Shown here one piece after another: positions 1 through 35,439 of a stretch of DNA of 35,439 nucleotides. The translations under genes and the position numbers were made by a program. Under the pieces are notes generated by a model, which was not told where the DNA came from, did not search any database, and saw only the letters and a list, made by a program, of their open reading frames with translations. Source of the stretch: a virus (taxonomy: Duplodnaviria > Caudoviricetes); IMG/VR virus record IMGVR_UViG_3300027806_000094, positions 1 to 35,439 of that record, one strand, 5' to 3'. Position 1 is the first letter of the stretch, and the number at the start of each line of letters is the position of its first letter.

Positions 1-47
1 TCAGTGAGCGAAGTACAAGCGAGCAGGTTCGATTCCTGCCCGAACCA
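1..47 (+). tRNA. 3' part of a tRNA or tRNA-like element, truncated by the window edge
   Basis: T-arm GCAGG-TTCGATT-CCTGC (23-39) is followed by a 7-nt acceptor strand CCGAACC and an A. The anticodon arm cannot be resolved. Confidence 0.4.
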
Positions 48-156
48 TTAACCCATCCTCGCACCTGTGTGGGTCGGCGGCGTAATCTTTGCCGCTGCCG
101 GTTGCTTAGCAGCGTCGGGCGAGGTGGGGTTTTGAAACAGCAAAGGAGGCGAGCGA

Positions 157-357
157 ATGACTAACACATGGCCGGGTGGAGAACGAAAGGCAATGAACCA
201 GTCAGAGCATGAACGATGGAACGCCGCGAACTATCCCGGCACGCTCCAACTGTGTTCGGTTTGCAGCGAGCCAACTGGACGCTGCGAGGAAGATGAGATT
301 CTTTCCGTCGATGGCGAGCCGTTATGCGAAAAGTGTTGGGTGGAGGTGAGCGAATGA
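157..357 (+). CDS. small zinc-finger-like phage protein
   Basis: CSVC...C...CEKC motif, AAGGAGG RBS upstream, ATGA overlap with the next gene. Confidence 0.6.
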   Translation: MTNTWPGGERKAMNQSEHERWNAANYPGTLQLCSVCSEPTGRCEEDEILSVDGEPLCEKCWVEVSE

Positions 358-740
358 GCGAGATACAAGCTGGCGATGGATGGCGGTTGCTGGGGCCAGA
401 TGAACGCGTTAGAGCATTAGCCGACGAGCGTTACGGGCTAACAGACGGAGAATGGCATCCAGTTTCACCGATGCACTACCTTTGGAAAGCATCCGATTTC
501 CACGCCGTTCGCCGCCGCATTCCGGCCAAGCCGGAGGCGATGGTGGTGGATGACCGCAACGGGCAGCTTGCTGCAAGTGCTGCCCTATCAGATTGCTGTC
601 TGGTTCAAATTGGTGGCGGTCGCGGTAGAGAAACAATCGTTCTAAGTGGCAACCAAGAAATCCGCCAACTAGCTGACTGGCTGACACGTTACGCCGACTG
701 GCGAGAGGCACAGGGAGCAACCGGAAACGGTAGCGATTAG
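354..740 (+). CDS. hypothetical phage protein
   Basis: ATG at 354 follows a GGAGGTG RBS and overlaps the previous stop. The ORF-track start at 324 is probably too early. Confidence 0.55.
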   Translation: MSEIQAGDGWRLLGPDERVRALADERYGLTDGEWHPVSPMHYLWKASDFHAVRRRIPAKPEAMVVDDRNGQLAASAALSDCCLVQIGGGRGRETIVLSGNQEIRQLADWLTRYADWREAQGATGNGSD

Positions 741-762
741 GAAAGCAACTGATTTTGGTTGC

Positions 763-1002
763 ATGGAGGGAGAAATGAAAAACCACGAACGCAGACCAGA
801 CCCGACGCCAAGCGAAATTGTTGAAGCTTGCCGGGAGATACAGAACGGATGGACTCAACAGAGAAGGAATGAAGCGTTTGGAGTCAGGGACGACGCAACA
901 GAGAGCCCGCCGAATATTTACCGCATCAGGTTTCAAAGGAATGGCGACAAGCTCAATACCGGACACGAACTGATGGACTCGGAATACTGGCAGTGGAGCT
1001 GA
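763..1002 (+). CDS. hypothetical phage protein (DPTPxEI motif)
   Basis: ORF in operon orientation. GGAGGGAG precedes an alternative ATG at 775. Confidence 0.5.
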   Translation: MEGEMKNHERRPDPTPSEIVEACREIQNGWTQQRRNEAFGVRDDATESPPNIYRIRFQRNGDKLNTGHELMDSEYWQWS

Positions 1003-1004
1003 CA

Positions 1005-1367
1005 ATGTCAACCGAAAACTCGGTCAGGAAAAAGCTCGTCAGGGCAATACGTGCGGCAAATGGTGCGATAAGCAAAGACGACGCCGAAGAGTTTGCTGAA
1101 GCGATATTGGCTTTCGCGAGCACCGAGAATAGTGAGCTGCCCGAGGTCGCCAAGGAGGCACCGTCAGGGCTGGTTCAAATGACGTTTGGTAAATACCGCG
1201 GGAACCGAATCGGCGACTGCCCCCGAGAGTACATTGTTTTCATTTCCGGGATAGTCGAGAGCAAGAAACATACCCGAGATATGCTAAAGTGCATTAGGGC
1301 GGCGAGGGCTTATTTACTGGAAACGACAGACATGTCGCTGTTGCCTCAAGACTGTCCGTTTGACTAG
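1005..1367 (+). CDS. protein with a C-terminal DUF3820-like (FGKYxG) domain
   Basis: MTFGKYRGNRIGDCPREYI matches the MxFGKYxG...P.xY pattern. GGAG RBS before ATG 1005. Confidence 0.6.
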   Translation: MSTENSVRKKLVRAIRAANGAISKDDAEEFAEAILAFASTENSELPEVAKEAPSGLVQMTFGKYRGNRIGDCPREYIVFISGIVESKKHTRDMLKCIRAARAYLLETTDMSLLPQDCPFD

Positions 1368-1378
1368 AGGTTTGCGGC

Positions 1379-2017
1379 GTGATAGAGGATTTTGATAAGC
1401 TTGACTACTATGTCGAACCAAGCGACGGAGAAGCGACCCGGGACGAGACCGGGAGGAAAATCATCGTTCCTGTGAATTGGTGGTGGGATGATATACCGGA
1501 CGAATCAATCCCAGATAGAGTCAAAGATGTCCGGGCAACAGACATGACAACAATATCAAAAGCCATGAGCGAACGTTGGCCGATTACACCAGAGAAGCGT
1601 CAGGAAATGATTGAGCTCGCTCAAGAGGTGATGAAGTTTGCAAAGTCACCTCGCACTAAGCTTGCGGCGATGAAGGTGCTGCTAATGGCAGATGCCTTGA
1701 ACGTCCGAGGAGATTCGGGCCCGGGAGGGAATCACCTGCACCTGCACGGCGAAGGCCCGAAGCAGGACCCGAAAGAGGTTGCAAAGCAGCTGATGATGGA
1801 CCCGAAGTATATTTCATTCCTCAGGCAGCTTGACGGAAATGAGCCCGAGGCTAATGATGGCAGTGTTGACTTCAAAGAACTACAGGAAGCAGTGAGAGAA
1901 GAAAGTGAAGATTTATCAGCACTCGAGGGAACTACAGCAAAGCGGCGTGACGAAGCCAATCCGATACCAGCAAAACAAGAGGGGCCGGAAGGAACTTCTG
2001 GACCTGTTGGTAGGTGA
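1379..2017 (+). CDS. hypothetical protein, possible terminase small subunit
   Basis: Helical 212-aa protein upstream of terL. No other TerS candidate is present. The function is positional inference only. Confidence 0.45.
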   Translation: MIEDFDKLDYYVEPSDGEATRDETGRKIIVPVNWWWDDIPDESIPDRVKDVRATDMTTISKAMSERWPITPEKRQEMIELAQEVMKFAKSPRTKLAAMKVLLMADALNVRGDSGPGGNHLHLHGEGPKQDPKEVAKQLMMDPKYISFLRQLDGNEPEANDGSVDFKELQEAVREESEDLSALEGTTAKRRDEANPIPAKQEGPEGTSGPVGR

Positions 2018-2210
2018 GTTCTCGATTGTCGAGGGCGAGCTTCGGTTTATGGGGCTCTCCGCAGATGACCTTCGGGAAATCTGCCGCAAGCTCGACAAAG
2101 AGAACGAGCGATTCAACCGCCGAAGCAAGGTGCTTGCCAAGCGAATTTACGGGCGGCAACTTGAAGCGAACGCGAAAGCAGCCGAACAGGCCGAGGTGAA
2201 TGATGGCTAA
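1905..2210 (+). CDS. hypothetical protein
   Basis: Fills the gap to the next gene and overlaps the previous ORF by 113 nt. Start uncertain. Confidence 0.4.
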   Translation: MKIYQHSRELQQSGVTKPIRYQQNKRGRKELLDLLVGEFSIVEGELRFMGLSADDLREICRKLDKENERFNRRSKVLAKRIYGRQLEANAKAAEQAEVNDG

Positions 2211-2454
2211 GGAACAGTTCGACGGCCCGGGGATTACCGGGTTCGCTTGGCTGCTTGGTATTTCACTTGTAATCCTGAAAGCTGCAGGTGCGACCGACTG
2301 GCCGTGGTGGGCAATCACGCTGCCGTTCTGGGCTCCGTTCGCAATTGCATTGCTGTTGTTTTTCTCTGGAATGCTACTTGTCGTTATCGGTGCTTCGGTT
2401 CAGAAATACTCCGAGCGACACTCGAAAGACGAAGATGCCGACGGTACCGTATAA
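2200..2454 (+). CDS. small phage membrane protein
   Basis: Two hydrophobic segments with an LKxxGxxDWPWWxIxxPFW motif. GAGGTG RBS. Confidence 0.7.
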   Translation: MMAKEQFDGPGITGFAWLLGISLVILKAAGATDWPWWAITLPFWAPFAIALLLFFSGMLLVVIGASVQKYSERHSKDEDADGTV

Positions 2455-3073
2455 GAACAAAAAGGGCGAGAGGCTTCCGAGCGTAACGACAATTCTTGGC
2501 CGGTTCAAAGAGTCTGGAGGGCTTTTGTATTGGGCTTGGAATTGCGGCCGTGACGGAATCAGCATGAACGAAGTCAAGGAGCAGGCTTGTTCTGCAGGGA
2601 CGATTGCCCATCAATGGATTGAAGATACAATTCACGGCAAGCAGCTCTCGCCGGCCGGGCCTGTCAGCTTAGACATTGTAGAGAAAGCTCGCAACGCTTA
2701 CGACCAGTTTCTGGCGTGGCGTGTTGGGTTCAACGTTGAGGTGACTCACACTGAAATCAGTCTCGTGTCCGAACGATATCAATTCGGCGGAACACTAGAC
2801 GGTGCAGCGATGAGCGGCCGGCGGATTATTCTCGACTGGAAGACTTCGAACGCTATTTACGCCGACTACTTGTTACAGTGTGCGGCGTACGCACTTCTCT
2901 GGGAAGAACATTACGGAGAGGAGATTGACGAGGCTCATATCTTGCGAATCTCAAAAGAGAATGCGGACTTCGAGCACAGGAAATTCGCAGGATTGAAAGA
3001 GGCCAAGGAAATCTTTATCACCTACGCTTCGCTATATCCGAAAGTCAAGGCAATTGAAAAGAGGGTGAAATGA
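2435..3073 (+). CDS. PD-(D/E)xK exonuclease (RecB/Cas4-like phage family)
   Basis: Motifs PSVTTIL, GTxxH, GTLD, DWKTS and LQxAAY. Probable start at ATG 2435 (MPTVPY). Confidence 0.85.
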   Translation: MPTVPYKNKKGERLPSVTTILGRFKESGGLLYWAWNCGRDGISMNEVKEQACSAGTIAHQWIEDTIHGKQLSPAGPVSLDIVEKARNAYDQFLAWRVGFNVEVTHTEISLVSERYQFGGTLDGAAMSGRRIILDWKTSNAIYADYLLQCAAYALLWEEHYGEEIDEAHILRISKENADFEHRKFAGLKEAKEIFITYASLYPKVKAIEKRVK

Positions 3074-3381
3074 ATCTCAGGGACCAGTTCGCAATTTCGA
3101 TTGCACCGACAGTCTATCAAGACCTCATGCGGAACGCTTACGATTCGCTCGACTTCGAAGAGGTTGTTCGTATCTCGTACGTCTTTGCTGATAAAATGCT
3201 CGAGGCTTCTGCCGGTATTCAGTCTGCAGAACTCGGGTACGCAAACCTGTACAAGGACAATTCAATAGGCGCCCTGTACCGAAGCAAGGAAGAGTGTGAC
3301 AGGGTTTTAGTGAGCGAAGAAAGGCGCGGGGTTGTAAGGCTCATTGCTGTTGAAGTCACGCCGACGAACTGTGAGACCTAG
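3070..3381 (+). CDS. hypothetical phage protein
   Basis: MNLRDQFA...SYxxADxML pattern common in small phage proteins. Start overlaps the previous stop. Confidence 0.6.
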   Translation: MNLRDQFAISIAPTVYQDLMRNAYDSLDFEEVVRISYVFADKMLEASAGIQSAELGYANLYKDNSIGALYRSKEECDRVLVSEERRGVVRLIAVEVTPTNCET

Positions 3382-3434
3382 TAGTCCCGGTCAAACAGTC
3401 TGAACCCACTGCGACGGAGCAGGCGGCATTCCGT

Positions 3435-3460
3435 ACCCGGTGTAACAGCCGGGTTTTTTT
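3435..3460 (+). terminator. intrinsic terminator
   Basis: ACCCGG-tgtaacag-CCGGGT stem-loop followed by a T run. Confidence 0.65.
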
Positions 3461-3473
3461 ATAGGAACACAAA

Positions 3474-3848
3474 ATGCACGCGATGAGAAACCGAAAAGCT
3501 GAGCACGTAGATTATGGATTTATGGCCGGCTGGATTGAGGAGAACCCAAAGGCAATGCCGTCGAATATCGATGGCGTCATCGAACGCAACGGGTGCTTTC
3601 TGTGGATGGAATGGAAGCACGGCGGAGAGTCGATGTCGAAGGGTCAGCAGATTCTTCTCTCCAAGCTCGCTCAAGTGGATGACTTTTTTGTAATCGTGAT
3701 TACTGGTTACAGTAACTCCACAGGCAGAGAGGTCAGGGCAATTCAAAAGATTCTCCCCGATGGATACTGGAAGCTCGTCGGAGAGAGCGAGGCCGACTTG
3801 AAAGTCTTAGTCAACAAATTCTACAACTACGCGGAAATGAAATGCTAG
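3474..3848 (+). CDS. PD-(D/E)xK / VRR-NUC-like small nuclease
   Basis: SNIDG...FLWMEWK...SKGQ motif. Overlaps the terL start. Confidence 0.6.
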   Translation: MHAMRNRKAEHVDYGFMAGWIEENPKAMPSNIDGVIERNGCFLWMEWKHGGESMSKGQQILLSKLAQVDDFFVIVITGYSNSTGREVRAIQKILPDGYWKLVGESEADLKVLVNKFYNYAEMKC

Positions 3849-5197
3849 GAGCTGACATCGCAAGCCCTGCGCTGTGGGCACGAAAACGAACCGAAGGCAA
3901 ATTTAAGATACCGCGGCACATCGCATACTTGGATGACCTTATCGTCCGAGCGTTGAACGGGATGGGCTCGAAGCGTATCGTTGTTTCAATGCCACCGCGG
4001 CACGGCAAGAGCTTTTATATTTCAGAGCACTTGCCAGCGTGGTACGTCGGAATGTTCCCGGACAATCAAGTCATCCTCACAAGCTACGAAGCAGAGTTTG
4101 CTGCGGAGTTCGGCGGAAAGGCTCGAGACCTAATCGCCAACGACGAAAACTATCTCGGAGTGCGAGTCGACCCCACGAAGAAGTCGAGCTCGTTCTGGAA
4201 AATCGACGGGCATAGAGGCGGGGTGAAGACGGCAGGTGCTCGCGGTCCAATTACCGGTCGCGGTGCTCACTTGTTCATCATCGATGACCCAATCAAAAAC
4301 TCCGAGGAAGCACAAAGCGAAACGCTTCGAAACAAAAACTGGGACTGGTTTCGGTCCACGGCGTACAGCCGACTTGAGCCCGGAGGGGTGATGGTTGTCG
4401 TACAGACCAGATGGCACATGGATGACCTCGCCGGCCGGATTATCCGAGAGCTAGCGAACGTCGAACCGTGGGAGGTGGTAAGCTTCCCGGCAATCGCGGA
4501 AGAGCATGACGTTTTGGGCCGGGCCCCGGGCGAGCCGCTTTGGCCTGACCGCATTGCACTCCCGCAACTCGAAAACATCCGCGGGACTGTCGGGCCGTTC
4601 TGGTGGTCCGCTCTTTATCAGCAAAGGCCGACGCCGGCGGAAGGCGGGCTCTTTAAGCTCGAATTCTTCAACCAGTTTTACGACGTCTTCCCTCAGGTGG
4701 TGAAGTCCTGCAGGTTCTGGGACTTGGCCGCAACAAAAAATTCGGACTCTGACTTCACTGTCGGGCTGATGCTTTCGCTCTGTGACGACGGGAATTTCTA
4801 CGTCATGGATATTGTTCGCGGTCGATGGGCCCCTTACGAACGCGACCGCATCATTAAACAGGTCGCCCAGCTTGACGGATACAACGTCAAAATCCGCATG
4901 GAAAAAGAGCCCGGGGCCAGCGGTGAGTCGCTGATTGATTCGATGGGCAGGATGCTGACCGGCCACAACTTCCGCGGGATACGCTCGAAAGACAGCAAAA
5001 TGGCCCGCGTGAATTCCATTGACGGTATCGCCAGTGTGGCAGGGGTTGGGCGACTTCGCCTCAGGAAAGGGCATTGGACTCGCGAATTTATCGACGAATT
5101 GATTATGTTTCCTAATGCACAGCACGACGACCAAGTCGATGCCCTGTCAGGTGCGTATAAGGCACTGACCCAAGAAAAAACTGTCTATGTAGCTTAG
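3842..5197 (+). CDS. terL: terminase large subunit
   Basis: Walker A MPPRHGKS, Walker B IIDDP, QTRW coupling motif, LYQQRP, nuclease-domain WDLA and HDDQVDA. Confidence 0.95.
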   Translation: MLGADIASPALWARKRTEGKFKIPRHIAYLDDLIVRALNGMGSKRIVVSMPPRHGKSFYISEHLPAWYVGMFPDNQVILTSYEAEFAAEFGGKARDLIANDENYLGVRVDPTKKSSSFWKIDGHRGGVKTAGARGPITGRGAHLFIIDDPIKNSEEAQSETLRNKNWDWFRSTAYSRLEPGGVMVVVQTRWHMDDLAGRIIRELANVEPWEVVSFPAIAEEHDVLGRAPGEPLWPDRIALPQLENIRGTVGPFWWSALYQQRPTPAEGGLFKLEFFNQFYDVFPQVVKSCRFWDLAATKNSDSDFTVGLMLSLCDDGNFYVMDIVRGRWAPYERDRIIKQVAQLDGYNVKIRMEKEPGASGESLIDSMGRMLTGHNFRGIRSKDSKMARVNSIDGIASVAGVGRLRLRKGHWTREFIDELIMFPNAQHDDQVDALSGAYKALTQEKTVYVA

Positions 5198-5204
5198 GAC
5201 GAAC

Positions 5205-8200
5205 ATGCCAAGTGCAAGTCAAATCGCCGCCGTGATGGCTGAAATGGACAGCCGCAATAAGTCCAGCTCGCCTCAGACTGCAGATAACGTCAAGTCGATG
5301 CCAGCGATGAACCTTACTGGCCTCCGTTCCGCAATGGCGGGCGTGCTCCCGGGCGGATGGTCAAGCGACCACGCAGCGGAAACCGAGAAGTACGCCGGCT
5401 GGCATTACATCGCAATCAACGCAGTGTACAAGCAGGTCATTCAGGCCGGCGTTGAAGTGTACGAGCGTCGGTTGGTTGTTCCGAGTCTACAGAAACCGCA
5501 AGCAGCACCGCCAGCTCCAGTTATGGACGGCCAGCAGCCTGTTCCGCAAATGCCCGGAGGCTTCACGAAGGGCGTAAACGAGCAGCAAGAGAGCATGGTT
5601 GTCATGCCTCACTTCGACCCAGTGATGAAGCGGCTGAAGCGTCCGAACCCGGCTCAAACTCTTTCGGCGTTCAACGGCGAGCGTGCAATTCAGCTTTGCC
5701 TCACAGGCCGGGCAATCACTTGGAACGTTCGCAGCAAGCTCACTGGGAAGATTATCGAGCGATATGTCATCCCGACTTGCCTTGCACAACCACGCCCACC
5801 TTCTCGCGAGCTTCCGCGGGGCGGATGGTATGTTCTGCCGGAAGGGGCCCGGTACGCCAACGAAGCTGGCTTCTACATGACAGGCTCGCTTGAGGCTGCA
5901 TTCGGAAAGACCATCCCAGCTGAAGACGTGCAGGTTATCAAGTTTCCGCACCCGAAATACAAAGACGACGGTCAGTCGCCAATCTCCGCGTCGGCTCTCT
6001 GGACTGACACAAGCGAAATGGTCGACAAGAGCCGGCACAACCACCTGAAAAACGGTCCGGACCCGTCGGTGGTTATCGGTCTGGATGGAGAGGTTGACGA
6101 GACCAGCATTCGCCGCGGTGAAGCAATCTTCAACGAGCGATACGCCGGGGTGGACAAGCACGGGAAAGCGATGTTCGTCACCCCTGCCAAGACGATTACC
6201 CCGCTGACCACAGCTCCAAAGGATATGGCTTACGGGGATGGCTTTACGCAACTCCGGGACGCACAACTCGCGATTCACGGTGTCCCTTTGGCGGCGGTTG
6301 GCTTGACTAGCCCGACAGGACGCGAGGGGCTCTATGCTCCGCTCCTGCAGTTCATCGAGCTCTCGGTACAGCCGATTCTGAAAGTGCTCGGAGACGAGGA
6401 CTCTGCCCTCTACTCAGAGGACGAGGGACGGGAAGTCGAAATCTGCTACACGGCGAAAAAGTTCAACGACGAAGACCTCATCGAAAAGCAAATCCAGACC
6501 GACATCACGGCTGGCGTGCTGACGAAGGGCGAGCTTCGAAAGCTTCGCGGTCGCGAGCCGTTTGGAGACGAGCGTGACGAGGAAATTTGCGGTGCTGCTG
6601 CGGCTCCCGCGGCAATGCCCGGGATGGTTGGGCCAGACGGACAGCCTGTCGGCCCGGATGGAATGCCGATGCCTCAGGGGACAAACCCTGAAGACGCTGC
6701 AGCGATGATGACCAAGCCGACCAAGCAGCCGTTTGGGCGGGCAATGCAGGGCGGAAAGCCGCGGCTCGCTTCCCAGATTGCAAAGGCATTCGCCAAAGAG
6801 CTCGAGAAGTACGGAATCGTGAAGGGCGGGCCCGGCTCAGGAAATCACGGCCACTGTGGCGGGACTCCGGACGACGGCGAGCCGGGAGGCTCTAGGCCAG
6901 CCGAGGAATGCGGCAACACGCCAGCCCAGCCACAAGCCGCCCCAGCGACGCAAACGCCTCCAGCGGCCCAACAGGCCCCTCCAGCAGCCCCACAGGCCCA
7001 GCCGGCAGAGGCCGTTCAGGCACAGCAAAAGCCCGGGCGGTTCTCGGCGGCAAATCCGCACGCTTACGGAATTGACCCACGCCAGCGGAGAATCCTATCG
7101 GAAGAGGCATTCCAGTACGTCTCAGAGCGTATCGGGACTGACCGAGAAAGCGAGCTCGGGAACGGGCCGACGGCAAACGACCGGGAGCGGAAGTTTCTCG
7201 AGGACCGCGGCTGGGTTCCGACGGGCAGTTCGTTGCAGGCTCGCTACCAAGATTTTTTCGCGGAAGAACGAAACGCCGCAATTGCCGCATACTCCGGACG
7301 GGGAGACGCGGCCCGAGCTCGTGCACTTGCCACCGATAACTTTTACGGAATCTCTGCCGAGGAAGCTCAGGCACACTTGGACACGCTTGGTTCAGGTGGA
7401 GAGGCAAGCTACCGAACACGGACACTTATCACGCAGGCAGTTGGAAACTACTCTGCAGAAAACGAGGACGGGGCAAAGTGGCTCGCCAGCACGCTCGCAG
7501 CTCAAGGCCTGAATGAGACTCAGATTGTCCAATCAATCAACCTGATGCGAGCTTCGCAGGGTGGAAACTGGGCTCGGTTTGAGCCCGGAGACGCGGCACG
7601 AATTGCAGTGAACGCACTGGCAGACCCAACAGCCTCGCCTCCGTCACCAACTCCGCCGGCACAGAGCACTGAGAGCCCGGCCGCAGCACCGAAAGAAAAA
7701 ACGAGCCGAGTTGCACCAGAGCCGGTCGACGGCACGCAGTACAAAGAAAACAAGCTCACCAAGGACATCAAAGAACGAGCGGCGAAAGTTTCGTTTGCAG
7801 ACGGCGGTGTGCCAGTAGACGAAGATAAAATCCGAGAAGACCTCGAGCTCGAAGCGGAAGGTGAGTTTCCGGATTACGAGCACGCACCGGAAATCGCTTC
7901 AAGCGTTACCGAAAACATGAGGGAGAGCCTCAATAGCTACAGCGACTTGCCTCGCGATATCCGCACCGAAATAGACAGCTTCCTTGAGACGTTCGGGGAC
8001 GAGTTCACCGAGTCAATCTCAGCAGAAAGGTCTGTTGAACGATTTTGGGAAAACAATGAAAGCGACTTCGAAGACGCGATTAAAGCCGAGGCTGGCGATG
8101 ACGAGGAAAAGCTTTCCGAGTTGACGGCTCGAGCTGAAGAAGTTTTCGACGACTTAAAGCTCGAGGCTCGCAACGCTGCGGAAAAATACGAAAGTGCAAT

Positions 8201-10535
8201 GGACTCTGTTCGTTCAGAGTGGGTGTCGAATTACATCAACGACTACCTCGACGAGCGAGTCGCAGAAGCAAAGGGCGAAAGTGTAGGCTGGGGCTCAATG
8301 GAGCCGAACACTTGGCATTCATCTGACGATGGCTCGAAGCTCAAGCTTGTCACTCGCAGTGGAAATGAATTCCACTTAGAAGTAAATGACGAGCTGTACG
8401 CTGACCACGGGATTAGCGGCAAGGTCGAGAATATGATATTCACCGACAAAAAGGGAAGCATTGAAATCACCGGCCAAGGCCGAGGGGAGCAGTTCGAGGT
8501 GTTTCGCGGAGTGTCTTCTGCATTGCTTGCGAGAATGCAAAACGAAGACATCGATGCCATAGCATACACTGCAATCGAGCCGAACAGGCAAGAGCTTTAC
8601 GACAAGCTGACGCAAACGCTCGCTCAGGTCGACGGAAAGTATGTAGCAGTCGTTACTGGCGGAGGCAGCAACCGCTCCGCAAACTATATCGTTGCTAAGC
8701 GTGAGCACGCGGAAAAGCTTCGAGAGTACATCGACAACTACGACGAGTCTGGCGGGTCCGGTGCAAGCTGGCTCGTCAAGCAATACTTCAACGGCTTCGT
8801 GAAGTCGCACGGCAAGAAGTGGGCCCGGTGGTACGACTACGCCAAGGGCGGAGCTGGCTCTGGAAACTTCGGGCACTGCGGTGGAGACGGAGGCGAAGGA
8901 AATCCGGGTGGCTCGAAGCCTGCAGACGAGTGCGGGACGGGGAAAAAGAAACCAGCAACCAAAAAGCCGTCGGCAAAGAAAGAGACGGCACCTAAAAAAG
9001 GCGGGAAGCTTGTCGACTTAGAAAACCCCGGAACACTCGAGGTTCACCCGGACTCAAAAGAGTACGCTGGAACGAGCGGAATAAAAATCGACGCCAGCAA
9101 GAGCGACGGCAAAGAGTGGAATCACGCTCCTACGGCAGACATCAACAAGTGGAATAAGGAAAACGGTTTTACCCGAAAGGGTGTCGGTAAAGACATCGAC
9201 TTGGTTGATTATGCTAAAAAGCTAGATGAGGCCTACGGCGGGCCGGCACGTCCTTTCCTTGTGGAAGTGCCGAATCCATCAAAAGACAACCCAGACCGGA
9301 TGTCTACTGTAATAAGCAAGGAAAACGTAGAGCGTGCTGCGGTTGCTTTAGCCGACATGGTTGAGAAAGCCGACAAGCACAATCCAGAGTGGGCATTATG
9401 GTACTCGGAGATTAAGGGCATCCGCGACGAATTGTCTGAGGAGAAAGGCAAATTTAATTTCTCCCCGGCGTCCAGAGAACTGCTAAAGACCGACGGAGGG
9501 GCAAAGCTCTTTGTCGGCATTCTAGCGATGACGTCTCAGGAGGGTGCACCAGAGGACAACCTTGTATCAACGCAAAAGATTTACGACCACTACACCGAGC
9601 ACGGAGAACTTCCCGAGGGGAGAACGTGTCGTCAATTGATTGCAGGTAAGGCTGGAATTGCAATTGCAAAAAACATAGAGAAGTACAAAAAAGTCGCCGC
9701 ACACTTCGATGGTGATTTTGCCAAGACATACGACTTCCTGAATAAGCAAGTTCTCGCTAGGGACTTGCATGGCATAATGGCCGAGATGGGAATCGTAAAA
9801 GCAGACGCAAAAGACAAATTCAACCCCGGTGCGTTCGCTGACCAATACGTGCCGATTTCGTTTATCTTCGGTCCAAAGATTGGTGCGTTCCACGGAAATC
9901 TCGGAGAGTTGCCGGGAGTTCTTACTCAAGACCGATGGAACGTTAGAACGTGGGGCCGGCTTACCGGGCAGATTGGATTTACTGAAGAGCAAATCACAAA
10001 TACTTGGGTTGCTGTGACAGAAGCAAAGGACAAGCCAACTGCTGAGCACGTTAAAATTTCCGGCATGAGTGCCCGTGATATGATTTCCGCAGCCAAGCGA
10101 GTTGCTGCCGGGGATGACTTAACTGACAGTGAGTACGTAGGGCTGAATAAGCTTGCCCAAGCTCACGTTTCGTCTGGTAAGGAATCGAAAAACCCAATCA
10201 TCAAAAGAAACGACTTCACCACAAAGCTCAACACCGCGATGAAGAAAATTACGACCGTAGTCGACAGCCCGGGCGGTGCACTCGAAAGATTCGCAAACCA
10301 GCTCGCAGCCGAGACGGCCGTGGAAATTCTAGCCACCCGCGGGAACACGAAAACGGTGAGGGAGGTTCAGGCGTCGGCTTGGATGGTCGAGAAAAAGGCT
10401 TGGTACGACGCAGGAGTCGGCAATAAGCGAGGCGGCGAGAATAGCTATGCGATGGCACTTGAAAAACTGCGATTAAACGGAATCCGGGTAAAAACCAAAA
10501 AAGAACTCGAAGAAGAGGGAACCGGCGACGAATAG
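5205..10535 (+). CDS. portal protein fused to two tagged cargo modules (polyprotein)
   Basis: The N-terminal ~460 aa is an HK97-like portal (LKRPNP, GQSPI, IHGVP, GVLTKGELRKLRGREP). It is followed by a Pro/Met/Gly linker and modules starting at tag copies aa 540 and aa 1214. Confidence 0.85.
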   Translation: MPSASQIAAVMAEMDSRNKSSSPQTADNVKSMPAMNLTGLRSAMAGVLPGGWSSDHAAETEKYAGWHYIAINAVYKQVIQAGVEVYERRLVVPSLQKPQAAPPAPVMDGQQPVPQMPGGFTKGVNEQQESMVVMPHFDPVMKRLKRPNPAQTLSAFNGERAIQLCLTGRAITWNVRSKLTGKIIERYVIPTCLAQPRPPSRELPRGGWYVLPEGARYANEAGFYMTGSLEAAFGKTIPAEDVQVIKFPHPKYKDDGQSPISASALWTDTSEMVDKSRHNHLKNGPDPSVVIGLDGEVDETSIRRGEAIFNERYAGVDKHGKAMFVTPAKTITPLTTAPKDMAYGDGFTQLRDAQLAIHGVPLAAVGLTSPTGREGLYAPLLQFIELSVQPILKVLGDEDSALYSEDEGREVEICYTAKKFNDEDLIEKQIQTDITAGVLTKGELRKLRGREPFGDERDEEICGAAAAPAAMPGMVGPDGQPVGPDGMPMPQGTNPEDAAAMMTKPTKQPFGRAMQGGKPRLASQIAKAFAKELEKYGIVKGGPGSGNHGHCGGTPDDGEPGGSRPAEECGNTPAQPQAAPATQTPPAAQQAPPAAPQAQPAEAVQAQQKPGRFSAANPHAYGIDPRQRRILSEEAFQYVSERIGTDRESELGNGPTANDRERKFLEDRGWVPTGSSLQARYQDFFAEERNAAIAAYSGRGDAARARALATDNFYGISAEEAQAHLDTLGSGGEASYRTRTLITQAVGNYSAENEDGAKWLASTLAAQGLNETQIVQSINLMRASQGGNWARFEPGDAARIAVNALADPTASPPSPTPPAQSTESPAAAPKEKTSRVAPEPVDGTQYKENKLTKDIKERAAKVSFADGGVPVDEDKIREDLELEAEGEFPDYEHAPEIASSVTENMRESLNSYSDLPRDIRTEIDSFLETFGDEFTESISAERSVERFWENNESDFEDAIKAEAGDDEEKLSELTARAEEVFDDLKLEARNAAEKYESAMDSVRSEWVSNYINDYLDERVAEAKGESVGWGSMEPNTWHSSDDGSKLKLVTRSGNEFHLEVNDELYADHGISGKVENMIFTDKKGSIEITGQGRGEQFEVFRGVSSALLARMQNEDIDAIAYTAIEPNRQELYDKLTQTLAQVDGKYVAVVTGGGSNRSANYIVAKREHAEKLREYIDNYDESGGSGASWLVKQYFNGFVKSHGKKWARWYDYAKGGAGSGNFGHCGGDGGEGNPGGSKPADECGTGKKKPATKKPSAKKETAPKKGGKLVDLENPGTLEVHPDSKEYAGTSGIKIDASKSDGKEWNHAPTADINKWNKENGFTRKGVGKDIDLVDYAKKLDEAYGGPARPFLVEVPNPSKDNPDRMSTVISKENVERAAVALADMVEKADKHNPEWALWYSEIKGIRDELSEEKGKFNFSPASRELLKTDGGAKLFVGILAMTSQEGAPEDNLVSTQKIYDHYTEHGELPEGRTCRQLIAGKAGIAIAKNIEKYKKVAAHFDGDFAKTYDFLNKQVLARDLHGIMAEMGIVKADAKDKFNPGAFADQYVPISFIFGPKIGAFHGNLGELPGVLTQDRWNVRTWGRLTGQIGFTEEQITNTWVAVTEAKDKPTAEHVKISGMSARDMISAAKRVAAGDDLTDSEYVGLNKLAQAHVSSGKESKNPIIKRNDFTTKLNTAMKKITTVVDSPGGALERFANQLAAETAVEILATRGNTKTVREVQASAWMVEKKAWYDAGVGNKRGGENSYAMALEKLRLNGIRVKTKKELEEEGTGDE
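6822..6914 (+). repeat. 31-codon tag, copy 1
   Basis: KGGPGSGNHGHCGGTPDDGEPGGSRPAEECG. Confidence 0.95.
8844..8936 (+). repeat. 31-codon tag, copy 2
   Basis: KGGAGSGNFGHCGGDGGEGNPGGSKPADECG. Confidence 0.95.
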
Positions 10536-10539
10536 CCTG

Positions 10540-10567
10540 TAGACTTAACCTGTTTGCGGCGTACAGT
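10540..10567 (+). promoter_or_regulatory. possible sigma70-like internal promoter
   Basis: TAGACT-16 nt-TACAGT in the 53-nt gap, followed by a GAGGAG RBS. Confidence 0.25.
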
Positions 10568-10588
10568 TGCAGGATGAGGAGCTAAAAT

Positions 10589-12343
10589 ATGAGCGAAGAA
10601 CGAAACGAATCACCCAGCATTGAAGTGGCTCTCTGGACGATGAGCGACAGCCAATTTGACGGGTTGCTGGATAAGCTTGTGCAGATGTACAAGTCTGACT
10701 CCAAGACCGAACCAAAGCTAAAAAGCGTTCCCCCCCGGGCGTTTCGCCCCAGCGGTAGGTTTGTAAAGGCCACTCCTGACGAGCCGAAATCCGACTGCGG
10801 GGCCAACGCTCAAGGTGGCGGCGGTTTCCAGCCCGGCAATACCTGTGCGACCGGGGAAGCTGTTGCGGCGACTGCCGGCGGCTCTTCCGCGGCTCAGGGC
10901 GATAAGCCTGACGGCAAGAACGCTTGGCACACCGAGACGAACCCGATTGAGACGCTGCGAAATACCGGCGGCTTCACGTATCACCCGAAGACCGGCAAGA
11001 CCCCGACCGAAGGCTTTGCCGTGTCAATCTTTCCCGAGCAAGAGCGGGTGGTTGACATGGATAAGGTTAGCATGGAGACGGTTGAGAAGTATCGCGACTC
11101 AACCAAAGATGCTTGGGCGAATGATGACAGCGTGTACGTTGGCGGATGGCATAACGCCCAAGGCGACGGCAAGGTCTATCTAGATGCAACAAAAGTATTC
11201 GACTCTAAAGCGGAGGCAATCGCAGCTGGAAAAGAAAAGGGCCAGCTCGCGGGATACGACATCAAGACTGGCGAAGTCTTTGAAATCCAGACCGCTGAAG
11301 AGCGTGATGCTTGGATGAAGCGTCAGGTGGAAATGGCAACAAACGGCATCCGTCAGGAGAAAGCTGTACCTTCGCCAACCGGAGCTGGAGAGTACAATCC
11401 GTTCGTAGAGCAAGACGGAGACGGAAACGGCGTTACAGACGCGGCTCGTGTTGGCGTGCCGGCGATGGCTGTTCCTCCTCCTCCGGAAGTTCCGCGGCTC
11501 CCGAACCTCAACCAAGAGGAGCGGCACGTTGAAGAGCGGTTCGCCCGGACCTTCGAAAGCTTTCCTGATGAAATGGCGAACGCTTACGCGGAAATGGTCA
11601 AGAACTCGGATAAGCCAAACACGTTCGAGACTGACGCAGCGAAAAAACTCAGCTCAGCTTGGAACGATTCGGACCTCGACAAGCGTGCAGAGAAGCGAGC
11701 CCGCTATAATCTGTCGCTTCACCAAACAGCCAACGCGATTGCGAAGCGGGCGTTTGAGAAGCACGTCGCGTCATTGCCTGCCGGAAGCGACATTCTCGTT
11801 ACTGTTGGCGGTTGCGGGGCCGGCAAAGGCTACGCTCAGAAAAACGTCCCCGAAGTTGCACCGCTCGCCGGGGCAGCTGGAGCTGTCTGGGATTCAGCTG
11901 GAGACCAGAACGCAACTGAGAACCCGTGGATTCAAAGCCTTGCTGAAAAGCACGGGCACAAGGTCACGTACGTTTTCGTTCACGCCGACCCGTACGTTTC
12001 TTGGGCCGACCCGGAACGCGGGGTGGTGAAGCGTGCAAACGACCCTTCGGACGGCCGGATGGTCGACGCTTCTGTTTTTGCTGATTCTTATGGAATTGGC
12101 GGAAAGAATCATTACAATTTTTACAACCAAAACAAGAATAACCCTGCAGCAAAGTTCGTGTTTATTGATTCGACGAAAGGCAAGCCGAAGCTTGTTAGTG
12201 AGTTTCCGAAAGAGGCGATTCAAGTGGACCGAAAGCAGTTGCGAGATTTTGCCGCTGCAACTGTTGCGAACAGGCAAAGCGTTGCACCACGGGTAAAGCG
12301 TGGGGCGTTGGTTGGAACACGAATTTGGGGAGGTAACAAGTAA
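10589..12343 (+). CDS. two-module cargo protein with a C-terminal zeta-toxin-like P-loop kinase
   Basis: LVTVGGCGAGKG P-loop, AVWDS, VTYVFVHAD and KRAxxxxxGRMV motifs. N-terminal Cys-pair motif and an unknown GGFT...GGW...KVYLD domain. Confidence 0.7.
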   Translation: MSEERNESPSIEVALWTMSDSQFDGLLDKLVQMYKSDSKTEPKLKSVPPRAFRPSGRFVKATPDEPKSDCGANAQGGGGFQPGNTCATGEAVAATAGGSSAAQGDKPDGKNAWHTETNPIETLRNTGGFTYHPKTGKTPTEGFAVSIFPEQERVVDMDKVSMETVEKYRDSTKDAWANDDSVYVGGWHNAQGDGKVYLDATKVFDSKAEAIAAGKEKGQLAGYDIKTGEVFEIQTAEERDAWMKRQVEMATNGIRQEKAVPSPTGAGEYNPFVEQDGDGNGVTDAARVGVPAMAVPPPPEVPRLPNLNQEERHVEERFARTFESFPDEMANAYAEMVKNSDKPNTFETDAAKKLSSAWNDSDLDKRAEKRARYNLSLHQTANAIAKRAFEKHVASLPAGSDILVTVGGCGAGKGYAQKNVPEVAPLAGAAGAVWDSAGDQNATENPWIQSLAEKHGHKVTYVFVHADPYVSWADPERGVVKRANDPSDGRMVDASVFADSYGIGGKNHYNFYNQNKNNPAAKFVFIDSTKGKPKLVSEFPKEAIQVDRKQLRDFAAATVANRQSVAPRVKRGALVGTRIWGGNK

Positions 12344-12546
12344 TGGCGAAAGAAAAAGACCCGCTTGTCGATGAGGCTTATGAGGCGTTTCGAGCTGAGG
12401 AGCAAAAGTACCAAGACGGACTGGACAAGCTCGCACGAGAAAGCGGATTTTTCGTTGACTGCGACGAAGAGATTTTTCCTTTGAACGACGACGGCTCAGC
12501 GAAGAAAGACAAGGGCGAGAAGAGTGACGACCTTAAAATCTTCTAG
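12343..12546 (+). CDS. small acidic protein, candidate antitoxin/immunity protein
   Basis: 67 aa, TAATG coupling to the zeta-like gene, GGAGG RBS. Confidence 0.55.
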   Translation: MAKEKDPLVDEAYEAFRAEEQKYQDGLDKLARESGFFVDCDEEIFPLNDDGSAKKDKGEKSDDLKIF

Positions 12547-14128
12547 TCATTGGCTGGGCTTAATCAAGGGTGGGCCGGGTTCCGGCAACCACGGGCATTG
12601 CGGCGGTCAAGGAGGACCCGGCAATCCCGGCGGCTCGTCGTCGGCGGGCGAGTGCGGCACGTCAACCGCAAAGCCAGATAACGCAACCGCTCTTAGCGAC
12701 GAGTTCTTTGATTGGCTCGAGGACTACTTGGCAGGCCGCTCGGAAGTTGACTTGAGTCAGTGGTGGAGGCACCGCGGCGACAAGGAATACGAATTGCGTG
12801 CCATTGGCACGAATGCTATTGCGAGTAACGTTTCGAGGATGTCGACAGCGGCAACAGACAAGCTTACTCGAGAGTTTGATTTAGGATTGTCGTTCTGGGG
12901 TAGGCACAAGCAAGGAATCAGCAACGGCCTCGAGAGCTACTACCAGAACGCTTTCGAGCTGGTGAGCAGCGGAATTGCTGAGGACTATAAAGACAAAAGC
13001 TTGGGCGATGTTTTTCTCGACACGGTAGAGCGCAGCATAGCCGACGGGCACTGGGCTCGCTTTGGAATCTCAAAAGAGAACGAAATCAATCTAATTTTGG
13101 CTCTTTCGGAACGAGCAGCTCAGTCAATCGATTTTAGAGAACTTGAGGCCCGCGACTTTTGGGCTAAAAGCCAAGGCAAGATTGACTTGAATGATATTCG
13201 TCACGGCGGAAGGGCTGCTGCTTCTAAGGATATTCAAGGCTTGCAGCCTGTAATGGAATCATTGATGGAAGCTCGGGCTCGTCATTTAATGGGCACGGAA
13301 GCTAACTTCGATGACGCAAAGGAAAACTTTCGAGCTTATTGGAGGAGCTGGCTTAATGACTCTCAAAGTCCACTTGGTCACTGGATGGCACACGTCGCCT
13401 CGAAAGAGCTTGGTGCACCATCGATAATGCGTGGACGTGAGTACGACGTATCAATCGATGGAAATTATTCTGGAGTCAAGGATTTTCTAAACAGAAATCA
13501 AGGCGGCGTACGCATCGACGATATTGCAGACACCAACTACAAAACAGACGCAGCGATGGTTAAGGCAACTTGGGAGGTAGCTCAATTAGCACTTCGAGAT
13601 GAGCCAGAAAGCATGGTACTGTTTCGAGGTATCAAGCCGAGAGAGGACAGTGAAGTCGACTTCACAGTGAAAGAGGATGAGAATCTAATGTTCAAGACAG
13701 ACATTACTATCGAATCGTCTGCACTTCAAAGCTCTTCAACGAAATTCAGTGCTGCTTCTCAGTTTGGGAAAATTGACCGCGACCATCCTTTATCGGAAGA
13801 GATTCGAAGTTTAATTGACAGCCGAGACGATTACGGCAAAAAAATGGACTTCACTGAGCCGACGATGGTTATCGGTGCTGACATCCCGAAATCAAGAATT
13901 TTTTCGGTTCCGTCATACGGTGCAAACGACGCGGGAGAGGAGGAGTATGTAATTATGGGCGGAGACTGGGACAAGAATGCTAAAGTGTACTTGATTGGTC
14001 TTGGAAATGGCGACCGTCTTAGCGAGCAAGATGCAGAGAAGTTTATTAAGTGGAACGCAACGCAAGACAGGAAAAAGCGAGCTGAAGTCGACAAGTGGGC
14101 AGTAAGCACCAGAAAAGGCGGGAAGTAG
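12524..14128 (+). CDS. tagged cargo protein with a C-terminal R-S-E ADP-ribosyltransferase (DraT-like)
   Basis: Tag at aa 15. LFRG, QSSST and IPKSRI...GEEEYVIMGG motifs. Confidence 0.75.
   Translation: MTTLKSSSHWLGLIKGGPGSGNHGHCGGQGGPGNPGGSSSAGECGTSTAKPDNATALSDEFFDWLEDYLAGRSEVDLSQWWRHRGDKEYELRAIGTNAIASNVSRMSTAATDKLTREFDLGLSFWGRHKQGISNGLESYYQNAFELVSSGIAEDYKDKSLGDVFLDTVERSIADGHWARFGISKENEINLILALSERAAQSIDFRELEARDFWAKSQGKIDLNDIRHGGRAAASKDIQGLQPVMESLMEARARHLMGTEANFDDAKENFRAYWRSWLNDSQSPLGHWMAHVASKELGAPSIMRGREYDVSIDGNYSGVKDFLNRNQGGVRIDDIADTNYKTDAAMVKATWEVAQLALRDEPESMVLFRGIKPREDSEVDFTVKEDENLMFKTDITIESSALQSSSTKFSAASQFGKIDRDHPLSEEIRSLIDSRDDYGKKMDFTEPTMVIGADIPKSRIFSVPSYGANDAGEEEYVIMGGDWDKNAKVYLIGLGNGDRLSEQDAEKFIKWNATQDRKKRAEVDKWAVSTRKGGK
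12566..12658 (+). repeat. 31-codon tag, copy 3
   Basis: KGGPGSGNHGHCGGQGGPGNPGGSSSAGECG. Confidence 0.95.
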
Positions 14129-14130
14129 AA

Positions 14131-16698
14131 GTGGCAAAGAAAGCTTGGGCATTTCCGACAGAATCATTCGAGCAGGAGCGTAAGCGAAAAAAGAAGTCGC
14201 ACGCCAAAGGGTTCGCTGCTTGGATGGGGATTGTCAAAGGCGGTCCCGGCTCGGGCAATCATGGACATTGCGGTGGAGAAGGCGGAGATAATAATCCGGG
14301 CGGGAGCAAGCCGGCTAGCGAGTGCGGTGGCGAGCAGAGTGCTGAAGAAAGAGGTGGCGAGAAGTTCGAGGCGGTTGGAGGAACAAGTAATCACGAGTAC
14401 GCAAAACTCGGCCCGGACGAAGAGTACAAGGAAGCACTGAGCAAGAACAAGCAAGACAAGTTCGGTTCCCATCGAAGCCTCGAGCCCGGAACGCCGGTTG
14501 CACTGCGGATTGATATTCCCGCATACAACAGCACTGGGAAGTACGTCGTGACGGTGCACAAGTACACCGGAGGGAAAAGTGTCGGCACTCCAATTGGATA
14601 TGACTCGATTGTGAGATTGTCCGGAGAGGTTGTGTTTGCCTCCAACGAAAAAGGTGCGGAGACAATCCTGACAGGAGAGAGCAATAAGTATCCGCTTGCC
14701 ACGGTGAAAGGGAAGTTCGAGACCTCTCGTGAGTTGCCTGAAGACTTCGAGGACTGGACCCCGGTTGGCTACAACCCGAAGACCGCGGCTTACTTTTACG
14801 ACAAGCGAACTGGCGACGAGATAACCGGCGGAGAGGATGCAATCTCTGTTGGTAACACGGTTTTTATTCGAGTCCCGGATATCGGGGAGCGAAACGCGAA
14901 GCGACGTTACAAGGCCTTTTCTAGATGGATGGGGCTTACGAAAGGCGGGCCCGGCTCGGGAAATTACGGCCACTGTGGCGGTACTGGAGGGAAAGACAAC
15001 CCCGGCGGAAGTCGCCCAGCGGGCGAGTGCGGCCTGAGCGGGCAGACAGAGCCAATGGAGGTCCCGGAGTTTGCCGAGAGCTCGCGGGACTTGAAAAAGC
15101 TCGGGGAGGATGAAGAGTGGGATGATGTATCTGGAACTAGAAGGGTCACTGTATTTCATTTCAGCCGAGAGGACAGGTCCCAGACGGGATTGAAGCGGGG
15201 TTTTGCCGGAACGGCCGCTGCAGGCGAAGAGCGGGCCTCTATGGAGTACGAGAACGGCCGGCTGAAAACAGAGAGTGCGGTGATTCACGCTTACCTGTAC
15301 GGGGCGAAGAGAGAGAAGGTTGTCCCGGGCAAGGTGATGCACAAAATTGAAGCGACGATGTCGGTGCTGGATGTCGGCAGCGATATCTACCAAGGCATTC
15401 TCGACGAGGCACAGAAAGAGGCTTACGCGACCGGACGGCCGAAGCTGGCTATCGCACGCGAGCAAGCGAGGATTCGAGGGTACGATGCCCTCGTCTCGCA
15501 GCGTCACGGGATTATGCAGATTCTCCGCGATATCTCCCCAAAAGAGATAACAGTGATGACTCGCGAAGGTGAAATCGGATACGAAATCAAAGCTTCCGAC
15601 GACTACATTCAAAAAAACGAGCAGGAGCAAAAGAGATATCACGACAGTGCCATAAGCTACTTTAGTAGCGGCCGTGCCGGTGAATTGACGATGGCTTACG
15701 TCAGGGACGCCATGACTCTTGACGGAATCTTGAATCAAATGATTGCGGATGAGCGGGTTAAAATGCCGCTTGCAACTGCAGGTGAGATTCAGGATAGAAT
15801 TCTGCAGAAGCAAAGCCCGGAAGATATCTCGGCAGTGAAAAGTGCTCTTGAATCTCACCTCGAAAAAGTGACAGACAAAGACGCAGCCGAAGAGTACGCG
15901 AGAAAGCTGAAGTACGGAATAGTCTCTGGAAAAACGAAAGAGCAGCTCATTGAAGAAGGGTGGGAGCAGCGAGTTGACTTGCTTAAAAAATCAAAACTTG
16001 CTATTCGAGTTCCTGTTTCCGTCGTGAACAAAGTGTTTGACGACCAAAGAATGAAGAGCCAGTTTGAAACTGGTTCTTCGCAGGGTGCTCTAAATGACAA
16101 AATGCGGAGAGATTTTGAGAAGGGGTCGATGGGTGTTCCTTGGAAAATAGAGGACAGCAAAAGGCCAATTTACGGATACGTTAGCGACGAGCATGGATTG
16201 CACGATAACAGCTCGCTAAGACACTACGGGCACGTTGCTTTCATTCTGAAGGAAGGATTGAAAGACCGAACTACCGTTACATTTGGAGACTCGCTCGACC
16301 ATCGACTTCCGGCGAGTATGTACAGGGACCCGAAGCAATACTCTGTTGCCCCTGCTGAGTTCGGCGAGGTGACGCTGAAAACAAGCTTGTACACTGAAGC
16401 TCAAATTCACGGCGGAGTCAGCATGAACGACGTTGAGGATATAATCGTCAGCGAGCAAGTGTTGGTGGATGCAAGAAAAGACCGGTTTGATTCGTTTGCC
16501 GAGCTCATTGAAAACGCATCGTTCTACTCAATCGATGTGAAGGTTGCCGTCAATAAATCAGGGCGGATAAAGAAAACAAGCGTCGCTGAGTATTTGAATT
16601 CAGTGAAGGATATTTACATCGCTTCGTCTTCTGAGCCGGAAGGCACAAGGCGGGCGATTGAAGAGGTAATCAAGTTGTCAAGTAAAAATAGAGGGTAA
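14131..16698 (+). CDS. multi-module cargo protein with two tags and a C-terminal DUF3626-like domain
   Basis: SQFETGSSQG, RPIYG, YG, TFGDS and YTEAQIHG motifs. Start is GTG 14131 or 14095 (same frame). Confidence 0.75.
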   Translation: MAKKAWAFPTESFEQERKRKKKSHAKGFAAWMGIVKGGPGSGNHGHCGGEGGDNNPGGSKPASECGGEQSAEERGGEKFEAVGGTSNHEYAKLGPDEEYKEALSKNKQDKFGSHRSLEPGTPVALRIDIPAYNSTGKYVVTVHKYTGGKSVGTPIGYDSIVRLSGEVVFASNEKGAETILTGESNKYPLATVKGKFETSRELPEDFEDWTPVGYNPKTAAYFYDKRTGDEITGGEDAISVGNTVFIRVPDIGERNAKRRYKAFSRWMGLTKGGPGSGNYGHCGGTGGKDNPGGSRPAGECGLSGQTEPMEVPEFAESSRDLKKLGEDEEWDDVSGTRRVTVFHFSREDRSQTGLKRGFAGTAAAGEERASMEYENGRLKTESAVIHAYLYGAKREKVVPGKVMHKIEATMSVLDVGSDIYQGILDEAQKEAYATGRPKLAIAREQARIRGYDALVSQRHGIMQILRDISPKEITVMTREGEIGYEIKASDDYIQKNEQEQKRYHDSAISYFSSGRAGELTMAYVRDAMTLDGILNQMIADERVKMPLATAGEIQDRILQKQSPEDISAVKSALESHLEKVTDKDAAEEYARKLKYGIVSGKTKEQLIEEGWEQRVDLLKKSKLAIRVPVSVVNKVFDDQRMKSQFETGSSQGALNDKMRRDFEKGSMGVPWKIEDSKRPIYGYVSDEHGLHDNSSLRHYGHVAFILKEGLKDRTTVTFGDSLDHRLPASMYRDPKQYSVAPAEFGEVTLKTSLYTEAQIHGGVSMNDVEDIIVSEQVLVDARKDRFDSFAELIENASFYSIDVKVAVNKSGRIKKTSVAEYLNSVKDIYIASSSEPEGTRRAIEEVIKLSSKNRG
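14236..14328 (+). repeat. 31-codon tag, copy 4
   Basis: KGGPGSGNHGHCGGEGGDNNPGGSKPASECG. Confidence 0.95.
14941..15033 (+). repeat. 31-codon tag, copy 5
   Basis: KGGPGSGNYGHCGGTGGKDNPGGSRPAGECG. Confidence 0.95.
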
Positions 16699-16703
16699 AT
16701 TGT

Positions 16704-16913
16704 ATGCTGATTGCTACTCGAGGGAATGACAAACTGTTTCTTGAGCACGAGAGCGAGGGGAAGCGAGTTGGGCGGATTGAGCTCGAAGACGGCGTTGTCG
16801 TAAATAATGTAAACGTAGACTCTGTTCTTGCCCGCGGATACTGGGAGGAGGCTCCGAATCCACGGTCGGTCAAGTCACTAAATATCCAGCGACGTCCGGC
16901 GAGTGAAAAGTGA
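16704..16913 (+). CDS. small protein, candidate immunity protein for the DUF3626-like module
   Basis: 69 aa, starts 5 nt after the cargo gene, contains VDSVLARGYWE. Confidence 0.55.
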   Translation: MLIATRGNDKLFLEHESEGKRVGRIELEDGVVVNNVNVDSVLARGYWEEAPNPRSVKSLNIQRRPASEK

Positions 16914-17497
16914 ATCCACAAAATCGGCCGGAATACGAAAAGCAGATGCTCGCAAAAGTAAGCTCGATTGCCGAGCGTTGCTGTTGTGCAGAAAGAGATG
17001 AGCAGAAGATTGACTGTTTCGAGCTGATGGACCTCGAGGACTTAATGCTCGAGATTGCCGAAGCCGCCTACGAGGCATTGCTGGTTCAGTTGGATATTCG
17101 CACTATCCCGCGAATGCCTATTTCTGAGGTTGACGACTTTCTGCGGCAGATTGCTTTAAGAATGATTGAGCTGTCGACCGAAAATAAACTGGACGAGGCT
17201 TGGGCGAACACGGCCGCGGTTACGATTGTGACCCGGCTCTGGACTATCGGCGAGGGGCTGGCTGTCCGGCACGCCAAAACTCGGGTCACTCAGTACAAGT
17301 CACTGCCAATGGGCCTGCTTTACCTATACGCGGAAGCTTCAAAGCGGCGTAAAATCGTGAGCGTGTGGACAACGGAGGCCGGGCCGTGCGAGCTCTGTGC
17401 GGCTCTCAGTGGCTCATTGATTGATGACATTATTAACAACGGCCCTCCAGCCCACCCGCGGTGTCGATGTCACTTAGAGCATACGGTGATTGAGTGA
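16910..17497 (+). CDS. MuF / SPP1 gp7-like minor head protein
   Basis: C-terminal W...CELC..L.G...PPAHPRCRC signature, located between portal and protease. Confidence 0.8.
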   Translation: MNPQNRPEYEKQMLAKVSSIAERCCCAERDEQKIDCFELMDLEDLMLEIAEAAYEALLVQLDIRTIPRMPISEVDDFLRQIALRMIELSTENKLDEAWANTAAVTIVTRLWTIGEGLAVRHAKTRVTQYKSLPMGLLYLYAEASKRRKIVSVWTTEAGPCELCAALSGSLIDDIINNGPPAHPRCRCHLEHTVIE

Positions 17498-17658
17498 AAC
17501 CAAAGAAACGCAAGTACAAGCCACGCTGGAATACCAAGACAGTCAAATGCACTGAATGCGGCGGGGAGTGTAAAGCCGGCAGCAGCAGGCCGGCGGTTGT
17601 GTACTACTACTGCAAAGAATGCGGAAGCTCACAAAAGATACCAAGAGGGACGAAATGA
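17494..17658 (+). CDS. 54-aa basic zinc-ribbon protein (below the ORF-track cutoff)
   Basis: GTG overlaps the MuF stop. Translation MKPKKRKYKPRWNTKTVKCTECGGECKAGSSRPAVVYYYCKECGSSQKIPRGTK has two CxxC motifs. Confidence 0.65.
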   Translation: MKPKKRKYKPRWNTKTVKCTECGGECKAGSSRPAVVYYYCKECGSSQKIPRGTK

Positions 17659-17721
17659 ATTACCAAGTAGAATCAGTGCTGAGAGCCCACGACCACTTCG
17701 AACGCTTGTGGGGAGAAATCG

Positions 17722-18063
17722 ATGATAAAAATCAAGTGTTCTCCCGGGATGCAGTGGGCCGTGCTCCGGGCAATGGAAATTATCGACACCGAGCCCAACT
17801 CGCTAGAAATGAGTCCGGAGGAGACCGGGGAGCTGGCCCGGATAATGCTGGACGCTAACTTTTTCTGCACGTCCGGATACGTCACGATTCGGAATATGAG
17901 CTCCGACCGATACAAGCTTCTGGCAAAACTGTTCGACGTACTCTCAGTGAAAGCGTCTTCGCTCTTCAAGTCCGACCTGATGCAGAAAAAGATGAGAGCG
18001 AGTGCAACCGCTTGTCGGCGGAAGTTCCACGAAATGTACGTCAAGAAATACATGACGGAGTGA
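17722..18063 (+). CDS. hypothetical protein
   Basis: GGGGAG RBS, operon orientation. Confidence 0.55.
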   Translation: MIKIKCSPGMQWAVLRAMEIIDTEPNSLEMSPEETGELARIMLDANFFCTSGYVTIRNMSSDRYKLLAKLFDVLSVKASSLFKSDLMQKKMRASATACRRKFHEMYVKKYMTE

Positions 18064-18066
18064 GCT

Positions 18067-18363
18067 GTGATGGACTTGGATGGGAAGATAGTTTGGCCCG
18101 ACAAACTTGAGATTCATACGACCACGAAGATTCTCGGCTCTCGTCAAATGCGAGAGGCGGTGGCGTATATCAAATCCGCAAAGCACCCTGTCGTCATCAT
18201 GCAGCTCAACAGCGATGACTCGGTGAAGCAATACTACTACAACGGGGCTTGGGTGCAGCCGAAGACTCGCCTTTGCTATTTCGACGCGGTGAGCGCCATA
18301 ATCAGGCACAAGAATCTTTCGCTGGTAATCCCCGAATTCTTTACATTCATTGTAAAGCAATGA
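18067..18363 (+). CDS. hypothetical protein
   Basis: Starts 3 nt after the previous gene. No motif recognised. Confidence 0.5.
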   Translation: MMDLDGKIVWPDKLEIHTTTKILGSRQMREAVAYIKSAKHPVVIMQLNSDDSVKQYYYNGAWVQPKTRLCYFDAVSAIIRHKNLSLVIPEFFTFIVKQ

Positions 18364-18410
18364 CGCGGTGGGTGACTGATTCGCCTACATTTAATCGCGG
18401 GAGACCAGCT

Positions 18411-19829
18411 GTGAGCAAAGAAAACAACAACTTATCAATGACTGGCGGAACTATTTCTCTGCCACAGATAGGCTACGTTGTCGACGTTGACTCGAGCAAA
18501 ATGACCGCTTCGGCAATCATTTCGACTCCTGCCGTGGACCGTGTCGGGGACTCAATGGACCCGCTCGGTTGCGACCTTGCCCAGTACCGGCTCAACCCGG
18601 TTGTGTTCTGGAATCATGCCTTCGATGGGTTTACCAAACCGATTGGCATTTCAGAAGACAAGGAAACTGGTAAGCTTGAGATTTACCCCACCAGCGAAAA
18701 CATCAAAGCGACCTGTCACTTCACGAATAAGTTTCTGGAAGCCGAACAGATTTTTGAGCTGGTGAACGAGAAGACCATCCGGGCGACTTCGATTCGGTTT
18801 GACCCTATCGGCTCGCCCAGTCGGGTCAATGGCGTCCAAAGGTTCAACAAGTGGTATCTGCTTGAGTGGTCATGGGTGCCGATTGGGTGCAATCCCGAGG
18901 CGGTCCAAGACGTGATTGCAAAAGGCTATCTCGCCGGCCGCAGAATCTCAGCTGGTATCGCGAAGTCTCTGGAGCTTGTAATCCCTGAACGCAAGCTGCA
19001 GGTTCCGGGTTACAGCACGAAGAGAGACACAAAAATGCGGTTTGCAAAAGCCTGTGACGACAAGATGAAGTGCGACTGTGAAGAGGGCGACGCTCTCGGA
19101 GGTCAAGTGAAAAAGCAAGACGAAGAAATGAAACGACCCGGCGACGCTCCCCCCCCGGGGACCAAGCCCGGTGCCGCACCTCCTGCAGCAGCCGCTCCTC
19201 CGGCCGCTCCCGGGAAAAGCCCTGACGTTGCCGCTGCAGCTCCCGGCCAAAGCCCGGACACAGCCGCTGACCCAGAAGGCGAAATGAAGAACAACGGCGG
19301 AGAAGAGACGCCAAAGCCTTATGGGGCACAGCTGGTCGAAGCCGCTTACAACGCACTCAACGAAGTCCGGGTAAACATCCAAGAGGGTGCAACCACTCTC
19401 GAGAACCCGGAAATCGAGGCTCTTATCGCGACCACGCTCGAAGCATTGTCGACGATGATGGGTAAGGTTGAAGACACGTATGCGAAGGCTTACGTGCAGA
19501 ACCCGAAGTACAACTACACTCCACTTGTATCGAACGGACGCCGGCTTGACTGGCACGAGAAGCTGAAATCGTTTCTCGCCTCTGGGGCACGCAATCGATT
19601 CGCAACGAGTGGAATTGCAGAACGAATCAAGTCAGTTGTCCAGTCCGGAAATATCCGCGGGCGGGAGGCTGAAATTCTGAAGTCCTGTGCACAACAGCTG
19701 CAGAATTTTGTTGAACAGTCTCGCTCCGACGTGAGGACCGAGGGTGACGGTGTCGTGAGTGAACGGCTGGAGACTATCACAAAATCGTCTCAGGCTACGC
19801 TCGACTTTCTGAAGGCGTTCAAACGCTAA
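18411..19829 (+). CDS. HK97-family prohead protease with a C-terminal scaffold-like extension
   Basis: ISTPAVDRVGD, NPVVFWNH, PIG, ATSIRF and LLEWSWVPIGCNPEA motifs, then a Pro/Ala linker and a helical region. Start placed at GTG 18411 after GGGAG. Confidence 0.9.
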   Translation: MSKENNNLSMTGGTISLPQIGYVVDVDSSKMTASAIISTPAVDRVGDSMDPLGCDLAQYRLNPVVFWNHAFDGFTKPIGISEDKETGKLEIYPTSENIKATCHFTNKFLEAEQIFELVNEKTIRATSIRFDPIGSPSRVNGVQRFNKWYLLEWSWVPIGCNPEAVQDVIAKGYLAGRRISAGIAKSLELVIPERKLQVPGYSTKRDTKMRFAKACDDKMKCDCEEGDALGGQVKKQDEEMKRPGDAPPPGTKPGAAPPAAAAPPAAPGKSPDVAAAAPGQSPDTAADPEGEMKNNGGEETPKPYGAQLVEAAYNALNEVRVNIQEGATTLENPEIEALIATTLEALSTMMGKVEDTYAKAYVQNPKYNYTPLVSNGRRLDWHEKLKSFLASGARNRFATSGIAERIKSVVQSGNIRGREAEILKSCAQQLQNFVEQSRSDVRTEGDGVVSERLETITKSSQATLDFLKAFKR

Positions 19830-19847
19830 ATTTTCTACGAGGTTACA

Positions 19848-21131
19848 ATGTCGAACATTGAACAAAAGCTTCAGGCGGTCGAGAAGACTCAAGCCGCCAT
19901 TCTCGAGACCCTCAAGAGTCTCGACCAGCCCAACTACCGAGTTGTCGGTGGTGACGGTGGCGTCGCAGTCTCTTACATCGAAGAGGGTGGGCCTCAGGAC
20001 GTCGTTCGAATCGACAACCTGTGGTCACGCGGCGAGAACACGATGAAGAACTTCCGCAAGAACTCGTACCTCCCCGGGTACAAGGGTGCGAAGGAAGGCG
20101 GCTTCAAGTCTTTCGGCGACTTCCTGTTGACCGGTCTCCGGGACTCGAAGTCTGCAGAGTGGCAAAATCGTCACGCCAGCTGCTACAAGGCAGTTCAAGG
20201 CATGTCGGTTGGCGCAGCTGAAGACGGCGGGTACATGGTGCAGCCCGAATACTCCGACCGGATGTTGGAGCGGGTCTACAACAACAAGATTTTCTCGATG
20301 ACCGACAATTACACTGTCGCCGGCAACAACTTGGTTTTCATGCGGAACGCTGAAACCAGCCGTGCAAACGGAAGCCGCAAGGGCGGTATCCGCGGATACT
20401 GGCTGGGTGAAGGCCAGACCGGCACCAAGTCCGCACCGAAGATGCGACAGGTTCAGCTCCGCCTGAAGAAGCTCTGCATTTTGGTTTACCTGACAGAAGA
20501 GCTCATTTCGGACGGTGGCACTGCTGTCCAGTCATACGTCGAAAAGTGTGCAGCCGAGGAATTCAACTTCCTCATCGGCGATGCAATCTTCAACGGAACT
20601 GGAGTCGGCCAGCCTCTGGGCATCTTGAATTCGGGCTCTTTGGTGAACATCACCAAGGAATCCGGACAGGCCGCAAGTACCATCGTCGCAGCAAACATCG
20701 ACAAGATGTGGGCTCGCCGGTACGCTGCAGCTGACGGATACAGCTGGTTCCACAACCAAGACTGCGGACCTCAACTCGATTCGTTGAGCCAAGCAATCGG
20801 CACCGCTGGTATCGCCCTGTACCGTCCGAGTAACGGGCTTGCTGGCAACGCTCCTCAATTACTGAAGACCGCTCCTCGCGTTGAGACTGAGTTTAACTCT
20901 ACCGTCGGAACCGTTGGCGACATCCTGCTGGCCGACTTGAGTCAAGTTTTGTCTATCACCAAGGGCGGTGTCAGCCAGATGGCCTCGACTCACGTCGAGT
21001 TCCTTACCGACCAGACAGCATTGAAGTTCACCATGCGTCTTGACGCTCGCCCTTGGGACGACACTCCGCTGACCCCTTACAAAGGTTCCAATACTCAGTC
21101 CAGTTTCGTCGCCCTTGAGACCCGCGCCTAA
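19848..21131 (+). CDS. major capsid protein (HK97 fold)
   Basis: Motifs EDGGYMVQPE, WLGEG, TEELISD, IFNGTGVGQPLGILN and FLTDQTALKFTMRLD. N-terminal delta-like domain. Confidence 0.95.
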   Translation: MSNIEQKLQAVEKTQAAILETLKSLDQPNYRVVGGDGGVAVSYIEEGGPQDVVRIDNLWSRGENTMKNFRKNSYLPGYKGAKEGGFKSFGDFLLTGLRDSKSAEWQNRHASCYKAVQGMSVGAAEDGGYMVQPEYSDRMLERVYNNKIFSMTDNYTVAGNNLVFMRNAETSRANGSRKGGIRGYWLGEGQTGTKSAPKMRQVQLRLKKLCILVYLTEELISDGGTAVQSYVEKCAAEEFNFLIGDAIFNGTGVGQPLGILNSGSLVNITKESGQAASTIVAANIDKMWARRYAAADGYSWFHNQDCGPQLDSLSQAIGTAGIALYRPSNGLAGNAPQLLKTAPRVETEFNSTVGTVGDILLADLSQVLSITKGGVSQMASTHVEFLTDQTALKFTMRLDARPWDDTPLTPYKGSNTQSSFVALETRA

Positions 21132-21182
21132 TCAATAGCGGCTCTGGTCTTTTCAAGTTACATTTTTGCTAGAGAGGAAATC

Positions 21183-21728
21183 ATGCTTCCCGGAAGTTTG
21201 TTTGAAAAGGGCTTGGACATCCACCCGCTGGTTTGGCAAGCAGACGCCAACTCAGACGTCACGATGGACTGGGTCTCGCTGAAAAATTATGACCGCGTCT
21301 ACTTGCTTTTCATTAAAGGCGGAACAGAGGACGTGGATGACTTGGGTATTGAAGTAAAGCAGGCAACCGACACAGCTGGAACAGGCGTGAAGGCATTGCC
21401 TGTGAATCGGTGCTGGTACAAGACTGGAACCATGACCGCTCAGGGAACGTGGACTGAAGTCAGCGTCGCCTCTGGAAACGGTGACGACTTTGTTTCGTTT
21501 GGCGCGACGGTTCCGTCTGGTGCAACTCGAGTTGTCCCAGACGTTAATACCAATGCTTTGCATCTACTGATTGAAGTCAGGGCGGAAGACCTTGATGCAA
21601 ATGGCGGATTTACCGCAGTCAGTGCGACCGTCGAAGGCGACAACACGGACAACGCTTTACTGGTGAGCGTTCTCGCGATTCTTGCGGACGGCGCGTATCC
21701 GCGGGCAATTCCGTCTTCGCCCCTTTAA
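21183..21728 (+). CDS. putative capsid decoration/cement protein
   Basis: Beta-rich protein directly after the major capsid gene. Confidence 0.55.
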   Translation: MLPGSLFEKGLDIHPLVWQADANSDVTMDWVSLKNYDRVYLLFIKGGTEDVDDLGIEVKQATDTAGTGVKALPVNRCWYKTGTMTAQGTWTEVSVASGNGDDFVSFGATVPSGATRVVPDVNTNALHLLIEVRAEDLDANGGFTAVSATVEGDNTDNALLVSVLAILADGAYPRAIPSSPL

Positions 21729-21750
21729 TCGTTAACTGATACCACTTCAC

Positions 21751-21790
21751 GCGAGGCAGGGCGAGGCGTTTACGCCCCGTCCTGCTTCGT
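21751..21790 (+). other. long GC-rich intergenic hairpin
   Basis: GCGAGGCAGGGCG-A-GGCGT pairs with ACGCC-C-CGTCCTGCTTCGT. No U tract follows. Confidence 0.6.
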
Positions 21791-21808
21791 TATCATCGCG
21801 AGGAAAAA

Positions 21809-22114
21809 ATGTCCACTGGATATGTTTACAACGTCCGGACAGATTGGAGCAGCGGGAACTTTCGTTTTGTCGAAAACGCGACAGGAAACGCAATTTTCAC
21901 TGTAACCACTGCCGGCCTGACGATTAGCGAAGGCGAGAACATCGCACTCGGAACCACGACCGGTACTCAAATCGGAACTGCCGCGTCTCAGAAGCTTGGC
22001 TTCTACGGCAAGACTCCGGTTGTGCAGCGGGCAAAGGCTAACTACGGAAACTGGGCTGCAACATCTAATGTGGTTCAGGCCTTGGTTGACTTGGGGTTGT
22101 TCGACGTAGCTTAG
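21809..22114 (+). CDS. small virion structural protein
   Basis: Thr/Gly-rich, with a QKLGFYGKTPVVQ motif seen in head-associated proteins. Confidence 0.6.
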   Translation: MSTGYVYNVRTDWSSGNFRFVENATGNAIFTVTTAGLTISEGENIALGTTTGTQIGTAASQKLGFYGKTPVVQRAKANYGNWAATSNVVQALVDLGLFDVA

Positions 22115-22188
22115 TTTTCGTAAATTCCATGAAGTGAAGGGCGGCGAAACGCTGCCGCCCGCTTTGTGGAAAGCTTTCGAGGACGAAA

Positions 22189-22665
22189 ATGTCGAACGAC
22201 AACAAGAACGGCTCGCAGCCGAAAGAGACTCTCAACGTTTCAGAACTCGAGCCAGTGGCCCTGACGCTGTTTGGGGCGATGCTCTCAAGCAACACTGGTT
22301 ACGAGACTGAAGCTGTTGCGGCCAAGGCATTCGCCGCTGCCAAGGTTTTCTGTGACGAGGCCAAGCGGTTGAAGTCCGGCGGCAAGGTGTTTGCTGAGCC
22401 GAAGAATCGCAAGATTACAATCTGGATTCACAGCTGGGACCCGGTAACGGAACAGCCGATGTACAACGACGCCGGCGAGCCAGTCTGGATGGAATCGCAG
22501 GGCGACCCGTACTCTTACGCTCCAAACAAGAGCGTCGACCACCCGGTCAATCAGTCCTTTTACCTGTCACGTCACGAGCTCGGGTTGGACGTACCGGACA
22601 AGTACCGGCAAGCCCTTCGCAGTGCTCTGACCTCTCGAGAAGGCCGGGTTTTTGTCACCCGCTAA
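22189..22665 (+). CDS. hypothetical protein
   Basis: GAGGA RBS, located in the head-neck region. Confidence 0.6.
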   Translation: MSNDNKNGSQPKETLNVSELEPVALTLFGAMLSSNTGYETEAVAAKAFAAAKVFCDEAKRLKSGGKVFAEPKNRKITIWIHSWDPVTEQPMYNDAGEPVWMESQGDPYSYAPNKSVDHPVNQSFYLSRHELGLDVPDKYRQALRSALTSREGRVFVTR

Positions 22666-22668
22666 TCA

Positions 22669-23331
22669 ATGGCTATCGTCACGCTCGCTGAATACAAGGC
22701 AATGCTTCAAATCAGCGGAACGGCTGATGATGCTGTAATTGAATCGGCAATCTCGAAAGCCGAATCGATTATCTCAAACGCAAGCCGTTATTTGTATTCG
22801 TCTCAGGCCTTGACTGAGTATTACAGCGGGAGCGGATTGACGACGCTTGTGCTTCGGTACAGGCCGGTGACTGCCATTGCCTCAATATACGTCGACGACA
22901 GTGGATACTACGGTTCCGCTTCTGGTGCATTCGCTGCGTCGACGTTATTGACAAGCGGCGTTGACTATGCCTTGGACATCTCTCGGGCGAACTTCTCAGA
23001 GACTGGCATCGTTCACCGTATCGGAATGGTGTGGTCGAACTACATCAAGAAGTACGGCGCCGACTTGGTTGGCTCGCACCTGCCGGGAATTGGAAATATC
23101 AAGGTCACTTACACGGCCGGGTTCGACGGCTTAACGAACGCAGTCCCGGGAGACCATAAGCTGCTGGCAATTCTGCTTGCAAGGCAAATTGCCAAGACGG
23201 TTGCGAATGCAGGGCTCGACTTCTCGAGTGAGTCATTCGAATACTACAGCTACTCGCTCAAGCAAGAGTCACCGGGCGATTATGCGACGATTAAATCACT
23301 CATGGCCTCAATCACAGACGTGGTGTTTTAA
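22669..23331 (+). CDS. head-tail adaptor (HK97 gp6 / SPP1 gp15-like)
   Basis: Motifs IVTLAEYKAML...DDAVI, RPVTAI, IKVTYTAG, VPGD and SESFEYYSYS. Confidence 0.8.
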   Translation: MAIVTLAEYKAMLQISGTADDAVIESAISKAESIISNASRYLYSSQALTEYYSGSGLTTLVLRYRPVTAIASIYVDDSGYYGSASGAFAASTLLTSGVDYALDISRANFSETGIVHRIGMVWSNYIKKYGADLVGSHLPGIGNIKVTYTAGFDGLTNAVPGDHKLLAILLARQIAKTVANAGLDFSSESFEYYSYSLKQESPGDYATIKSLMASITDVVF

Positions 23332-23696
23332 TGGACAGCACGAGCCTAGCACGTATTCCCGGGATGCTCCCGAAGGACTGTAAGACCACCGGGCGGTACT
23401 ACCGAAGGACCGGCTCGAGTTCGTATGAGGCTGGTGTCGACATCGGAGAGATTGAAGTCCGTCCACTGACCCGAGACGACACGAAAGAGCCTGCGTCGTT
23501 CGCCATCAACAACCGGCGGAACTTCGCGGTGTGGCAGAAAGAGCTCAATCGATATTCCATCACTGCCCCGCGGATTGGCGACAAGCTGACCATCCCTGCT
23601 TCGGCAGGCGACAACGGCGAGGCGTGGATTGTCGATGGTATCTCAACTTCAATGATGGGAAACCGGCACGTCCTGAACTGTTCGAGGATGCGATAA
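23331..23696 (+). CDS. putative head closure/stopper protein
   Basis: Position, size and PRIGDKL...WIV pattern. Confidence 0.6.
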   Translation: MDSTSLARIPGMLPKDCKTTGRYYRRTGSSSYEAGVDIGEIEVRPLTRDDTKEPASFAINNRRNFAVWQKELNRYSITAPRIGDKLTIPASAGDNGEAWIVDGISTSMMGNRHVLNCSRMR

Positions 23697-24133
23697 TGGA
23701 AATGGACCTTGAAAAGGGGATTGAGGTCCTGAACGCATTTGAGGGCTTTCTGAAGCAGGGCGATTTCAAGCCGGCTTGGAAAGAGGTTGCGTACCACCTC
23801 GAGGACAATTTCTGGCAGATTTTCTCGGACCAAGTCGACTCCGACGGAAACCCTTGGCCCGAGCACTCGCCGGCCACCGTGGCCGCAATGGGCCCGCACG
23901 ACCTGCTGATTGACAGCGGAGAGCTGTTGTCAGAAGTCAGCAACCAGAGCAATTACCTTTTGACCGAACGTGGCATCACTGCGACGGTCGACCTCGAGTA
24001 CGCAGCGGCACAGAATTTTGGGACCAGCACAATCCCGGCTCGCGAATTCATGTATCTTCGGCAGGATACCGTGGATAAGATAATGGAGACGGTGTATTAC
24101 TACATTTTGAGCAAGCTCCCCGAGAATAGATAA
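23696..24133 (+). CDS. virion morphogenesis / tail completion protein (Mu gpG / P2 gpS-like)
   Basis: DGNPWPEHSPAT, LIDSGEL, YAAAQNFG and IPAREFM motifs. Start at TAATG 23696. Confidence 0.8.
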   Translation: MEMDLEKGIEVLNAFEGFLKQGDFKPAWKEVAYHLEDNFWQIFSDQVDSDGNPWPEHSPATVAAMGPHDLLIDSGELLSEVSNQSNYLLTERGITATVDLEYAAAQNFGTSTIPAREFMYLRQDTVDKIMETVYYYILSKLPENR

Positions 24134-24876
24134 TGCCGACCACCTACACTTGGACAGACAACGAAGACGGCACTGGGGCGACCGTCGCGATAGTCGGCGG
24201 CGGAGTGCTGGACAGTCACTCAGTTTACACGCAGCGTTTCGCCGGCGGGCTGGGGAGCGACGGCGTCTGGACGCTTGGAGGTGCAGGGCTCGGAAATGGC
24301 AATGTTTCGTTGAACTTGGACCCCGGCCACTTTTTCGGGTATGTTGTCTCTTCGTCGGGAGGCGTTGATTCGATATCCTCTGTTGAGTATTTCGCGACAA
24401 CTTCCGGCTCTGATTCGATTCACTTCCTGCTGTTACAGGCAATACAGGCTCGCATAATCGCAGTCAACCTCGCAGACGTCGGCTCTAACGTACTTATCAG
24501 AAAAATTCCGACAGAACGTGGACACGATTCCGAGACGTACCCTTACCCGGCAGTGATAGTGTCTCCACTCGGAACAGAACAATTACCCGGCGGGACGAAC
24601 GCACGCGATGACATTGGGTATCCAGTGCTCGTGTCGATTCTTGCCAAGAATAATCAAGACCTGTCAGAAACGAATTTAAATAAATTCCTGCTATGGCGGG
24701 AGTTGATTGCAAAGGCGTTTCGCGGGGACCAGCAACTCGTCACTGGTGGCGACTGGAATGCTCACCGCACAAAGGTTGAGCCCGGCCCAGTCATCAGTCC
24801 GTCGGCTGTCTGGAACAACTTATTTCAATGCTCGCTGACTATACGTTGTGAGGCTCGCCAAACGCGAGGTTTGTAA
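24133..24876 (+). CDS. putative tail terminator with an N-terminal extension
   Basis: Position before the tail tube gene and a YPAVIVSP motif. Confidence 0.55.
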   Translation: MPTTYTWTDNEDGTGATVAIVGGGVLDSHSVYTQRFAGGLGSDGVWTLGGAGLGNGNVSLNLDPGHFFGYVVSSSGGVDSISSVEYFATTSGSDSIHFLLLQAIQARIIAVNLADVGSNVLIRKIPTERGHDSETYPYPAVIVSPLGTEQLPGGTNARDDIGYPVLVSILAKNNQDLSETNLNKFLLWRELIAKAFRGDQQLVTGGDWNAHRTKVEPGPVISPSAVWNNLFQCSLTIRCEARQTRGL

Positions 24877-25838
24877 TGGCTGAAATTTACGGTGACGTTT
24901 CAATCTCGACGAACAGCAAGCTCGCTTGGCAACTCGAAGGCACGGGGGACGTCGACGAAGTAACGGACAATCTCGCGTACGACGGCTCGGTTGCGGTTGC
25001 TGACTTCGCGTCAGCACTTCAAATCGAGTTCCTCTCAGAGAGTCTCGGTAAGGTCGACGGCTTTGCTTACAACGGCGGTATTCGCGGCACTCGCTCTCGC
25101 AATCACGAGCGTGTCCGAAAAGTCGCTCACGTTGTTCGAGGTTCAATCGAAATGACCCCGACGCCGATTGAGCTCAACTCGATTCTGTACTTTACCACTG
25201 GAACCGCAACCACTCCGTTCGCTCTCACTGAGCAGGTTCCGACGATTGCATTCATCGTCGACCGAATCGGCAATCGATTCATGTACACCGGCTGCAAGAT
25301 TGGCCGGATGACAATTCGCGGAAGTCAAGGCGGATTGATTGGCGTTTCCTTGGACATCGAAGGCAAAAACGAAACTGTTTCCGCCAGCTCATTCCCGGGA
25401 ACCATCACAGCAATCGACGACAAAGAGCCGTACGTTTTCAGCGAAGCAGTTTTCGCTCACGGCGGAGACAGTTATGAGATTCGAGACTTCGAGCTGGTTC
25501 TGGACAACGGCCTGATTACAGACCGCCAGATGAATTCGCTTTATCGACGCCGACTTCCAGCCGGCGACCGCCAAGTTGGGTTGCGTCTCGCTGTCCCGTA
25601 CAGTGCGGCGATTCTGACCAAGTTCGGCAATGTTGCCGAAGAGGGCCTCGACGGTGCGACTTTGACAATCACAAACGGCACCGTATCATTGACTATGACG
25701 TTTGGTAATTTGAAAGCGGACAACACGTCTCCCGTTTCCGGAAGTCGCGGAAATGAAATGCTGCTGCCTTTGACCTTCACGGCATACAAGAAGGGCGGCA
25801 CTATGGAGGTGTCGTTCGCTAACGACAGCACTCCGTAA
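24876..25838 (+). CDS. major tail tube protein
   Basis: FLSESL, GIRGTRSR, YTGCKI and FELVLDNGL motifs, and position before chaperone and tape measure. Confidence 0.8.
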   Translation: MAEIYGDVSISTNSKLAWQLEGTGDVDEVTDNLAYDGSVAVADFASALQIEFLSESLGKVDGFAYNGGIRGTRSRNHERVRKVAHVVRGSIEMTPTPIELNSILYFTTGTATTPFALTEQVPTIAFIVDRIGNRFMYTGCKIGRMTIRGSQGGLIGVSLDIEGKNETVSASSFPGTITAIDDKEPYVFSEAVFAHGGDSYEIRDFELVLDNGLITDRQMNSLYRRRLPAGDRQVGLRLAVPYSAAILTKFGNVAEEGLDGATLTITNGTVSLTMTFGNLKADNTSPVSGSRGNEMLLPLTFTAYKKGGTMEVSFANDSTP

Positions 25839-25852
25839 TTTTGAGGTGAAGT

Positions 25853-26290
25853 GTGAGTGGAGCTTTTATTGACGGGACTGAAGACGGATACTTGGCACCA
25901 GCTGAAGGAATTCACGGTGGCGTCCGCTTCAGTTTCCAGCCGCTGCTTGTCGAGGAGCGTTCCCTGTTTCTCGACAAGATGGAAAAGTGCAAGGACCGGG
26001 CCCAGCAAGACCGAGTCACTGCAATGGAGCTGGAGAAGATTCTGCGGAAGTGGGACCTGACCAAGCCTGACGGAACAATGGTCCCAATCACGGCGAAGAA
26101 TATCCTTCGCTTGAAGTTCCGGCTCTTCAATGACATTCAGGCGATTGCCATTTACGGCACCCGCGGAAGCGACAGCGACCCGGGCGAGCCGGTCGAGGTC
26201 AAGCTTGAGCTGGACCGGACTGAGGTTGTCAGTGCGATGGATGGCACGAACCTGAACGACGCAGTCGAAGAGGCTCGACTAAAAAACTGA
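25853..26290 (+). CDS. tail assembly chaperone (gpG-like)
   Basis: Lies between tube and tape measure genes and ends in CTA AAA AAC TGA. Confidence 0.8.
   Translation: MSGAFIDGTEDGYLAPAEGIHGGVRFSFQPLLVEERSLFLDKMEKCKDRAQQDRVTAMELEKILRKWDLTKPDGTMVPITAKNILRLKFRLFNDIQAIAIYGTRGSDSDPGEPVEVKLELDRTEVVSAMDGTNLNDAVEEARLKN
26281..26287 (+). promoter_or_regulatory. programmed -1 ribosomal frameshift site A AAA AAC
   Basis: Correctly phased X XXY YYZ heptamer just before the stop. The -1 frame stays open to 26679. Confidence 0.85.
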
Positions 26291-26679
26291 CGAGCGGGCT
26301 GACAACGCTCTTCAGGCACCCAGAAGTCGCTACCCGCTCCTGTGCTGATTGTAAACGATGGGTTTATAACCAGCATGGAAAGCGGGAGCTGCGGCACGGG
26401 AAGCCGATTGAGCGGACAGGCCCGCCGCCTTGCTGGAGCTGCCCAAAAAAGTCGCCTGACGAGGCTCACAACTATGAGCTTTCTGAACCGAACCGCGACC
26501 TTTACAATCTCTACTGCAAAGTTAAGGCGACCAGCGGAACGTGCCTTACGGAAGAGCAACGCTCGAGCGAATGGCTTTCTCATCGCCTCGCACTTATCGA
26601 CATTTTGGTCGAACGCGACAGGCAAGAGAAGCTCGCCCAGCAAGTCGCAAACATCGTAAAGGCGGTGCCCAGTGGATAA
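26281..26679 (+). CDS. frameshifted chaperone extension (gpT part of gpGT)
   Basis: The -1 frame reads KKLTSGLTTLFRHPEVATRSCADCKRW...PPCWSCPKK...VKAVPSG and overlaps the tape measure start. Confidence 0.8.
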   Translation, partial: KKLTSGLTTLFRHPEVATRSCADCKRWVYNQHGKRELRHGKPIERTGPPPCWSCPKKSPDEAHNYELSEPNRDLYNLYCKVKATSGTCLTEEQRSSEWLSHRLALIDILVERDRQEKLAQQVANIVKAVPSG

Positions 26680-28783
26680 AGAGCTGAATTTAATTATCAA
26701 GCTGGCGGAGGCCTCGTCGAACGGCTCAGAGTTCGGCAGGCTTCATGCTAATCTTGAAAAAGTAAAGACCGAAATGAGGGACATCGGTCAGCTCCAAGAG
26801 GCGAACAACGCCCGCGGAAAGGAATTGCTTCGGCAAGAAGCCGCACTTGAGCAAGAGCGGATTCGGCTAATAAAGGTAAGGGCGGATGCAGAAAAGCGAG
26901 CTGCCGAAGCGTCTGAAAATAAAAGAGCCTTTAGAGGATTCAGTAATGTTAGCGAGAAGTTCGGTCGAGAGGCTGCTTCCGAGCACAGCAAGGCGTCAGC
27001 GGCTACTGCAGAGCTAGAAAAACTAGAAGGACGCTTAAAGGATGTCCGCTCTGAGCTGTCCGGTTTCAATGACGAAACAAACAAGCTCGATGACTCGCTA
27101 AAGAAAACTGCCGAGACTGGCGTTCGTACTTACGAAAAAATCAACAACGCTATTGAAAAGTCGGCAAGAGAAGTCGAGCGGCACACTACCGCTAAGAACA
27201 AGGCGTATCAGAAATTCTTCGGCTCACTTATGACCGGATTCCAAGGCCTGACAAGCCTAGCGAAATCCGCCGCACTTGCGTACGCAGCTGCGATGGACAC
27301 TGACGATGCAACCGTCAAGAAGTGGATGCAGTGGTTTGCCGCAATTGAATCGGTATCACAGGCATTGCACGGGATACACGGCGTCTACAAGTCAATAACA
27401 GGAGCACTAGAGGCTCTCAAGAAAGCCAAGCGAGCGACCATTGCCATTAACGCGGCACTGGCTGCAAGCGAGGCAGCGGTGTGCAAGGCTCAGTCATGTG
27501 GTCCGCCAGCTCCGGGTGGTGGCGGTGGTGGTGGCAGCGGATGGTGGGGCCGAGCAAAAGGAATGGCAGGGAGAGCGGCTGGATGGGCCGGCTCTGCTAT
27601 GCGTGGCATCGGGACATTTGCAACAGGAACCGGCGGTTTGCTTGTTACTGGCATTGCCGGTGGTCTCGCTGCTGGAGAGGCGTTTAATTACGCGACATCC
27701 GGCGAGACGCTGACTGGTGCGGTTGGCGAGGCTTGGAGTGCACGAAGCTCTGAGCAAGCTTCCCGGAGACGGGCCGAGGAAATGGAAAGACGCCGGCCGC
27801 TCGAGAACGACGTCACGCGAATACTCTACAACGAGCAGATAAACTCAAGAACGACAGTTGGGGAGCGGTTTGCGAGAGACGCGAGCAACCTGACTGGAAC
27901 GGCCGACGCGGTTGCCGGCATGGGCTGGCGTTCAAGAAAGAATCAGCTAGCCGCAATGGAAGGCCAAGCAGCGGCGAGCACGCGAGCGTCTCACTACCTT
28001 CGCAGTAGTGCTGACAGTATGATGCACATGGAGGGAGGGCGAGAGCAAGCCGCACAGCTTCGCCAGAAAGCGGCTGAAGAAGAGATTCAAAATATCCAGC
28101 GTATCATCGACATGCAGCGTCTTCAGCAGCAGATTAAGATGGATGCTGCTAGGCAGGACTTGGATATCCTGAAGACACGTCAACAGATGGCACAGGAAGA
28201 GTCTGAGTTTTTCAAGTCTCTCGTCGAAGACGCGAAGAGAGAGAAGAAGGCGGTTACCGACGCCGTTCTTGGGTCGAAGCCCGGAGAGGTTCGCCGCGGG
28301 TTTGCAGCAAGACAAAAAGCAGAGGGCGGCGGTGAGTTGAACTACCGAGAGGCGATGGCCCTCGAGCAATCCGGCCTCGCGACAAACGAAGCACTCCGCA
28401 AGGCAATTGAAGAGGCGAAGGAAAAGGAGGCAATGCGGCGTACCAGCGGAATGCCCGGTGCGAAGGAAACTTGGGACCGAATCAACAAAGACATATCTGA
28501 TGCACAGTTCGGCTCTGATTTATACGGCACCGAGGCTCGTGAATTAAAAGCCGACGTCAAGATTGCACAGAACATCGTTGTATCGCTCGAGAATAAAGCC
28601 GACAAGGAAATCGACGAGCTTATCAAAACACTCGAGCCCGCTCTTCGGAGCCTGCTTGACGAACGCAACAAGCAAGTCGAGGTTGCAATCAAAGAGGCGA
28701 TTGAAAACGCTTCGAGAGCAACCGCGACCAACATGACAGAGGAAGAGCTTCAAAACAAGCGAATGGGCGGAGGCTCGCGATAA
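26672..28783 (+). CDS. tail tape measure protein
   Basis: 703 aa, Ala/Glu/Lys-rich coiled coil with central hydrophobic Gly/Ala segments. Follows the G/GT genes. Confidence 0.85.
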   Translation: MDKELNLIIKLAEASSNGSEFGRLHANLEKVKTEMRDIGQLQEANNARGKELLRQEAALEQERIRLIKVRADAEKRAAEASENKRAFRGFSNVSEKFGREAASEHSKASAATAELEKLEGRLKDVRSELSGFNDETNKLDDSLKKTAETGVRTYEKINNAIEKSAREVERHTTAKNKAYQKFFGSLMTGFQGLTSLAKSAALAYAAAMDTDDATVKKWMQWFAAIESVSQALHGIHGVYKSITGALEALKKAKRATIAINAALAASEAAVCKAQSCGPPAPGGGGGGGSGWWGRAKGMAGRAAGWAGSAMRGIGTFATGTGGLLVTGIAGGLAAGEAFNYATSGETLTGAVGEAWSARSSEQASRRRAEEMERRRPLENDVTRILYNEQINSRTTVGERFARDASNLTGTADAVAGMGWRSRKNQLAAMEGQAAASTRASHYLRSSADSMMHMEGGREQAAQLRQKAAEEEIQNIQRIIDMQRLQQQIKMDAARQDLDILKTRQQMAQEESEFFKSLVEDAKREKKAVTDAVLGSKPGEVRRGFAARQKAEGGGELNYREAMALEQSGLATNEALRKAIEEAKEKEAMRRTSGMPGAKETWDRINKDISDAQFGSDLYGTEARELKADVKIAQNIVVSLENKADKEIDELIKTLEPALRSLLDERNKQVEVAIKEAIENASRATATNMTEEELQNKRMGGGSR

Positions 28784-29493
28784 TGTACCTTCGATTCGGA
28801 AACTATACTCACGCGGTCGACGAAGCGGCTGTCGTTATTTCCAAGCGTCGTAAAATCAACGAACGCGGATTCCCTGTTGGCGGGACCGAGACTTGGCAGA
28901 TTCAAGGCCAGCTCAACGGAAATTCAGTCAGCGACTTGACGACGAAGATTCAAGCCCTTGAAGCAGCTTACGCAAAGGGCGGGCAAGACATATACTTACT
29001 TGACGACAATTACAACCAGACAGCTCACTATCTGAAAAGCAGCGATACTGTCTCGGGTGTTGTCGCAACTGCAATCGTCTATCCATTTCAAAATGGTGCT
29101 GAGTACACGACGTTTCGGAATTACAGTATCGAGGTTCAGGCATCGTACGACATCGATGGCGGCGGCGGTTCCACTGGCGGGCAGAATAACGTTGTCGAGT
29201 TTGACCAGACAACCAGCTGGCAAGGCTCTGGCGGGCCTCAGTTCATTGTCCGAACGACGCGATACGGAAGGCCGATATACCAGCAAGTTGCCCGCGAAAC
29301 GCCGATTATGGTACAACAAACCGGCTCGTCTCTGGGTTATCGAACATATCCGGTCCCACCTCCACCGCTCTACCCAAAATTTGAGCACGTCGAGCGTCGG
29401 CAGATTACCCGGCAACATCCGCGGATTGCGTCTCGCGAGGGCGAGCGTGAGTTTCGAATCAACTGGTCATACTCGTTTACGTTGGTGAAATAA
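28783..29493 (+). CDS. putative distal tail protein
   Basis: Directly after the tape measure gene, beta-rich. Confidence 0.55.
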   Translation: MYLRFGNYTHAVDEAAVVISKRRKINERGFPVGGTETWQIQGQLNGNSVSDLTTKIQALEAAYAKGGQDIYLLDDNYNQTAHYLKSSDTVSGVVATAIVYPFQNGAEYTTFRNYSIEVQASYDIDGGGGSTGGQNNVVEFDQTTSWQGSGGPQFIVRTTRYGRPIYQQVARETPIMVQQTGSSLGYRTYPVPPPPLYPKFEHVERRQITRQHPRIASREGEREFRINWSYSFTLVK

Positions 29494-30776
29494 TGGCAAC
29501 TCGTGTTTGGATTGGTGCGGTTCGACCAGTCGCTCAGGTGACTCGGTGGCTTTTTAATGGGACATGGGAAAACAATGACAATGTCATTGTGACAATCGGC
29601 AGCAAGTCTATTACAGTTGTATCTGGAAGTGCGACTCCAGCGACCATCGTTGATAATGTCGTCACGGGACTGAACAACTCAAACGACCCGGAGTTCGAGG
29701 AGATTACATGGTCTCGCTCTGGCGATTATCTTGTTGGAACTGCCGACGAAGAGGGTGTTCCGTTTACGTGTACGCTAACAACCACAGAAACCGGTGGCGG
29801 TGCAGCGGACTTGCAGCGATTTGACGGTGCGACCAGTTCCGTCGGAGTTGACTTAACGGCATGCACTGGACCGAACTTCGCGAACGTTGCCGGGAATTGG
29901 TCTGGTGCGACACTGCCAATCGATGGAGACACGGTCATTTTTGCGGACTCAGACGTGAGCTGCTTGTACGGACTTGATAATAATGCCGTTACTCCAGCAT
30001 CATTGTATTTCGACGCCTCGTTCACTGGCTCGATTGGATTGCCGGTCTACAACGAAAACGGCTACTATGAATATCGCGAGCGGTTTCTGAAGTATGGCAA
30101 CTCTGGCGACGCCGCGAATATGCAAGTGGTGGTCGGTCAAGGCGAGGGCGGCGGTTCACCGCGAATCAAGCTCAACGCCGGCACTGGGCAATCGACGGTC
30201 ACGGTATTATCAACCGGCCAGCCCGAGACAGATTCAGAAAAGGCATTCGAGTTCATTGGGACTCACGCAAGTAATGAGGTCAACGTGTCTTCCGGCTCTG
30301 TCGGGATTGCCCTGCACGCCGGCAGTGCTGCGACGGTCCCGACGCTTCGGGTTGGCTACCAGACGAACATAGAGAGCGACTCCAGTGTTTTGTGTGGGCT
30401 CGGTGCTACGCTTACCACGGTGATTCAGGCTGGCGGTACGCTGGAGACCCGGTCAAATGTCACGACCCTGACTCTGAGCGGCGGAGAGCACGTTAAAGCG
30501 GCTGGGACCGTAACGACCCTGAATGCTAACGGCGGGGTGTATATCCACAACTCAACAGGGACCGTGACGACAATCGTCGCTGCCTCCGGGGCGGAAGTCG
30601 ACTTCAGTCGAGACCTTCGGACGAAGACGGTGACGAATTTCACAGTCAATGCCGGCTCGACACTGAAGGACCCGCATGGGGTTGTGACTTATACGAACGG
30701 AATCATTTTCAACCGTTGCCGGCCTAGCGACGTTGAGTGGGAAGCCGCAATCAATAAGACTTGGACTCAGGCATAA
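29493..30776 (+). CDS. tail-associated protein with beta-helix-like repeats
   Basis: Thr/Gly/Val-rich with repeating (T/N)VTTLxxxGG units in the C-terminal part. Confidence 0.6.
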   Translation: MATRVWIGAVRPVAQVTRWLFNGTWENNDNVIVTIGSKSITVVSGSATPATIVDNVVTGLNNSNDPEFEEITWSRSGDYLVGTADEEGVPFTCTLTTTETGGGAADLQRFDGATSSVGVDLTACTGPNFANVAGNWSGATLPIDGDTVIFADSDVSCLYGLDNNAVTPASLYFDASFTGSIGLPVYNENGYYEYRERFLKYGNSGDAANMQVVVGQGEGGGSPRIKLNAGTGQSTVTVLSTGQPETDSEKAFEFIGTHASNEVNVSSGSVGIALHAGSAATVPTLRVGYQTNIESDSSVLCGLGATLTTVIQAGGTLETRSNVTTLTLSGGEHVKAAGTVTTLNANGGVYIHNSTGTVTTIVAASGAEVDFSRDLRTKTVTNFTVNAGSTLKDPHGVVTYTNGIIFNRCRPSDVEWEAAINKTWTQA

Positions 30777-32587
30777 TGCTCGAAGCAGTTGTCGAATACA
30801 CCGGGGTCGAAGACGTCATATCGTTTTCGTACAGCATGGGCCAAGGAGTTGTGCCCGGGGTGATGTCGTTTCAAATTACACCGCAACGTCTCGACAAGAT
30901 TGCCCCGTACGGAACACTGAAAATCACGTACGGCAAGACGAAGCTGAAAATGAAAAACTGCCTGAGCGACCGGGCGAGTTATCAGCTGAATTCCTCTGGA
31001 GAAGTGATTGCCTTTTACGCCACAGATTATCGCTGGGCGTGGCATTATTCGACCATCACCGGAACTTACAACCTCAAGGACATCGAAGGAAAGGACCTCG
31101 TTCTTTCCGGGAGCAAAAAGAAAACTCCTGACGATGTTTTCGGGTATAGCAAGAGAAACCTTCGCGAGCTCGTGCAGTTGTGCTTCGAGGCGATGGGGGT
31201 TGATAAAGCGAACGTCTCGCGAGTCCCGGAAAATGTCTATCCTGAGGTTTCGTGGGACAACGTGATTGCAGCTCAGGCTCTTCACAGCCTACTCGAGCAG
31301 TTCGACTTGCGAGTGTGCCCGAACTGGAAAGGCGGTGCCGCTGTTTACAAAGTTGGCCGTGGTGGCGAGCTGACCGATTACGACAAAATCGAATCGATTG
31401 GGCAAGAGTCCGACCCGGTCGAGAGGCCTAAGGAAATTCGGTTTATCACTCAGCCAATCAAATACAACGTAGACTTTGAGCTCGAGCCTGTCGGAGAAGA
31501 TGTCGACGGCAAGATTCGGCCTATTGAGGACTTGAGTTACTACGTGCCGGAAATGGAAGACTGGGACCCGGCGGCTGGTTTCGATACACTCGTCCCAGAA
31601 CAGGATACCGATTACGCTTACACGGTCGCAGCACTCGCTCAAAAGTGCATATTCAAGTGGTGGCGGGTGAAGATTCCCGAGGTCTCCGGGAAGACGGTTG
31701 GCGGTTGGTTTGGAAATCACCCAGCCGGCCCGCCGAACCTTGGCCTGAAAAAGTTCATCGCGGAATACGGCGACCCCAAGTATGTCGAGCAGTTCCTGCC
31801 ACTACTTCCGGTTCAGGCAGAAACAATTCTTGACGATATCGACAAGCGGCGGTACGCAAAAGAGCCTGTCGTGTTCGGGAAGTTCTTCGACGATGGCGAT
31901 ATCGGCTCGTTAAACACAAATGACCCGGCCAAGATACCTTGGAAAAACCTCGACCAGATTCGAGTCAACCAAAAAGTCAACGTTCGATATATCGTGACGT
32001 TCTCTTCTATGAATATCGACCACGACCGCGGAATTGTGATGTTCGACCAGCCAATCACCGCACAAATCAACAAGACCACCTACACCTTTTCTCGGCCGCG
32101 GCTCTGGCTTCGGTGCGGATGTCATATCAAAGACCTGAAGACTGGATTGCCGGTTCGGTACAGTAAGGTGAAGGGCATGGCAAAGAAAAGCCCGGCCAGC
32201 ACTGTCACTGTCAGCGTTGATGAAGCGGCCCCGTATTATGGTGCCACTGATGACAAGGCGAATAACATTGATGAGGTTGAAAAAATCATCGCGACTTACG
32301 ACGCTGAAGTTGATGAGACCTTCAAGCGTAAAGACGCAGAGACCGCAACATATATCGGGATTATCTCAGTCAAGCTTGACGGTGCGATACGAGAGGCGAG
32401 CTACACAATCAACGAGGGCGGTGCTACAACGGTAGTGATGCGAAATACTGACAAGAGCCGGGCCCGGACGCTTGGATATCTCCGCAGGACAAAGCTTCTG
32501 CAGGATGAGATTCTGAAGCGGCAAGAGGACCGCCGAAAGGCGATAGAGCTCTGGCAAAAGCGAGCTGAGCAGGTGAGGTTCCTGTAA
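30776..32587 (+). CDS. putative baseplate hub / tail tip protein
   Basis: Position and size. Start placed at TAATG 30776. Confidence 0.55.
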   Translation: MLEAVVEYTGVEDVISFSYSMGQGVVPGVMSFQITPQRLDKIAPYGTLKITYGKTKLKMKNCLSDRASYQLNSSGEVIAFYATDYRWAWHYSTITGTYNLKDIEGKDLVLSGSKKKTPDDVFGYSKRNLRELVQLCFEAMGVDKANVSRVPENVYPEVSWDNVIAAQALHSLLEQFDLRVCPNWKGGAAVYKVGRGGELTDYDKIESIGQESDPVERPKEIRFITQPIKYNVDFELEPVGEDVDGKIRPIEDLSYYVPEMEDWDPAAGFDTLVPEQDTDYAYTVAALAQKCIFKWWRVKIPEVSGKTVGGWFGNHPAGPPNLGLKKFIAEYGDPKYVEQFLPLLPVQAETILDDIDKRRYAKEPVVFGKFFDDGDIGSLNTNDPAKIPWKNLDQIRVNQKVNVRYIVTFSSMNIDHDRGIVMFDQPITAQINKTTYTFSRPRLWLRCGCHIKDLKTGLPVRYSKVKGMAKKSPASTVTVSVDEAAPYYGATDDKANNIDEVEKIIATYDAEVDETFKRKDAETATYIGIISVKLDGAIREASYTINEGGATTVVMRNTDKSRARTLGYLRRTKLLQDEILKRQEDRRKAIELWQKRAEQVRFL

Positions 32588-32590
32588 CCG

Positions 32591-33349
32591 ATGGCAGAAC
32601 GAAAAATCAACCTTCGACCGTTTGAGTGTGCCGAGACAGTCCCGGCCTATTCAATCGTTGCCATTGCCAGCACAGACACGAAAGCCGGCGGGCGGCGGAT
32701 TGTTTACACCGTGGAGAAGGCGACATCCACTTCAACGACGTTCGGTGCCACAAGCCGGTTCGACGGGCAAAAGGGGGCAATCAATGTCAGCGAGGACATG
32801 CTTGTCCGGTACACGGGCACGCTCGCCGTCGGAGACCGGGTTCGGCCGAAGACTGGCGACTGGGTTGTCGAGAAGAACTCCGCGGGTAATTTTGTCGTCG
32901 TTGGACTGGTTGAGCGTGACACGCTGCAGCTGGCCTCTATCCGGCTCGACCCAATCAAGGGCGGTCTGCGATTGATAAAAGCCCCGTCTGGCGGGATTCC
33001 CGGCCGCGTCGGCTCTTTGATGGGAGGGGCTATCTGTGATATCGTGACGTTCAACGCAAACGGACAACTGACTGTTAGCTCGGATGCAATTAAGGTATTC
33101 AACTGGGCCTCTTCGGCTGTTTGCGTTAATGGCGACAGGTATGGGATTGCTGGCTGGGTGAATTCGGCTTGGCTAATTGTCGCAGAGGATTGCAACGACG
33201 GCGGCTCGACACTTCCTCCGGTCAGCGGCGGTCGAACGACACCTCCTGCCGGCGATGCGATTACAACAACCATTAGCCCGATTACAACAACCATTGCATT
33301 CCGCGAGGTTCGGTATTCTGGTGCTGGTGCTGGCTCTGGGTTTGGATAA
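32591..33349 (+). CDS. putative tail structural protein
   Basis: Operon position and Gly/Thr-rich composition. Confidence 0.5.
   Translation: MAERKINLRPFECAETVPAYSIVAIASTDTKAGGRRIVYTVEKATSTSTTFGATSRFDGQKGAINVSEDMLVRYTGTLAVGDRVRPKTGDWVVEKNSAGNFVVVGLVERDTLQLASIRLDPIKGGLRLIKAPSGGIPGRVGSLMGGAICDIVTFNANGQLTVSSDAIKVFNWASSAVCVNGDRYGIAGWVNSAWLIVAEDCNDGGSTLPPVSGGRTTPPAGDAITTTISPITTTIAFREVRYSGAGAGSGFG
33258..33295 (+). repeat. 17-bp direct repeat with 21-nt period
   Basis: CGATTACAACAACCATT at 33258 and 33279 (ITTTI-SP-ITTTI). Confidence 0.8.
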
Positions 33350-33375
33350 GGTTTATTAGTGAACAGGCGTACACT

Positions 33376-33801
33376 ATGGCTACAGTAACGAAATTCTACA
33401 GCTTCGTGGAGGCTGTGCACGAGAAGGTCCACAACCTCGGCTCTGACACGTTGAAAATCATCCTGACAACCGACGCTCCAAGTCTTAGCTGGACCCAGCT
33501 TTCAAGCGTCACCGGCCAGTTGTCTACAGCAAACGGATACACTCAGAACAGCAAGACGCTAACCATATCAAGTTCCGGGCAGTCTTCTGGGCTTTATACG
33601 CTCATGGTTAGCCCTGACCCAAGCTGGACGGCATCGGGCGGGTCTATAGGTCCGTTCAGATATGGTATCGTTTATAATGATTCGGCAACCAACGATGAGC
33701 TGATATGCTTTGTGGATTGGGGCTACCTCGTGACCGTAGCTAGTGGACAAACGTTCACTGTAGACTTTGACCAAGTGTCCGGATTCTTATACGCAACGTA
33801 A
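33376..33801 (+). CDS. virion structural / tail fibre-associated protein
   Basis: KVHNLGSDTLKIILT...NGY...WTASGGSIGPFRY...YND pattern, common in phage tail modules. Confidence 0.7.
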   Translation: MATVTKFYSFVEAVHEKVHNLGSDTLKIILTTDAPSLSWTQLSSVTGQLSTANGYTQNSKTLTISSSGQSSGLYTLMVSPDPSWTASGGSIGPFRYGIVYNDSATNDELICFVDWGYLVTVASGQTFTVDFDQVSGFLYAT

Positions 33802-33810
33802 TGGTGAATT

Positions 33811-34809
33811 GTGGTTGGAATGCTTGGTTGCGGATGTTGCGACGGAGGTGGAGGTGGAGGCGGCGGCGGGGATGACGACCCGACGCACGACCCGCTTTGC
33901 GGATGCTTCGCAAACGAAAACGCACCCGTGCTGTTTGCTGACAAGACCGATGACATGGACGCACCCGACGCTTCGGCGTGGAGGTTTATCGTTCCCCCGG
34001 GCGGATTCCCTCCCGGCTGGAGCGGTGAGTATTACGTCGCCAATTCGCGACGATTCACGCACACGAGCATTCCGTATAATCGCAACACCCCATCGCCGTA
34101 CATTCCGAATGACGGTGCGTTGAGGTATGTGACGAATCTCGATATTGGCAAGCCTCATCCGCAAGTGCTGCAGTATTTCTCGCTCGACTTTACTGAGTGG
34201 GATTTTTCTTTTAAGCATACGTTTGACTTAGATTTATCGGTTTGCCCTGACTGGTTTTTTAGTGTACAGCTATTACGGCCAGTCGATTGTTTTAAGTGGT
34301 ATCGCGATGGGTGGCTGTTTCCGGGTGGCCCGCCAACTGGTGGCCGGCACTTTCAAGGTTTTGAGCTGACGATTCGAGACACGGCACCTCGCTCTACGTT
34401 TTGGGGACCATGCGGCCCGTGGAAGGGCGTTCTCGATTTTGGGATATTCGGACAGCACCCGAATCAGGTTCGCACAGAGATAGGCTCAGGGACCCATACA
34501 ATTGAATATGTATGGAGATTGGCCTCTCAGCCGATTTATCCTGCGACGTATCCGATTATTCAGGACATTATTGTCGATGGCGTCACACTTCAATCGCTCG
34601 AGACGGCCTACACCCCGAGCTGGGTTACATCTGGTTGTGCAGGAAAGCCGACGCCTTGGCTTAGGTTTTGCTTTGCTTGTGAAGAGTTCGGTGACTTGGC
34701 TGGTCCGGCTTTCCCAAACGGACTCTATTTAATGGGAGACAATTGGGTTGGCCCACCGAGAGACTTGATTAAATTCGATGAATGGACAATGCTGGCAAAC
34801 CAACGATGA
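33811..34809 (+). CDS. hypothetical protein with a GCGCC/poly-Gly N-terminus, possible receptor-binding protein
   Basis: Cys cluster, Gly9 linker and a Trp/Pro-rich body. Confidence 0.55.
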   Translation: MVGMLGCGCCDGGGGGGGGGDDDPTHDPLCGCFANENAPVLFADKTDDMDAPDASAWRFIVPPGGFPPGWSGEYYVANSRRFTHTSIPYNRNTPSPYIPNDGALRYVTNLDIGKPHPQVLQYFSLDFTEWDFSFKHTFDLDLSVCPDWFFSVQLLRPVDCFKWYRDGWLFPGGPPTGGRHFQGFELTIRDTAPRSTFWGPCGPWKGVLDFGIFGQHPNQVRTEIGSGTHTIEYVWRLASQPIYPATYPIIQDIIVDGVTLQSLETAYTPSWVTSGCAGKPTPWLRFCFACEEFGDLAGPAFPNGLYLMGDNWVGPPRDLIKFDEWTMLANQR

Positions 34810-35033
34810 TACCTTGCATTCACCGCGGAAAAGTCTTTCGTGAAGTACGCAACACGTTCTGCGGATTCAAGCAGAATTTTGAAAAAATCTTTCGTTGCCG
34901 CTTGTATGTTCTTTGCTGCGAGCGAAAATACCAGTACGGTCAGGCGGAACGTTGCTGCCTGACGTGCGACGATTACGAGGGAGTTAAGAATGAAGAAAAC
35001 GGGACTCAGCCTGTTGATGGCTGCGGCGGCTGA
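34806..35033 (+). CDS. small Cys-rich protein
   Basis: ATGA overlap at 34806. Reads MIPCIHRG...C...C...CC...CCLTC. Confidence 0.55.
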   Translation: MIPCIHRGKVFREVRNTFCGFKQNFEKIFRCRLYVLCCERKYQYGQAERCCLTCDDYEGVKNEENGTQPVDGCGG

Positions 35034-35316
35034 CAGCGGCCGGCGTTATTCAAGTTGGGATGACAAGCTTTCGAGCGAGCAAAGGAAAGAGCTCGCTGAA
35101 TTCAGGGAGGAGTATTTTAAGATGGCGGAGCATGACCGCCCATCCGTTCGGGCTGTCCGGGACGTTGTCTGTTCTCACTTTGGAATCAATGTCTGCAAAG
35201 AGAGTATTCGCTCATGGCTTCACGACTCCTCAATGACGCAATCGAACAAGAGACAGAAGCAGTCGAGCGAATTGGCCGTGCGAGCCGTGCCCAAGTCGCG
35301 TCGCTCAAAAAGCTGA
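34990..35316 (+). CDS. hypothetical protein, possibly helical DNA-binding
   Basis: GGAG RBS, PSVRAV...SIRSWL helical segment. Confidence 0.5.
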   Translation: MKKTGLSLLMAAAADSGRRYSSWDDKLSSEQRKELAEFREEYFKMAEHDRPSVRAVRDVVCSHFGINVCKESIRSWLHDSSMTQSNKRQKQSSELAVRAVPKSRRSKS

Positions 35317-35439
35317 TTGAGCGGCAGTCTGAAGAGATAGACCGGCTCAACCGGGAAGTCGACCTGAAGGCATTGCTCGAGGGAGTGAATGTCGACCACG
35401 GGCCACTTCACGTCAGCAAGTCGCGAACGAACGCGGCTA
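35214..35439 (+). CDS. partial CDS running off the window end, coiled-coil N-terminus
   Basis: Open from ATG 35214: MASRLLNDAIEQETEAVER...LKKLIERQSEEIDRLNREVDLK. Confidence 0.45.
   Translation, partial: MASRLLNDAIEQETEAVERIGRASRAQVASLKKLIERQSEEIDRLNREVDLKALLEGVNVDHGPLHVSKSRTNAA

Follow-up and report, generated by a model that had tools for sequence, protein, structure and literature searches.

To our knowledge, the loading of proteins into phage heads and their ejection are understood for only a few phage models (T4, P1, and SPN3US). Phage portals are 12-mers whose C-terminal crown lies inside the capsid. Effector domains fused to portal and MuF proteins have been described (Iyer 2017, PMC5512222; Iyer 2022, PMC9503650; PMC3482391), and these fusions, like the polyvalent proteins, place enzyme domains on the portal or among the products of head genes, with packaging and injection proposed (PMC5512222, PMC9503650). 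The portal partners listed in Iyer 2017 include PBECR, 2H, InPase, Nudix, and ART domains (PMC5512222), and processing is ascribed to fused metallopeptidases, with no shared tag or head-protease site named in the relevant parts of these accounts (PMC5512222, PMC9503650). The T4 internal proteins and Alt have in common a short leader and a gp21 protease site, behind which the cargo varies; this cargo enters the head, is trimmed, and is ejected (PMC9026906, PMC9958956), and cargo fused to the T4 CTS is ejected unfolded and then refolds (PMC9026906). Head proteases use a single motif for the portal, the capsid, and the cargo to be ejected. In SPN3US, the capsid, portal, and ejection proteins are cut at AXE (PMC10052503), and the HK97 capsid protein is cut at K103/S104 (PMC10275583). 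An extended portal is also found in Faecalibacterium phage FP_Brigit, whose 829-aa gp30 (NC_047909) has extra domains and is encoded beside a MuF protein and a DUF2213 protease. It differs from the protein described here in belonging to another portal family and in having another tag (of the HPR...G.F type); Asp precedes this tag-like peptide, and the protein is annotated as a portal protein only. Its cargo we take to be a Nudix-box domain.

The protein described here is encoded in a window of 35,439 nucleotides, the whole stretch of DNA that was analyzed, from a linear IMG/VR virus record estimated to be 42% complete. Its frame comprises 1776 open codons with zero internal stops, and is composed as follows, a slash marking a predicted cut:

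5205..10535, + strand: portal-cargo polyprotein of 1776 aa, ~193 kDa, with the same build in 8/8 clusters
5205..5294, + strand: N-terminal leader, a predicted propeptide (aa 1-30), ending in a conserved Lys followed by Ser or Ala
5580..6590, + strand: HK97-type portal core (aa 126-462), matching PF04860, phrog_12, and, below cut-off, TIGR01537
6591..6824, + strand: Pro/Gly/Met-rich linker and conserved pre-tag leader, with predicted cut sites K527/A and K540/G
6825..6914, + strand: tag 1, GGPGSGNHGH with a Cys-pair extension (aa 541-570)
7041..7640, + strand: N-terminal region of module 1 (aa 613-812), no Pfam match
7740..8294, + strand: acidic helical region of module 1 (aa 846-1030), net charge -31
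8295..8774, + strand: alpha/beta domain of module 1, weakly GNAT-like (aa 1031-1190)
8775..8846, + strand: junction 2, with predicted cut sites K1200/S and K1214/G, conserved in 8/8
8847..8936, + strand: tag 2, GGAGSGNFGH with a Cys-pair extension (aa 1215-1244)
9318..10421, + strand: predicted HhH-GPD DNA-glycosylase-like domain of module 2, DUF7178-like, with K1558 and D1576 invariant

The fusion, its two tags, and the limits of its two modules are thus as they had been read in the original prediction, the tags starting after K540 and K1214, and the portal core, in which the PF04860 match spans aa 138-449 and the ELRKLRGREP segment aa 443-452, does run on into a stop-free linker.

Because portal- and MuF-fused effectors have been published and the FP_Brigit portal is also extended, the long portal is another member of a known theme of portal-effector fusions. 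As in polyvalent proteins, a portal, a weakly GNAT-like domain, and an HhH-like domain, unrelated domains of effector type, are combined in one polypeptide, and this 1776-aa protein is encoded in a portal-terminase head module; the fold of module 2 matches domains of phage polyvalent and ART-PolyVal proteins in BFVD (E 3e-11). Pfam matches to MPTase, ART-PolyVal, PBECR, InPase, or LPD are absent from the 1776-aa protein. The tag would work like the T4 CTS but is not a member of that system: the CTS is removed and is N-terminal on separate proteins, whereas the tag here follows the predicted cut, is often inside polyproteins, and has the portal as its carrier. The use of one protease motif for capsid, portal, and ejection proteins, as with gp245 of SPN3US and phiKZ, would be a further likeness (PMC10052503), although in that account the portal loses an N-terminal propeptide, has neither C-terminal cargo nor a tag after the cut, and is cut after Glu rather than Lys (PMC10052503).

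The 1776-aa frame is genuine and is not an assembly artefact. The virus was detected in freshwater, lake, and 'fungus metagenome' runs, and bridging of the junctions was judged on contigs, not raw reads, from four of them (X8, X9, X12, and X14), with runs X15-X22 left out for their small or absent shares. Three runs not marked as possible sources of the record gave bridging Logan contigs: those of run X8 cover positions 5691-8554, those of run X9 positions 6252-12933, and those of run X14, from a strain diverged by ~5%, positions 5409-7331; all three span junctions gap-free and speak against the misassembly that the original prediction had wished to exclude. A compensated +1/-1 pair at 9435/9440 in X14 preserves the frame. 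The X12 contigs are fragmentary.

Relatives share the arrangement. Among four viral relatives of the portal core, three are fusions of 1734, 1807, and 1835 aa, and the fourth (L007, portal 39%) is frameshift-broken and is described only. A profile of the module-1 end domain, run over proteins of 313-2000 aa with 7,999 candidates scored, retrieved eight clusters, all of them portal fusions of 1691-1841 aa and the window's own included, these family sizes being lower bounds. The portal C-termini of relatives, a comparison that had also been called for, show the two-module build in the seven further protein clusters and both tags in 8/8 of the aligned fusion proteins, among which the portal core is 79-99% identical. 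Against L004, whose portal is 99% identical, dN/dS is 0.02-0.13 in every computable segment, which indicates purifying selection, and is saturated in module 2.

The portal gene lies directly after that for the large terminase and ahead of the protease and capsid genes, and its PF04860 (Phage_portal) match has an E-value of 4e-22, at 79.2 bits against a cut-off of 39.1. It encodes the sole portal among the 27 ORFs scanned, in a record whose ~42% completeness means that a second portal could sit elsewhere. Seven of the eight aligned proteins have Ser or Ala after K30 in the leader (the remaining one is annotated from a later start), and cleavage at K30 is predicted. Downstream of the core the chain is rich in Pro, Ala, Gln, and Gly, which make up 53% of aa 463-540 and 69% of aa 541-612. 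The lysines at K527, K540, K1200, and K1214 are invariant in 8/8, each followed by Ala, Gly, or Ser, and those of the junctions are retained in 8/8 although module 1 drops to 18-64% identity in six of these proteins. A motif of the form hydrophobic-x-K/[GSA] is weakly enriched in the window (p 0.02-0.11, chosen post hoc) and also occurs inside the portal core at K441, where it is conserved in 8/8 and where a cut is unlikely; sequence alone is therefore no predictor of the cuts. No solved structure matched the portal or the capsid by sequence, and the HK97 K103 site consequently could not be aligned by tool.

The tag is not specific to the portal, a point that the original prediction missed. 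Each portal-borne module opens with K/GG[PA]GSGNxGH, the first copy as K540/GGPGSGNHGHCGG and the second as K1214/GGAGSGNFGHCGG, and three further copies stand at the head of modules in the ORFs at 12524 and 14095, as the tag does in many other phages. The neighboring genes are as follows:

3842..5197, + strand: large terminase, from family matches
10589..12343, + strand: cargo gene with a second tag type (K/A...DCG...GGGGFQPGNTC) and a P-loop
12524..14128, + strand: cargo gene with the tag after Lys at 12566 and a weak ADP-ribosyltransferase (DRAT) match below cut-off
14095..16698, + strand: cargo gene with the tag after Lys at 14236 and 14941, L5 gp82-like (below cut-off), and with DUF3626
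16910..17497, + strand: small MuF-like head protein (PF04233 at E 0.12; match to a local MuF profile)
18249..19829, + strand: head maturation protease with a long C-terminal tail (phrog_80 at E 4e-11; no Pfam match)
19848..21131, + strand: HK97-fold major capsid protein (PF05065 from aa 127; TIGR01554)

A zeta kinase assignment for the ORF at 10589 was unsupported (E 0.014 in a pairwise comparison) and was rejected. The protease, whose true start is probably near 18360, is identified by PHROGs only, and its S78 grouping derives from local profiles for which it was itself a seed; it is the predicted releasing enzyme. The leader of the capsid protein ends with a predicted cut at CYK114/A.

In DNA, likeness among the tag copies of the window is only 64-73%, yet as protein they are conserved, and both tags of a genome share one flavor, with the Cys pair in three proteins and the canonical GRPG in five. 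One flavor per genome despite such DNA divergence suggests that recent copying is not the cause and that selection fits the tags to a partner particular to each genome.

The occurrence of the tag elsewhere was surveyed by three pattern scans of IMG/VR, which differ in the codon preceding the tag and leave ACR, ATR, and AGR codons outside their scope. The scan for a preceding Lys yielded 105 stretches, that for a first codon base other than A at least 164 (from 43 of 64 parts), and that for ANY codons six, and flanks were taken for 80 stretches per IMG/VR scan. Species genomes contributed 47 stretches (from Clostridia, Chloroflexota, a proteobacterial bin, an archaeal bin, and others), four of which do not translate to the tag. 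With one locus for each contig with flanks, together with the window and its portal relatives, 103 viral loci were examined; 101 have the tag, and 250 tags were found altogether. Head genes were labeled by local profiles seeded on Pfam-annotated representatives, and where they were called the tags lie among them, on portals, MuF proteins, proteases, and free cargo genes. The tag is within the portal frame itself in 26 of the 63 tag loci with a called portal, and the kinds of cargo that follow it there are unrelated. A Pfam family was recognized in 3 of 23 portal-borne modules of other phages (topoisomerase IB, zeta kinase, and Ntox50), and an ART-PolyVal domain lies behind the tag in a relative. 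A tblastn search of GenBank phages with the tag gave no match, which is not evidence of absence because the query is short and of low complexity.

The residue that precedes the tag is of a single class in each of the 68 loci with multiple tags, compared with a mean of 14.8 and a maximum of 26 loci after shuffling. It also agrees with the group of the head protease in all 64 loci that have both a tag and a called protease, a count that rests on few evolutionary events because protease, portal, and capsid types are inherited together, and for which the residue classes were sampled by separate patterns. Lys is found with an S78-like protease (16 loci) or XkdF (8 loci), Asp with DUF2213 group a (23 loci), and a broad class of Leu, Ala, Asn, and His, defined post hoc, with DUF2213 group b (17 loci). 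When loci are collapsed at 45% protease identity there are 15 clusters, all concordant; the other 37 of the 101 tag loci have no called protease and include fragments and Glu- and Phe/Leu-type loci with unrecognized proteases. A DUF2213 protein is annotated as a head maturation protease in RefSeq phages. Capsid leaders, which were read by eye, end in a residue of the matching class: in K/A in 10/10 proteins of HK97 type, in D followed by S, G, or A in 14/14 of PF09950 type, and in N, L, or A in 11/11 of DUF6260 type. Two DUF2213-b loci (L161 and L167) are exceptions in having Leu before the tag but Asn at the end of the capsid leader. Tracking of the head protease family by the residue before the tag lends comparative support to the proteolytic release that had been proposed for the modules, and the shared tag with its protease-matched residue is the more telling finding. 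We found no mention in the open-access literature, figure alignments and supplements aside, of this tag, of its agreement with four protease groups, or of an HhH domain as portal cargo.

Neither module has a family in Pfam, PHROGs, or NCBIfam, and Foldseek searches of the PDB returned nothing at E<=0.001 for either module model. Matches of ParM and PRK04164 were below cut-off and were rejected. The N-terminal region of module 1 is 22-42% identical in six more distant relatives, and the acidic region that follows is predicted to be all-helical, with generic helical bundles as its only structural matches. The non-helical matches of module 1 are GNAT-type folds: in a two-domain model, aa 1031-1190 align with GNAT-fold chains at VIA-align Z-scores of 6.1-6.9, among them the Mom protein of phage Mu (8bv8), and Foldseek gives E-values of 2e-3 to 6e-2 (best 1.7e-3), so that the model of the end domain appears weakly GNAT-like. 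Atlas places the same residues with DUF6934 at 0.89, as a lead only. Single-sequence searches with this domain (88-282 aa) found no relative. A free-standing distant relative of the domain is present in a metagenome (L315).

The AF2 model of module 2 (alignment of 5, pLDDT 74) has a predicted HhH-GPD glycosylase fold, two-lobed and helical, with a helix-hairpin-helix. When the model was compared widely with known structures, ranks 1-25 all went to glycosylases of HhH type and chains related to them, the best with a Z-score of 9.8, modest for a helical model, at an rmsd of 3.7 over 193 aligned residues, and unrelated entries appear from Z 5.5; Atlas places the module with DUF7178 (PF23802) at 0.95, a family for which no paper was found in the open-access literature. 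There is no direct match to module 2 in Pfam and none by Foldseek in the PDB. K1558, in a GPKIG motif, and D1576, 18 residues on, are invariant in 8/8 and in P0002, the one distant relative that a single-sequence search with the module found. We take this spacing to be that of the EndoIII catalytic pair K120/D138. With EndoIII, OGG, MagIII, MutY, and DUF7178 module 2 shares its predicted HhH-GPD fold, and with EndoIII the Lys that follows the hairpin and the Asp 18 positions further on; it differs in its ~10% identity to the known glycosylases, its large helical inserts, and its fusion to a portal; no Fe-S motif was seen in it. Among cultured phages it weakly matches one, Limnohabitans phage DC33 (E 3e-5). 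Sequence comparisons indicate that module 2 is exchanged between lineages. In L004 it is only 47% identical to that of the window, with DNA identity of 93% up to 8935, where tag 2 ends, and of ~40-60% from there until it recovers at 10763, at the next tag, and other breaks (~7800, 13600, and 15600) lie away from tags; in P0007, a portal 81% identical is joined to a module 2 that is 92% identical.

We consider it likely that, within the prohead, the phage-encoded head protease, specific for Lys, severs the portal-borne modules just ahead of each tag, and that they are probably then injected along with the DNA as early effectors; within this chain cleavage seems the more probable step. In T4, prohead assembly starts from the portal, whose crown is on the inside (PMC9958956), and for that reason a C-terminal chain would be enclosed; both modules would enter the prohead attached to the portal's C-terminus, which points inward. 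A co-packaged protease would cut after Lys in the capsid leader, the portal leader, and both junctions, with cuts at K30, K527/K540, and K1200/K1214 giving a portal of ~55 kDa and modules of ~74 and ~61 kDa. Of the 12 portal positions in T4, no more than about half accepted a GFP fusion (PMC9958956), and release would accordingly ease a steric problem. The freed modules would start with the tag, which would stay on the cargo as an N-terminal handle and may be a retention or ejection signal; they would be too large to exit the shell and would be ejected unfolded. There would be at most 12 copies of each module, ~1.6 MDa. The original prediction also gave 12 copies, which is best read as an upper bound, and modules once freed could move away from the portal, beside whose exit channel it had placed them. 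Going by the models, module 2 may act on DNA bases as a glycosylase or lyase, and module 1 may acylate a host protein or DNA. A bolder extension is doubtful in our judgment: that GGPGSGNxGHxGRPG is a universal cargo address, unmasked by the protease, that threads cargo through portal and tail to the outside and that functions with portals, capsids, and proteases of unrelated families, with the preceding residue reading out protease specificity (for example, Asp in one DUF2213 group) and the portal acting as a 12-fold rack from which a DNA glycosylase and an acyltransferase are injected as infection begins.

The modules may instead be cut off but not injected, staying in the head or acting in the producer cell in a scaffold-like role or in DNA repair during packaging. 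The acidic helical region does resemble scaffold material, a glycosylase might be there for the DNA of the phage itself, and proteins of 60-70 kDa must unfold to pass a tail, with no sheath gene recognized in the window; however, tagged cargo elsewhere has the ART-PolyVal, zeta kinase, and Ntox50 domains typical of host-directed effectors, the turnover of module 2 from lineage to lineage is rapid, and T4 CTS cargo is ejected and refolds (PMC9026906), and we regard this outcome as unlikely. That the modules remain on the portal crown, modifying or repairing the DNA as it passes, is suggested by structural neighbors such as the PaMx11 gp46 amino-acid:DNA transferase (Z 7.4) and Mu Mom (Z 6.9), and by retention of both domains on the portal in 8/8 relatives. 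Phage DNA hypermodification makes use of HhH folds as well as of Mom-like ones. The unit of Lys and tag nevertheless also heads free cargo genes and modules on MuF proteins and proteases, the double Lys sites are conserved at both junctions, and T4 did not tolerate bulky C-terminal fusions on all 12 subunits (PMC9958956), and a permanent crown attachment is in our estimate decidedly improbable.

Rather than proteolysis, the residue before the tag could reflect descent, with the tag mainly a DNA homology box for the swapping of cassettes. The break in L004 identity at 8935, its resumption at 10763, and the P0007 combination of a 92% identical module 2 with an 81% identical portal fit such swapping, but the low DNA likeness of tag copies conserved in protein, the breaks at ~7800, 13600, and 15600 that are not at tags, and the sharing of the residue by capsid leaders make this very unlikely as the main role, and exchange at tags is compatible with protease release. 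It is least likely of all, and extremely improbable, that the modules are separate proteins made from internal starts or by frameshifting, or that the long frame is an artefact of assembly. The linker does contain in-frame ATGs, each of four genomes has a single XXXYYYZ heptamer in the stretch from crown to tag 1, and the assembly evidence is of contigs only, with no raw reads. Against this, no Shine-Dalgarno-like start was seen near either tag, nor a short portal gene or conserved internal start; the heptamers differ in sequence and place between lineages, no slippery site conserved across lineages being found; and the contigs are gap-free, with fusions in 8/8 clusters. The stop, frameshift, or internal start after the core that would have spoken against the original prediction thus found no support.

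Release of tagged modules by the head protease, if correct, bears on the size of the C-terminal load that a 12-mer portal tolerates. A portal-delivered HhH glycosylase, if true, would be a new class of cargo in comparison with the partners listed in Iyer 2017, the main text of which has 0 occurrences of 'glycosylase' (PMC5512222). With 20 of the 23 scanned portal-borne modules having no Pfam family, the tag would point to a large pool of unnamed early effectors. Together with its protease-matched residue, it would give testable specificities for unstudied head proteases such as DUF2213 and XkdF, and would make it possible to predict head cargo, and the mature products of cutting, from sequence.

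The portal in relatives of the window phage may, judging from sequence, have different tags and cargo attached to it, since a second tag type directly follows the portal in one relative, the frameshifted L007, which holds three copies of it. This tag was found in the window and in the loci L004, L005, L006, L007 and L313. The window features concerned here are as follows, with a bar marking a predicted or possible cut.

5490-5570 (+), Pro/Gln-rich insert in the N-terminal part of the portal (aa 96-122), ending in K122|G/S
10763-10850 (+), second tag type, K|[AS]...[DQ]CG...GGGGF[QE]PGN[TD]C, at the head of cargo gene ORF 10589
10589-12343 (+), ORF 10589, with a P-loop, GGCGAGKG, at aa 407-414 in its C-terminal half
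12343-12546, small ORF of 67 aa immediately 3' of a cargo gene
16704-16913, small ORF of 69 aa immediately 3' of a cargo gene

The N-terminal half of the ORF 10589 product matches phrog_3170; a zeta-kinase identity found no support in pairwise comparison. The two small ORFs, for which a Pfam search gave no match, could encode cargo inhibitors or chaperones.

The window and the related viral locus L013 have the same tags with differing cassettes behind them: L013 has a tagged ART-PolyVal module (9571-12756), whereas its counterpart in the window (12524-16698) includes DRAT-like and L5 gp82-like modules. The IMG/VR contigs L015 and L028 contain 10 and 11 tags, respectively, and many of their small genes open with a common leader of 10-15 residues whose final Lys directly precedes the tag, much resembling the T4 capsid targeting sequence. 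In another contig, L314, the homologue of module 1 breaks off suddenly at about 1500-1800 and is followed by an apparent ribosomal protein L19 gene; this contig is probably chimeric.

The window head maturation protease (18249-19829, +) contains a Pro/Ala-rich stretch and a helical tail in which the pattern hydrophobic-x-K|[AS] occurs six times, an arrangement that resembles a fused scaffold. Its true start probably lies near 18360, and its relatives are 485-489 aa long. In seven loci (L125, L134, L149, L152, L153, L156 and L169) Glu, Phe or Leu stands before the tag and no head protease was recognised; these are candidate sources of further head protease families.

The K122|G/S that ends the portal insert is kept in all eight aligned portal-fusion proteins, and the insert is possibly a nicked loop. 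In FP_Brigit (L316, NC_047909), gp30 (3710-6196, 829 aa), named 'portal protein' in RefSeq, includes a Nudix-box domain and has a D|FNEADHPR-type tag ahead of its final domain. FP_Brigit is a named phage suited to the study of portal processing.

Follow-up and report, generated by a model that had tools for sequence, protein, structure and literature searches.

A cysteine-bearing glycine-rich repeat in an HK97-like phage as a probable lineage-specific variant of a widespread head-cargo tag

Head genes, cargo modules and five copies of a tag

The window analyzed here is the whole 35,439-nucleotide stretch of the viral contig IMGVR_UViG_3300027806_000094; all features below are on the plus strand and are given in its coordinates. 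The gene order on this 35.4-kb contig is terminase, a portal fusion, three cargo ORFs, two of them trailed by a small ORF, a MuF-like gene, protease/scaffold, capsid and tail genes. Judged by its genes, the window is that of an HK97-like tailed phage. The large terminase subunit (3842..5197; Pfam Terminase_6N/6C, phrog_38) is followed by a 1776-aa portal fusion (5205..10535) in which an HK97-type portal core (about aa 1-540; PF04860, E 4e-22) is joined to two tagged modules. Upstream of the terminase a 212-aa ORF (1379-2017), possibly the small terminase subunit, has a homolog in L348. It contains a G-P-G-G-N-H-L-H stretch loosely resembling the start of the tag described below, probably by chance.

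The first module of the portal fusion (6915..8843; ESM score 0.90) is free of cysteine. Its C-terminal part is like phage clusters labelled DUF6934, which is a lead only. The second module (8937..10535; ESM score 0.93) is DUF7178-like and is predicted to have a helix-hairpin-helix (HhH-GPD) DNA-glycosylase-superfamily fold. Its model (pLDDT 56) matched NTHL1 in VIA with a Z of 9.5 and an rmsd of 2.9 over 109 aa, and many HhH-GPD structures ranked below NTHL1 in the match list. Foldseek with this module found nothing at E 0.001. The next ORF (10589..12343) encodes a phrog_3170 domain and then a C-terminal P-loop (Walker-A-like) domain which had no Pfam match; going by its motif we take it to be zeta-kinase-like. 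A 67-aa acidic ORF (12343..12546), kept in relatives, comes after it. The stand-alone tagged cargo of 534 aa (12524..14128) has a Pfam DRAT match under the cut-off (E 2.3e-4) and an R-S-E-like motif, and is a probable ADP-ribosyltransferase fold; the fold prediction of its C-terminal part was unusable (pLDDT 34). The last cargo ORF (14095..16698, likely start 14131) joins an L5 gp82-like module (PF25735, E 7e-5, under the cut-off) to a DUF3626 module (PF12294, E 1.6e-9). In relatives the DUF3626 module is found alone behind the same leader and tag, and the DUF3626 region of a sister phage matches a TP901-1 gene annotated 'minor head protein'. A 69-aa ORF (16704..16913), also kept in relatives, follows; together with the 67-aa ORF it is a possible partner or immunity protein. 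The architecture is of the polyvalent type, i.e. several unrelated domains per chain, within or fused to the portal-terminase head module.

The MuF-like protein (16910..17497) is short and divergent. Its 195 aa end just past the CRC of a CxxC...H-P-x-C-R-C motif, and a C-terminal toxin domain is absent. It did not itself match Pfam MuF (the orthologue in the sister phage L039 did at E 0.026), yet it aligns with Pfam-confirmed MuF proteins. Near the N-terminus it has three consecutive cysteines against one in L039, and eight cysteines in total against six. The HK97-type head maturation protease with its scaffold tail (18249..19829; phrog_80, E 4e-11) probably starts at 18360 or 18438. The catalytic His and Ser motifs align with HK97 gp4, PF04586 is matched by its cluster mates and not by the protease itself, and the protein has many sites at which a hydrophobic residue and K precede A, S or G. 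The HK97-type major capsid protein (19848..21131; PF05065, TIGR01554) has a predicted cut after K114 (codon at 20187).

A preliminary description of this DNA had listed five copies of a 31-residue peptide. All are in frame, a consensus fits them without a gap, and His11, Cys12 and Cys30 are invariant in 5/5, as had been claimed. Copies 1 (6822..6914) and 2 (8844..8936) divide the portal fusion into the core and two modules; the predicted P1 residues are K540, which puts the start of the tag proper of copy 1 at 6825, and K1214. Copy 3 (12566..12658) heads the stand-alone cargo behind a 15-aa leader, with K15 as the predicted P1. Copy 4 (14236..14328), behind a 36-aa leader, and the internal copy 5 (14941..15033), preceded by a second leader-like stretch that ends in W-M-G-L-T-K, divide the last cargo ORF. 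The tags are located at module boundaries only, in cargo that either extends the portal or is encoded by genes lying between portal and MuF.

The four cargo ORFs contain 10 pairs of 31-aa segments with at least 15 identities; by the same criterion none of 60 shuffled versions, 30 global and 30 local, gave a pair. Invariant are 20 of the 31 positions, and at 19 of these 20 at least two codons are used (Cys30 has one codon). Pairwise the copies share 56-68 of 93 nt (60-73%), their synonymous sites having diverged. Between the window and a close relative, L005, the five orthologous copies have 28 synonymous and 3 non-synonymous codon differences. The repeat is real and is selected as protein: the synonymous drift between copies and the codon comparison with L005 bear out the earlier claim of selection on the peptide.

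The tag family and the residue that precedes it

When contigs from viruses, metagenomes and genomes were scanned with tag patterns, 559 raw matches (328 loci, 309 distinct) were obtained. A filter for a downstream GG removed 32 and kept 277 distinct tags in 155 contig groups, which is a lower bound for the size of the family. The common form is GGxGSGN[FHYW]GHxG(RP)GxxGGS. In alignment, all five window tags have the GGxGSGNxGHxG core and then GGS. They lack GRP and hence the short GRPG form, and are a variant. Between His and GGS the spacing is 8 for 262/277 tags and 11 for 13/277; eight of the latter, including those of the window, are from the window lineage, and five are Cys-free tags in four other groups. 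A Cys follows the His in 9/277, namely eight of the window lineage and a single-Cys short form, and is absent in 268/277. A metagenome scan for His-Cys forms gave 68 loci; 19 His-Cys matches without the downstream GG were removed as chance or incomplete, which left the window lineage and the one single-Cys short tag. In 120 further proteins 0/319 tags had a Cys within 32 residues, a count biased in this direction by the Cys-free canonical query. When neither the His nor the first two Gly were fixed in the search, His was found in 172/172, Gly1 in 172/172 and Gly2 in 171/172. The sister phage L039, with a capsid 88% identical, has a short tag without Cys at each of the two portal sites and in front of its DUF3626 module; L386, another sister, has it at both orthologous portal sites, and long and short Cys-free forms are mixed in one phage, L020. 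Because homologs vary in length and in the Cys pair, these are local features, and the His and the register are those of the family. The fixed length that had been noted accordingly stands within this lineage only, 262/277 homologous tags being three residues shorter. A Cys2/His metal site cannot be the function of the family since both Cys occur only in this lineage.

The tagged ORFs comprise 42 portal fusions, 5 protease fusions, 4 MuF fusions, 60 stand-alone ORFs with the tag within the first 80 aa, and 35 others. Tagged proteins carry PF18760, PF03496, PF06414, PF00293 and PF13563, which we take to be polyvalent head cargo families. In single head regions up to 11 tagged modules were counted (L071; 8 each in L064 and L032/L033). 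Two relatives without the cargo block have MuF and no such tag. Named genomes with tagged prophages include Oxalobacter paraformigenes HOxBLS (L316), which is of the K type, and Clostridiales CCNA10 (L263), of the D type.

Scanned against Pfam at E 10, 38 tags matched 0 families, and PDB sequence searches with the tag profile and the capsid gave 0 matches. In a cultured-phage collection tblastn with the window tag found no match and the canonical tag only 8 short partial DNA matches, both searches being limited by low-complexity filtering. The start of the tag presumably resembles Gly-rich DNA-binding motifs of small terminases (DUF5681, AT-hook-like GRP); this reading is unsupported, given the 0 families in Pfam and a window variant without GRP. 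Its G-x-x-x-S is also, as we assume, like the N-myristoylation consensus. This was dropped because we know of no such enzyme in bacteria. A description of the tag was found neither in the literature searched, which was mostly open-access, nor in the accessible part of PMC5883640.

The residue directly before the tag differs across the family (K, D, L, N, E, A and others). Within a phage it is mostly the same: in 43 multi-copy groups sameness was 0.87 compared to 0.23 in 2000 shuffles (maximum 0.40). It follows the class of the head protease. The majority residue was K in 9/9 groups with an HK97-type protease and D in 36/36 with a DUF2213 protease, whose homologs are labelled 'head maturation protease' in RefSeq. 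It was L/A/N/Q/Y in 13 groups with a divergent DUF2213-like protease. A protease was recognizable in 58/155 groups, which belong to about three phage clades and hence are not independent; in 14 groups the DNA examined had a portal and no recognized protease. In the window K precedes 5/5 tags, matching its HK97-type protease. The sameness within phages could also come from duplication. In L027, L049, L119, L149 and L107 every tag is preceded by N or E, with no protease class assigned here; these phages may represent further specificity classes.

Similar sites are found in the head proteins. Profiles of three residues were trained on the flanks of the tags, a small residue was demanded at the following position, and matches were counted per 1000 aa in phages of the same class. 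The K motif was present at 6.1 in protease-scaffold, 10.2 in the capsid N-terminus and 1.2 in terminase, the D motif at 11.9, 10.3 and 1.1, and the L motif at 4.6, 9.5 and 1.5, respectively. Off the diagonal the D motif reached 8.0 in capsid bodies of the L class and 5.7 in capsid N-termini of the K class. The K-site excess in the window was 14/43 Lys versus 37/279 (p 0.003) with a motif defined post hoc; two stricter definitions gave p 0.17 and 0.06. Because 12/214 Lys inside cargo bodies are also K-motif sites, the motif alone is no predictor of cutting. The capsid K114 aligns within one column of the published cut of HK97 gp5 between K103 and S104 (PMC10275583, in the part available). Taken together, the Lys before the tag probably is the residue after which the head protease cuts, a site that the preliminary description had overlooked. 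The 31-mer is conserved as first described, yet its first residue then most likely lies outside the mature tag, and the tag would head each released module. The portal of Faecalibacterium phage FP_Brigit (L803:9710-12196), a phage with a DUF2213-type protease, has a C-terminal module that starts behind a D with HPR...G.F; going by this sequence it fits the D rule with a fourth type of tag.

Possible functions of the tag

The tag is kept on portal, protease and MuF fusions, which need no loading signal; therefore, loading alone does not suffice as an explanation. It is unchanged behind three protease classes and thus is not the recognition site of one protease. For these two reasons we read it as a post-cut N-terminal handle which would serve the retention of head-carried modules and their ejection with the genome, a reading we hold to be moderately probable. 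The docking or translocation role suggested earlier is the same as this reading, and it too is predicted from sequence.

Alternatively, the tag could be a loading (capsid-targeting) signal that scaffold, portal or MuF reads before the cut and that is merely retained thereafter. The 60 stand-alone ORFs with an N-terminal tag are in line with this, as is the tag being common to lineages in which the leaders are not. These leaders are lineage-specific and 8-64 aa long (one 5-aa call is probably a late start). Retention on fusion proteins speaks against it, and the exact register of Gly1 behind P1 would matter only after the cut. Further, the targeting sequence in T4 precedes the cut site and is cleaved off (PMC7411985, as far as its text was available), so the leader is the better fit. 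We consider such a signal unlikely.

A still smaller role would be that of the P' half of a good protease site and a flexible spacer, for module separation only. The tag is Gly-rich and always directly behind the predicted P1, and a small residue also follows K at the predicted scaffold and capsid sites. These sites, however, have no tag, one tag sequence is found behind three protease classes with different P1 residues, and the invariant Ser, Asn and His are more than a spacer needs. This makes it very improbable.

The cysteines need separate consideration. The six cargo bodies of the window contain 2 Cys in 2913 aa compared to 64 in 6897 aa of the remaining 25 proteins of the window (p 6e-10). 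Cys is also scarce in cargo that follows canonical tags, at 315 in 90197 aa (0.35%), against 1.27% in terminases. From their composition, the Cys-poor bodies would fit proteins in an oxidizing particle that must unfold to exit. A second family of tags, absent from the preliminary description, is present in the window itself at 10796..10846, after a predicted cut at K60 (10766); it has the form C-G...GGF-x-x-GN-x-C with the Cys 16 apart. Across the window and L329-L450 the pattern is C-G-x-G-x-(xxx)-GGF-x-x-GN-x-C, including a three-residue-longer variant; the Cys spacing is 13 (88 copies) or 16 (9), and the first Cys, which the search did not fix, is present in 97/97. A third family, CPTGxGGG[IV]xxxC (L358, L367, L451-L624), usually follows R/N-[AG]-[FY] and has its second Cys, likewise left free in the search, in 142/144. 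Domains of the phrog_3170 type follow the second tag in the window, L387 and L445, whereas in L020, L046 and L167 they follow the GSGN tag. For the gp82-like module it is the GSGN tag in the window and the third one in L358 and L367. As the same cargo domains occur behind three types of tag, the tags look interchangeable, and by these patterns a Cys-closed Gly loop looks like a recurring tag form.

Could the chemistry of the cysteines then be the function, in that Cys12, Cys30 and His11 (with His9 in three copies) bind a metal or that intermolecular disulfides chain the cargo? Both Cys are present in 9/9 distinct peptides of the lineage, 12 of the 14 Cys of the cargo stretches are in tags, and the two other families have invariant Cys pairs of their own, judged by the one Cys in each that the search left free. 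Yet the 268/277 without Cys after the His, the orthologous cargo behind Cys-free tags in the sister phages and the mixture of Cys-free forms in L020 leave this with little probability. Of the disulfide- or metal-bound loop proposed earlier, the disulfide is plausible because the cargo bodies are nearly Cys-free and because elsewhere these domains are found behind two further kinds of Cys-pair tag; that the signal consists in a fixed length and the Cys pair was not supported. For this lineage we prefer an intramolecular 12-30 disulfide, suggested by the sequences, over intermolecular links or a metal site.

Finally, L005 is 90-99% identical to the window in the head genes and 40-70% in the cargo stretches. 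Its mosaic breakpoints are at 8936 (the last codon of tag 2), about 7800, 10770, 13590-14130 and 15570-16740, and the module between tags 4 and 5 is missing from the relatives P0003 and P0004. A main role of the repeat as an anchor for recombination between DNAs, by which cassettes are swapped, is extremely unlikely: identity to L005 is about 90% up to the last codon of tag 2 and about 40% right after it, and a module is inserted between duplicated leader-tags compared to P0003/P0004, but the copies are only 60-73% identical as DNA with diverged synonymous sites, selection acts on the protein, and further breakpoints (about 7800, 13590, 15570) are inside modules, so that recombination at tags is taken as a by-product.

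The preferred reading, the post-cut handle, would operate as follows. Cargo very probably enters the prohead by its fusion to the portal or by a short lineage-specific leader and is cleaved behind Lys by the HK97-type protease, for which similar sites are predicted in the scaffold and the capsid N-terminus. The leader of the stand-alone cargo in the window ends in W-x-G-hydrophobic-x-K; in sister cargo eight residues precede the tag, with W-L-G-[IL]-[IL]-K conserved. The cut would expose Gly1 in a fixed register. More tentatively, the freed GGxGSGNxGH end might then bind a head component common to three head types, for which MuF or the portal vertex are the best candidates, and might lead the Cys-poor, unfoldable module out via the tail; we regard these two steps together as possible. 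In the lineage of the window Cys12 and Cys30 would, quite probably, oxidize after lysis to a loop that stiffens the handle. The loop would be accessory because sister phages do without it.

MuF was present in 46/46 loci that show both portal and protease. In the accessible text of PMC5576092 MuF is reported from 35% of tailed phages and 57% of siphoviruses. This difference makes MuF the leading candidate for a reader of the tag, although the loci are from few clades and MuF also occurs in the two tag-free relatives. A complex prediction with the MuF alignment, Zn and the tag alignment had a score of 0.00 and, its controls not having been folded, speaks neither for nor against this.

Relation to known systems and meaning

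By analogy, the mode of action would resemble the propeptide processing of T4, applied to polyvalent cargo linked to portal or MuF. In T4 the internal proteins IPI-III and Alt carry a CTS propeptide which the gp21 protease removes (PMC7411985, available in part). A short N-terminal leader, its removal by a prohead protease, and enzymes that are kept in the head and ejected with the DNA would be common to both, here as a prediction. In T4, however, the signal precedes the cut site and is lost, whereas here a conserved tag of 20-30 aa is downstream of the predicted P1 and would stay. By position the leader, and not the tag, matches the T4 CTS. Furthermore, the protease here is HK97-type (Lys), and the modules are chained as polyproteins, one chain being fused to the portal.

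Polyvalent and portal- or MuF-fused effectors predicted to be packaged and injected were described by Iyer et al. in 2017 (PMC5512222) and 2022 (PMC9503650). As far as the accessible texts go, multi-domain cargo in portal-terminase modules, fused to portal, MuF or head protease, is shared with the present phage. For such chains self-cleavage by metallopeptidase domains was proposed, and in those texts neither a boundary tag nor a head-protease site was seen; the main text of the 2017 paper, its FTP supplements set aside, has 'GSGN' and 'linker' 0 times. Jamet et al. 2017 (PMC5576092, in its accessible part) described MuF polymorphic toxins encoded near the portal with variable enzyme domains, often before small ORFs. 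The 67- and 69-aa ORFs correspond to the latter. Here, in contrast, MuF is short and unfused, and the variable domains are portal-borne or stand-alone and tagged. With HK97 the phage shares the homologous protease with its aligned His/Ser motifs and the capsid site at K114; in HK97 (AF069529), however, the portal gene has 1275 nt and the protease is directly next to it, with no intervening cargo block or MuF. So, on the gene and peptide sequences compared, its position sets the tag apart from a T4 targeting sequence, and MuF here does not have the architecture of a MuF toxin. Our verdict is that the 31-mer of the window is the Cys-bearing form, confined to one lineage, of a widespread cargo tag which would act after the cut and which apparently has not been published.

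A bolder version is that MuF-type tailed phages have in common a hitherto undescribed code for protein ejection: whatever the family of the protease, its cut would free one of four or more short N-terminal handles that can replace one another (GGxGSGNxGH, HPR..GRF and two Gly loops closed by Cys), and one conserved head component would read the handle and thread the enzymes out together with the genome. As a joint claim this is rather unlikely. If true, a 30-residue tag would suffice to bring any protein through a long non-contractile tail, and in the lineage of the window the first handle would have become a loop closed by a disulfide, in convergence with the two Gly loops.

What the heads of most tailed phages contain, and how the contents exit with the DNA, is an open question, and the role of MuF is still unexplained. 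The tag would provide a sequence rule by which head cargo and its module boundaries may be spotted in uncultured phages. The one residue before it would predict the specificity of the head protease, K for HK97-type and D for DUF2213. The question of loading versus ejection would be reduced to a peptide of 30 residues, of which the Cys pair itself appears to be a local refinement of a widespread tag.
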